Made by a program: the position numbers and the translations under genes. A DNA stretch of 64,000 nt from Phoronis australis (lineage: Eukaryota; Animalia; Phoronida), in the NCBI GenBank assembly GCA_002633005.1, contig NMRA01001015.1, forward strand, positions 424 to 64,423, read 5' to 3'. Of the stretch, positions 1-64,000 are shown in pieces. The notes beneath the pieces were generated by a model, which saw only the letters and a list, made by a program, of their open reading frames with translations, was not told the origin of the DNA and did no database searches. Position 1 is the stretch's first letter, and each line of letters begins with the position of its first letter.

Positions 1-1519
1 ACAGACGGTTGTTTTTTGTTGAGACCTTGCTTATGGAGCCTGACCTCAAGCGCGAATGAACAGTCTGTTCTTTCATAGTTCAGATATGTATAACTTTACC
101 GAGTAACAACTGGAGACTATTTTCCTTTGGCTAACGGTAAGTGATTTATATAAATAAAAATTGTGGTGTTGTAAGCATAGATATAAACTCCACATCAAAG
201 ACTGCAAGCATCGTGCACTTGCACATGCCATACTGGTATTTTTGTGGACCGATTGTTCCGAATGTAGCGCTATTCATATGGCTAAAAGAGGCAATGTACA
301 TTTGTTGCCGAGTTTTCCATCAAAATTTCACACAACACTGGATTTGCCGCCCTTCTTCCATTCAGACGAAAAGTCTGTCAACAAGACAAAAGTTGTGAGT
401 CTCTCCATTTCAAAAGCGTTACACGTGATCAAGGGAACTTTATTGTGTCTCATACATGTACGTTTTTACCCCTTCACCGAAAAATTGCGCAAAACTCGTA
501 AAATGTGGCAGAAACGCACTACTGACAATTTTCAGTCAAAAATCACCCCTTACCAATGCATATACGAGCCAACACTAGATTCTGAAAGAAGATTTACCTA
601 AAAGTTCCATAAATGTGGTCACAAAGTACTGCCATTCAATCATTTTTTTTGCAATTTTGGGTTGTTTGAGGGCTACCTAAAATCGCATCAGATTACTTGG
701 TCGACGAGCGGCAATGCTACAGGGACAGCCATTCCGAAAAAATGTATCTATAGTCAAACCAGTTGGGCTTTTCTCATTCACACCACGTTCAAATACAATT
801 AAGCCAGATACACAGAACTTACTTGTAATGCATACCCAACTGCCGTCAAACCTGACCTATTCTACCTACAAAAAGTGTCAATTCAGTGGCCGTGGTTACA
901 GTCTAACTGTATAATGCCACCAAAGGCATTATCAATGTCAAATCCAAATGAACTGCCGTCAAGCCTGACCTATTCCACTAATTTATACAAAAACTCCCAA
1001 TTCAGTGACCGTGGTTACAATCTAACTGTACAGTGCCACCAAAGGCATTATTAATGTCAAATCCAAATGAATGCAATCTCTTGTTGGCTCATTGCAAACT
1101 CTAAGACATAGCCGCATGCCAAATTCGTTTTCTGAAGCACAAGGAAGTGCGATGGTGTACGAAGAATTGTGGAATGTGCACTGGTGAAAACTGAGCTGCC
1201 ACGGCACGTACATGTATTAGTGTAGAGAGATGTTCTTGGGTTGCGTGAAGGCTGCGCCTTTGTCCTATAGGAAGCTGTGAAAGAACATAATTATAAGTTA
1301 ACGGAGCTTGACGAGTCGAAACCCAGGTCCGTACGCGAATTCTATCCGTGCGTTACACTTCACACCAAGAAGTGCCTGACTGAAATGGACCCAAGCGCAC
1401 TTTCGGAAAAACGGAATCGTAGCTATAGGAAGTTTCTTGGGACACAGTATCACCAGTATCCCCCTCAGCACGATGTGTAATGTTTGATTTAACTGCACAG
1501 AACAAACCATGTTTTTCAG

Positions 1520-4500
1520 ATGCTGGCTTGATCCGACTAGCCTTACGGGGAATTAAGATTGGCGTGAAGGCAATTGTTGGCGCAGTAACTGGCGGTGGAA
1601 CCGCTACAGTCGTTACAACGGCTGTCCTTACAGCTGCCGATCTGGCACTGAATTTAGGTAATATTTCATAGAAGAACATTTCATAACTTATACCTCAGTG
1701 ATTTTATACCATTGTAGAACTTCGATTATCTGTCTTTTACTGGGAGGACGTTTTACTAAAATGTCATTGATAAATTCAATCAATCTTCGAATAGCATTAT
1801 ATGAAACCGGTCAACCAATCCTGAATCGTGTTTCGGCGACGTATTGGCTACATAGGGTGTAGCACCTAAATAGAACAGGGCGTTCTTCTTCAGACGAGCA
1901 CCTGACCAACTATAAGCAAACTAAGAAACATTTTCAGTTAAACGCCTAAGAGATCGTTTCACAGTTGTTTCAAGTTTCATGCATTTTAGCACTGAAGGGA
2001 ACAGTAGCCAAACTCAATGCACAATAGAAAATAATCCTTTGACAGTACGTCTATCTATGATCTAACTTTGACTAAGTTGTATGTGTACAAATCTTGCGTT
2101 TGTTTGCCTTCTCTCTATCAAGTAATATCACTCTTCTGAGCGGCACGTTAATTATAGCGTTTAATTCCTCAATTAAGTCCCCCCTGCCTCGTTCCTTCTT
2201 ACCAACTGCGAAGCCAAAGCTTCCGGAAACGGTTTTCGCAGAAATTTCCGTTAGCTTCATGACGCTACTGTCATAGATGTGAATGAACAGGTTCAGCTCA
2301 GCGAAGCAAATCCCTTTCAGGTAACGTGTTGTCCAAAGGATGCATGTACGAAAAAGAAATTTGCTCGCTGACACCAGAGATCGAGAACTTAGAGAAGGAG
2401 ATGGCACCATTGTATAACCAACTGACGCTGCTGGACCAAAAGAACACCAAGACGTATAACGACCTGACGAAAAATCTGGAGAAACACAACGAGCTTGCGA
2501 CAGAGGCCAACAAAATGCAAGCCCTCGTCGTGTCCATTATTCAGAAGTTGGGTGACCCCGCCAAATTAGATCGTCTTGGAGAGGAGTTTGAAAGAAACAC
2601 AAAAAATCTGGTTAACACATTTGAAACCGAACTTCAGCAATACCAAAAGTCGATGGAAGGCAAAGCGGTGATGTCTGGAATTGCAGACTCTAGTCTTCTG
2701 CTCTATTTTGGTGCCAAACAGGCTTACACCAGCTTAAAGACGGCCGGAAAGATTTCATCTCCCAAAATGTTGAAAACCATTAAATTTCCTAAGACAGGTC
2801 TGACGAGCTTGGCAAAACCAAAAGTTTTCACGAAGATATCGTCTTCACTGACCACAGTTAAAAACTTCTTCAAGAAACCCAGCGTGGCCAAGTTCGCCAG
2901 CAAGGCCGCCAGTGGTGGAATGGTCCTCGGGAGTCTGGTCGGTTTGGGAGTCACGTTGGCTGTGGACATTTCTCAAGCAAAGAAGATGAGAGATTCTCTG
3001 CGCAACACGCGCGACGAGATGAAACGTACCCTTAATGAGCTGAGGAATGAAATCAACCGCGAGAAGACAACTGAGCGAGACCTAGCCGCTGCATTCCAAG
3101 ACATCAGGAAGAAGCACATTGAGCTGGTTCAGATAATCAACCCTTCCTTGAAGAACAAACTCAGCACCAGCGCAGGATCTAACTCCGCTCAACTGTACAA
3201 TGTAAGTACCAAAATGTTGGGGGTCCAGCTTAAATGGCGGCATGGCATGAAATTCCCTGTTAGTATAGGATTGGTTACCATGTCTTCCTTTTCAACACTT
3301 TCGTCGGTGTTTGACACTTCTCATCTAAATATTCAACACCTCTTTCCATGCTTACTACATATTACACATCAACTTTTGGCACGGCGCAACTGACACGGAG
3401 CAAATTGATCGGTACGTGTCAAGCGTCCGTTTACACACACAACTCACTATCTTTGGCAAGACGGAAATTGAATACTGGAGAATGGATCACACGTGCGCAG
3501 GTTTACAAATGACGGGAGTTGAAGAGACAGAGAACCTGTATTTAGGTCATTACACAAGCGCAGTTGAGATGATCCTTTCCGTCTTGCCCCAGTTTCGCGT
3601 TTAGACACATAATTGACGCGGAGGAGGATGTTCTTGCGCAAATTGCTCTACCTCAAAAACGGGTGGCAAAGTTGCCACCGCGGTGTCAATTTTCTCCAGT
3701 TCAGTCCCGTTTACTCACGTACTTGGCTGGAACAACGCGTTCCGTGTCAGCTGATCCGTGTCAACTTTTGTAGTGTAAATGGCGCTATGGTCTCGCTGTC
3801 AGTCATGAATATTCTCCACATATTTCTGTATTCGCTCATCGCTCCGCTACAAAGCGCTGACCTGCAACACTTCCGTTCTCAGTAGATGTTTTCAACTGAC
3901 TTTGCTTTAATTCTAAACTAAGGGGACCGCGAATGAATTAGAAAACTAATAAACGTCATGACTGAAGCGATTCTCGAATACTGTTGATGGGAGAGTTCGC
4001 GTACTTCGCCGGCACCTCCCCTTGCTACGGGCCTTTGAGGGAATTGCAACAGTTTACCTTAAAAGCTCACGTCACGTTGCAAATCATTTAACCTGTTTTA
4101 AGGTGTACCCGTGGCAAAAGCTTTTCAGTGCCAATTCAAATGAAGTTCCTCAATGAAACGTTCCTTGTTTTGCAAGTTGTTGCGTTTTCACCTAAGTTGT
4201 GGTATCAAAATCAGTGCCTTTCCATAAAACCTCTTTCCTTTGTGGCACAAACGGTCGATCCAACTGTGTACTTCTTCAATGGCCTATTTCTTTCAACCAA
4301 CATGAAACATCGTTCGGTTTCCTTACAATGTATGCGTCTGTCACATTCTAGTACCAAGTCCAGGCTTTGGCTGTGTTCAGAAGACTCAACGCTGAGCTTA
4401 CTAAGATGGAAATCAATTTCTCAGTTATCGAGGAGGTTACAGCCGGTGTAGAGATGGGAGATGATTTGAACCGCATTCGAACCACTATCCAACGAAAAGG

Positions 4501-4603
4501 ACTGGGATCTTTCAACGAAGGGGAGATCTTGAACATCATTGCTGAACAGTTCCCCAGCAAAACCTCCTACAAGGGAAAAGACCTTAAAAGATATAGAGGT
4601 TAA
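1520..4603 (+). CDS. Secreted coiled-coil/hydrophobic-hairpin protein, copy 1 (5'-partial; exons 1520-1657, 2321-3201, 4352-4603; signal-peptide exon upstream of window)
   Basis: AG/GT-bounded exons of 138, 881 and 252 nt join in frame (DAGLIRLALRGIKIG...LNL|GNVLSKGC...QLYN|YQVQALAVF...KRYRG*). Exon sizes are identical to copy 2, with about 10 aa differences. Confidence 0.88.
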
Positions 4604-6409
4604 ACGGAAAGTGGCAACGTTTTTCAATAATTTCTTGTAAATTTTGGTAGAATAATACCGATTTTTATTGCAAATGAGTTATTATTGAAAAGGTGAAAAG
4701 TACTGAATTCCAGACCACTGAATGCAGTATTTCAGGATACGCTATCCAGCTGACCGGAATTTTGTACTTTCAATAAAAAGTAGATTACGAAAAAAGTCAT
4801 GCGAATTGATTTCGGATCACTATCGAAGTACATGTAAGCGTCAGTTTCGGAGTTTCTTGGATAAATCGAAGGTTTTCTCGTGCAACAAGGTTTACGAAAA
4901 TCTTGAGTAACGTCTCTCCTAAGTCAGTTTTTATCTTTTTCCTATTTTATTTGCAATGTGAGTTGAACAGTTTTAATTCGTAGATCATATTTTACAAATT
5001 TTCCTGTCCTGTATTTTGGTTTTTGCCTTTATAGCAAATCTGAAATTACCTCGCTGTTTTGGATTGTCCTACTTTTTAAAAAAAAAAACCGCCACACCAT
5101 GTAAATGCCCCGCTTTTTAACACTCTGCCAAGTTCACATTATTATCATAATTTCCCTTGCGACATATCCTTATGTTCCCGCTCGACTAAAAATAAAAAGA
5201 CGGGCCNCTCAGATATCGGTCAGGTTTCTTTTCTTTTTAATCCACCCATAGATTTTGCGAACAGAAAGCGCACATCTTCGGCTCCCGCAACTTTCGGGCC
5301 GCCTTTGCATACAATCGCGCTTTGCTCAATTTCCCAAGACAAACATAATGCCCCCCCCCCTTATGTTATCATAGATCTGCCACTGATCTACGGTGTTGTC
5401 AGAATCGTCAAAAACATCAAAACAGCCTATCTTTGAACGAGTGAAACCCACCCACAATTAACTTTATCAAGAATTTTTTAAATTTAAAAAGACTTTTTTG
5501 TTACAAAATATTCGTCCGCGGTCGTAGGAAGCGTAGTGATTTATCTTGTACACATCGGAAGCGAACAAATGAAAGAAATAGAGTAAAACATTCAAATTTG
5601 GCCACGTGACTTAAAATGCAACCAGTTTTTTATTTCATTAGCACAACAGTTTTGAACTTGAGCTATTTTGTTTGTGGCGTATACAAGATTGTGATTAGTT
5701 TCAGCGTGAATTGTCCTATTGCATGATCAAAAACTTATATGGGCAATCAGTTGAGAGATGCGACAGAGAGATGATGGAAGAACCAAAAACATTTTATGTG
5801 CCCGAAGACGCTGGTTTGTTGTTCCTTTAACGATATGTCAGCAGGGCTTGGCAGCAGCTGACGAATTTTAAGCGATATCCTATCGTAGGGATTATCACGA
5901 AGAGACGTAAAATGTTTGAGACTTCACACATGCTGTTATTCCTGACTTTCGGGCAAGCTGGTAAGTGTGCAAACTTCAGTGACTACATTCCCGTCGTGAC
6001 TTAAGCAAAACAGATCTCAATCTGCTCTCATGCGATACCTGGGATAAGATTTGAGCCTAAAAAATTGTTTTTATCAAATGAAATTCTGTCAGTTTCGTCC
6101 AGTTTTCCCAATAAAGTTTCATGAAACAGTGTTGGTTTTCATGAGTAACGTATTCGAAGATGTTTTTAAACGTCTTTCATCCATTCATGCACATATACAT
6201 ACTAGTAACATACGTACATATAAATACGTCCTGAAGAAAATATGATACTGATTAGTTATTTTTTGTCATTTCTGTAGTTGATGAAGTTACAAATTTTACT
6301 AATTTCATGTGACTGTGAATGTTTCCAATTTCTGAGAGCAAAAGTTATGAGTAATGCACTGTCACTGTTAACACGTTGCAAATGTTTTCAGGTGTGAAGT
6401 ACTGGCGCT

Positions 6410-9400
6410 ATGAAGGTTTCCTTGATAGTAACGCTGTTGGTGGTGGCTCTTGCCCTGTCTACGACAGGTAAGGACGAGAGATGTCCACCATTTGCCTCGG
6501 CAATATAGAAGCCATTTTGCAGAAAAATCCAAACTAAAAGCAAAGCAGTACGTCACGAAATACAAGTGTGCAGATATCATCTTTCCGAACTAAGCACCAC
6601 TATCAATTCAGTTTCCGCACCATTCAAATTTTTTTACAAAAAGACTGCATCCCTTTCTCGATATACTTCATCAAGATCCGAACTATAAACCAATAAATGG
6701 TGTTGCGAAGAAATTTCTTGCCTTCTCAACACAGGGTGCCGTTTTGGCCCTGTACAATGTTGGTTCTGATTTTCCAGTGTTCGGAAAGTAACATCCTCAT
6801 GTTCTGCTACGTTCAAGATCTGGACACTTTTGACTCAGATTACTTAAAGCTGTCGTATTGGTCATTCAGATGAGAAGGGAGTCCTGGGTTTGCAAGGAAC
6901 AGACAGTTTGTTTTTGTTGAGAACTTGCTTAAGGAGCCCGCCTGACCTCAAGCGCTAATGAACAGTATGTTCTTTCTAAGTTCTGATATACAGTGTATAT
7001 AACTTGACCGAGGAACAACTTGAGACTATTTTCCTTTGGCTAACGGTAAGTGATTTATATAAATAAAAATTGTGGTTTTGTAAGCATAGATATAAACTCC
7101 ACATCAAAGACTGCAAGCATCGTGCACCAGCACGTGCCATACTGGTATTTTTGTTGAACGATTGTTCCGAATGTAGCGCTACGTTACTCATGTGGCTTGC
7201 TTCTTCTAAAAGAGGCACTGTACATTTCTTGCTGAGTTTTCCATGCAAAACTTCACACAACACTAGATTTGCCGCCTTTCTTCCATTGTGACGAAACGTC
7301 TATCAACAAGTTGAAAAGCTACGAGTCGTTCCACTTTAAAAGCTTTACGTGACCAAGGGAACTTTATTTTGTCTCATATGTTTGACCCCTTCACTTCCAC
7401 CGAAAAATTGCTCAAAACTCATAAAAATGTGGCAGAAACGCACTACTGACAATTTTCAGTCCAAACCCACCACTTTCGAATGCATATAAGAGCCAACACC
7501 AGATTCTGAAAGAGAATTTACCTAAAAGTTCCCGAAATGTGGTCCCAAAGTACTGCCATTCAATATTTTTTGCAAATGAGGGTTGTTTGAGCGCCAATTA
7601 AAATCGCAGCAGGTTCCGTGGCCGAAGAGCGACAATGCTACAGGGACCGCCATTCCGAAAAAGTGTATCTATAGTCAAACTAGTTGACTTTTCTCATTCA
7701 AACCATGTTCAAATACAATTCGACTTAAGCCAGATACAAAGAACTTACTTGTAATGCATATCTAACTGCCGTGCGAAGCCTGACCTGTTCCACATAATTT
7801 ATACAAAAAGTGCCAATTCAGTGGCCGCGGTTACAGTCTAACTGTACAATGCTACCAAAGGCATTATCAATGTCGAATTCAAATGAATGCAGTCTCTCGT
7901 TGGCTCATTGTAAGCACTAAGACGTAACAGCATGCAAAATTCGGTAATATCGTTTTTTGAAATATAAGGAAGTGCGATGGCGTACGAGAATTGTGGAATG
8001 TGCACTAGTGAAAAGTGAGCTGCCACGGCACGTACATGTATTAGTGGAGAGAGATGTTCTTGGTTTGCGTGAAGACTGCGCCTTTGTCCTATAGGAAGCT
8101 GTGAAACATATCAGATAACTGAGTTTGCTGAGTCGAAACCCAGATCCGTACGCGAATTCTATTCGTGCGTTGCCCGACTGAAATGAACCCAAGCGCACTT
8201 TCGGCAAAACGTTACCGTAGCTACAGGCAGTTTTTTGACACAGTATCACTAGTACAGCGAGCGGTAATAATTCCCCACAGCACGTTGTGTAATGTACATT
8301 TAGCTATACAGAACAAACCATGTATTTCAGATGCTGGATTGATCCGACTAGCCATACGGGGAATTAAGATTGGCGTGAAGGCAATTGTTGGCGCAGTAAC
8401 TGGCGGTGGAACCGCTACAGTCGTTACAACGGCTGTCCTCACAGCTGCCGATCTGGCACTGAATTTAGGTAATATTTCATAGAAGAAATTTTCATAACTG
8501 ATACGTTCGCATGGGCGGCGCAGCACTGAAAAAAGTGGGGGCTAAAGACACCCCAGCCCCCCCCCCTGTGGTGCACTGCCTATAGACCATGTGCGGCGTA
8601 GCACAGGAAAAAGTGGGTGGGCTATAGCACCCCAGCCCCCTTTGGTGCGCCACCCATGCTTAGTGACTTAATATCATTGTAGAATTTCGATTTTCTGTCT
8701 TTTACTGGGAGGACGTTTTATGTCATTGATGAATTCAATCGAGTCTTTGAATAGCATGTAGTCGGTCAATCAATCCTGAACCTTGTTTGGGCGGATGTAC
8801 TGGCTGCATAGGGTGTAGCACCTAAAGAGAACAGGGCGATCTACTTCAGACGTGCACGTGACCTACTATAAGCAGACTACCAAAGATATTCAGTTGAATA
8901 CCTGAAAGATCGCTTCACGGTTGTTTCAAGTTTCACGCATTTTCGCACTGAAAGGAACAGTAGGCAAGCTTAAGTGTTTGTGGTCGTTTTTATACTAACA
9001 CAATAGAAAAGAATCCTTTGAGGGTACGTCTATCTATGATTTAACTTTGAAGTTCTATGTTTGGTTCTTCAATTAAGTCCCCCCATCCCGTCTTACCAAC
9101 TGCGAAGCCAAAACTTCAGGAAAGTTTTCGCAGAAATTTCCGTTAGCATCATGACGTATTTGTCATAGATGTGGATGAACAGGTTCAGCTCAGCGAAGCA
9201 AATCCCTTTCAGGTAACGTGTTGTCCAAAGGATGCATGTACGAAAAAGAAATTTGTTCGCTGACACCAGAGATCGAGAACTTAGAGAAGCAGATGGTACC
9301 ATTGTATAACCAACTGACGCTGCTGGATCAAAAGAACACCAAGACGTATAACGACCTGACGAAAAATCTGGAGAAACACAACGAGCTTGCGACAGAGGCC

Positions 9401-11098
9401 AACAAAATGCAAGCCCTCGTCGTGTCCATTATTCAGAAGTTGGGTGACCCCGCCAAATTAGATCGTCTCGGACAGGAGTTTGAAAGAAACACCAAAAATA
9501 TGGTTAATACATTTAAAACCGAACTTCAGCAATACCAAAAGTCGATGGAAGGCAAAGCGGTGATGTCTGGAATTGCAGACTCTAGTCTTTTGCTCTACTT
9601 TGGTGCCAAACAGGCTTACACCAGCTTAAAGACGGCCGGAAAGATTTCATCTCCCAAAATGTTGAAAACCATTAAATTTCCTAAGACAGGTCTGACGAGC
9701 TTGGCAAAACCAAAAGTTATCACGAAGATATCGTCTTCACTGACCACAGTTAAAAACTTCTTCAAGAAACCCAGCGTGGCCAAGTTCGCCAGCAAGGCCG
9801 CCAGTGGTGGAATGGTCCTCGGGAGTCTGGTCGGTTTGGGAGTCACGTTGGCTGTGGACATTTCTCAAGCAAAGAAGATGAAAAATTCTCTGCGCAACAC
9901 GCGCGACGAGATGAAACGTACCCTTAATGAGCTGAGGAATGAAATCAACCGCGAGAAGACAACTGAGCGAGACCTAGCCACTGCATTCCAAGACATCAGG
10001 AAGAAGCACATAGAGCTGGTTCAGATCATCAACCCTTCCTTGAAGAACAAACTCAGCACCAGCGCAGGATCTAACTCCGCTCAACTGTACAATGTAAGTA
10101 CATGTTGAATCCAGTATTTTCTGTTGGGGCTCCAACTTAAATACGGCATGGCAAGCCTGAAATTCCCTGTTAGAAAGTCTTAAGAATTGGTTACCATATC
10201 TTCCTTGTCAACACTTCCGTCGGTGTTCGACACTTCTCCTCTAAATATTTAACATCGCTTGCCATGTCTACTTCATGTTACACACCTTATAGTCTCGCTA
10301 TCATGAATATTCTCCACACATTTCTGTATTCGTTCATTATTTCGCAACAACGCGCTGACCTGCAACACTTCCGTTCTCAGTAGATGTTTTCAGCTGACTT
10401 TGCTTTGTGTATTTTATTTTAAACTAAGGGGACAGTGACTGAATTAAACGCCATGACTGAAGCAATTCTCAAATACTGTTGATGGGAGCGTTCACGTACT
10501 TCGCCGGCCCCTCCCCTTGCTGCGGGCCTGTGAGGGAATTGCAACAGTTTACCTTCAAACCTCACGTCGCATTGAAAATCATTTAACCTGTTTCTGGGCG
10601 TACTACGTGGCACAAGCTTTTCAACGCCAATTCAAATGAAGCTACTCAATGAAGCGTTTCTAGTTTTGCAAGTTATTGCGTGTTCATCGAAGTTGCGGTA
10701 TCAAAATCAGTGCCTTTTCATAAAACCTCTTTCCTTTGTGGCGTAGACGCTCGATCCAACTGTGTGCTTCTTCAATGGTCTATTTTTATAATCAAACGTG
10801 AAAGGTCGTTCAGTTTCCTTAAAAGAATGCTTTTGTCACTTTCTAGTACCAAGTCCAGGCTTTGGCTGTGTTCAGAAGACTCAACGCTGAGCTTACTAAG
10901 ATGGAAATCAATTTCTCAGTCATCGAGGAGGTTACAGCCGGTGTAGAGATGGGAGATGATTTGAACCGCATTCGAACCACTATCCAGCGAAAGGGACTGG
11001 GATCTTTCAACGAAGGGGAGATCTTGAACATCATTGCTGAACAGTTCCCTAGCAAAACTTCCTACAAGGGAAAAGACCTTAAAAGATATAGAGGGTAA
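6410..11098 (+). CDS. Secreted coiled-coil/hydrophobic-hairpin protein, copy 2, complete 442 aa (exons 6410-6467, 8331-8468, 9213-10093, 10847-11098)
   Basis: 58+138+881+252 = 1329 nt = 443 codons, with canonical splice sites and matching phases. Signal peptide MKVSLIVTLLVVALALSTTDA. A probable non-coding exon ends at 5960 (GTAAGT donor) and splices to the acceptor before 6392. Family not recognised with certainty. Confidence 0.9.
8510..8658. mobile_element. MITE (TIR CATGGGCGGCGCA) in intron of copy 2 only
   Basis: Terminal inverted repeats CATGGGCGGCGCA/TGCGCCACCCATG. Absent from the equivalent intron of copy 1. Same family as 35497-35640. Confidence 0.8.
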
Positions 11099-11841
11099 AC
11101 GGAAAGTGGCAACGTTTTGAAATAATTTCTTGTAAATTTTAGCAAAACAATACTGATTTTATTGCAAATGAGTTATTAAAAATAAGAAATGTGCAAAATT
11201 CCAGACCACTGAATGCAGTATTTGAGGATACGCTATCCATCGTACCGGAATTTCGTACTTTCGACATGAAGTAGATTATGAAAGAAGTCATGCGAATTGA
11301 TTTTGTATCACTATCGAAGTACATGTAAGCATTAGAGTCGGAGTTTCTTGGATAAATCGAAGGTTTTCTCGTGCAACAGGATTTGCGAAAAAACTTGAGT
11401 AACGACTATCCTAAGTCAGTTGTTTGTCCGATTTTATTTGCAATGCGAGTTGAACAGTTTTAACTTATCGATCATTTTTATAAACTTTTTTTTTGTATTT
11501 TGGTTTTTGCCTTCATAGCAAAACTGAAATTCCCCCGCTGTTGTTGGATGGTCCCACTTTTTTAATTTTTTTCCGCCACACCATTTTTAAAATGTCCCGC
11601 TTTTTGACACACGGCCAAATTTACATATTATCATGTACTGATATATTTTCCCACGTGACACATCCATATGTTCCGGCTTCACTACAAAATAAAAACGAAA
11701 CGTTTCATGGGTTTTTGCTACCGGTAATTTCCCATTCAACTATAAAAAAATAACAAAAACTGCTTGTGGGGCACCTTTGGGTGTTACATCTCCCGTTCGA
11801 CAGAAAACACTGCCGGTACGTCTTTGTGTGTTGCCGCAAAC

Positions 11842-14800
11842 ATTTCACCTTAAGTTTTGGCTTATACACATTTTCCGCTTTTTGTCCTGAAGTCAATACA
11901 GCGCTTCCGTTTTCTCGTTATTGAATGTTGACCGTGACAACTATGCAACAGGTGTTCAAAATGATATTATCTTTTTTAGGAATATTGTTATTTTCCAGAG
12001 TCTACAATCGTAAAAATGTATTCCAATGTCTCTTGTTTGCGGTAACTTACATTACATGTATCAGGTTCACTAACTTTACTTTCTGAAGAAAAGAGTTCAT
12101 ATGTAAACTTTTATGTAAAGTCCAACACTACTACCAATATGATGAGCTATCTACAGCACATTTCAAAGCTGCGTAACAGATGTTTGTCCATTTTTATCCA
12201 TATGAAAACCTTTATCAGCAAATTACAGATAGATAGGTGTAGTAGTTTATCGCATTTTTCGTAAAAGTCAAGAGCTGCATTCTGAATTTCTACTCAAGAA
12301 TGTATTTGTATCAAAGGGCACCAATGGCCCAATTAATTATAATATATACAGATGTATAATTTTGGATGAATATCTGACTAAATTATCCACGGCAAGTGTG
12401 ATGGGTCCATATTCTAAAACCTTGGGACTTTATAGGGTAGAAATCTTTTTGAATCATTGAAACTATTTCCCCAATGGCATAAGTAGTCATTTATATATTT
12501 AATTTCTCTAGTTCATTTCCATTTTATGTTACTATTACACGCTGTTATTTTTTGCATTTTGATTACATAATTGTTTCTTAAACCAGTCAGGTATACGGAA
12601 TGATAATAACTTATGAATTAAATTATTCACCTTGTGCTTCTAGTATAACCAACTAAAGAACTGACAATGTGTTTTCTAATGAGATGGCTCTTATGCAATT
12701 CGTTTGAAAAACGAAGGAGTTGGGAAAAGTTTTAATGACAGTAATTCCACAGCAAATGAACAAACAACTCTTACGCATGCGTGGCGCAACCTCAGCGACC
12801 GCGAAATAGGAGTTGGCATTCCAGGCGCGCGTTCTGTAACGCTTAGAGGACCTAGCTAAAATCTATACGAAGTCACGTGCTACCATTCAAATTACACGAC
12901 AATATCTCACGTAATCCCGCGAAGTCTTGGTTTTTAGCAAGGTCCTAGTGTTACTAAACGCCGGGGAGGCAGGGCTAGAATTCTATAGTCGCACCTACCG
13001 TATTAGCGTAATCAGGCGCAGTGTGCCTAATTGCGGGACCTCGCTTAGGCGCATGCCGGTCTATATGCGGAACAGTGTTGAATAGAACTTGCGTTGATCA
13101 CGGTGCTCCGGATATAGGGTCACCTTCAATGTTTAAAAAATTCCTAGTTTGCACGTGGACACAAGCAGAAAGCGAGTCATAAATGGTAGATTTGGATTGG
13201 ACGTGAGAGCCAGTGCCAGGGTAGTAAACAGACTCAGGTTGAACAATCACGACTAGATAGCAGTTAAAATGCTGTAGCAGTTGAGTATATGTGGAGTTGG
13301 GCCAAGTGTAGGCTAATATTACGTAAGTCGTTCCCGAAAATAAAGGTTGTAATGAGTTTCTTATTGTAAAGTTTTAGAATTTACAAAAGCGACGAATTTT
13401 ATATTGTTTTGCATGCGCGCACCCAGGGCCGGGGAGTCGGGGGGCTCGAACGAGACCCCCATTTGGCGAAGTGGGCAAAAAGGTCCGCCTCTGAGAGACA
13501 AAAAGTCCGGGAAAATGGGACAAAAGTCTACTAAACAAGCGTAAACGTGCACTCCACAGTGGCGCTCCCGTTTTNATTTCACCTTAAGTTTTGGCTTATA
13601 CACATTTTCCGCTTTTTGTCCTGAAGTCAATACAGCGCTTCCGTTTTCTCGTTATTGAATGTTGACCGTGACAACTATGCAACAGGTGTTCAAAATAATA
13701 ATGTCTTTTTTAGGAATATTGTTATTTTCCAGAGTCTACAATCGTAAAAATGTATTCCAATGTCTCTTGTTAGCGGTAACTTACATTACATGTATCAGGT
13801 TCACTAACTTTACTTTCTGAAGAAAAGAGTTCATATGTAAACTTTTATGTCAAGTCCAACACTACTACCAATATGATGAGCTATCTACAGTACATTTCAG
13901 AGCTGCGTAACAGATGTTTGTCCATTTTTATCCATATGAAAACCTTTATCAGCAAATTTCAGATAGATAGATGTTGTAGTTTATCGCATTTTTCGTAAAT
14001 GTCAAGAGCTGCATTCTGAATTTCTACTCAAGAATGTATTTGTATCAAAGGGCACCAATGGCCCAATTAATTATAATATATACAGATGTATAATTTTGGA
14101 TGAATGTCTGACTAAATTATCCACGGCAAGTGTGATGGGTCCATATTCTAAAACCTTGGGACTTTATAGGGTAGAAATCTTTTTGAATCATTGAAACTAT
14201 TTCCCCAATGGGTTAAGTAGTCATTTATATATTTAATTTCTCTAGTTCATTTCCTTTTTACGTTACTATTACACGCTGTTATTTTTCGCATTTTGATAAC
14301 ATAATTGTTTCTTAAACCAGTCAGGTATACGGAATGATAATAATTTATGAATTAAATTATTCACCTTGTGCTTCTAGTATAACCAACTAAAGAACTGGCA
14401 ATGTGTTTTCTAATGAGATGGCTCTCATGCAATTCGTTTGAAAAACGAAGGAGTTGGGGAAAAGTTTTAATGACAGTAAATTCCACAGCAAATGAACAAA
14501 CAACTCTTACGCATGCGTGGCGCAACCTCAGCGACCGCGAAATCGGAGTTGGCATTCCAGGCGCGCGTTCAGTAACGCTTACAGGACCTAACTAAAATCT
14601 ATACGAAGTCACGTGTTACCATTCAAAATACACGGCTCAATATTTCACGTAATCCCGCGAAGTCTTGGTTTTTAGCAAGATCCTAGTATTAATAAACGCC
14701 GGGGAGGCAGGGCTAGAATTCTATAGTCGCACCTATCGTATAGCGTAATTATCACGACTCGATAGCACTTTAAATGCTGTAACAGTTGAGTATATGTGGA

Positions 14801-15075
14801 GCTGGGCCAAGTGTAGGCTAATATTACGCAAGTCGTTCCCGAAAATAAATGTTGTAATGAGTTTCTTATTGTAAAGTTTTAGAATTTACAAAAGCAACGA
14901 ATTTTATTGTTTTGCATGCGCGCACCCCAAGGCCGGGGTGGCTCGGGGGGTTCGAACGAAACCCCCATTTGGCGAAGTGGGCAAAAAGGTCCGCCTCTGA
15001 GAGACAAAAAGTCCGGGAAAATGGGACAAAAGTCTACTAAACAAGCGTACCGCACTCCATAGTGGCGCTCCCGTT
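11842..15075. repeat. Direct duplication 11842-13574 / 13576-15075 joined at a single n (probable uncollapsed haplotypes)
   Basis: Near-identical non-coding sequence on both sides of n at 13575. Differs by scattered SNPs and an indel of about 240 bp. Confidence 0.8.
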
Positions 15076-15201
15076 TTTTTTTTTTTTTTTTTTNTTTTTT
15101 TTCTTTATTTTTTTAGTCCGCCCGCTCTTCTGTTAGCAAAATGTCCAGAACGCCGGCAATTAGAGCCCCCCCCCCCATACTGAAGGCTGGGTGCGCGCAT
15201 G
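14915..15201. mobile_element. MITE (TIR CATGCGCGCACCC), 5-bp TSD TTTTG
   Basis: CATGCGCGCACCC...GGGTGCGCGCATG flanked by TTTTG on both sides. Confidence 0.85.
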
Positions 15202-16670
15202 TTTTGTAGCCTCGAGCAAAGTTAATATATGTAATATCAAAATATACCATAAAACAATGACCCCAAAATTGCGTTTTTCGGTAGTAAAAACGACAACGTT
15301 CCCACAACCAACTTTAAAAAATATTTTTGACTGAAAAAGACGGAAAATAAGCTAAACACGCTTAGCGCCCATTGTTACCTTTCGTCGATGGCATGTTTGC
15401 TTAACGACGAAAAAACGTCAAACTTGAGGGAATCGACAGCTTCTTTGAATTATTCACTTTAACCCCCCCCNCCCCTCAACGCACACGGATGGTTCCACAG
15501 CCAGATACATGTGCAAGTGTATATCCAAGAACCACCTGGTTTCTATTTTAAAGACTTGTTCTTCGTTTTAATCAAGGGCTGAAACAACCAGGGTGCTCGT
15601 GAAAACGTGGCTGACATCGCAAATTGCATTATTGATACTGATAGTGTCGTTTTTAAATGCCCTACAAAATTGATCGTACTTAGTGGTCAGAAATAAAAAA
15701 GAGACCACCCTGATCAGTTTGAGAATACCATGGCAACTGACGTAGACTGTTTCTCTGGTTGAATTTATAAATAAACTGGCAACCAGTACCATCAATACTT
15801 CATTTACTTAATGGTAAGTCACTAGACAAGGAAGTTGTTATGGAAAGCTAAGTCATCTGGGGTTGTCAAGGTAGCAAAATTGGTCCAAAAATATACTGGC
15901 GCTGGCATCCTCGCATTGACGTTCAGGTTTCTTCACGAAATGTAAAGCAGAGGTAATGATGGATAAAAGGGCAGGATGTGAGTTATAGGTCTGCAACTCG
16001 ATCTCAGAGTTTTGGGGTATAAAAACACTATGATAGCAGCCCTTCTATATTTCAACTACCTTGCCATTTGATGAATAGTGCCAATACAATATCAAAAGTA
16101 TAAAACGCCTCAGAAAGCTCTACAGCTCACTACACGTAACAGCTGCCCATTGTATACATAACAATACTTCTAGGCATTAAAGGAGACATATTCAGTAAGC
16201 ATAAATAAAACATCTACCATTCACACAGTAACAAGTGTGGTTTTCAAAAATTAATCCACGACAAAGCTCACTTAACAAGATTCCCTCTAAAAATGGATCC
16301 AAATCGCCTACCGCGGAGATGGAAACTTTTGACTAGAAATTTTTTGCACTGACATGACCATCGCAATAATTTCAGCTTGCACTGAAACCGGAGAAACCTT
16401 TTCAAGATTTGATTCATTATGGCAGTTAATGTAATTATATAGCAAAATATTGTTTTAGAAACAATTCAAAACATGTTATGACTAGAAAGCAACTAAACAG
16501 CCTACAGTCTTTGAATTGCTACAATTCGTCTACATAAAGCTCTGTAAAAATGATAACAAACTCGGGCACATTTATTGACCGGCCGTCAAGACTGGCAAAT
16601 TGACAAAAATGTCGAACTGGCCAATGACTAGACAAACAGCTAAACCCATTGCAATAAACTAACTATAGGT

Positions 16671-19600
16671 TTAACTAACGCCCTCTTTAGCGACACTGAA
16701 TGGTGTTTCAACAGGAAGCGTTCCACTCTTCGCGATAACGACCTCTTTGATTGGACGATCCTCACTGTTGGTTGCTCCAAGTTCAATCTTCTTCACTATA
16801 TCCATGCCTTCAAGAACCTTGCCAAACACCACGTGCCTGCCATTCAACCAGGAGGTCTGGACGCACGTGATGAAAAACTGGCTACCATTGGTATCAGGAC
16901 CTGCCACAGAGTAAGAATAAAAAACGTTGATATGTTTCAGAAACACAAGTTAGACATGTCCTCCATCTAACTTTCAGCCAACATGTTCACCATACTAACA
17001 TTAGTTTCCATTCATAAAAATCAACTCATTTATTTATGATTTTAAGGGGTGTCACTGAATTAATGAAGTGCAGATTCTACATGAATTCTTGAGACACCAG
17101 TTGAATAGAAGAAACCGATAAATCACGCCACCTAGTGGATGGTCACCACCAACACAACTGTAGTCACTCAGGCAGGTGTCAAACGATAGACTAATGACGT
17201 CGTGGTGCGATTTTTCGGTTTCGTCTATTGATTTACCTTTGGCAATTTTGGTTCCTTGCAACCTTTCAGTAGAAACTAGTGACCACCAGGTGGGGTGATG
17301 ATCAAGCTATTCCAAACACTGGAAAACTTGTACCCTCCCTTGTCTCTGTTCATACACTAATCCAAATAGACTGATAGATTCTTTAGCCCCTCCATATAGC
17401 ATTTCACAGCTGTCTTTACACAGTCTAACAGGGAGATAATCGTCTCCTCCACATGCCCCAGACCACACAACTTGGGTAGGAAGCCAAGAACAATGCGAAG
17501 ACGAACACCGTACTTTTCAACCCTGAAGTAGGGTGCCACCTGGGTCAACCGTTGCATTTTGGGAACATTGTCGGGCCACGAGCCCAAGTACTGCCTACTA
17601 AGAAAACATTCTTCAAGGTCAACAACTTTAATCTACAAGTCAACAAAATCTCGAACAGAGACCCCCTGGAAAAATGTACTAAAGAGCAAGTGTCAAGTCT
17701 CGTATCGGAAGACCGACTTTAGATGGACGTTTCTCATTAAAGCTTGCTTTTAAAAACTGAATAACTTAGAGGTGAGGTTCCTAATCTGCACTGTGGGACA
17801 GCAACTTTATGAAGCAAACTGATAGAATCATCTGAAGATAAAGAAAAACGTGGCCTCAGGAGCTGCACAGGGCGAGCAGCCCTGTTCACTATATCAGTCA
17901 CAGAATTTTGTCCATTTCCGATATCTTGGCAATCGATGCTCAGATACAACCGTGTACTGTGTTGATAACTTCCTCAAGGAGGACTTGCTCAGCATGGTGA
18001 TGTAGCTGAGTTTCTATGCCCTTCGTTAAAATAGCCCTGGTCTCAGGTTCCATATAGTTCACTTGCCCTCAATTCACAATAACACATCTTCCATATATTG
18101 TTCTCACAGATAAGACAAGGAAGACACTAGTCGAAGGCTATTATCCAGCACAACTTTAATAGTAAGTTCCATCAATGCGTTAACAAAGAACTGGGAATAA
18201 TCAGAACTCCGTGGGTAAGCAGATGGGACATAGTATGGACTATGATACTTGCCGACATTATTTCCAGGTACAGTCACCGTGGGTCATAGAGATGGGTTAC
18301 ACTCCGCGAGCACAGTGGCGATGGCCCGATTTTACTGAATTCCATGTAAATGCAAACAACCACCAGTGACACTGGACTACCAATTGGCTTCACCAATCTA
18401 AAAACCAGTTACTATGAACTGTGGAGTAGGTAGCAACCAATTCAAACCTTAACAACTGAACAATGTCCCTGGCATCCAGTTCTGAGCTTGTCTCTACTAT
18501 ACTTGATAGCATCTAACCAGAATTGATGCAGTAGAGATCACAGGGAAAATCTCATCGTCCTACACTTTGGTAAAACCTCCCACAAGATGCTTGAGTTCTT
18601 AACATGGTGCTCATTCTGGCCAATAACTGGGTGTAAAATGTCAGGTGATGTTATCAGTCTATGTTAGTTTTGTACACCATGGTGAGGTGCTTAGTGGTAG
18701 TACCATTGACAGTGACCTGAGAACTTTATCAATCAAGAACACCAGGGAAGGTATACATTACCTAGGGAATGCAATAGCCTGATCACCACCCCACCTAGTG
18801 GTCATTAGCTTCTGAAGGTGGCTGCATGCCATACGGCGGCGCCACTGCTAAGGTGTTAAACTCAACTGGTTGTGTTTCAAGAAATCAGTAATTTCATGGT
18901 GACAATCTCTTATTCCTCTTTAGCCAAAACACAGCTTTTGTGCATCAGTAAGTTACATAGGAAAGTTTGGTTAATTACAATTTGTCACATATCCAGCATT
19001 TTAGTATGAATTCATATGAATGGTACGATAGCTTACTGATAAAATTCATATGAATGTCTAATACAGCACTATTTTTCACGCATGGTTTAACACCAGTTGA
19101 GAGAATTGATATGGTTTCTTACCAGTCACAAAATACCAAAAGAGGTTTGACATGAACGAAGCTATGAATGCTAATCAGGCAGATATCAAACTGATTATCA
19201 CTGATATGAAATGACATTTACTAAAATGAAGGGAAGAGAAAGCGTATGCCAAATTCCACAAAGACCTATGGAAGAACGAAGTAGATATAGAGACAGAATG
19301 GGGGGGCCTACATGGAAATGGAAGTTAGGGGACAAAGAATAGATTAAAAAAGTCTGAACCAAGGCAGGAGCTGTTGTCTCTTTCAAGGAAATTTCTTTCT
19401 TACATGTTAATTTGGTAGATATTGAGGTTTACGTAAAAAACTTAAGATTATCGCTAGATGTCACAGTAGTCACAGACTCGTCCCAAAATCAAGGTCATAA
19501 CAACTCTGAACGAAACACAAGAACCCAATTTCATGAAAATCCATCACAAAACTAGGTAAATATTGAGACAGAAGTAAAAAACTAAAGTGCTACTAGGGAG

Positions 19601-22600
19601 CGCTACAGTAGTGATGTTCTTCTCAATAGGAATACATATACCAAATGTCATCTTAATCCTTTGAGGCGGATGCCAAAAACAGACTCAAAAATAACAACAG
19701 GGGCAGAAGAATATGTCGAATCCATCCAAAGTCAAGATGATATTGACATTGTCTTAATAGAGATTTCAAAAGAATCCACCAAGGAATTTGGTTAATACTG
19801 AGCAAATGGAAAAAATAATGTTACTACGGTCATGCAACAGTAGTCAGATTCATTTGAGTCATCATAGTTATCACCTTCATTACATCTGCCAAATTTCACA
19901 AGATAATACCGGGGATACAGCTGCGGACATCCAGACGCGCAGAGCAATATCAGAGAAATCACTCAGGAAAAGTAAGATGGATTGTCAAAAAGCCATCAAT
20001 TTTGACAGTATTTGCTAACCTTTCCAAAACTTTGCTGCTTTATGTCCATTATATGTGATTACCATTAGTGGTACAAACCAACTGCAGTCATGGCAAGGAA
20101 AATAGATATCAGACCATCACAGTTGAGCCTATGTCATGACTTTCATGTTCTGGCCACAAGCAACAATTTTTAGCATTATCAACATAGGTAGGAAGAAAAT
20201 TTCAGTAATAATGAATAAAAATCCAGACAGTATTAACAACAACCCTAAAGCAGCTTGCATCAGAATTGTAAAATGATGCCTAGAACACTAACATTCAGTT
20301 AAATTATGCCTAACCCTCTAACACGGATTTCAGTTCTTACCAGAATAAAAACTGGTTTTCGTTCTTGCAAAGAGCTAAAAAGTTTCAATAACAGCAGGCA
20401 ATATACATCAGGGCTCGATTTGGCGATCTGCAACCTCAGGCTTTGTTTGGGGTGCTGCCTTGGTAAAAATCCCAAGTTACTATGAAGACTCCGGTTTTTG
20501 CAAGTTGCAACCAAGTGAAAACAAGTCAGACAAATATCCATTTTCGCACCTCCACATAAAATTACAGGGTTTACTGTTTTGGTGAGCTCGTTAAACATTT
20601 GGCGACCAGGTCGCATTTGACAAGTTCGCATTATGCTAAGCCACCTAAAATTGAAAGCAAGCACCGTCTTTCACCAAACCACCATAGCTGTCACGTATAC
20701 ACATATTTGAAAGTTATACAATACAAGTTGTTAAGTTAATCATCCATAAACCAACTCAGCGAAAAAAGCTCATCCATTTCCTGATTTTTGTGCAAGTGCA
20801 TATACCAGCGTTTTGGAGACGTAATGGAAAGTTTTCATTTAAAAAAGTTTTAGTAAAATCAGCTGGGGTTATTTTGCTGTGAATGTACCTTTTCTTGTAC
20901 ATGAAAATTTGACTTGAAAAACATGGTCACATGACAATAGTAAAGACATAGTAGTAAGAAGCACGTTATTTAGAATCCTCGATCTTTCTCGTTTCAGAAA
21001 ATAAATACTTTTAATGGTTGACAAAGCATAGTCTTTTCAATTTTTAACTTGAGAGTTGAGGTCGTTTATTAAGGTCCTAGATAAAGTTAAGCCCTATGAG
21101 CAACAGTGCGTGTGCAAAAAGACTGGGATAATGTACAATGTACCAGCATTAGCCATGCTCAGCCATCCCGCGCCGTAGTGAGCCAACTTGAAGTTCTCAT
21201 CATCAAAACGTTCACCAAACACACTATGGCCACCTGTACCATCACCCTTTGTGAAGTCGCCACCTGGAAATGGATAGACAAATAACTGTTGTCATTTTTT
21301 ATTCTAAAATTACACACATATATTTCAAAGCCTGAAGTTCGTAAGTAGCAAATATTGGGAAAAGAACATTGGCTAACGAAAACTGAATTCTAACTGAATT
21401 CTACACTCTGTACTCTTGACTCGAGTAGAAAACTGCCCAATACGGCAAGGCATGCTTCGAGTAAACTGACAAAATTGTAATCCAATAGTGCCATGTGAAT
21501 GGTTAAGTTTAAACCTTGAGTCTGAGTCGAGCCTGAGTTCGGATATTAAGTCCTGGGTCCAGACCATATTTCAATTTCAGTAAATTCCTCTCAAGTTCTA
21601 TTGCTGGCCAAACATCATTTGACTGGATTAGATTTAATTGCTGTCTCCTTTAACTGTCTCAGTGGAATGACGATGGTGAAGTAAAGCGTCATGCAGCATC
21701 CTTCTCACATGTAGACAGTCATATTAGCTTTCAAAGTTAAATCAAACACTTTGTGAATCATGGCTATTTGGTATGTGGATTTTAAACAATCGTCTTAAAC
21801 ACGGCACCCATTCACATCGAGCGAAATGCACTGTCGAGCAACGCCGTTCAATTAGAAATGTTTACTTGGTGTGATATAATATTTAGACATACCAAATTGA
21901 AATCAGATTCTAAATCGAAATTTTGCACATGCAAGTCATCACTTAAAGTTATTTAGAACCCTCAAACAATGGACAAATTTGGCAAAATCTCAAGAAATAC
22001 CTGATAGTATGCAAATGAAGCTTCCATATATCATGGTTTATGCACTGTTTTACAAAATTCTGTTTGGAGTTTTTTAAATTGTCCACTTTTGCAGGAGGAA
22101 CTAACAAAAAACAGGACTTTTATGATTTTTATGAAAAAAACATCAAAAGTTGCATATAACGAAAACAAAATCATAGTTCAGAAAACTGTAAAATACTTTT
22201 TGGGATTTTATATAGAACATTTAAATATCGAATGAATTTTGGTCATGTTATTGATGCGGTAACCGTTATTTTGCTACATATGAACCTTTTTTTGATAACT
22301 TTTACTAACTTAAAAATATTGGTATCAAGTCATAAATCAAATTCAACAGCGCTATTTCCATCACCCATTGGCACACATGATCCCAGCTAGAAATAACAGC
22401 GCTATCTTCCTTCCCCATTGGTACAGATGATCTGGGTTAGAAACATCAGCACTATTTTTCTTCCCCGTTGGTTCACATGATGTGGGGTAGAAATAATACC
22501 ATCTTCTTTCTCAATTTGCTTGTATTGAGGTTCAACCAATTTAAATTGGCACAAAAATATTCTGGTAATAATGGAACTTGTAGTAAGGCCAAGTGTTAAA

Positions 22601-25200
22601 ACATTCTACAACATTATCATACCACCGACAATCTGTATCCACCTCAAATTACCTTGAACCATAAACTGTTTGATGACCCTGTGAAATTTACTACCAGCAT
22701 AGCCAAAGCCTAGATCCCCAGTTGACAGTTTGACAAAGTTGTCCACAGTGCGTGGAACTGTCTTCCTAAACAGACCAAACACAATTCTTCCAGCTGGCTC
22801 GCCACCAATTTCCACGTCAAAGTACACCTTGTCAGTAACTAGGGTATCATCATTAGCTGCCTGTAATAACAGTATTGAAACTATAGAAAGAGCACAATAA
22901 CCACATTGTAAAATACATTCTTCCTGGTCACAATTAAGGTTCTGACACATGCAGTTTCATGAGGAAAGCCAAGGTTTTAGACAATACTTTTACTAAAAAG
23001 AGCACTGTCGTCACATACATCTGAGTTCAAGTTTCATTGCAATCCACCTACCGGTTCTCCAGATATTATTCAGAAATGCTACTTCTCTAAAAAGCACTGA
23101 AAAAGCCCCTTGTTGATAGCAAAACGGCCACTAAGACGTGCTGTAGAGGTTGAATCCACCTCTACGCCAAGTTTCATCGAAATCCGTCGATGAGTTCTCT
23201 AGATATCATCCAGAACCGCTAAGCCCAAAAACCCTAAAAAGCCCCTCCCTTTGACTCTCAGGGGATGAGGCCATTTGAAAAGTAGCATATACCGTTCTAG
23301 GTGGTGACCAACACCCTTGTCCCAAATTTCATCAACATGCGATCAGGGGTTTTTGAGTTACTGAGCGAAGACCTCTCCACCTGGACAGGATGACGACAAT
23401 ACTGCCATCACATGACATATGTGGGTGCACAGAAATACAGATCCATGTTTATTACTGTTTGCAGGGTTGGACTTTCAATCCGTGCAAAAATGGAAAGTGA
23501 AGTATACGACCCAGCAAAAGATCTGCATCTTGGTTCTGTATAATCCACATCCATTCCCAAAACACGAACACACAATAATAGTCAGATACATGGGTCCCTC
23601 CCACAACTTTAAAACTACCCATTAGAAATTAATCAAAAATATCTGACTCGATTCGTCAATCGATACTCTCCAACCAGGTGGTGACAGAATTAAGCTCCAA
23701 CATTTTTTATTTTAATGTATGCTCTCCAATACAACCCTACAGTCGGCCGCCTGCCATCATTTTATAAGTATGCACTGATGGAATGTTATATCTATGAACA
23801 CGTAATTGAGGATTTGCACACACGCATCAACTTGCGAAGCGTTAAGCATCAAGGAACAACTTAAAATAATAATAATTCCTTGAGATGCTGATTGAATTTA
23901 CTGGGTGCGCTAATTCAGTGCCTCGGAAAAGGAAATACATGTGGTAGGGATCCCAAAAGTAGTGAAATAACTCAATTTTACGCCATGATTATGCATTTGG
24001 GAAAGCTTCATTACCATCAACTGATTCAATTACTAGTAATTGGTGAAGTGCAAAATTAAGCATATTTAACCAACCAAGTTGTTGCATCCCGTCCACTGAC
24101 ATCGCTGAAAGCTTTGTCAAGCGAATATCACAAAACGAATGTAATTGACCAATTTGTTGGATAAATAGTCAACTCGAGCTTTTGGGTGGGAATGACAACT
24201 TTGCCCATACTCAGTATGGCTGAAGCACCAGAATATTTGTAGGGAGGTGGCCAGTCATTACTTTGATATTAGTAAGCCCAATAATGGGCCTGTTTTTGTT
24301 TCTTTTTATGTTTTATACTTTTTATTTAATATTTTTGATATTTCATCATTTTCCTTAAACTTTTTATAATATTTTATCATTTTCCTTTCCGGTGTTACCG
24401 CACTGCCTCTCACACCACATGATATCGTCCAGCTACAAGGTAACCCGGCAGATGCTCGCTGATTAACACGCTCATCGCCATCAATTATCTCTTAACATTT
24501 TTCAGTACATTTAAAAAATATGCATAGTTTGTGTGGCTGCCAGTCACAGGGTTGACAAAACTGCGAAAGTCACCACGTGTGATCAATGTAGGGTGGGTTC
24601 AATAAACGACCTCTACTCTTAGTCAAATATCTGCCTTTCCATCTACCGACCAGAGGCAGATGGTTGTGGTAATTGTTGCGCCGTCCCACCAACGGCAGGC
24701 AACCAATTCCTTGGGCAGAGCTGTACGTAACCTGAGCCAGCTAGATGCATGAAGATCATCTGGTCAGTTTTTACCCACATCGGCGCATACACCTTTGCAC
24801 CAAGGCTGGGCTATACGCACCAAACCGACTCGGTCTGTGCATAAAGCTCTACCACGGCTAACAAACCTAAAAAACCCGTGTTTTTTGCGAACGCTGAATG
24901 ACGCCTGTTCTTTGGCAACCATGACTGGCGACACTACCACGTTGCCTACAGCCACAGGCTGGAGGTTTGCCTAGGTGGCACAGCACCGGAAGTTTCACGT
25001 GTGCAATATAAACCACTGACCCACGTTGACTTTTCTTTTTAATCAGTGGTAAAAGCGCTGTTGAAATGGAACTCATATTTTAAAATGATCCTGGTAAGAA
25101 CACACTCTTCCAGTCTCGCACGTTGTTCCCAAAGTCATTGACAGTGGAGAGTACTTACAAGTGATACAGCGAAGAGGGTACAAAAAACTAACACCAACAT
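16671..25200 (-). CDS. PPIB: Peptidyl-prolyl cis-trans isomerase B (cyclophilin B), 199 aa (exons 25200-25159, 22860-22653, 21263-21144, 16900-16671)
   Basis: 42+208+120+230 = 600 nt. Signal peptide [14 protein letters not shown]. Motifs [67 protein letters not shown] and a CypB-like C-terminus [16 protein letters not shown] at 16571-16576 on the minus strand. Confidence 0.95.
17085..18885. mobile_element. Decayed element of about 1.8 kb with inverted ends in PPIB intron 3 (possibly DIRS-like)
   Basis: 17281-17313 is the imperfect reverse complement of 18772-18805, and 17088-17105 of 18860-18881. A weak minus-strand peptide (LGFLPKL...[11 protein letters not shown]) is reminiscent of DIRS tyrosine recombinase. 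Confidence 0.35.
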
Positions 25201-27779
25201 CGCCGGGGTCACTCTCGCGGAAAAAAGTATACACAATAGATGGCGTGTGTCACTCTGCTTCACGCAGTAAGAGCAAAGTCCCTGGGATTTTTCCCACCAC
25301 ATGGACGAAATACGCCTGTCGTCTACAGTACATCTACTAATCTAAAAAATGACCCCAGCAAAGCTGAGATTAAACTGGATCTCGTAATTAATTTTATAAA
25401 TGATATTTTATTAATTTGTGAATGACTAGCTCAGTCGTTACCCATCATGTCTCAGTGTTGCGTTCTTATAGTTTTAAGTGACACCCATCAAAGTTCCACT
25501 CACGCTTGATTGTTCCATTAACCCGCCAGGCTGGCAGCCAAGCTTAGTGTTTTAATGCCATTGCCAGTACTGAACTTTGATTAACTTACATCAGGTGATA
25601 TCGATTTGAATTGAATAGGTCTATTAGTTCTCACGTACTCAGCACGGCGAATTATCAGTGACGCCAGGACAAAATTTACGTTAGGAAAATTTGACACGTA
25701 AGCGGAGACGGGTCACTCGGCTGTCGCATTAGTCACGGGAAATCCATGTGCTTGGAAAAAAACAACAATTACTTTCAGAGCTATTGCAAGCAAACCGTTG
25801 GTTACTGAGCATTACAACTAACTCCCTCATTGATTATTTAATTAATGTCACCCCGCCGCCGCGGAAGATCAATACCCGTCGTGAAATTTCCTCAGTAAAG
25901 TCAACTGATCAGCTCTCCTTTCAGTGAAGTCAAAGCCGAAAATAGCATACTTACGAGAGACAGAATCTCCCTCAAACCGGCTCAACACCAAATCTAGTAT
26001 ATAGGCCTACTACACAATTTTTACACTAGCTAACTGCCGGCGTCATCTAAATGCATCACCACTGCACTGGCAATCCCTAACACACCTTTACTTTGTGATT
26101 ATGCTTATCGTTCTCATACATGATGCTCTCATTTGTTTCGTTCATGACGCACTGAAATATTTTTGGGACTCCGAGGCATTTTTGATGTCCTTACACTGAC
26201 GGCACTTGAAAACGGGCACTTTCACTTACACACAAGAAATTAAGTCAGAGAAAACTTTGATAGTTTTTCAAAGATTTTATAAGAAAATTAATTAGAGTTT
26301 AAAATCCGAACAGACAACTTTTAGAGAATTTTTTTCCTTTCCAGCGAACCCCATGTCTAACAAAACAAGCTTTCAGTAGAAGCATGTTGAATACAAAGAA
26401 AATGGTATACGAAATGCTTATTATTAAAAATTGTTCGACTGAAATTAGTGGACCTAAGAGTACGACTATCCCCTCTAATCAAGCTATTTTATATTATTTC
26501 TTATACGTATCCTTTCACATTCCTCTGGTATCATGAATTCATATATTGTCATATCGGTACTCTGTATTAATGAGTTCGAAACTTGTTTGTGATATTTTGT
26601 TTACTATTTGTATTCTTAGTTTTTAGTTTGGTTGTAGACAGTGCGGCATGAAGTTTTACTCATGATCGGGTGACCTTCGTGCAAACGGCCTCGGGGAAGC
26701 TTTTTGAAGGTTTGACTAGTCTTTAGCCTGCACTGTTGTTCTTTTATGCAAAATTGGTTGAATACCCGACACGAGTCGTTGTTAACAATCTTTATTCCTT
26801 TCCGTTCGTGTTCGGCTTGGAACCGTGGCAAAGTTCGACACTCAACAGAACATTGGTAAAGCAACTGACCAAGACATTATAAAAGACAAATGATATTTCG
26901 AAACATTTCTTGTTTCATTCTCAGTCAGTATACAACCACAGGGCAAGAGCTGCAAACATACCCTGTGCGGGACACACGGCAGGTGCCTGTGAAATGCTGC
27001 AAAGAATCACAAATGAAGGGGGGTAACAGGAAAGTCACGCAAACAAGTATATAAGAGTGCGGCGCGACCCTGTTGGCTGCTCATTCAAAATAGGCTTCTC
27101 GAATGCAAAGGGACTCCCAACACTTTCAAGCGCAGCACGTGCTCTACGTACCGAATCAACGTGTTTTCCACAATTTCTTGACAGGTGATTTTACGAGAAA
27201 GACAGCAAACCGTTTGACCAATGTAACATTGCTTGACATTTGAACGAAGACATTCAGAGCATTCAAACTCATAAACAACGCTACACTAACGGTCAGACTT
27301 AATGACGAAGTTTTATTACGATAATAAATAATGACATCGACGTAATCATCCGCCTTACAAACTTTAACATTGCCCCTAATGATTTTCTAAATGGCGTGTC
27401 CGTCCAGAGCTAGGTAGTGGATATAACATTTTGCACCTTTTTGGCCAGGTCATACCGCCTGGTCCGACTTTGCAGTGGATTCACAATTAACTCTGGACAG
27501 TAAATCGACCAACGGTCTACAAAAGCATTTGTGTACTCATTATTATTGTTCTCTTACTTATACGTATAAACTGTAATTGCATCATAGCTAAAATAAAAGT
27601 AGGTTTATTCTTTACAGAATCGAGTGTCACTGTGACGCCGGTACCGATTGGCACATTCCATTAACTCATCAACTGACTTTAGTGCACTAATAAAACGGAG
27701 TGAAATTTAAGTGGCCTGTACTTTTTACACCCCTCCTTAAGATGAAGGAAAATACTTGCTCAGGTGCTCAATGTACTAT

Positions 27780-28610
27780 CATAGGCGGATTTAGGGGGGG
27801 GCCCNNNNNNNNNNNNNNNNNNNNNNNNNNNNNNNNNNNNNNNNNNNNNNNNNNNNNNNNNNNNNNNNNNNNNNNNNNNNNNNNNNNNNNNNNNNNNNNN
27901 NNNNNNNNNNNNNNNNNNNNNNNNNNNNNNNNNNNNNNNNNNNNNNNNNNNNNNNNNNNNNNNNNNNNNNNNNNNNNNNNNNNNNNNNNNNNNNNNNNNN
28001 NNNNNNNNNNNNNNNNNNNNNNNNNNNNNNNNNNNNNNNNNNNNNNNNNNNNNNNNNNNNNNNNNNNNNNNNNNNNNNNNNNNNNNNNNNNNNNNNNNNN
28101 NNNNNNNNNNNNNNNNNNNNNNNNNNNNNNNNNNNNNNNNNNNNNNNNNNNNNNNNNNNNNNNNNNNNNNNNNNNNNNNNNNNNNNNNNNNNNNNNNNNN
28201 NNNNNNNNNNNNNNNNNNNNNNNNNNNNNNNNNNNNNNNNNNNNNNNNNNNNNNNNNNNNNNNNNNNNNNNNNNNNNNNNNNNNNNNNNNNNNNNNNNNN
28301 NNNNNNNNNNNNNNNNNNNNNNNNNNNNNNNNNNNNNNNNNNNNNNNNNNNNNNNNNNNNNNNNNNNNNNNNNNNNNNNNNNNNNNNNNNNNNNNNNNNN
28401 NNNNNNNNNNNNNNNNNNNNNNNNNNNNNNNNNNNNNNNNNNNNNNNNNNNNNNNNNNNNNNNNNNNNNNNNNNNNNNNNNNNNNNNNNNNNNNNNNNNN
28501 NNNNNNNNNNNNNNNNNNNNNGCATCTATAATCGTGGTTCAGTTTGCGCAAATGCTTACAGCCGGACAAAATTTGGGCCCCCCCCTTGTGATATCCTAGA
28601 TCCGCCGCTG
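27780..28610. mobile_element. MITE (CA(T/G)xGGCGGAT termini), 5-bp TSD ACTAT, spanning the assembly gap
   Basis: CATAGGCGGATTTAG...CTAGATCCGCCGCTG with ACTAT on both sides. Confidence 0.7.
27805..28521. other. Assembly gap (N run)
   Basis: Run of n; the ORFs called across it are artefacts. Confidence 1.
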
Positions 28611-29211
28611 ACTATAAAGCTTTACAAACAGCACTAGCACGAGTCAAGATTTTTGGAATATGCATACTGGTCAAAAACGAGCTTCGTTTTATGTGTCCAT
28701 GCCCTGTCCTTGGTGATGAGTGTGGGTCGAAATTTGTTGACAAATATGGCAGATGATGCCAGAGTAGTATTATATCAAAACCATGATCTTTGCGAATAAA
28801 AGAGTCAGGCGGCTATATTTTTCAGAGCAACGGGTGCTGCATAAGCGAGAGCTGAAACCCGGTCGTAGTAAAGTTGAGCCAAGGGCAACATTGATTTTAG
28901 ATTCAGACAAAATAAACTATATCTAGCTTGGTGCCGCTTTCGCATGGGCAGTAACAGGGTCTGTGTAAACCCCGGTTGGAGGCTTGCCCGGCCCGGCAGC
29001 CGGTGTCCCGGTACCGGATTTCGACACTCGTTGTATGATATTCTAAACTCTCATGCGGTTGCCCACCATGCATTATGTTGCATCCGGGTAGTCGGCTCAG
29101 TCCTCATGTTTGTGGTTTCTGGCAGCAAAGCAATATTGCCACGTAGACAAGAGAGGCATCCACACGCACTGAACTGACACTCGAACGGGTTGCTATAATC
29201 GTACTATTAAC

Positions 29212-32200
29212 ATGCTGTTCCAGAGTGCCGTAGTTTTGTGCCAGGTTTTCGCGTTTTCCTTCGTAAGTATCATTTGGAATATACAGTAGCAGATGCCAAG
29301 ATAATTTGCTTGAGTATTTCATTGGGTTAATAAGCATTTGATGTAAAATGCTACATGATCTCGTGTTACAAGTTGCCACCATACACTCGACTTCCGGCAG
29401 CCAACGTGGCACTTCTAGTAGACTTAGGAAAGTAAACTGATAGACACTCGGTGTCCCAATATGTCGACACGTAGGCCTACTGTAAAGCATTGAAAGTGAT
29501 GGTTGCAGACAAACCTGGCCTGGGCTGGGGGTTACTCCCTTAGACGGGACGTGCCCTAGATCCATGGTCCGGGTAGGCCTACTTTCAATACTTTGCCACG
29601 ACCAACTTTAACCCGAAATATAAGAAAGGGTGCCGGTGCCTTTTCCGACAAAATTTTCCGTGAATGAAAATGTGCATTTCCTTTTTAATTCCCCACAAAA
29701 GGGCTACAGTTTGGGACTAATAAACTGCTACAAGGGGCCCCGTTTCGGGCGGGGAGCGGGCAGTCCAGCCAGCAGCAGCGGAATGCGAGATAGTGAGGAC
29801 GTGCCGCTGAGAAAGGCTGCATTTTTGTCACGCAAGAAAATCTGCAATGTTTCTAAATGTTACCTTTAGTTTATGTTTATAACCTTGATGGGACCAATAT
29901 TAAGTGATTCCTATAGCTTGATTGCAATAGATCCTCTTTCAGTTTTAATTACTAAGTAGTTGGCATCTGTTCTTGTGGTGTTTCAGGCGAATTGGTTAAA
30001 AAGACTGTTATCCAAGAATCCCTACGACGGGGCAAATTAGGTTTATGGAATTAACCTAGTATGTATGTGTAATCATTCTGTGCGACCTCCAGTACCGGAC
30101 TATTGTATTGTGCATGTATGTATTACTCGGTATATGTTATGTGGCTACATTTCATCATTTTATTGTTTTTGAAGATAATTAATTTGTTTACCTTAACCGC
30201 TAAAACATTTCAAGATTTTGCCCTTGTTTCTTATGTCAGTGAGAGTGCAGCATCACATGACTGTTGGTTAACATATAATACGAGTTTGGCATATGAAGTT
30301 GCTTGCTGTTTTTAAAGAGTAGGAACAATATTGTCACCTCATGATAAGCTCTAAAAGATGGCACTGTTCAGTTGTCGTAGTTATGACAAATAAGTGTGGT
30401 AATTATAAGCAAGAATTGTACAACAAGATGGTTGAATATGTGCTACATTCTGTCTGCAGGCTTTAGAAAATGGTGCACTGGTGACAGAAAAGGCTTACTT
30501 CGATATAGTTATTGATGGAGAACCAGCTGGAAGGATCGTCTTTGGACTGTTTGGTGAAACGGTGCCAAAAACTGTTTCAAATTTTGCCAAACTGTCTTCT
30601 GGTGAATTAGGGTTTGGCTATGCTGGCAGTAAATTCCACAGAGTGATTAAAGACTTTATGATTCAAGGTAATCACTGGGTGTCAGTGTGGATATGAAAGG
30701 ACTGTAGGAAATGTTCACACTATTATTCAACTCAACATACATTTGATGTCTCTTGTGATGCATGCAAACTTTGAATCCAACTTTCAACTCAAGTCGCGTG
30801 TTCTACTGCCAATTTGTGTGATTAAAAGAACGCGTTTTTCTTGAAGTTCAGGAAAATTTATTCAATCTACTAAGTGTTCTAAAACATATTTTTCCAAATG
30901 ATGCAAAAATTAATCAAAGCTGCACTTCGCTCTGTTTGCGTGGCTGAAAAACGAAAATCAAATTTGGCATTTTACTCTCTTATAATATTCCTTACCTTGA
31001 GAGGATTCTGTTTCCAACCGGGCCTGTCACGGCAATACTTACGTGCGTCATTTTCAAATTTGTAATTTTAGGGTTGGCATACCGATCCCAATAAACTGAA
31101 ACATTTTCTTGAGTCCCTGTCTCCCTGATGGTTTCGATATTGTTGTTGGTTATAGAAGTAGAATCCTACCTCTGCACAAAATAAAATGAGACTGATTTTA
31201 GGAACCTTACAGTAAACACCCTAATACGCTTTTCATTTTAGCCAGCTAAACAGCGCGAATGCAGCTTTATTCCAACATTCAAAGTGCTAAGATGACATGT
31301 TTTGACCCATTGTCTATGCCTCACTTGCTTAATTGCACAACGTTGTATTTTAGCTGGTGATTATACTACACAAGATGGCATGGGAAGTGAGAGCATTTAT
31401 GGCGGGAAATTCAAAGATGAGAATTTTAAACTCAGGCATTATGGCCCTGGGTGGGTCAGCATGGCAAACTATGGTGAGTGGCCTATAGTTATTTATTCAT
31501 GAGTGTTCGCGGAATTAATTGAACAAACGGCAGTGTTCTGCTCACAATTTGAATGGATGTTTCCTCCGTTCCTCCCTTCCTCCCCCATCCCTCTCTCCTC
31601 CCTCCCTCCCTCTGGTTAGGGCCATGATGGAAATGCGTGAAAAACAATCTTAGAAAAAGGTGTCTAACTTCGTTTAACCTTGGGTATATTTGAAATTGTT
31701 TTGTTTTTGACTCTGGTTTCTGTTCCAGTTTTTATTTGTGACAGGATGCATAAGTGAAGAGTAGTCATACCGATACTAAGGTGTAGTTTGATGGGATATT
31801 TGGTTCATTAATAAAGAGTTTGTCTTTCACTAATGGAGATGGTGTGTAAATTATTGGTTTCATTAGCGAAATGTTCTTAACTGGTGGAAAATCCCACCTT
31901 ATTCAGTTTTCATTCCACTCCTAACTTACAATAATGGCAGACTATATATGAAACAAAAACGTCACATTTGTTTTTGGTCAAACTACATGTATGATTACGA
32001 GCTCTAAAATCGGCACATGAACGACATATTGATCGAGGTTTCAGTTTATTTTCCTTAAACCATTCTCAAGAAAAAAGACAAACGTTCACAATATACCAAT
32101 CAGGTGATACAGGTGTACCTGTTCTGTCCGTTCTCCACCTGTGTCACCTGATTGGAATATTGTGAACTTTTGTCTTGAGAATGGTTCAGAGACAATAAAC

Positions 32201-32736
32201 CAAACATAGATAAATGTCATTGTTTACATATGCGTTGGTTTTAAAGTTCGTAGAAAACTGTCCATTTCAGCCGCCCTGTGCAGGCCATGTGCATGTTATC
32301 AGTCCTGTGTCTTTCAACACCTCATGACTTTAACACTTATGCTGTGATTTAGATTTATTTCTATTTAGTTTAATATCTAGAATAACCTAGCACCATAATG
32401 CACAATGTTTTACTTAGTTCAATCCGTGGAGATCCTGTGACACAGTGCTATGTCAGTAACTTCGTGTCTGTTGATTTTGCAGATGTTGATACCAACGGAA
32501 GTCAGTTTTTCATCACCTGTGTTAAGACATCATGGCTGGATGGCAGACACGTGGTTTTTGGCAAAGTGCTCGAAGGAATGGAGGTTGTGCGGAAGATTGA
32601 AAGTCAGGCAACAACTCAGCAAGATCGTCCTGTCAAAGATGTCGTGATTGCTACCAGTGGAATTCTGCCAGTTGAAACACCATTTAAAGTGAGGACAGCG
32701 GGAGTCTTGGAACCTGGACGTCAAAACTTCATTTAG
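29212..32736 (+). CDS. Cyclophilin B-like paralog, 210 aa (exons 29212-29262, 30460-30667, 31354-31473, 32483-32736)
   Basis: 51+208+120+254 = 633 nt. Signal-like [17 protein letters not shown]. Motifs [47 protein letters not shown]. Internal exon sizes and phases (208, 120) are identical to PPIB. Confidence 0.92.
32020..32225. repeat. Imperfect hairpin of about 200 bp (foldback/MITE remnant) in cyclophilin paralog intron 3
   Basis: AACCATTCTCAAG...TTCACAATATACCAATCAGGTGATACAGGTG pairs with CACCTGTGTCACCTGATTGGAATATTGTGAA...CTTGAGAATGGTT. Confidence 0.75.
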
Positions 32737-34142
32737 GAAATATTAATGCACTACTGTTTTGATTTGCTTAAATCGGATTTAAATTGGTGAAATATTATAC
32801 AGCATTTCAACGAATCCGATTTTTTAACGGTTGGATTCATAAAGAATTGTGAATTTGAATTAACTGCATTCTTTTTAAGTGCCATTTTTGTACACAACGC
32901 ACCTATGTTCTCGCCGGTCTTAGGCAATGATGTCCCTCTGCAGCTGTTGAGAGACAAACGTTTGTGTCAGTTAAATTTTTGATGATATCTTGATGTTTAA
33001 GTTTCAATTAAGAGTCACAAGTCAGTTAGAACTAGTGGTTTACATGTAAGTAGTAGCGCGTTTCCTTTGTGGTTACTTGTGCAGCTGAACAAACCAAAGT
33101 AGACGTCAATACCGGATTCTGAGTTCTTTACATTCATGTGCCAGCTTTTGAAATCCATTCAGTGAAATGCTATTGTATATTGAAGCATTTGTTTTCCATT
33201 TTTATATTTTTTTGTAGAAATGTTGTTGTAACATTTTTTCTACATGGTATTTTTGCCATTGAGGTTGGTGCTACATGTACATTTGTATAGGCCTATTGTT
33301 TGTTTTTATACTTTTCTCTTAATGTGGACACTCCAGGTGTTTCACTTATGTCCTTGCCAGATTTATGTCGACTGTTTTTCCTCGGATGTCAATGATGAAT
33401 GCTTCACCAAAGAGATTTAGGATTTAGACTATTGCCAAATTCATCCCATCTTGAGTTGATTATGGTGAGCCGGCAACTCAGTGACAGGCAATGCTTGCGC
33501 GAGTTCGCGCTTATAGGTTAGTCACCCCACCCCATTAAACTCTGAGCTACTTTCTTGAGTAGTTGATGGCATCTGTGTTCTTGTTGGTAACGGAAGTCAA
33601 CCCCTTATCATGGTAAGGAACATCTTGGGGCAGGTTGTCATTTCTGTTTATGGGCAGCTAAATACTGAGGAAATACAGTTAAAATCAATGCCATTATCTG
33701 GTTTGAGTCAGTGTCAAGTCTTTGTTGCTGACAAATTGGCTGATTTCATATCTTGTTAATGACTTGAAAATGTTATAAAAATAAATTAGTTTGCATTCTT
33801 TTCAATATTGTTAGTATTACAGATAGGACACTTCATCCAAAATCCTAATCCTGTCATAACTTATCACAGAGCTGACAGATTATATGAGGTCACCCGGTGG
33901 ATGCAGATGTTGAGTGCTTGCTCAGGCCTGTATAAAGATACTTGTATTATGCAGGCTTGCTGGCTGGTTGCGTGGATACCTGTATGCGCTCTTGGTTAGT
34001 GTATGTGTTTGCGCATCAGAATGTAAATGTAAGGGATATATTTCTACTTGATCTGACGGATATGGCGAGTTCAGTGTTGCATGGTGCAAAACGAGCCTAA
34101 CCTTTCTGATGCAGATCTTTCATCTATTTAAAACATATTTGG

Positions 34143-34303
34143 CAGTGGCAGATTTAAGCGGGGCCAAGGGGGCCATGGTCCCCCTAAAACTCTCCAGATT
34201 CCATTTGGCACTGAGTTCGGGGGTTCGAACGTCTGACGGGCAAAATCCTGGCTAATACTCTGCCCTGCCTCCCCCACCTAACTCAAAATACTGTATCCGC
34301 CCG
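34143..34303. mobile_element. MITE (CAGTGGC(G/A)GAT family), 5-bp TSD TTTGG
   Basis: Similar to 45644-45801; TTTGG on both flanks. Confidence 0.75.
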
Positions 34304-35496
34304 TTTGGTATATGCTTAGCCTAGGAACTGGTTCCGAGGCTTAGCCAAGCGGTTGATGAAAAAGGTGTCACGTAATCCTTTTTAAAGGACTCCCTCATGT
34401 TAACATGGATTGGGATAATTGCTTGAATTATTCAGGCAATGCCTCAGTGAACACGGGCTGGGCCCATTCCAGCATCTCAAGTGTCCTGCGGTTAAAATTT
34501 GCTAATCACATGCCTGTTTAAACCTATCAAGTTATCCGTTTATGTTCGCAACTGAATTCGAACCCGCGCCTATAGCATCCGGAATTGGGTGCATGCGTCT
34601 ATATATGCAACGCTAGAGTAGAAACAAAGGAGCAACTTCTTCAGTTATGCAGCTGAATGAAGTTGACTAATGTTTTGCAAAATGCAAACGAGGTGATAGA
34701 ATGAATGCTAATCAGTGCTTGGAATTTTCCTCTTTTGAGAGGATTTCCCTTTTGGGTTTCAATTTCCTCTTCTTTGATTTCCAGTTTCCTCTGTTCGTCT
34801 CTTTTTATCCCATTACTTTATGCATGCACCGATGCGCTTTTTTTCTTTCATGCCAGGTGTCACGCTTCACTTCTTCAAGCTTTGCCACACCCTTGTCAAC
34901 TTGGCAGCATATTCGTTTTGCAACAACTGGGGTTGTCTGACACCTGTCACAGGTGCACCTGCAAGATGCGTCGCAACGAAATTACATTGCGTCAGTCAAC
35001 ATCAAAATGTAAAAATTGAAAAATTTACCAATTTTGCCAAAATTGAGGAGGCTGCATACGTTTTCAGTTCTCATGAGCAGTGGGGGCTAAAGCCCCCTTG
35101 AGCAGCGCCCCTGTTTCAACTACTGAACAAGAATCAAATCTTTTAATGAAAAACAAACTTTGTGACAGTTGTGAATGATGCCCGGGGAATACAAGAATAA
35201 GCATTCATTGTTCGATTGTTTTACCTGACCCTGAGATGGGATTGTCAGTACTGACTCGAGTCATGCGGCCGGTACCAAGGAGTGTATTGGGCCTACACTC
35301 CTTGCCCTTACTCCCAACCTGAACCCTATCGGAACCTACTTTCCACTTAGTCAACCTGACTGAAGGGTCACCTGTACCTTAAACATTGCAATGCTTTTTT
35401 AAGTACTTCATATGCTATATGTGCAATCCCCAATCCAATGGGATGCCCTCTATTGAAACTACCAGTTGGTAGTTCCTATCCACTAGTCGATTCGTA

Positions 35497-35640
35497 CATG
35501 GGCGGCGCACCATAGGGGGCAGGAAAGGCTATAGCCCCCCTTTTTTCAGCTCGCTCCGGGGCCCATGGTCTATTGGCGGTGTACTACAATGAGGGGGGCT
35601 ATAGCCCCCCCCCCACTTTTTCAGTGCTGCGCCGCCCATG
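35497..35640. mobile_element. MITE (TIR CATGGGCGGCGCA), 5-bp TSD TCGTA
   Basis: Perfect 13-bp TIR; TCGTA at 35492-35496 and 35641-35645. Confidence 0.9.
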
Positions 35641-37559
35641 TCGTACTCAGACCGAGGTCAAGTATCATTACTTTCATTTTATAAATCAACGGGCAACATC
35701 GAGTGAATTTACATACTCATCACTGTTTCAATTTCAATCACTGCTTTACAAAATACAGTTTTGAATCACTTGTGTAGTTGACTTAAGAAGTTACCTAGCT
35801 GTTTCCTTTGCAAATACCAAAAGTTTGAGATTGCAGTAGAAGTAATCAGAGACCAAACATTTTTCATTTGAAGTGATCCTCTAAATTGCAAAAACACGTT
35901 CATTCCAACAGTAGCTGGTAACTGGTATTTATCCGAGACTGAAACACGACTCATTGTGAGTGGGACGTGGGCGCCTGTGACTGACCGATAAGGCTACTCA
36001 GTGAATTTGAATTGAAAACTGCCGCCAAGTAATTATTCGCAGGATACGTGTTTTAACAACAATTAGTCTTACCAGTCCACTAACGTCCTGTTGTAACTCC
36101 TGTCAGAGACCGCCAGTCGCATTTTCAAAATCCAGGTCGCATTCATAACTCGTTGATTCCCTACGTGTCCGCTAGTGGGTATTTAATTTTCTTCGGGAAG
36201 TTTGTTTACACCGGCGTTTTCTAATTGGCTGGTCGAATGCTCAACAGGTAGCGCTTTACGTAAACAAACTAGCATGACTGATAGAGGAAGAGTAAGTGTA
36301 GAATTGTGGTCTGTTGTACAGGCAAATCGGTTCTTAAAATTCATGTTCAAGAAATGTGATTCAGAAAGCTGTGGTTGTGCTTTTTCGGAGTACATTTTTT
36401 TACTGTCGCTGACTTTCGTTTTTGTTGCTGTCCTGTGTTCACAGAGTATAAATAACACACGGTTTAAATCGGCCAGTTGTGTGTTCACTTTGTACCTGGC
36501 AGGTGCTTTTAGTCGAGCACGCGGCTATTAAACATTACTGCAGAATCGAAATATCTGCTGTCACGCCACTTGCATGACAAACATCGTTCATAGTCGGCCA
36601 TTTCTTTCTTTGTTGTGAAGCTACAAACCAATGACTGCTGAGGTTACATCAACCAGTGACAAAACGCATGCTGCTGATGCGTGTCCTCTACCTCCTAGCG
36701 GAAACACAGGGAACCAGCGAGGCGTTCATAAATGCTAGGTCACAAAATTTTCCCAGCATTTTTACGTTCCAAAATTATTTTTTAGATTTTCGAGAAAATG
36801 TATAGATTACGATCTTACCTGCGGCGTTAAATACGCACACATTTCAGGTCGCAAAATTCAGTTCTCACATGCAGGTACAGCGTTACTTCTTCAAGACCGC
36901 AGCGCAAGTTGCTGAAGTGAAAGTTGAATCAGTGCTATCTAACCGACACGTCCATTCGAGTAGCTAAGTTGTAATGTGAAAAGGGGGGAAATATTTGATG
37001 AAAAACTGTCATCGACTGATCCGTGAAACGTTACCCTAGCCCAATGATGTATTCGGATACACGGGAACAATTCACTGATCAGCCAGGCCACAACAAAAAT
37101 GTGGGGTTCATGTTGTTTACTTACTCAACAATTAGTTTTCCATGAAATAAAATCCGAGAAATAATTTCCGACTCTGTGCGGGTTTTCATCTAAACAAAGA
37201 CCCAGGACTTGACCTACCTGCGGTGTATTTAGATTTGTTACGGGATTCCCCCCGACATTAGCGAATCCCTGAGACTGTTTTTATTTCTTTTATTGTACAA
37301 CCCGGTGGTGAAAGAAGTCCGTGAGAGTGGACGANACCTTTTTGCCCAATTCGCCAAATTGGGGGGCTCGTTCGAGCAAAAGGTCCACATAGTTGGGAAT
37401 TCGAGCCCCCCCCCCATATTGAAGGCTGGGTGCGCGCATGTACTTTATCTATGTTCAGTTGAGAGTAGAGTTTTGTTCCGAAGGTATGAATGTAACGGAA
37501 TAAAGACTGTCAACAATGAAGTGTCGTGCGTTTAATCAATTATTTAGGATTGTCAATGT

Positions 37560-38810
37560 TCTCTTTCCATTTGTAGCTTTGGAGTGGTGGGCACGAATTA
37601 GTTCACGCGCTTGAATAGCCGGAGTAGGCCAGCACTATCCAGATGTTTAGAGATGACGTATCATGGCAGTAGATGACGCAATTTGGACCCAGAAATAAGA
37701 ATAGAAATGCCGTCACACTGAGTCCAAAACGTCAAAATGACGTCACGCTAAACATTCCAATACCGGCGCTGGCCAACAGCATATGACAGACGACTCGTAA
37801 TGTCGCGCACGTAGCCCCAGAAACAAGTAAAGGGGTTGGGAATTTACTGGCGACTCAAAAACATAGGCGGATTTTGGGGGGGGGGCAGGAGGCCCAGGCA
37901 CTCCCCCCCCTTGAAAGAGCTTGAAGAGTAAGGAAATATTGAGATCAGCAACTAGGACCGGTAGCGGATAAGGGGGGGGGGGACCTCAGACCTCGGGGAT
38001 TGTGTTCTCGCTTTTTTTAGTACATCGAAGGATATTCCGAACAGAAGGTTCACATCCCCGGCCCCGCAACCCTTCGGGCCTGTGCACATTACAATAGCGC
38101 TTTGCCCATTTCCCGAGGCAACATGTTGCCCCCCCCCTTATGGTGTCTTAGATCCGACACTGAAAAACCACTTTGCTGAAAGTAAAGACGTGACCGTCGT
38201 TTGGCGATTATTAGGGTTGCCATTTTCACGTTTGCTATACTTGCGATGACAGACAAGACGTACGTTTCGAAGCNCTTAGTACGATCGTCTGCCGGGACCG
38301 CTTGCGCGCCAACAACGAGACCGATCAGTGCCGCAGTGCGATATGAAAGATATTGTCGGGGATATTTCGTAATAAGGGTTTCTTACGTGAAAAATAAATA
38401 TGTTTTCCTGAACAAAGTATAGTACGTTGTTCGTGCATTAATAGAAATACCACTGTTTTGTGACGTTTTATCACGTGTTCTGCCGTGCCTGGTCCGAAAG
38501 TTTGTTCGGTTCATCCCAAACTGTTAGCCAATGTCGTCAAAGGTTGATTCTGCACTGTCCAATGTTCACGCGACGTGCAAGTCATCGGGAGTGCTGTTCC
38601 CGGTTAGTGCTTTTTTAACTTGATTTCGCAACAACCAAATAACGGTCAGATTTAAAGGAGTGGCTTATGTTTGCTAGCTATGAAGCTATCCGCTCAGAAG
38701 TGTAAAAACTCAGCTTGCATGTTTACGTTAGAAATTCCAGCGGTTGCATTTTGCGACTTGATACGAACTGGCAAAAATCTTAGCTCGCACATCCAAATAT
38801 CAGGTTCTTT
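37560..38810 (-). mobile_element. Diverged inverted partial copy of the 60585-62790 element, interrupted by MITE sequence at about 37861-38162
   Basis: 38170-38810 and 37560-37860 are reverse-complement similar to about 60620-61440 (e.g. GCTGAAAGTAAAGACGTGACCGTCGTTTGGCGATT vs AATCGCCAAACGACGGTCACGTCTTTACTTTCAG). Confidence 0.7.
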
Positions 38811-39767
38811 GTGTTCCACTATGTCACAGAAAATGGCACAGTTTGTATTTTCCGTTACAATATGGCGCTACGATATCGCGGCACTTCAATATAGCGACGT
38901 GTAAGTCAATGTTAAGAATATACAGTAGCTATTATAATTGTAGACAAGAATTTAGACCATATTGTTGTTCAGATTGGTTTGGACCTTGCAAATTTCTCTT
39001 CAAAATGTCGTCCGCTGTCGGCTACCTATTTCCCGCCTTTCAAGGGTACTTATCTACTTTATATTTTCAGATGGTTTCAACCACAGGCGCTCGGATTTCC
39101 AGATCACTCATAACCATATATAAGAAACATATAGTAGTGAGTGACGTCATTTTCGATCGAGGAACAGATAAACCCAAGCGCCTGTGGTTTCAACCTACGT
39201 TCAACACCACATTTGCAATCATGGCGATACGTTTTTGTGTATGTCCGACAAAGCGTGTTTAACACCACAACATAACGTACAAATTGACATTAAAGATAAA
39301 ACAGCAGCCGAACTCAAGGTCTTCTTTTAAAGGAATAACTACTTCAAGTTAAAGTGTAGAAACGTACTTAAAACGAGTTGCTGATATTATTTTTCTTTTA
39401 GTAGAAAACATAAACTGGGTGGTCTGATAACTGCTAACCAGAAACTCCTATTTTGTGATTAACAGCTCTAAAGAAAAAGCAACCGAAAAATTTAGCAAGC
39501 CTCAGGATTTTGACGAAATTTCCAAGAGGTTTTGCCCATGTCATAAACCTGAGACTCGCGTAGGATTCTCTCTATCTTACTCGGAACATAAGTCGATCAC
39601 AAATAAGGATTCGTTTTCTAAGATAATTATCTGAGTCATTATTATAATTGTCTTATATTTATGTTGCAAGAAAAATTGTCACTGGAGACCGCACTCAGTA
39701 TATAGTTGCAAAGCGAATACGTACTTCAGATTAGCATAGAACTGTGGTAAACTGCCGTACACTTTAC

Positions 39768-42700
39768 TCAGGTTTTGGCGACCTTCACCGAAATCGTTCC
39801 GTCGACGACAACTTCATGTGGAAGTTCCCGCATTCTGAAAACTTTCAAAGGTTTCGTCTTTATTGTAGTAACTTGAGGTGTCGTAGCTTGTGCTGTAATG
39901 TCCCCCCTATCCCCAATGAAGTACTCTTTTCCTAACGTGTCATACACAATGCTCCAATCTTGAAAGCTACCTTGGTCGTCAACATCCATGTTTTCCATGC
40001 CGGAGCTTTCCCTTTCTAAAACATGGAGACTTTGCTCCAGATGTTTGTCAAGCGACGCGGGTTGATAGAGGTCTTCATCATCTATGTATTCTAAATTGAC
40101 AACTGGTTTGGGTGAACGATTCCACATCCCACTGTCATGAAAACTCATGGGCTCCAACGGCAACTCCTGTGTTAAATCTTTGATACAATCGGCTCTATCT
40201 ACAGAAATTTTAGAATTTGTAGAGCTCCTAGAAGTAATAGCGGAGCCACTAAAATAACCTTTACTCGACATAGTTGATTCTTTACTCGGTCCCCTGTCAA
40301 TCTCTGTCGTCTTACAACACACATGCCCAACGTGGGAATCAACGACGCCGTGCTCGTCAGCAAATCGTCTACGAGTGACATTTTCTCTGTAACCACTGGC
40401 GGTAGGCTCACGTGATACATCCTTCCTAAGCCAATCAACACATTCTTTCACCGAGCCGACACGTAGTTGCCGACACTCAAGGATCTCGCCTATGCTATAC
40501 TCTTGACGGAGAGTAGCATAAACATCTCTAACTAAATTAAGTTCACAATGAGCTATTAACAGACCTACCGCCACATCCAAAATTACCTCTTTATTTACCG
40601 CGGGCCTTTCAAGCTTAAGGACACCGTCCCTTTCCGTGTAACCCATGAGATTAAATACCGAAACTGGGTCTTTAAGGACAGATTTTATGTAGATATTATA
40701 GTACCCACCATAAGTCTGAAAGAAAATTGAAACTATTCAAAACTGTTACCAATAAGGAAAGTGTGAAGCCGGCATTCTTACCAATGCCTTTTTACGTACT
40801 AGCGAGGACATCAATAATTTGCAACGACAGGAGACTAAACTTTGTTGGTGACCAGATTGCAATACAGGCAATGACAAAGGCGTTAGCAATTTGTGACTAC
40901 GCAAGGGTCGCTGGTGATCGTGTCCGCGAGGGAGCACATAATGCTATGTCTAATTAAAATGTGAATATGCAAATGAAGTAAAAGTTTACAAACAACCCCG
41001 GGTCTTCCGGTGTGCCGAAAACCATCCGAGAATAAGTTACCATTACAATCTCGCGAAAGTCTCCTTTTGCAAGATTAATTTTTTGCAAATGAGTATGGTA
41101 ATATTTCATCGTTACCTTAATGAAACAAGGCACAGATTTTACTATTTGTTTATTTCACTATCAAATATGGTACTACTTGGAATTATGTTTTTTATAAGTT
41201 AACACTTGTTTTTAAGTGTATCAGTTGCGGTGTTTTTTTAAACCCCAAGTTATTTACAAAATCTTTCTTTTCCTGATTATACTCGTACACGTAGTTCTCC
41301 AGCAAGTCACTAGGTAGCGCTTGATACAAATTTAAATATTCACAGTTTTAATGAGACACAGCATCTTTAACCACAACGATTTCTTCCTTCCTGACGGCTA
41401 GAACTGCTATATCAAAACCACATGGGGGGACGCGCAAAAGAACTGCCAAAATTATTTAAGTGCATGAAATCACCAACNTGTAACCCATGAGATTAAATAC
41501 CGAAACTGGGTCTTTAAGGACAGATTTTATGTAGATATTATAGTACCCACCATAAGTCTGAAAGAAAATTGAAACTATTCAAAACTGTTACCAATAAGGA
41601 AAGTGTGAAGCCGGCATTCTTACCAATGCCTTTTTACGTACTAGCGAGGACATCAATAATTTGCAACGACAGGAGACTAAACTTTGTTGGTGACCAGATT
41701 GCAATACAGGCAATGACAAAGGCGTTAGCAATTTGTGACTACGCAAGGGTCGCTGGTGATCGTGTCCGCGAGGGAGCACATAATGCTATGTCTAATTAAA
41801 TTGTGAATATGCAAATGAAGTAAAAGTTTACAAACAACCCCGGGTCTTCCGGTGTGCCGAAAACCATCCGAGAATAAGTTACCATTACAATCTCGCGAAA
41901 GTCTCCTTTTGCAAGATTAATTTTTTGCAAATGAGTATGGTAATATTTCATCGTTACCTTAATGAAACAAGGCACAGATTTTACTATTTGTTTATTTCAC
42001 TATCAAATATGGTACTACTTGGAATTATGTTTTTTATAAGTTAACACTTGTTTTTAAGTGTATCAGTTGCGGTGTTTTTTTAAACCCCAAGTTATTTACA
42101 AAATCTTTCTTTTCCTGATTATACTCGTACACGTAGTTCTCCAGCAAGTCACTAGGTAGCGCTTGATACAAATTTAAATATTCACAGTTTTAATGAGACA
42201 CAGCATCTTTAACCACAACGATTTCTTCCTTCCTGACGGCTAGAACTGCTATATCAAAACCACATGGGGGGACGCGCAAAAGAACTGCCAAAATTATTTA
42301 AGTGCATGAAATCACCAACTCCACACAAAAAACATAAGACAATCAGACAGTCAAACCTCCACAAACAGTGTTTGATAATAAGTGACTTGGTTCATCTCGT
42401 GTTACGAGCATTTATTGGTCGATACACACGTACCAAGAAGAATCGGGAAACGATCACAGCATTAGTCATCCATGGGCGCACACGGGGGGGGGGGCGGGGA
42501 GTCCACCAAAAAATCGGCGGAGAATGCACAATTCACAGCTTTGAGTGTACCTCGATTTTTTTTAGCAAAAGGTCCACATTCTCAAAAATTCGAGCCCCTC
42601 ATTGTTTAGGCTGGGTGCATATTTTCGATAGTGTTTAGTGTCAAAAGTCGTCGTCGATATTGCAGCGCGTTTTCCGTGATTCGAAGTATAATAAAGAATA

Positions 42701-44219
42701 GCGTTGCGTTTCAGGTGGTTGTGACAACTTGGTATTTGACCACACTGTGTCTTTGGCATTTTTTCTCGGGACGTCAGTGAACCGCGGATAGGGCACAGGT
42801 TTGTACAAGAAACTCGTGTGTTGGTGGACATGGCACACTGGCGAGGGGTACGTTCATACTTCACACTCTTGTCTGTGGAGTTAAGAAACATTCCATTTAA
42901 GGTCACTTTTTTCTATTGTCTCTGTTTTGGGATATTAAATTCACGGTTGTGATATGGCAGTGCTCTAAAGGAAGGCTTAATGTAGTTATTTGTCAAAACA
43001 AGGTAAATGGTAGTTTAACACACTTTCATGCAGTTCTTTTTTCACCGAGAACTGAAATGCTTCTTTTACAAACAGCAATTTTAGTCTTGTGAGCGCAGCA
43101 CGACTTTTCTCATAAACAATCAGCATTGCTCACGGTACTGTATACTCTCGATTAACAATGCGACACAGTTAAGATTAGAAAATCTATGACTAACTGCAAA
43201 AGTGATATACCATAATCCCATGATTACACCAGATGTCAAAGTCACTTGGAGCCTGTTTCTAGAAGAGACTATTGGTTTTTAACTTTAACTTAAAGTCAGA
43301 ACTCTGACTACAAATTTCCAAAAATTCTAGTTGATCTTTTGTGTTTTGCGTTCCTCGAAACTTTTCAGTAAATTGTCTTCTGTCAAGTCGAGCAGACAAT
43401 GGATTTTTGTTTTGTTTTTTTTTTTTTGTCTCCGAGTTGCAGACAGATTTTTTGACTATCTACCTTAGCCTGCTCTTGTGAAACAGGATTAACCATCTGT
43501 AGGCTTATTTTTAGCCGAAAGTCATAAGACTCTTTGAGAAACATGCCCCAGGTGGCGACAGCTGTCTCGCCCATTAGTCGGCTCAACTAGAACTACCAAA
43601 AAGCATATGTTAAGTTAGTAGAAGAAGGTATCAAAAGCCGAAATTGTCGCTTTGTGTTACTTTTAACGACCGACATTACCTTAAGACACCGCATCTGGTC
43701 ACACGTGATGGAGATAATCTGAGAGGATTTTCGTAAGATAATACTCTAGTGATGGCTTGCGAGGTAAATGTATGATGGCATAATTACTAAATGTGAGAGC
43801 ACTCAAAATAAAAACCATACAGTAGTTACAGGCCATAGGCCTATCTGCACTAATCATGTCTTGAAGAATAGTAATGTACCAAAACGTTGACAGCCTGGTT
43901 GACGACTTAAAATACTCACTTTAATGGTTTTGAACTCCGTCTTCCAAGGCCAAATAAGCAAATTCATAGCATAAGAAAAGAGCACCGCAAAAGCCGTAGA
44001 AAACTGCTTCAAGGACTCCCTGTCCTTATGTTGTTTAATTCGGACGAATTCTCGGCGAATCTCCTCAAATTTCCATTTGTCCTTGTCCTTACACGAAGAC
44101 AAGTATTGGGTAACTTTAGATCGGATTTTTTGCGGGACCTCTTCCGATGGGCCACTGTGATCGTAATTTCCAACTATAAGTTCATAGAGTTCCGCTCCAT
44201 AGCGGCTATTACCGCCCAT
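39768..44219 (-). CDS. SPATA2/Tamozhennic-like PUB-domain protein, about 415 aa (exons 44219-43920, 40715-39768)
   Basis: The phase-0 GT-AG join gives AFAVLFSYAMNLLIWPWKTEFKTIK|TYGGYYNIYIKSVL...NLMGYTE...VAVGLLIAHCEL, the SPATA2-family PUB signature. Acceptor at 44234-44235. The C-terminal end is uncertain because further exons are possible. Confidence 0.82.
40637..42319. repeat. Direct duplication with 842-bp offset across a single n at 41478 (assembly overlap)
   Basis: 40637-41477 is essentially identical to 41479-42319; identical ORFs are offset by 842. Confidence 0.9.
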
Positions 44220-45643
44220 AACAATGCTAACATCTGAAAATACAGGACGCTGTTATAAACAACAATTCATACATTAATGATGTATTTTGCCCTGTTTGAC
44301 TCGTTAAAAACGGAAATTGATTCAGGCCTTGCACTCTCATCGCCATAGGATTCCATTTCAATAAACAAGAACATGGCGACATCATCAGCGACTCAACAAA
44401 AAGCCTCAGAGTTAACTGGGGCTGACCAAACCCTTAAATTGCTAATTCGCCGGCGCAACTTCATTTTCTGACAATGTCCTGAGCGGCTATCGGAAACAGA
44501 ATCCTGCTACGGTAGAGTATTTCGAAACCCGAATTGTGACAAAATAGGCCCAATCCCGCGATTTTCATTAGCTAGCTAAGGGCGAACGGAAGTATATTGT
44601 ATCGGGGTTTTGATGTACGCTCTATTCCTGGTTATCTCTTCCTAGTTCTATCGATTTTTTACAAACAAACGCATTAAACTTTTACTCAATTTAAACGATA
44701 CAATAAAAGTGTCCGAGCACACCCGCCAATGAACGTACACAGAACATCTTTCGCCTGATATCCACCGTACATAGTCCGAAAAGGTCGAGTGAGACCAAAG
44801 GTAGTAAGGGCTCATGATCTTGCAACATTTGACTTCTTCAGAGTTACTTCAGTTAAGTTACCAAGGAAAGCTTCTGACGTTTGTTTGTTTTGTTTTTTTT
44901 TTATTTTGTAAAACTACGTTAAGCAGGCCTTTGGCAATTCACCGTATAATTTCTGACTTTAATCGAGATCAATGTATGTTGGTTCAGACCAAAATGACCG
45001 ACGCGAATTAACTAACTGACATATGTTACGGGCAACAACCGTCTATGCAAAAGCAAATGGGTCTTATTTATGGAGCCTAAAAAATAGAAATAGTCCTTAT
45101 TTCCCTGAGCGACATCCCCACTCGCCATCCCCGGTACTGTTGGCAATTTTTTTAGCCTGAGTCAGTCTCCCGGGCCACTAATTTCCCTGTTTTTGACCAC
45201 GAGTAACAGAACAGCTGGCGGCATAGTATTCGGCAGGTAGTTCAGTTTACACTGCCCGGCGGTACTTTTTTAGATTTGAAAACTAAGCTTAGGTATCGCA
45301 GACCACGACTGTCTTCAACTATTAAATGCCATTGCGTGAACTCAGTTTGCTGTACTTGAGCAGAAGGTACAGTGATCCCGAGGCGACATTACGAGGTAGT
45401 CACAGGTTCAAGTGACTTTTACGCGAGTAGTCCACCAGAGTCACGTGCCGGGCATTAGGCCTATATATTTTGTCTTTTGTAGATCCCTACGCCGGCGAAG
45501 CCGCACTGTCATCCCGCCGACGCAGTAGGCTAGATCTATAAATGCAGGCCTAAATGAAAGTATATATAAAATATATGATCAAATCAGTCATCAGTGCCTA
45601 AACTTCACTAAGTCCATGAATATATCCAGTCATGATCAGTATT

Positions 45644-45801
45644 CAGTGGCGGATTTAGAGGGGGTCAAGGGGGCCATCCCCCCTAAAATTCTCCCAGATT
45701 CCATGAGGCAGTTGGGGGCTGCGAATGTCTGACGGGCAAAATCCTGGCTAATACTCTGCTGTGGCCCCCTTAACCGTCTCAAAATCCTGGATCCGCCCCT
45801 G
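45644..45801. mobile_element. MITE (TIR CAGTGGCGGAT), 5-bp TSD GTATT
   Basis: CAGTGGCGGAT...ATCCGCCCCTG with GTATT on both sides. Confidence 0.88.
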
Positions 45802-45879
45802 GTATTACTGACGAAACACATTGCATTTGATTCGAGATACGAATCATTCAGTCGAGCTCAAAATGATTTTCACACTTAC

Positions 45880-46010
45880 CGGGTTCAAAAAACCTGTAGA
45901 GTTTAGACACCGTAGTGCCAAACAACTTCTTCTTCCAAGTTCAACTGATATGCAATGAAATCAAATGGCGCGATAAGAGGATCACGTGATCAGTTGGGTT
46001 TTCCCGTGAC
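45880..46010 (-). promoter_or_regulatory. Putative non-coding first exon and promoter of the SPATA2-like gene
   Basis: GTAAGT donor on the minus strand at 45874-45879. YY1-like AAATGGCG at 45963-45970, in the same orientation as the motif just upstream of the PPIB ATG. E-box TCACGTGA at 45982-45989. Confidence 0.5.
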
Positions 46011-46030
46011 CTCATACTGACAGCAAACAT

Positions 46031-47073
46031 TGTCGTGAACGTGTATTCTCTCGTTGTGTGGCGTCATGTGGTGTTGTCTTTGTTCGTCTCTGTGTGTGTG
46101 GTGTTGACATAGTGAGCCAGTGATAGGTCACGTGACTCTGGGCACGAGGGGGAATCGGGGAGTCTATGAAAGGGTGTGGACCTAGATAGACGATCTGGAG
46201 AGTGTAACTAGAAGCGCTCTTACAAGTGTGACACTGATGGCAAGCCCGGACAAGAAGTTGGGTAAGTTGGCTGTCTCTGAGGAATTATAGGCCGCGTTAC
46301 TATAATTGGCGTAGTCGCCGGCAGGATTCAAGAGTGCCAACTTATAAACCGTGTGTGAGTTTTTCGCGCCGGTACCCTTCCGGGAGTGGGAGGGTAATTT
46401 GTATACCAAGTGCGTTTTCGCGTGTAGCTAGCCTATATATTACTGTCGTTACTGGTTATTTGTTGTAATCTTGTTGTGAGTAAATACTGCATGTCCATTT
46501 GATTCCGTGCGCGGTTCTCAGTTCCTATTTGATATTGGTCCTAGGAAATATTAAACTTGCGGGTTTGATATTAGTTGATAATTATGGCTGCCGGGAAGGT
46601 GTCTATTAATTTCTGTCCCGCGGGAGAGTTGTTAGAAATTCCAGGGGTTTCCGAGGAAATTGCTAAAGATATTTTGAAGTTCCGGTCATCCACTCAAGTA
46701 TTACCGGAAAATGTTAATTATATTAATTCAGGGTGGAAAGTCACTAAGGCGGTCCGTAATACTATTGATTTCAGCGCGAGTCCAGAGGACGAATTTCACA
46801 AAATTATCGAGGTATGTGAGGAATTCGAGAAACATGCTTTTAAGCCTGCAAAAACAAAGAGTGCAGGTCATACTCCCTCTTCGGCAAAGATGGCCGCAAA
46901 ATTCCCGGGAAGCACAAATGCAAGTTTGGAGTGTAAACATGATATCAGATCACATGCTCCCAGTAAGCTAGTTTTTTCGGGAAAAAGGGGAACATGGGAG
47001 GACTTTCAATGGAAGTTCCAGAGTTTGGCACGTGATTATTTTTGGCCGACACATAAGTGTCGCACTGAGTTGG
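46031..47073 (+). mobile_element. Partial second Gypsy copy: LTR (46031-46304), PBS with 3-bp insertion, intact gag 5' end (ATG 46584); truncated at n 47074
   Basis: Homologous to 47748-48787 but with a different 5' flank (AAACAT vs GCGGAT) and LTR polymorphisms. Confidence 0.85.
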
Positions 47074-47747
47074 NCTCAGATTTTGCATGCACCCCGTCCT
47101 ACATCAGGGCTTGGAATGACCAATGACAAAAAACACGGAAACCTTTACGGGCCCAAAACATGCGCGCTACCTAGCCTTGAAATGGTCAATGTGAACTTTA
47201 CGACTAAAAAAAAGGAAAAAAAAAAGTTACCAGCAGCAGTAGCATGAGTCTGTGTCGTTTTAGCTCGTCCGTCCACTTCCAACCCACACATTTTTGGCTG
47301 CAAAGCCGTAGTGTTTGTCACCGCGGTTTACAATCACACGAGCACCATTGAAAATCCCACCACGCTATCCCAGATGCCCCGGCAATGTTGACAATTTACG
47401 TTCCTCCGAAACATAAAGAGCAACTGCTGCATTTCGAGGTGAACGTCGTCTGCAATGGCGCTGTAAGAAAGGAATTTGCCGCGGAAATTTTATATCAAAT
47501 CCGATTTTTTTATACGGAAATATAATAAAATGCGCGGACAGAACATTTTTAAAAAGCGGAAATCCGCGTTTCCGCGGAAAATTCCTAGCCTTGCTACATG
47601 TTGATACAGGTTTCACGGTGAGTTGATGAGCAGAACTACCCTGGCTGTGTGCAATTTCGGGGTATACGGAAGAAAAACACACAGTGATACCTAGCTGTAC
47701 TTTACTTTGACGATAGTCTTCATACAGCTAGCTGAACAGTGGCGGAT

Positions 47748-48023
47748 TGTCGTGAACGTGTATTCTCTCGTTGTGTGGCGTCATGTGGTGTTGTCTTTGT
47801 TTGTCTCTGTGTGTGTGGTGTTGACATAGTGAGCCAGTGATAGGTCACGTGACTCTGGGCACGAGGGGAAAAATCGGGGAGTCTATGAGAGGGTGTGGTG
47901 AAAGATAGACGCTCTGGATAGTGTAACTAGAGGCGCTCTCAAAAGTGTGACACTGATGGCAAGTCCGGACAAGAAGTTAGGTAAGTTGGCTGTATCTGAT
48001 GAATTATAGACAGCGTTACTATA
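47748..48023 (+). repeat. 5' LTR (TGTCGTGAAC...CGTTACTATA)
   Basis: 276 bp, about 8 mismatches to the 3' LTR by eye; followed by the PBS. Confidence 0.95.
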
Positions 48024-48025
48024 AT

Positions 48026-48045
48026 TGGCGTAGTCGGCAGGATTC
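48026..48045 (+). promoter_or_regulatory. Primer binding site, tRNA-Ser
   Basis: TGGCGTAGTCGGCAGGATTC is complementary to the 3' end of eukaryotic tRNA-Ser(AGA/TGA) (GAATCCTGCCGACTACGCCA), 2 nt after the LTR. Confidence 0.92.
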
Positions 48046-48299
48046 AAGAGCACCAACTTATAAACCGTGTGTGAGTTTTTCGCGCCGGTACCCTCCCGGG
48101 AGTGGGAGGGTAATTTGTATACCAAGTGCGTTTTCTCGTGTAGCCAGCCTATATATTACTGTCGTTACTGGTTATTTGTTGTAATCTTGTAGTGAGTAAA
48201 TACTGCATGTCCATTTGATTCCGTGCGCGGTTCTCAGTTCCTATTTGATATTGGTCCTAGGAAATATTAAACTTGCGGGTTTGATATTAGTTGACAATT

Positions 48300-49713
48300 A
48301 TGGCTGCCGGAAAAGTGTCTATTAATTTGTCCCGCGGGAGAGTTGTTAGAAATTCCAGGGGTTTCCGAGGAAATTGCTAAAGATATTTTGAAGTTCCGGT
48401 CATCCACTCAAGTATTACCGGAAAATGTTAATTATATTAATTCAGGGTGGAAAGTCACTAAGGCGGTCCGTAATACTATTGATTTCAGCGCGAGTCCAGA
48501 GGACGAATTTCACAAAATTATCGAGGTATGTGAGGAATTCGAGAAACATGCTTTTAAGCCTGCAAAAACAAAGAGTGCAGGTCATACTCCCTCTTCGGCA
48601 AAGATGGCCGCAAAATTCCCGGGAAGCACAAATGCAAGTTTGGAGTGTAAACATGATATCAGATCACATGCTCCCAGTAAGCTAGTTTTTTCGGGAAAAA
48701 GGGGAACATGGGAGGACTTTCAATGGAAGTTCCAGAGTTTGGCACGTGATTACTTTTGGCCGACACATAAGTGTCGCACTGAGTTGGGGTTGTGCCTTGA
48801 GGGGGATGCAGCTCGGTGGTTTTCTAATTATATAAAAGAATATCCGGGGGCAGAGTTTGATGACATCATCGAGATAATGTCTAATAGATTTGGATCCGAG
48901 GTGGAGAGTATTGAGGTACATCAGCTTCGTTTCCATTCAGCATTTCAAGAGAGGGATGAGTCTCTTGAACAGTGGGCAGATCGCCTTACTAGTTTGTTCC
49001 TCAAGGCTTTTCCGGACCCCAGGCCTTCGGATAAATCACAGTCAGTACTGAGGTTTTGTCTGGGAATGCGCGATAAAGATGTGGCCCAATTCACAATTAA
49101 TAATAAACCAGCGACTGTTGTTGACGCATTGACATCGACTCGTTGGTTTTCGACCACTAAAAACCTAATGCATGCATCGCCCAGGTCAGTGACATTTCGT
49201 CGCGAATCTTATGCCGACGATGTATTCGAGAATGTCGACGTGAGACAGGTTAATCGTAAGCCTAGTCTTAAATTTACCCCGCGAGATACTATTGAGTCGC
49301 GGTTGGACGCCCTTGAGGGGAAATTCGCGTCCCTTGAATCATCTAGTCTTGAAATGCAATCGGATATTGTTTCCCTGAAATCAGACAATTCTCAAATTCA
49401 CAAGAAAATAGACCGCATGAAGACTGAAATGAATAGCAATTTCGGTGACATAACAAATAACTTCAATAAACTATTTTCAATACTACAAACTCAGTCGCCG
49501 AGACGACCGCAGGAGTCGAGGGAACAGCGGTTATCGCCGAATTCTCCGAGGTCTGACATTCGTCAGCGAAATTCACCAGGTTCTTCACCTAAATGTCCAT
49601 ATACACCGAGGTGTTTTAAGTGTAATCAACTGGGGCATTATCAGAGTAATTGTCCATCGACGTCGGCACGTAGGGCTAGTGTGGAAAGCAATGAGGGTGA
49701 TTTAAATGCCTAA
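48300..49713 (+). CDS. gag: gag (N-terminal HhH motif, capsid-like region, coiled coil, CCHC zinc knuckle); 2-bp deletion near 48328
   Basis: CFKCNQLGHYQSNC knuckle; LEGDAARWF and QERDESLEQWADRL capsid motifs. The ATG at 48300 is out of frame because of a 2-bp deletion relative to the 46584 copy. Confidence 0.9.
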
Positions 49714-49762
49714 GGACTGGGCGATCGGGTCTTACCCCAGTCCGTAGTAAGTGCCAAGACCC
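49701..49762 (+). promoter_or_regulatory. -1 ribosomal frameshift signal (T TTA AAT plus pseudoknot)
   Basis: Slippery heptamer 49701-49707; stem 1 49714-49721/49736-49743; stem 2 49727-49733/49756-49762; pol is in the -1 frame. Confidence 0.8.
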
Positions 49763-52700
49763 TCCTGATGTTGCGAAATTAGTTGGCCTCGTGGGGTGCA
49801 TCAAGAAATTTGTTAAAAAGCTTAGTCGGGACTCCAATTCATCGGAAACGGATTGTTCCTTTGAGAGAAAAACTTCTGCCGATTATCATAAATCTGTTTC
49901 AGAGTTAAGTAGTCCTACAAATTCTAACGTAACGGAGAGTGTATCTTCAGACAAGATGTGTGGGGAAACGGTTCCGGTTATTGTTGAGGAGGTGACGAAC
50001 AGTTATGAGATTGTGATAGATTCATTACACATGAATTCACAAAGTAACTCTCCATCTGTGTCGGGAGAGCTGGTTCCATCCGGCTCTGTTCCGGTCAAGA
50101 TGTCAGTCGAGGCTGATAGTTTCTTCGATTCCCTAGAGACTGTTGGAGTAAAGAAGACTGCAACGGGTAATATGTATTATATACCGATTAGAATTAATGG
50201 CACTGTGGTTGATGCCATTATTGATTGCGGAGCTGACAGCACCATAATCTCGCACCGGTTGTACAATTTGTTAGACAACGTTGCTTTTTCACATAACATT
50301 AATGTACAAACGGCTGGAGAAGATATGGCTATGCTAGGTTTTCGAACGCAACCAGTAACTCTCACGTTTCAGCATCAGACCTGTGATGTTTCATTAGTCG
50401 TGGCTAATATTAACGATGAGTGTTTATTAGGTCTGGATGTTATGAAACGGCTAAATGCAGTTATTAATATGAAAAAAGATTGCATCACGTTGGATAACAA
50501 AACTTCAGAAATGAAGTATGGTTTCCCTGCGAAGCTATTACCTACTGTAGTACTGGCTAGGTCTGTTAGTATACCTCCAAATACTGTGAAACGGGTTAAG
50601 TGTGTAAAAAACCCAAAATTTCAGTCAACAGTTTTGGTTGAGGCCGATTTGATGAATCTGGATCCGCGATTATCAGTACCTCGCGCTTTGTATGATTTTG
50701 AGGATGAGCCAGCTTTGATGATTTTCAACACTTCGGAGCATCAAGTTAGGCTGGTGGCTGGGTCATCACTGGGTTCAGTACAAAATGTGGATGAATGGAC
50801 TGAGGTTCATTTGAATTCCGTTACTCCCTTGGATGAAGATGATGTTTCGGCTTGAAAAGTTGTTGATCAGTCAGATGTCAATAAGTATCAGATTAGCTTA
50901 CCATCCAAACTTCAGGGCCTTTTTGACAAATCTAAAGTTTCACTTTCGGATGACGAGTCGTCAAAATTACATACATCGATTACTTTCTGATTATACCGAT
51001 GTATTTGCAGCCGATGATATGGATTTGGGCAATTTTACAGCCGTAGAGCATGTAATTGATACGGGAGATGCTCAACCAATAAAAATGGCTATGCGGCGTA
51101 CTCCGAGTTGTTTCATTTCGGAGGAGGAGGGTCATCTAGACAAAATGCTCAAGGCTGGCGTGATTACTCCGTCTACGAGTGAGTGGGCTGCGGCTCCGGT
51201 TTTAATTAGAAAGAAAACTGACGGTTCAGTCCGGTATTGCATCGACTACAGGAAGCTAAATCGGGTAACCAAAAAGGACTCCTGGCCTTTACCATTGATA
51301 GACGAGTGCATTGATTTACTTGCGGGTAATGTGTGGTTTAGCAAATTAGATGCTAATTCGGCGTACTGGCAAATCAAAATACGCGAAGAAGACCGTAAGA
51401 AAACGGCTTTCATAACTAAATATGGCCTTTTCGACTTCAAGTCAATGCCTTTTGGGCTCTGTGGGGCTCCCTCAACCTTTTCACGGGCAATGAGTTTAGT
51501 TCTGCGGGGGCTAAACTGGCACACAGTTCTTGCTTTTCTCGACGACATTTTGGTCTTGGGTTCTAGTTTTGACGTGCATTTAAACAACCTGCGGGAGGTT
51601 TTTGATCGTTTTAGGAAATATCAAATGAGATTGAAACCCAAGAAATGTTCATTGTTTCAAAAACGCGTTGATTTCCTAGGACGATGGGTGGGCCCTGAGG
51701 GGTTAGAAATGGGTCAAGATAATATTGACAAGGTAAAAACCTGGCCTGTTCCAAGAAGTAAAAAACAGTGTCAGAGTTTTCTTGGTTTCGTAAATTATCA
51801 TCGTCTTTTTATCAGGGATTTTGCTCGCATTGCGATGCCACTTTACGAAGTCACTGGGTCCTCTCCCTTTGCGTGGGTGGAGAAGCAGCAATTAGCTTTT
51901 GAAGAGCTTAAGGTGGCTTTAACATCGCCACCCGTGCTGTCGTTACCCAATAATTATGATGAATTTATCCTCGATTGTGACGCTTCTGATCTTGCGATTG
52001 GTGCTTGTTTGTCACAAGTTCAGAATGGCGAGGAAAAGGTTATCTCGTATTCGAGTTTTGCGTTGGTGGATGAGCAAAAACGGTATTGCATGACTAGGAA
52101 GGAATTATTGGCTGTGGTCCGTTTTACTCATTAATATCGACATTATTTGCTGGGTCGGAATTTCCGCGTGCGGACGGATCATAACAGCTTAACATGGTTG
52201 TTGAATTTTAAATCTTCAAGTGGTCAGATAGCGCGTTGGATTCTGCAGCTGCAACAATTTCCGGGTATGAAGATAGAGTATCGGCCGGGTATAAAGCATA
52301 TTAATGCAGATGCACTTTCCCGTATTTCTGTAGATATTTGAAGCAACTATAAACTGGGAGTTTCTCCAGAACTGCTTCCCTGCGGGGGTTGTGCAAAATG
52401 TCAAAAAGCTCATAATGACTGGTATAGTTTTTCACAAAAAGTTGATGATTCAACATCTCTTGGTAGCGTGGTGGTCACAAAAGTAGATAAATGTATTGGT
52501 ACAGGGAGACAGGTAATTACGGCTTCTGTTGGAAGTCAAGAGTCGGATTTGTCTCGGTATATACCTGATGATCTAGCAGAGCAGGAATTTGGATTGGCTG
52601 TGGTTAATCCAAATCTTTCAAATTCGAGTGATAGTGTTTTTGTGGAATCGGAATTTTGCGTTGTCAACAACAACTCGACCAGCTCAAACTCCTGCGGGTA

Positions 52701-54784
52701 TCTTAATGAAGCTGAGTTGCCAATTAAACAAAAAGCTGATGTGGATTTGACTTTTGTTTTCAACTGGTTAAAGGAACAGNATAGTGTTTTTGTGGAATCG
52801 GAATTTTGCGTTGTCAACAACAACTCGACCAGCTCAAACTCCTGCGGGTATCTTAATGAAGCTGAGTTGCCAACTAAACAAAAAAAAGCTGATGTGGATT
52901 TGACTTCTGTTTTCAACTAGTTAAAGGAACAGGTAGTTCCTACAGAGCACGAATTGTTCCTATCTAGTCCGTCAGCAAAGTTTTACTGGATAAACAAAGA
53001 TCGGTTTTATATTCAAGGTGATGTATTGTTCTGAAAATCATACCATCGGCGGCTCATCAGGGTATTTTCCGGACTAAGTCAAAAATAAGGTTAAAATATT
53101 TCTGGTATGGTTTGACGAAAGATGTCAAACAATTCATAGGTTCCTGTGGGGCCTGCAATCAGAACAAGCAGGGCAGTAGACGTGGTCGATTTCCGATGAT
53201 TCGTTATCATGCTGGTGCGCCGATGGGACGGGTTCATGTATTTTCTGGGGCCATTACCTGTGACAAACCGCGGTAATGAACATGTTTTAATGATCGTTGA
53301 TCAGTTCACCAAATGGGTCGAGTGCATTCCATTACCTTCCCAAACGGCTGAGGTCACGGCCCATGCGGCGGTCAACGAGTTCTTCACACGGTTCGGATAT
53401 CCGTTTCATATTTTTTCAGATCAGGGAAGGAATTTCGATAGCAAACTTTTTAAGTCACTGTGCGACCTCCTACACATAAATAAGTCAAGAACAACTCCAT
53501 ACGAATGGACAGGTAGAGCGATTTAATCGCACGCTCATGGACACGGTGAGATCTCACGTGAGGGATTATCAAGACGACTGGGATATGTTTATTCCGCAAA
53601 TTGCTGGGGCGATTCGCTCATCAGTCAACCGACATACTGGNGCCTGCAATCAGAACAAGCAGGGCAGTAGACGTGGTCGATTTCCGATGATTCGTTATCA
53701 TGCTGGTGCGCCGATGGAACGGGTTCATGTGGATTTTCTGGGGCTATTACCTGTGACAAACCGCGGTAATGAACATGTTTTAATGATCGTTGATCAGTTC
53801 ACCAAATGGGTCGAGTGCATTCCGTTACCTTCCCAAACGGCCGAGGTCACGGCCCATGCGGCGGTCAACGAGTTCTTCACACGGTTCGGATATCCGTTTC
53901 ATATTTTTTCAGATCAGGGAAGGAATTTCGACAGCAAACTTTTTAAGTCACTGTGCGACCTCCTGCACATAAATAAGTCAAGAACAACTCCATACCGTCC
54001 GTCTGCGAATGGACAGGTAGAGCGATTTAATCACACGCTCATGGACGCGGTGAGATGTTACGTGAGTGATTATCAGGACGACTGGGATATGTTTATTCCG
54101 CAAATTGCTGGGGCGATTCGCTCATCAGTCAACCGACATACTGGTTTCTCTCCAAATATGGTGATGTTGGGACGAGAAACAAATCAGCCGATAGATCTTA
54201 TATTTCCGGTGGTCACGTCAGTTAATAATCAACCATATGGTGATTATGTTGGGAGACTTCAAGGGGCAATAAGCAAGGCTCATGAAACGGCGCGTCAATT
54301 TCTTCAAACTAGTCAATCTTTGATGAAACGGGACTATGATCTTTCAGTGTTTAAGCGCGTGTTTCATCTGGGTGATCTTGTGTATATCTTTGACTCGGCA
54401 ACCGTGAAAGGAAAATGTAAAAAATTATCTCCTCCGTGGAAGGGGCCGGGCATTATTACGGAAGTCTTAACTCCAGCGTTGTACCGGGTAAGAGTTAAGA
54501 ATTCAGTTTCGGTAGTTCATCATGACAGAATAAAATTATGTACAACGCAATATACAGAATTGCCTGATTGGTTAAAAAGAGTCATTTCTGCTGGAAATGT
54601 CATCAACACCAATACCGGGAATAGGGATCCGGAACTTTTTTGCATTTGTCGCAAGCCCGATCACGGAGGGCTCATGATTCAGTGCGACTCTTGTGATGAC
54701 TGGCTTCATGGGGAATGTGTTGATATTACCGCTACTGATGCAAGGGAAATTGACACTTATTGGTGTCCTCGGTGTAAGCCATAA
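49701..54784 (+). pseudogene. pol: pol: aspartic protease, RT, RNase H, integrase with C-terminal PHD finger; disrupted
   Basis: IIDCGADSTII (PR); YCIDYRKLN, MPFGL and FLDDIL (RT); LDCDASD and RKELLAVV (RH); VHVDFLG, SDQGRNF and NGQVERFN (IN); WKGPG; PHD. Lesions: stops at 50853 and 52132, a 4-bp duplication near 50970, frameshifts or deletion near 52335 and 53040, and n-join duplications at 52780 and 53641. Confidence 0.95.
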
Positions 54785-54828
54785 CATCATTATGATGTAA
54801 TAATTACATAACCATGTTTTTGTTGTAG

Positions 54829-56664
54829 ATGTCCAGTTCGCCTGTTTAGATGTTCGTTTGCGAACGAACCCAGACCTTCCAATAGCGACCTTCAACGAAG
54901 GTGAGTCCGGGGCTGTTGAGGTAGTCCCTATGGATGCAGAGTCAGTAGTGGGTAAGTCAACTGAATGCCAAGGTGAAGTGGATTGTACAGTTGCGGCTGT
55001 AGACGAAACACAGTCATCGATTAAAACGCCAGTTAGACCTGCGGGAATCTCGGGGTCATCTAGTCAGTGTTCGGTAAGTTCTGCGGGTCTTCCATCTCCC
55101 TCCTTTTCGTGCCCGTTATGTCCTTTTACGGGGTCGGAGGCCGTGTTTCGGGCACACGCCCTATTACATCTTCCGAAAATATTCAATATATCATCTATTC
55201 ACATGCTCGCGTTTCCGGGGTTACAGCGTCGTCGCGCTTGGGCGATTCTTCGCCTGTTTTCTTACATAGAGGGCAGGGAATTGGTGTCATACAGCGATTT
55301 GATGGATATGGGGGGGTTGATCGTGCGCAGTTTGCCATGTATACCATCTGTGTTGTTGGTTGACGAGGTGTCGATGTTCTTAATATGCCGTGTGATGGGA
55401 TGGCCGATACCATCTCGTTTTATCGCACCGGATGGTCGCTTAGAGAATCCAGCATGTGTGTTCCTCTTGTATATTATTTTGGGGATGATGGCACGCGTGT
55501 CGGAGGCCCTTCGCTCTGAGTGGATCCGTTGGTGTGATGAAGAGTCCGCATCTACCGAAATGCAGGAAGTAACATTTATTCCTTTAGCGGCGCCACTGCA
55601 TCAGACATCTACTGGGGTAGACGTTGCGTCGACTCCTACGAACGGACCGGTGAATGCACCATAAGCAACGGGGCCTGTGACTACATCGTTCACCACTTTT
55701 GCTCAGGTAGTTGCAGAGGGTTCGTCTAGGCCTACTGCGATTGGAACGACTGTTGCGGCCGAGTCTATTTCAACTCTGCGCAAAGTAAAAGCGGATCCTC
55801 AGGCTTTGGACTCGCATTTCCACATTGATAGGTTATCTGTGGCCCATCGTGAGAAAACGGGCGTACGGACAGTGGACAGATGGCTGTCAGTACCAGAACT
55901 CCTGGCGGCAGATATGTGCAGGCAACCGACGGTGCCAGTGACCCTCTGTGGGGGGATCATGGTTTTTTGCGATGCACATGACTTTCGCGTTGACCTGGGT
56001 GCCTATTTGAAACAGCTTCCTACGGGATGGAAGGCAGTCGTAGGCATCCATCCTAAACAGCTCTCCAAATTGGATTTCCGTGCGTGGGAAGTTATGTTGG
56101 GGTTGCTGTCAGAACCAAAGGTAGCAGGGCTTGGGGAAGTCGGATTGGAACAAGGTAGGGACGAGGTATGGCAGGCGCGTGCTTTAGAAGATTTGATAAT
56201 TCATTTTTGTCGGCTGGAAAAGAAAAAAACTGAATATCGTAGGAAGGTGCTAGTGATTCACCTGCGAGGGGCCAAGCATGATGTTCATTATGATTGGGGT
56301 TTTGCTACACTCCGTGAGATTTTGCGGCGTCATGCTCCGCGGAGTATTCGTATGCACTTATACACCTTTGTTGGAAATACAAATGTCGTGCGCGACTTCT
56401 GTGAGGAATTTCCTTCGTGTTATTTTGGCTTTTCAGGTTTGGTATGCAGGTACAACCGCTGGCAGGTTGCAGCGTTACGCGCGGTTCCTCTGCAGCGGTT
56501 GTTGTTGGAAACCGATTCCCCTCACCTTCCGGTAAATACTAAACCTAATTACCCTCAGTTTATAGGGGAGGTCGCGGAAGTTGTGGCAAAGCTAAGGGGG
56601 GGTGTCCACTAAGGTGGTTCTGGACGAGAGCGTTCGTAACGGACGAAGGTTATACCGATTATAG
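54829..56664 (+). pseudogene. Retrotransposon ORF3: C2H2 zinc finger plus TatD-family nuclease (about 620 aa reconstructed; in-frame stop at 55662, +1 G at about 56590)
   Basis: ORFs 54858-55664 and 55677-56612 share a frame. TatD motifs DSHFH, VGIHPK, GLGEVGLE, VIHLR, YFGFSG, LLLETDSP. Removing one G from the poly-G restores the typical end LRGVSTKVVLDESVRNGRRLYRL*. Zinc finger CPLCPFTGSEAVFRAHALLH. Confidence 0.9.
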
Positions 56665-57185
56665 AGGGGCGTGGGGGTGGTATATGAGATATTATAGAAA
56701 TAATAGTTTTTTTCCCTTTTCTATATATTTTTTTTGTATATGCCTCTTTATTTTACATTTAGGGGCATTTCCGTCTCGTCTGTTCGGACATCTTGTGGAT
56801 TATATTAGTTGTTTCTTTTTTGTTTTTTGTTTTTTTTTATGTATTAAGTTCTTACTTGAGAGTAAGGGGATGGGTTTTTGGTGTTTTTTTTTGGTTTTTC
56901 CTTTTCGTTGAGTGCCCTTTTCTTTTTAGAGTCAATAGGTTTTGTTTTTAGTCATTGTTCTTCAGGCCACTATGTTTAGGATAATTTTCTTTTGGGAGGG
57001 ACGGTTTAGTTGTGAAGTGCTACTAACGTCACATCAAATGTTTTTTTTTTTTCATTAAGTTATTTTATTTTTTCTTTCTTTCTGCGAAACTAATTGATGT
57101 TTCTTTTTGTTACATTTGGTACGACTGTTGGTCTTCTAACATTTGTTTGGGGATATTAGGAATTAAAGTTAGGCATGTTCTTTTT

Positions 57186-57198
57186 AGGAAGGGGGGAG
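57186..57198 (+). promoter_or_regulatory. Polypurine tract
   Basis: AGGAAGGGGGGAG immediately before the 3' LTR. Confidence 0.9.
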
Positions 57199-57474
57199 TG
57201 TCGTGAACGAGTATTCTCTCGTTGTGTGGCGTCATGTGGTGTTGTCTTTGTTCGTCTCTGTGTGTGTGGTGTTGACATAGTGAGCCAGTGATAGGTCACG
57301 TGACTCTGGGCACGAGGGGAAAAATCGGGGAGTCTATGAGAAGGTGTGGTGAAAGATAGACGCTCTGGAGAGTGAAACTAGAGGCGCTCTCAAAAGTGTG
57401 ACACTGATGGCAAGTCCGGACAAGAAGTTAGGTAAGTTGGCTGTATCTGATGAATTATAGGCCACGTTACTATA
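57199..57474 (+). repeat. 3' LTR
   Basis: 276-bp match to 47748-48023, followed by the TSD GGAT. Confidence 0.95.
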
Positions 57475-57641
57475 GGATTTAGGCATGGGGGCCATGCCCC
57501 CTCCACTAAAATTCTCCCAGATTCCATTTGGCAGTTAGGTAGTGCGAATGTCAGACAGGCAAAATCCTGGCTAATAAAAACTCTGCCCTGGCACCCCAAA
57601 CTCAAAATCCTGGATCAACCCCTGAAGAACACAACAATTAT

Positions 57642-57714
57642 CAGGGCTCGACATAACGAGCTGCAGGTCGCATTTGCGACCTGAAATTTGGAAATGCGAG
57701 CTGAGATTTTTGTC
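57642..57714 (+). mobile_element. Left end of a CAGGGCTCGAC element, truncated at n
   Basis: Identical to 60585-60657. Confidence 0.8.
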
Positions 57715-58229
57715 NAAATTAATGAATTTGGGTGAGGATATTATCTCTTCACAACTTGCTATGTTCGTAAACACAGTCACAGAAGCATGCGTCAACTCGG
57801 AGCATAAATTCTCAACCGTCGTATGCATGCAGACGCTCAACTCCCTCAAGATCACAACTACGTTTTGTCTTCATTTTCTGTGTCATCTTTCTGTCATATG
57901 TACACGTCATCGACTCAATATTATGGCGACTCAGTGAATGAAAGGACTGAGGGTACACATGGTGCTGCTCTGTGTCTGGTGTGAGATTTAATTTAAGTGA
58001 CAGCCTTATAACCTTTGACCTCGGTTAAGTTGTAAACAAATTTCCATGCCGTTGTCTGGCTCCAAGGTGGTTCTGCTAAATCTTTTTTCTCGCTACACTG
58101 TATACATTTCGTATTTGAAGTTCCCGAGAATGAAGATAAAGCATTTTGTTAGACGTGAAATGTTGTAAAAATGACCAATTCTTGTGAATAAGGTTCGAGA
58201 TATCCTTAAGACCCAACTTGTTATTACAT

Positions 58230-58420
58230 ATGGATCATAATGCCATGACCTATAGAGAGATATGCTGCAACACTCATGTTGGTATGCCATGACCTATAGA
58301 GAGATATGCTGCAACACTCATGTTGGTNGCCATGACCTATAAGAGAGATATGCTGCAACACTCAATATGGATCATAATGCCCTGACCTATAGAGAGATAT
58401 GCTGCAACACTCATGTTGGT
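58230..58420. repeat. Minisatellite of about 44 bp (GCCATGACCTATAGAGAGATATGCTGCAACACTCA...), about 4 copies
   Basis: Repeated unit visible; includes an n, so copy number is uncertain. Confidence 0.8.
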
Positions 58421-60584
58421 GAATTCGATAACCAAAACACACAATATGACCAGTATCACTTTTGATACTTTATAGTACAATGACACTTGCAATGACTGCA
58501 AAAATGCAGAAACTAAAGTTATAGATAAGATGTAACACACATGTATTCTGATAAATGACATATCGACGATAACTCATTTCATTACCCCCACAGACAGGTG
58601 ATGGAAAACCTAAAATGCTGTCATAATTCGAAGAGTAATTCTATTATTCGGCCACAGTAAAACAGAAAACTATATCATTGCCTTGGTATTCACCAAATGC
58701 TAAAGACTTGAATCTGTAGAATCTGAATACAATTACATAACCAGTAAATACCTGACAGTGTTTATTCTTTAATTTCTCTTAAATTTAAAAAAAGTGTTTA
58801 CACTCCAACAAGGATTCAGTCAGCTGACAACAAAACATTAACATAATGTACCTGAACCTGGTTGGTGTACGTCCTACGCGCCTTGGGAGGGACAGCCTTA
58901 CACCCCCTGTGCCGTGATAAGTCTATGTGGTAAGAACACTTATACACTTGTGGCTTAACACAGACGTCACTGCCTTGTAAACAATACACTTCATCCATGG
59001 AGCCCATGATGGGACAAGGTACAGAAAGACTTCGCATAACAAGAGTCAAGGCATCCAGTGAAAGCAACAACTTTCACTTTCACACACTTTTCTCGCGTAG
59101 ACAAAACAGGTCTGCACTGCCCCACTTCCTCAGTACACACACGCTTCACCTATAGTCTTCACACAGACTGGGGTTGCCAGGAACAATGTCGTGTCACACA
59201 TTGGCAGTTGTAATTCACCTCATTAAAACCAAGCACATTAATTCAGTTCAAGGGTCTCTCTCCCATCTAACAGGGGTATTCATCAGGTGTTTATCAAAGT
59301 GTCACAACAAGCAAATGCAGCTTCAGGTGTCTACAGCAAGCTTGAGTTTCACGGCATCTTATTTCGAGGTTTACTTTGCAAATGTGCAGACAACTTTAAT
59401 TCTGCCTTAAGATAAATTCCTGACCTCTAAGCAAAGAGAAAAGTACGTCGTCCAACTCTGCAACATTTATAAAGCTGTTGAAACACACAGCAGTCCGTTT
59501 GCTACGCTGCATCCGACAGCAAGCACTCCCAACTTAAAATTTCACTACATTTTAGAGAGCCTGTGTGAAAATTTACTCCACTATATCTGACTAGGTTCTG
59601 TAACACAGTTCCACAGCACTAATCCATGGGACATACTTAAACAGTATAAGACCATATGAACACTATTAACAGGCACACTAATTAATCTCTATGCAATCAA
59701 TCAATAAGTCTACAAGTGATCCATAAGCTAAAAGAGACAATAACACAATACTTATCAACCTACGAACACAGGCACATGCACGCACGCACGCACACACACA
59801 CAGAGGAAAACATAATGAATAAAAAGCTTTCTAGAGGGCGCCACTATGAGAAACTATATGACAAATGATGATGATTATGACAGTGGCAGCAGCAGTGGCA
59901 ACAACAGCAGGAAATCAGTCAAATAAAGAGCAGTCACCATAAAATGTCAAATTACTAAAAATGGTATGATGTAGCTAAAATGGTGGCACAGTACCCATAG
60001 TGCTTCCTTACACACCAAGTTTCATAAAGCTCCCCCACAAGAGAGTGGTGATATGGGTCTGGCACATGAAAAGTTGGAAAATGGCCACTATAGCGCCATC
60101 TTGAGTCCTATTTTAACCAAAAAACAACAGGCCTGAAATTATTGACAAGTCACATGTTGAGAGTAAATTTCTTAGGTCTGCGGAACATAGCCTTTATACC
60201 TACGAACATAAAAGTGGCAAAAATATGACAGGCTGGACAAAAAATTTTCCCCAAGTAATAATACGCAAGCACATACAAACAAGCACACCCATACTTGTAT
60301 CATTCTTAGACCTACTGCAGACAATGGCAAGAAATGATCTTACTCTATTCACTTACAGTGAACACTAACTTCCTCCAAATATCGTTAATAACAAAATTCT
60401 GCAACAAATAAAACAACTTGCCAGTCTTCCTAAATTCTCAACCTACACCAATCCGTTAACACAGAATTCAAATCCATGCATAAGTAATCAAATTGTACAT
60501 CAAACATTGAAACCTATGAATGCACAATTTGTGGAAAGCTTCTTAGCAAAGCTCAAGAATATTTTTGTTTTTTAAAGTCTAACC

Positions 60585-62790
60585 CAGGGCTCGACATAAC
60601 GAGCTGCAGGTCGCATTTGCGACCTGAAATTTGGAAATGCGAGCTGAGATTTTTGTCAGCTCGTATCAAGTCGCAAAATGCGACCTGGAATTTCCAACGA
60701 ATGCGAGCTGAGTTTTTACACTTCTCAACAGATATCTGGCACATACAAAGCAGCTCTTGTTAATCCGACCGTTATTTGGTCGTTGCCAAATCCAAGTTCA
60801 AAACAACACTAACGAGAACAGCCCTCCCGATGACTTGTAAGCAAGTCGCGTGAACATGGGATATGCAGAATCGATCTTCGACGCGTTTCATTGGCTAACA
60901 CTTTCGGCCACTTTTGTAAATTCCCGGATTCGCCGAAGAAAGTTTCGGGCCACTGCTTAACACGTGATAAAACTTCACAAAACAACGGTGTTTCTATTAA
61001 TTCTTAAGCGATCAACTTACCAAACTTTGTGGTGGGCAAAAATGTTTAGTTTTTCATATAAGATGTCCTTATTACATGTACCAAATATCCACGACAAAAT
61101 CCCTGATATCGCACTGCGGCACCGTCAGTTAGCGCGCAAGCGGTCCCGGCAGACAATCGTGACTTAGACTGAGATGTGCTTCTCCTTTTAATCGTATTAA
61201 GACAGCCAAAGTGAAAATTACAACCTTATTAATCGCCAAACGACGGTCACGTCTTTACTTTCAGTTGCCAAGAAATTCTCAAACCCCCTTACTTGTTTCT
61301 GGGGCTACGTGCGCGAAATATGATTTGTCTTTCACACGTACGTTGCCAACGTAAAGTGTAGGCCTACTCCAGCGATGAGCATGTGCGTGAACTCACGCGT
61401 GGGCACCACTTCAAAGAACAGCGACAGCCCTAAATGAAAGAGTATGTCGGCTTGGCTCTGGTTTATTTGAAAATAAACTCAGATTCCCAGCGGTTATAAA
61501 AGACCCGATGTACCGGGACCGATATACATTGTAACCCCGAGAACTGACGTTTTCCTGTTCCGATGTTTCCCGAGGTCTATGTTCTGTAAATCCTGTATTC
61601 TATGCCCGTAGCCAGTTATTGCAACTAAACTGGCACTAGATGCGAAATTGTGGTTCAAGTTAGCGAACTTTTCATTCTTCTCTTTATACCCCCCGCCAAC
61701 TTTTCGCTCCCCAAACCACCGTCGCCGTAAAATGTTCAGACTCACCTATAGAAACAACCTTGTTCCGGCTGAAGCGGACAGTTAAAAACAAAATCGTTCC
61801 GGGTGGCTAAAAAGGGTACAATGTAGGTGGTTACGATATCCAGAAGTCACCCCTACGAGATGGAGTTTGCCTCGCAAAATCGTATTATTATAACGTTTCT
61901 TACCATTGCAGCATTTTAATATCTTATTACCGCAAACACTGAGGTTAACGACTATACTCACGCACAAGCTTACCCCCTACCTTTAAAGTGTTTCATAATT
62001 AGCGCTCACTGATCTATTAAAAGTCCCCCCTTAAATTTTGAGAATTTCCAGTGAAGCGCCCACAGTTCAAGCTAGCGCCCATCATAGCGTACTACAAACG
62101 ACCGCGTGTGATTTAAAATTGTCACGCAGCTTATATGGTGTGTCTCTTTCATTTTACACAACTTCAGTTTTCATAAACGTCTTTTCACAATATGTAAAAA
62201 CCAAATCCCGGCTTTGTTTTATACCTCGGAAAGAAAGTTAACACTAGTGACTTGCGTGTCGTTTTGTGACTGACCTATTTTTCCCGTACTTGGAAGGTAT
62301 TGCGGAGCAAACTCGCCATTACCCGAGTTAGTTTGAATCGTTAACGACTTTGATGACAGCCAGTAGCAGGCCAGATCTAAAAATATCCCGGATACTTTTT
62401 CAAGGGACATTTTCTCCCTTTTCACATCGCAAATTTAGCTACTCGAATGCAAAAGTCAGTTAGAGAGCACTGATCATTCAACTTTCACGTCGGCAACTTG
62501 CCTTGCGCTCTAGAGTCTTTCAATGGAGGTCGTGAAGAACAGTAAGGCCGTAACCTACATGAATGAAGTCAATATTGAGATCCGAAATTTGTGAGTATTT
62601 AACGCTGCAGGTAAGAACATAATCTAAACATTTTCTCGATGATCTAAAAAATCTATTTTGGCGCGTAAAAATGGCGGAAAAATTTTGCGACCTGGCATTT
62701 AGGAATGCGAGCTGGATTTTGAAAATGCGACCTGGGATTTTGGCTAGGTCGCAAAATGCGACCTGGCGATTTTAATAGCGTCGAGCCCTG
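60585..62790. mobile_element. 2.2-kb non-autonomous DNA transposon, TIR CAGGGCTCGAC, 5-bp TSD TAACC (hAT-like termini)
   Basis: CAGGGCTCGAC...GTCGAGCCCTG with TAACC on both sides. Subterminal TGCGA(C/G)CTG repeats at both ends. No transposase ORF. Confidence 0.88.
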
Positions 62791-63366
62791 TAACCTCAAC
62801 GGAATTTTGTTATTTAAGATGTATTCGGCTAACCAGGTACTCCTAGCAAAGCCTTAGCAAAACAAGAAAATCTGAGTTTGATCACGCAAATGTAGGCCAG
62901 TTAAATGATAGGTAAAGCTGCCTTTTCGTGCCATATTGCGTCACCGCGAGATTCCTGCGCAAAAAACAAAAGGTCGATAACAGTTGTATTGAATAGGGAT
63001 CTGCATAGAACACCACTGTGTGCGGGTGCTATTCGCAGCTGTTTGAATCAAAAGGTGATTCTCGCAGTGACGTAGACAAAAGCAAACCAATACACCTAAC
63101 AGTTCGTTACATTTGACTATTTATGGAACTAGTGGACTCAAAGCGATGCTCTTAATATACTGTAGGATCCAAATTTACAGGTGTTACCATTCAAGATAGG
63201 CTTTAATGTCTTACTCTCTTGCATGTATTACGCTATTATTAATGTATTACCGTGTGTCAATAGGTACTTATGTGTACGCCAACAAAAAATTTGCTGCAAT
63301 AATGATTACATCTGTTGAAAGCATATTTTAGAAATTAGGATCTGTGACTAACAGTACATTAGCGAT

Positions 63367-64000
63367 GACTTCCGGTAAAATGGCGCCAGCACAAAACGTG
63401 CGTTTTGCTAGTCTGTAAATTTTCAAAGTTATCTTCACCTTGCTGCTTGAAACGGGACGTACAAAAAGAGCCACATCATCTCCTGCACCAAAAGACGGCG
63501 AGGAAGTGCCAGAGAATGAACCAGAGTGGTTTTCATCATTAAAGAGTGAGTTGAAAAGGTCTAATATGGAGATTATGAACGAGCTCGGTCACATAAAAGA
63601 ATCGTTAAACTTAGCCTTTAACACTGCGGAAGAAGCCTTAGCAAATTCCAAACAGTGTGCAGAGAAAATTGCTTTGTTGGACAAAGAAAACGGGTATTTG
63701 AAATCCAAAATCATATCTCTCGAAATGCATTCTAGAAGGAACAATCTCGTGTTTGTGGGGATCCCGCAAACCCAGGATATGTCGTGTGAGAACAGTTTAT
63801 CTATAGTGCTAAAGCGATATATGGGCCTTGACAACATCTCTTTTGAAAGAGTGCACCCTATTGGCGATAAAGGTACTATAATTGCTAAGTTTTCGTTCTA
63901 TAAACAACGACAACAAGTGTGGATGGGAAAGAGAAAGTTTCAAGGTTCGAAAATTTTTGTGAACGAGGACTTCCCTCATGAGACTATTGTCAATCGAAAG
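63367..64000 (+). mobile_element. 5' end of an L1-like LINE: internal promoter and ORF1 (63452->64000, runs off window)
   Basis: Begins GACTTCCGGTAAAATGGCG. The open frame encodes a coiled coil, then LEMHSRRNNLVFVGIP, FERVHPIG, IIAKFSFYKQRQQVW and IFVNEDFP, typical of L1/Tx1-type ORF1p. The apparent start is ACG at 63452. Confidence 0.85.

Follow-up and report, generated by a model that had tools for sequence, protein, structure and literature searches.

A Gypsy retrotransposon family splices an LTR exon with a likely start codon to a third gene for a predicted TatD nuclease

Our preferred explanation, which we consider probable, is that a family of Gypsy retrotransposons splices a donor in its 5' LTR (exon end at 47980) to an acceptor just after pol (exon start at 54829), and that the AUG in the LTR exon likely starts the message for a third open reading frame, a C2H2-TatD protein (ORF3). 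(Positions refer to the window, the whole 64,000-nt stretch of DNA that we analyzed, and the features are on its forward strand.) The LTR-to-ORF3 splice itself is real: it is present in sequencing data from two independent studies.

At 47748-57474, the window carries a complete Gypsy LTR element whose third ORF is of the C2H2-TatD kind. The structural marks of Gypsy/Ty3 elements are present: two LTRs, a primer-binding site, a polypurine tract, and a target duplication (4 bp, at 47744-47747 and 57475-57478). The 276-bp 5' LTR (47748..48023) has 8/276 substitutions relative to the 3' LTR (57199..57474), and the ends are TG...TA, not TG...CA. The LTR lacks the canonical AATAAA. It contains a palindrome (47844..47853) that we take to be E-box-like and a likely promoter element; the motif is also in 4 of 8 related LTRs. 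The primer-binding site (48026..48043), as read from the sequence, is presumably of the tRNA-Ser type. The coding order is gag and then PR-RT-RH-IN. Gag (48295..49713) has an N-terminal HhH-like motif and a CCHC knuckle, and the window copy has the gag start out of frame. Pol (49701..54784), with protease, RT, RNase H, and an integrase with a C-terminal PHD finger, is broken up by frameshifts, stops, and two local duplications flanked by Ns. A second, partial copy (LTR, leader, and the start of gag; 46031..47073) ends at an N. In an integrase tree (unrooted, with 20 members of the clade), the window element is a long, unplaced branch. A scan of viral contigs with the integrase gave six candidates, and none was confirmed.

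ORF3 (54829..56612) comprises a disordered linker, a C2H2-like motif, a helical domain, and a TatD domain. It matches the TatD family in Pfam (PF01026) with an E-value of 3e-26 and 92.7 bits (the cut-off is 27), and it matches the family profile with 301 bits over 55092-56600, or about 500 codons in a single frame. The structure model of a relative (P0008) matches TatD structures (E = 6e-13). Of 29 relatives, 28-29 keep the metal-ligand columns; the decayed window copy, which also has an in-frame stop at 55662-55664, departs from them at one position. The predicted product joins a metal-dependent TatD nuclease to a module with a zinc finger and helices. Its job might be to trim or clear the element's RNA-DNA or single-stranded intermediates, but this is just our best guess and we hold it tentatively. 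ORF3 is not an envelope glycoprotein, which sets the element apart from errantiviruses. As for the rest of the protein, a word search found no longer homolog of the N-terminal half, and the only leads from a structural search with the middle domain were Atlas matches below 0.8. A search of viral structures gave one TatD-like match. Scanning viral contigs with the N-terminal half of the TatD alignment gave 58 candidates, none confirmed, and the whole TatD alignment gave 10 loci with 27-40% identity, which we excluded from every count. (Proteins of this TatD-Gypsy clade are filed in databases as host or bacterial genes; even the bacterial genome records of symbionts carry such animal elements, as "TatD family hydrolase.")

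The LTR exon and its splice sites had been proposed in an initial annotation, with coordinates, sequence, and phase that proved to be correct. The coding part of the exon (47956..47980) is an ATG, eight codons, and one base (phase 1), directly followed by a GTAAGT donor (47981..47986) that is 46 nt 5' of the primer-binding site. Each of the window's three LTRs has one instance of this 25-nt exon (three in all, 0.00 expected); the copy in the 3' LTR (57407-57431) is identical. The acceptor (54810..54828) is pyrimidine-rich, ends in TAG, and lies 44 nt past the pol stop. Both sides of the 47980^54829 junction are in phase 1, and 6,848 nt are removed. RNA folding near the donor is unremarkable (z = -0.62).

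We searched four public sequencing runs (X1-X4) for this junction. (X4 is RNA-seq, while for X1 we only guess that it is RNA; about 18-19% of each raw run was read, and our statements rest on the matches listed.) The exact join is in two of the four runs, as one contig in X1 and two reads in X4. These are few molecules, but they join the predicted bases. The X4 reads join 47978 to 54828 with a single variant letter between. The X1 contig is 236 nt long; its first 19 letters are 47961-47979, in the variant of the second copy's mini-exon (46237-46261), and the rest aligns without gaps to 54828-55042. That variant is also the one in most RNA reads. The junction reads derive from sister copies; the window copy is decayed. 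No 47980^54829 junction was among the matches listed for X2 and X3.

Read depth agrees with the removal of gag and pol. In X4, sense depth is 1.9-2.7 over 54697-55960 and at most 0.42 in every bin from 48061 to 53432. In X1, depth climbs towards the 3' end and gag-pol is mostly empty. In both runs, ORF3 is the best-covered coding part. Together with the junction, this supports the earlier proposal that ORF3 is expressed from an env-style subgenomic mRNA. Nine sense reads in X4 cross the donor unspliced. We saw no match, among those listed, that breaks off at 47980 as a join of the LTR exon to host exons would, which leaves unsupported the initial annotation's suggestion that solo LTRs could donate the exon to host genes.

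The layout of an LTR donor and a post-pol acceptor is clade-wide. In all seven related LTRs that are bounded by a polypurine tract and a primer-binding site, the best donor is 15-87 nt 5' of the primer-binding site (background, 182 of 3,034 windows), and in 25 of 29 related ORF3s an in-frame ATG follows an acceptor by 0-12 nt (background, 371 of 4,932 ATGs); the donor matrix came from a consensus and both thresholds were chosen after seeing the data. With near-duplicates merged, the latter count is 20 of 23. The distance from the pol stop to the acceptor is 12-277 nt in 18 of the 22 relatives measured, so the 44 nt in the window element is typical. The sites that are used in X1 and X4 are at positions that are kept across related elements, which supports the initial annotation's explanation.

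Where does translation of ORF3 begin? The relatives have an N-terminal domain of about 100 residues, predicted to fold as five helices (no PDB match at E = 0.001), that is missing from the window element's ORF3. With a profile for this domain, built from 31 of 159 homologs, the sole match in the window is at 54834-54947 (10.8 bits, E = 1e-4), beginning 5' of the first in-frame ATG of ORF3 (54930), and the helical part has no match anywhere in the window. The match includes a conserved motif, DVRLRTNPDLP, at 54834-54876 in the frame of ORF3. There is an ATG right behind the acceptor, at 54829, but it is out of frame with ORF3 and runs for only six codons. Its closed frame is not specific to the window copy: the X1 contig is gap-free over 54828-55042, and no indels are listed for X2-X4. 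The motif lies between the acceptor and the ATG at 54930, which supports the need for an upstream start. With the N-terminal domain gone and the ATG behind the acceptor out of frame, the LTR exon is the likely start of ORF3. Our view that the AUG is used and that ORF3 is translated from the spliced RNA is based on the reading frame and the conserved motif, and we consider it likely.

Two of the original arguments for this start fared less well. First, ORF3 was said to have no nearby in-frame ATG, which is wrong, as the ATG at 54930 is 101 nt past the acceptor (and there is the out-of-frame one at 54829). Second, the two differences between the mini-exon and the copy at 46237-46261 are real and synonymous, but the argument that they reflect coding constraint is weak: the exon's divergence (2/25) is no lower than that of the rest of the LTR (18/274), and in two X1 contigs from a more distant subfamily, codon 2 is changed non-synonymously.

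If, as in most relatives, the LTR exon is instead a leader that does not code, then the splice would be real but the RNA would start 3' of the AUG, or ribosomes would scan past it, and ORF3 would start at 54930. We think that this is unlikely. The X1 junction contig does begin at 47961, just 3' of the AUG, and so does not include it; the AUG has a C at -3; an open ATG is missing from three of the seven LTR exons in relatives; and an in-frame ATG is available. (Among the four related LTR exons with an open ATG, three are in frame with ORF3, which is not beyond chance.) However, sense depth in X4 stays at 11 between 47940 and 47964, which is compatible with reads that span the AUG. Also, the ATG and its spacing are retained in the more distant X1 subfamily, and if translation began at 54930, the conserved motif would be left untranslated. 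Two other ATGs further 5' in the LTR (47783 and 47885) are both closed.

Somewhat less probable still is that ORF3 is a decaying remnant whose join is in frame by chance (a one-in-three event), with the AUG having at most a role in tuning gag translation, by opening an upstream ORF. On unspliced RNA, the same AUG opens a 17-codon ORF (47956..48009) that has the same length in all three LTR copies, and all four differences between copies within it are at third positions, including two past the donor. Also, most X2 and X3 reads at 54829-54900 exit ORF3, and the window's ORF3 has the stop and the altered metal-ligand position. However, gag and pol of the window copy are equally decayed, so the decay is specific to this copy; ORF3 still fits the family profile for 500 codons without leaving its frame; and no other coding part is as well covered in X1 and X4. 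(We checked by hand three candidate acceptors for splicing the LTR AUG in frame to gag, and none fits.) Finally, it is very improbable that the joined sequences are genomic copies that already lack the 6.85-kb part, whether by deletion or by retrotransposition of spliced RNA: X1 may be DNA, but its depth is biased towards the 3' end, X4 comes from RNA-seq, the join is exactly on GT..AG, and spliced RNA without a primer-binding site would be a poor template.

In our preferred explanation, with the LTR AUG as the start of ORF3, transcription would begin in the LTR, 5' of 47956. The spliced RNA, without the primer-binding site, gag, or pol, would be purely an mRNA, and in the unspliced RNA the AUG would be read as the upstream ORF ahead of gag. 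Ancestrally, the LTR exon may have been a non-coding leader, with ORF3 having its own ATG right behind the acceptor; the loss of about 100 N-terminal codons would have put the ATG at 54829 out of frame, and the in-frame AUG in the LTR would have taken over. We give this history about even odds. The direction of the N-terminal loss is unrooted, as no close relative among 52 loci shares the truncated ORF3 and the element's branch is long and unplaced.

A second donor adds alternative products. The 72 nt at 54829..54900 form a symmetric phase-1 exon with the out-of-frame ATG, the motif, and, at its end, a donor (54900/54901). A second acceptor at 57181..57198, ending at 57187, is directly 5' of the polypurine tract, and two X3 reads go from 54901 through the polypurine tract into the LTR. 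In X2 and X3, the main use of 54829-54900 is in another RNA, which leaves at 54900 into foreign sequence (40 and 23 reads) that is not in the 64-kb window; molecule ends in these runs pile up at 54831 (10/18 and 5/10). The second donor is not conserved: at 0 of 10 motif matches in relatives is there a donor of at least 7.8 bits within 150 nt. A broader idea, which we rate below even odds, is that in a Gypsy lineage part of the LTR has become the exon in which the coding sequence of the element's nuclease begins, rescuing a frame-breaking N-terminal deletion. Splicing would then decide which of three products one AUG yields: without splicing, the upstream ORF ahead of gag; with one splice, the TatD protein; and with two, a short peptide that contains only the motif. 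Each solo LTR of the family would be a promoter-AUG-donor cassette.

A prediction from sequence alone has thus become a mapped splice junction, and it indicates how a widespread clade of TatD-bearing Gypsy elements likely expresses the third gene. If the LTR encodes the first residues of a protein of the element itself, its sequence would be under an unusual double constraint, and the path from leader exon to coding exon would be traceable. Gene callers that consider single ORFs would overlook the probable start of such an ORF3.

Our literature searches found no description of this TatD-bearing Gypsy clade or of this LTR-start splicing mechanism, which we regard as a form of env-type subgenomic splicing. 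In the env of avian sarcoma-leukosis viruses and in the spliced HBZ of HTLV-1, a start and a few N-terminal codons are also spliced onto a distant ORF. However, the env AUG is that of gag, outside the LTR, and HBZ is antisense from the 3' LTR, whereas here the AUG is in a sense exon of the LTR. ORF3 resembles TatD nucleases (PF01026; YcfH and TatD of E. coli, human TATDN1-3) in sequence and predicted fold, but it is fused to element-specific domains with no match in Pfam or PDB, and its nuclease activity is a prediction. Human TATDN2 degrades the RNA of R-loops (PMC10707325). In the Drosophila errantivirus Springer, Gag and Pol are made from unspliced RNA and env from a spliced subgenomic mRNA, and exons of foreign origin can also be spliced to the donor; but its donor is 43 nt 3' of the 5' LTR, its leader has no AUG, and its ORF3 is Env (PMC13097621). 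Bdelloid Juno and Vesta also have enzymes at the env position (a DEDDy exonuclease and a GDSL esterase), typically from spliced messages, but TatD is another fold, which that paper does not name, and its passages on these ORF3s report no mapped junction (PMC5408684). The major splice donor of foamy viruses is in the LTR and so in both LTRs, which raises the same questions of how the 5' and 3' copies differ and of U1-dependent control of polyadenylation; these are retroviruses, and the abstract of that study mentions no start codon in the donor exon (PMC3694450). The ERVL/MaLR LTRs of mammals (MT, ORR1, and MT2) are "plug-and-play" first exons for host genes, with a donor whose place close to the LTR's 3' end is conserved and sometimes a functional AUG (PMC5538554). 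The window element has a donor in such a place and an AUG without being an ERVL; the internal regions of MT and ORR1 are described there as non-coding, whereas the AUG exon of this invertebrate Gypsy would serve the element's own third gene. Under the broader idea above, solo LTRs of this family would be the counterpart, in an invertebrate, of the MT LTRs in mouse oocytes.

A complete Gypsy-type LTR retrotransposon occupies 47748-57474 of the window. It has a 4-bp target duplication, a primer-binding site (PBS), a polypurine tract (PPT), and two 276-bp LTRs that differ at 8 positions, and it encodes gag, protease, RT, RNase H, and an integrase with a terminal PHD finger. The third gene, ORF3 (54829-56612), follows pol. 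It falls into two stop-to-stop pieces (54804-55664 and 55665-56612), which the family profile spans in one frame (301 bits); the second is TatD (PF01026, 3e-26). Decay affects all three genes of this copy, and part of a second copy is present at 46031-47073.

The initial annotation held that ORF3 is expressed, in the manner of env, by splicing from a start-codon mini-exon in the LTR, with gag-pol removed as an intron. The window sequence bears out the 25-nt exon (47956-47980), its donor (between 47980 and 47981), the acceptor before 54829, and the phase, and the mini-exon is found once in each of the three LTRs. ORF3 was also said to lack a nearby in-frame ATG, but there is one at 54930. (The ATG at 54829 is out of frame with ORF3 and opens 6 codons.) The two synonymous changes in the mini-exon do exist, but they do not demonstrate coding constraint, as the LTR overall varies just as much (18/274 sites, against 2/25 in the mini-exon). 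In a more distant subfamily from X1, codon 2 is changed and the ATG is kept. Without splicing, the mini-exon's ATG opens a 17-codon upstream ORF (47956-48009), in which all four differences among LTR copies fall at third positions, two of them past the donor; judging from this pattern, constraint may reach into the unspliced reading.

The predicted 47980^54829 splice was seen in public data. We used four runs (X1-X4) from one organism and two studies, mapped on the element twice, with about 18-19% of every raw run covered. In X4, which is RNA-seq, two reads connect 47978 with 54828 with one letter between; we take this to be the 47980^54829 junction in a copy whose last codon is the variant one. 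In X1, a set of contigs whose RNA nature is only guessed, a 236-nt contig is gapless on 54828-55042, and its first 19 letters match 47961-47979. The junction was not listed in the covered part of X2 or X3. Nearly all raw reads over the mini-exon carry the variant found at 46237-46261 (12/12 and 15/15 in X2; 10/11 and 9/9 in X4), so expression comes from sister copies. Sense depth in X4 is 1.9-2.7 across 54697-55960 versus at most 0.42 in bins 48061-53432, and X1 depth increases towards the 3' end. In X4, nine sense reads pass the donor without splicing; 3' LTRs, solo LTRs, or genomic RNA would be expected to give such reads. The X1 junction contig ends short of the LTR AUG. X4 keeps a depth of 11 across 47940-47964, in agreement with inclusion of the AUG in the RNA but without proving it. 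Overall, the LTR-exon splicing interpretation is supported, and the LTR AUG is likely the start codon of ORF3.

We then examined related elements. A search with the TatD domain among 50%-identity representatives yields 426 relatives at E <=1e-10; those with names are scallop proteins or the "TatD family hydrolase" of symbiont genome records. A clade-specific alignment retrieved 52 loci (15 + 37). Wherever these are long enough, an integrase lies upstream of the TatD ORF (mostly 54-63% identical to the window's over full-length matches), so the loci are host retrotransposon contigs. Fifteen contigs of bacterial symbiont records (L011-L025; Sedimenticola and Thiodiazotropha MAGs), with ORF3 annotated as a TatD hydrolase, are animal Gypsy elements, that is, host contamination. 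Seven related LTRs could be delimited by PPT and PBS, and in each the best-scoring donor is 15-87 nt upstream of the PBS (background 182/3034 windows; shuffles, 1-55 per 1000 each); this count omits six more gag-bearing loci whose LTR could not be bounded. An N-terminal domain is detectable at 29 loci, 25 of which have a pyrimidine-rich AG 0-12 nt upstream of an in-frame ORF3 ATG (20/23 with near-duplicates merged; background 371/4932). The thresholds for both counts were picked once the data had been seen, and the donor matrix was built from a donor consensus. As sequence signals, these point to the same layout of LTR donor and post-pol acceptor in relatives.

The window family differs at the N terminus of ORF3. 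Relatives have their own ATG, then a domain of about 100 residues, predicted to form five helices, and then an RDIRL-type motif (31/159 proteins). The window's ORF3 has the motif alone (54834-54947, upstream of the ATG at 54930), and the helical part was not found anywhere in the window. From pol stop to acceptor is 44 nt in the window, and 12-277 nt in 18 of 22 relatives measured. An ATG follows the window's acceptor, as in relatives, yet it is out of frame, and no indel around it was seen in X1-X4. The most economical explanation is a takeover by the LTR AUG from a start stranded by deletion. Among related LTR exons, 3/7 have no open ATG and 4/7 have one, which would be in frame in 3 of them; this gives such a takeover raw material. 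Because the window sits on a long, unplaced branch of the integrase tree (20 rows, unrooted), the order of events is one that we infer. Another clade member, L055 (7090-7700), also lacks the helical domain and has kept its own ATG behind the acceptor; the protein P0070 likewise starts at the motif. The LTR exon peptide contains S-P-x-K, and S-P-x-K/R or S-P-K/R motifs, which we take to be CDK-site-like, start 7 of 24 related ORF3s (L018, L021, L048, L050, L056, L057, and L059).

A second consensus donor, between 54900 and 54901, turns 54829-54900 into a symmetric exon of 72 nt. In X3, two reads continue from this donor across the polypurine tract and on into the LTR, a pattern consistent with splicing to an acceptor that ends at 57187 and with omission of the entire TatD ORF. 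Another 40 X2 and 23 X3 reads depart here into sequence absent from the window, and molecule ends cluster at 54831 (10/18 in X2, 5/10 in X3); no loose end at 54831 was listed among mapped reads. Our interpretation is that a near-identical copy at another locus lends 54829-54900 to a chimeric RNA, perhaps with an internal start. The donor is not conserved in relatives (0/10). Further consensus donors lie early in ORF3 (54951/54952 and 55073/55074), with no use among the reads listed.

Several features of the surroundings were also noted. A helix-hairpin-helix-like motif, unusual for Gag, opens it in both copies (46587-46690 and 48300-48400; PF12836, E 5e-5, below cut-off). Single Ns occur at 47074, 52780, 53641, and 57715. 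Local duplications within pol, bordered by the Ns at 52780 and 53641, resemble assembly artefacts; the partial copy, which stops at 47074, may have arisen in the same way. The insertion site is a short high-copy repeat (47737-47747, 57475-57620), with further copies at 34214-34302 and 45710-45798. The host gene next door, on the opposite strand, is a SPATA2-like PUB-domain gene (exons at 39768-44252, minus strand); both element copies are upstream of it in opposite orientation. Regions 1-15000 and 63419-64000 hold long degenerate direct duplications, spaced 6.5-6.9 kb and 1.7 kb apart, and an ORF at the window end that resembles a non-LTR ORF1.

We propose that LTR-driven transcription would yield a genomic RNA whose AUG opens the 17-codon upstream ORF ahead of gag. 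In a spliced RNA without PBS, gag, and pol, the same AUG would read into ORF3. We predict a product in which a TatD barrel is joined to a C2H2-like and helical module. The TatD family consists of nucleases, and human TATDN2 is reported to degrade the RNA of R-loops (PMC10707325). Our guess is that the product might act on hybrid or single-stranded intermediates of the element itself.

Among the papers listed in searches of open-access literature, none dealt with a TatD gene in the ORF3 position of Gypsy elements or with an LTR-supplied ORF3 start codon. Expression of ORF3 from spliced messages is standard (PMC13097621; PMC5408684). Foamy viruses have a donor inside the LTR, like the window element (PMC3694450), and the LTRs of ERVL/MaLR elements, which feed host genes, have both a donor and an AUG (PMC5538554).

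Follow-up and report, generated by a model that had tools for sequence, protein, structure and literature searches.

A finger-helical-TatD gene in the env position of a Gypsy retrotransposon lineage

In errantiviruses and retroviruses, the env gene lies between pol and the polypurine tract (PPT) and is expressed from a spliced subgenomic message with a donor near the 5′ end. According to the accessible part of PMC5408684, the third open reading frames (ORF3s) of LTR retrotransposons are typically expressed from spliced messages, and the same source describes, in the Juno and Vesta elements of bdelloid rotifers, an ORF3 that encodes a DEDDy exonuclease. Among TatD proteins, TATDN1 and TATDN3 have been reported to act as 3′-5′ exonucleases on single-stranded DNA (ssDNA) and as AP endonucleases on double-stranded DNA (dsDNA) (PMC10085689, accessible part), and TATDN2 has been found to degrade the RNA strand of R-loops (PMC10711561, accessible part). 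Here we describe a Gypsy lineage in which a TatD gene is carried as lineage-wide cargo in the env slot, directly behind an integrase that ends in a PHD finger. The original prediction, made from a single copy, had proposed such a lineage, and a profile search, other elements and selection on the gene now support it.

The window, that is, the whole stretch of 64,000 nucleotides from Phoronis australis that was analysed (GCA_002633005.1 NMRA01001015.1:424-64423), contains on its plus strand an element that is a Gypsy retrotransposon as judged by its structure. Its two LTRs of 276 bp (47748-48023 and 57199-57474) are identical at 268 of 276 positions and are enclosed by the target-site duplication (TSD) GGAT (47744-47747 and 57475-57478), the accessible part of PMC12440569 giving 4-6 bp as the rule for Ty3/Gypsy. 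A primer-binding-site-like stretch, assigned from its position and sequence, starts with TGG 2 nt behind the 5′ LTR (48026-48045), and the PPT lies at 57186-57198, so that paired LTRs, a 4-bp TSD, a PBS-like site and a PPT, the structural criteria of Ty3/Gypsy elements, are all present. The LTRs begin with TG, and their 3′ termini read TA (48020-48023, 57471-57474), not the usual CA; the boundary is confirmed by RNA reads from other insertions, which leave the LTR at the same base and exit into several different flanks at 57199 and 57474. Between the LTRs, the Pfam domains follow the Gypsy order of gag knuckle, protease, reverse transcriptase (RT), RNase H, integrase and C-terminal PHD. The gag gene (48295-49713), with a zinc knuckle, Retrotrans_gag and a helix-hairpin-helix-like N-terminus, is broken near its start, the pol pieces (49701-53526) run from protease through RT and RNase H to the start of the integrase and are interrupted by several frame breaks and, at single Ns, by two short duplications that look like assembly products, and the integrase core with its C-terminal PHD finger occupies 53480-54784 (rve E 5.5e-13, PHD E 7.3e-11).

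None of the listed N positions falls between 53641 and 57715, and thus the integrase core, PHD, ORF3, PPT, 3′ LTR and flank are physically on one unbroken piece; two joins at single Ns (52780, 53641) separate this piece from gag and the 5′ LTR. Near-identical duplications flank single Ns at 52631-52932 and 53147-54144, and also at 40637-41778 and 11842-14949. As these resemble assembly overlaps, some of the pol damage may be artefactual. Another 5′ end belonging to this LTR family (46031-47073), comprising LTR, PBS, leader and gag start behind another left flank and cut at an N, is 96.7% identical to 47746-48787 and is either a second insertion or an assembly artefact.

The helix-hairpin-helix at the start of Gag, an unusual DNA-binding add-on for this protein, matches Pfam HHH_3 in the window (46584-46700 and 48300-48420) and in two of the related elements described below, L084 (7693-7880) and L089 (3-150). 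The E values are 2e-11 in L089, 2e-6 in L084 and 6.8e-6 in the window, the last being for the gag start of the neighbouring copy and just under the cut-off, and the model is absent from the gag frames of L082 and L087 at E 0.001. The element was inserted into a very high-copy short repeat (47735-47747 and 57475-57621; also 34214-34302 and 45710-45798), whose depth exceeds that of the element by a factor of hundreds to thousands. It lies upstream of, and in the opposite direction to, a SPATA2-like gene of two exons on the minus strand (39768-40736 and 43854-44252; Pfam SPATA2_PUB-like). Elsewhere in the window, a unit of ~6.5-6.9 kb is tandemly duplicated in 1-11400 and contains a long exon of coiled-coil-like character (2287-3393, 9179-10108) for which Pfam gave nothing above the cut-off, and an inverted-repeat chain 22-25 kb apart (36777-38805 and 60622-62652) consists of two opposite copies of a 2-kb repeat.

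Reanalysis of the sequence bore out the proposed third ORF between the integrase stop and the PPT, inside the LTR pair and the TSD. ORF3 runs in a single frame from 54804 to a TAA at 55662-55664, the premature stop that had been predicted, and then extends, still in frame, to 56612; its final helix (..NGRRLYRL, stop 56662-56664) sits in the next frame. The predicted frame shift is therefore real, but we place it in a G run at 56596-56602, slightly to the right of the ~56590 first proposed. The 5′ part (54829-55664) contains a C2H2-like finger (~55110-55169), a helical domain extending to ~55523 and the beginning of a linker, and the 3′ part (55665-56664) contains the remainder of the linker and the TatD domain, from ~55809.

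The predicted full TatD domain, with its named motifs, is also found. Pfam TatD_DNase matches ORF3 at E 3.2e-26 (92.7 bits against a cut-off of 27) and is its sole Pfam match, with no DEDD-superfamily exonuclease domain found in ORF3 by Pfam, and the motifs DSHFH (the N-terminal HxH), GIHP, GEVGLE, IHLR and ETDSP are all present. Sequence matches of the TatD part include eight solved TatD sequences, and an AlphaFold model of this part of the window copy (mean pLDDT 89) has only TatD proteins as its best Foldseek matches. The six presumed metal ligands (HxH, Glu, His, His and Asp) were assigned by motif after the accessible part of PMC10085689, not from a solved structure. The window copy keeps five of the six, with Tyr, as had been noted, at the codon (56361-56363) where its relatives have the His of the HxF motif; in addition, its GLD motif has Glu where all 150 relatives listed have Asp. 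This copy is probably dead.

Other copies within the species were studied in contigs of sample S1 (runs X1, X3 and X4) and in three RNA runs (X6, X7 and X8), which were chosen by species label and of each of which ~18-19% was used. In the S1 contigs, the stop codon and the Tyr codon read differently from the window in X1, X3 and X4, as does the G run in X1 and X4, which agrees with the decay of the window copy that had been suspected. Of the four X8 RNA reads that cross the ORF3 stop, two differ from the window and two match it; both forms therefore exist, and, given the two matching reads, the broken form exists beyond one assembly. Contig depth, which is not copy number, is similar over ORF3 and over the integrase end (13-31 against 15-19 in X4, 53-270 against 103-141 in X3 and 4-11 against 8-13 in X1). 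Together with the S1 differences and the other flanks into which LTR reads exit, this similar depth indicates that ORF3 is a normal part of this LTR family and that the window copy has decayed.

Beyond this element, a TatD gene stands directly behind integrase-PHD in eight other elements, with 60-68% identity to the window in RT, where present, and 28-36% in TatD. The clearest example is L002, a metagenome contig with an open pol of 1409 aa (protease, RT, RNase H, integrase and PHD; RT 62% identical to the window) that is followed by an open ORF of 588 aa ending in a TatD domain with all ligands kept. It was found in a metagenome scan that covered 15 of 64 parts and from which the best 80 of 535 matches were taken, and it is the only one of the 81 loci listed that the window pol matches. 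Five further metagenome loci were inspected, of which L009 is of the ORF3 type and four look bacterial. Prokaryote genome records, scanned with a motif specific to the subfamily, yielded 17 candidates, 11 matches and 10 loci; one of these loci is a 19-residue bacterial match, and the other nine (L082-L090) come from a single bin filed as Sedimenticola sp. In seven of the nine, the TatD gene is immediately preceded by integrase-PHD sequence, with full domain sets seen in L082, L087 and L089; L083 begins inside ORF3, and L085 has only a scrap of RT beyond a gap. ORF3 is open in one frame of 803-1101 aa in L084, L086, L087, L088 and L089, while in L082 its N-tail is interrupted by a stop and in L090 only 310 aa of the TatD frame are open. 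Since the TatD ORF occupies the same place in L002 and in seven of the nine bin loci, the possibility of a one-off capture, which would have undone the prediction, is refuted.

The nine loci share one record set and are not independent hosts. We rejected a bacterial origin for them because gag and the series from protease to integrase-PHD are present, and we infer that the contigs are animal host DNA in a bacterial bin. NCBI lists the ORF3 products of these contigs as a bacterial "TatD family hydrolase". The ends of the L084 and L089 contigs overlap (by 88 and 91 bp), as expected of circles with one LTR.

L009 presents a different case. It encodes a finger-helical-TatD protein of 593 aa in a single frame (1912-3693), and no pol match was found in the 1.9 kb upstream of the gene; hence, genes of this type also exist without an element in view. 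In a quick tree, L009 branches outside the pol-linked clade, and it could be either a relative from the host or a copy left stranded. A protein search returned 426 clusters (at 50% identity) with E ≤1e-10, not all of which need belong to this subfamily, and the relatives discussed here are drawn from the best 150 of these 426. Thirty clusters were looked up: four are animal (Argopecten, Pecten, Ptychodera and Lytechinus, that is, scallops, a hemichordate and a sea urchin) and known as proteins alone, and four belong to the Sedimenticola bin. The Argopecten cluster has five members within 90% identity, as expected of a multi-copy element, and NCBI labels one relative "putative deoxyribonuclease TATDN2", which is a database name. 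A search with relative P0014 for sequences named TATDN2 returned six proteins, none so named. No relevant match was found in viral contigs (one locus with a partial match, none of 15 candidates), and no fusion to pol was found among longer homologues of 780-2225 aa, although this is weak evidence, as a single protein was returned.

The N-terminal part of ORF3 matches no Pfam or NCBIfam model, but the C2H2-like finger of the original prediction fits a C-C-H-H pattern that is shared by 59 of the 71 long relatives listed. A finger-plus-helical domain is present in 67 of 71 relatives of at least 480 aa among the matches listed, and in none of the reversed-sequence controls. The window copy matches this profile but was itself part of the iterated profile, and L002 is without the helical domain. 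In the model of relative P0029, most of the finger-helical domain has a pLDDT above 90 and is joined to TatD by a disordered linker; for this fold, modelled jointly with TatD, the Atlas gave no named family at a score of at least 0.9 and no TM of 0.5. The N-tail and the linker vary freely in length around the fixed finger and nuclease (~590-1100 aa in the loci).

The arrangement of splice signals suggests how such a protein could be made. Each LTR contains one GTAAGT donor site, with an ATG 25 nt upstream that is open into it in phase 1; in the 5′ LTR, this gives a predicted leader exon for the ORF3 message at 47956-47980, with the ATG at 47956 and the donor at 47981. An acceptor (54805-54828, a pyrimidine run with AG at 54827-54828) lies 44 nt behind the pol stop and requires phase 1 to enter ORF3, which matches the phase of the LTR donor. 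Two X8 reads, below the threshold for listing a joint and from one of the three RNA runs, join the equivalent place of the LTR to 54828. X8 also covers 54812-55944 at a depth of 1-4.5, in the orientation usually indicative of sense RNA. In X6 and X7, RNA molecules end at 54831 (10 in X6, where the depth alongside is 18, and 5 in X7, where it is 10). Most X6 and X7 reads at the start of ORF3 exit the element at an internal donor-like site, GTGAGT, at 54901-54906 (40 and 23 reads), and the remaining ORF3 is nearly uncovered. These reads use 54829-54901 as a 72-nt exon and continue into one sequence outside the mapped stretch; they probably reflect a copy of the element exonised into another transcript. 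A loose acceptor rule, set after viewing the sequences, finds a site at most 160 nt behind the pol stop in seven of seven elements, against 21 of 70 background windows, and the LTRs of L084 and L089 carry donor-like sites that precede the PBS by 49 and 14 nt, respectively. The evidence for env-like spliced expression is thus suggestive and thin. Considering it together with the matching phases, we regard it as quite probable that ORF3 would be made from a spliced LTR-to-ORF3 message with its start codon in the LTR. With a message of its own, ORF3 would likely be dosed apart from Gag-Pol.

The nuclease part of the gene appears to be maintained by selection. Among the 150 relatives listed, 124 cover all six ligand columns (26 do not), and all six ligands are intact in 107 of these 124, with a ligand lost in 17; the His residues of HxH are found in 122 and 118 of the 150, the remainder being mostly gaps from truncated records. 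Between the TatD domains of L083 and L084 (266 codons), dS is 0.22 and dN 0.031, giving a dN/dS of 0.14 (Fisher p 2e-12), so that neutral evolution of the ORF, which would have told against the prediction, is refuted in favour of purifying selection. In the same pair, the ratio is 0.30 in the linker, 0.19 in the finger-helical domain (not significant, p 0.08) and 0.66 in the N-tail (p 0.25). The dN/dS rests on this pair, the others all being saturated or nearly so at synonymous sites while their proteins remain 29-62% identical. Integrase and TatD distances agree over seven elements (Mantel rho 0.64, p 0.034, with seven rows and kin that share traits), and both trees recover the pairs L082/L084 and L086/L087. 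This correlation, a small test among kin, fits joint inheritance. In a quick tree with no verified TATDN1, TATDN2 or TATDN3, 31 ORF3-type rows stand apart from 22 prokaryote-like rows (SH-aLRT 99).

What the protein does for the element can be addressed with graded confidence. The conserved ligands and the selection make it highly plausible that intact relatives encode a working Group II TatD nuclease. The reading that we favour, if only somewhat above even, is that the element carries a selected, lineage-wide finger-helical-TatD gene, likely expressed from an LTR-started spliced message, and that its product is a predicted two-metal nuclease that would trim the ssDNA ends of the element's own cDNA and the RNA of RNA-DNA hybrids. 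By analogy with the activities of TATDN1, TATDN3 and TATDN2, we tentatively propose, a little short of an even call, that the enzyme would act on intermediates of the element's own reverse transcription, to which the finger and helical domain would dock it. The elements already encode an RNase H, which counts against the need for a second hybrid-removing enzyme.

The same chemistry could serve another purpose. ORF3 might act in trans as a counter-defence nuclease against host detection or silencing, with cytosolic cDNA, R-loops or small-RNA-bound nascent transcripts as its targets, a reading that we consider rather unlikely. Like other accessory genes, ORF3 appears to have its own spliced message and is not fused to Pol, its finger and nuclease are fixed, with a long N-tail and linker free to vary around them, and the same elements have further parts that bind chromatin or DNA (a PHD on integrase and a helix-hairpin-helix on Gag); the removal of R-loop RNA by TATDN2 (PMC10711561, accessible part) would fit as well. 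Positive selection, however, is not seen in the one pair tested (ratios 0.14-0.66), and the chemistry overlaps that of the trimming model, from which this reading differs only in purpose. In its widest form, which we hold to be doubtful, this reading would describe an old Gypsy clade of molluscs, echinoderms and hemichordates equipped with a kit of helix-hairpin-helix Gag, PHD integrase and a spliced zinc-finger TatD that destroys the R-loops or stray cDNA used by the host for detection and silencing.

A repair function is less probable still. Here, ORF3 would supply AP-endonuclease or 3′-end cleaning activity for integration gaps or damaged cDNA bases, docking on chromatin together with the integrase-PHD. 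Integration is normally completed by host repair enzymes, and basic NLS-like runs occur in only two of nine translated pieces, both of which weigh against it, although ORF3 is always behind a PHD-bearing integrase in the loci seen, and AP sites in dsDNA are cut not only by TATDN1 and TATDN3 but also by three E. coli paralogues (PMC10085689, accessible part). The present data do not separate the trimming, counter-defence and repair readings. Finally, it is very improbable that the gene is a cellular TATDN2-like invertebrate gene, captured once or several times and kept only as a passenger or nucleic-acid-binding scaffold, as L009 without pol, the NCBI name of one relative and the missing ligand in 17 of the 124 relatives might suggest, given the low dN/dS between two element copies, the ligands kept in the other 107 of the matches listed and the agreement of TatD and integrase distances.

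Accessory genes can reveal the limiting step of a retroelement. Retention of a nuclease in the env slot, over a divergence that has taken RT to ~60% identity, suggests a need not otherwise served in marine invertebrates, either for handling cDNA or RNA-DNA hybrids or for evading host sensing. The 426 clusters, even if not all need be of this subfamily, also offer many natural Group II TatD domains that look soluble; human TATDN2 was insoluble and not assayable in one study (PMC10085689, accessible part). For annotation, the multi-copy "TATDN2" genes of scallop and sea urchin and the "TatD hydrolases" of one bacterial bin are probably transposon genes, and if the counter-defence kit described above is real, the same would hold for many "TATDN2-like" and "TatD hydrolase" entries from invertebrates and metagenomes. 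In the accessible part of a study of the giant squid Hox cluster, a predicted TATDN2 appears, without comment, among transposon-like ORFs (PMC6962438). We found no description of TatD in a retrotransposon in the open literature searched, as judged from the papers listed; Repbase, GyDB, subscription journals and supplements may hold one. "TatD" is absent from the accessible main text of PMC5408684, PMC13524379, PMC12440569 and PMC6238403, and the accessible part of PMC12709183 gave no match to the terms searched.

Compared with known systems, ORF3 shares features with each of three. Like the env of errantiviruses and retroviruses, it lies between pol and the PPT and may be expressed from a spliced message, for which the evidence is suggestive, but its donor is inside the LTR, upstream of the PBS. 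The reading of ORF3 as an env glycoprotein was rejected in view of its nuclease fold and of the hydropathy of seven relatives, in which the top 19-residue values are 0.92-1.37; in the window copy, the hydropathy scan of the N-terminal part peaks at 1.83, inside the helical domain. With Group II TatDs (TATDN2, TATDN3, YcfH and YjjV), it shares the Pfam family, the fold, the HxH motif and further presumed ligands, as far as the accessible parts of PMC10085689 and PMC10711561 describe them, and the model of P0029 superimposes on structure 6l25 with a Z of 29.5 and an rmsd of 2.6 over 246 residues. In contrast to that group, however, it is one long exon within a retrotransposon and has an N-terminal C2H2-like and helical domain. 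It also scores only 82 against the NCBIfam cut-off of 206 for TIGR00010, and in the quick tree, the ORF3 TatDs form a clade separate from the sampled prokaryote-like TatDs.

The closest precedent is the DEDDy-exonuclease ORF3 of Juno and Vesta. As described in the accessible part of PMC5408684, it is also a third ORF that encodes a non-env enzyme with intact catalytic residues, which here are those of the intact relatives, and with 3′-5′ nuclease chemistry, which is here predicted. The two differ in their unrelated folds, a TatD TIM barrel here and DEDD there, in the fusion of the TatD ORF3 to a finger and helical domain behind integrase-PHD, and in selection, which is purifying here, whereas that source, in its accessible part, gives no significant departure from neutrality within the genome for Juno and Vesta. 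The TatD ORF3 is thus a real feature of the whole lineage that seems not to have been described in the open literature searched, and it belongs to a kind of element, with an enzyme in ORF3, that is known from rotifers.
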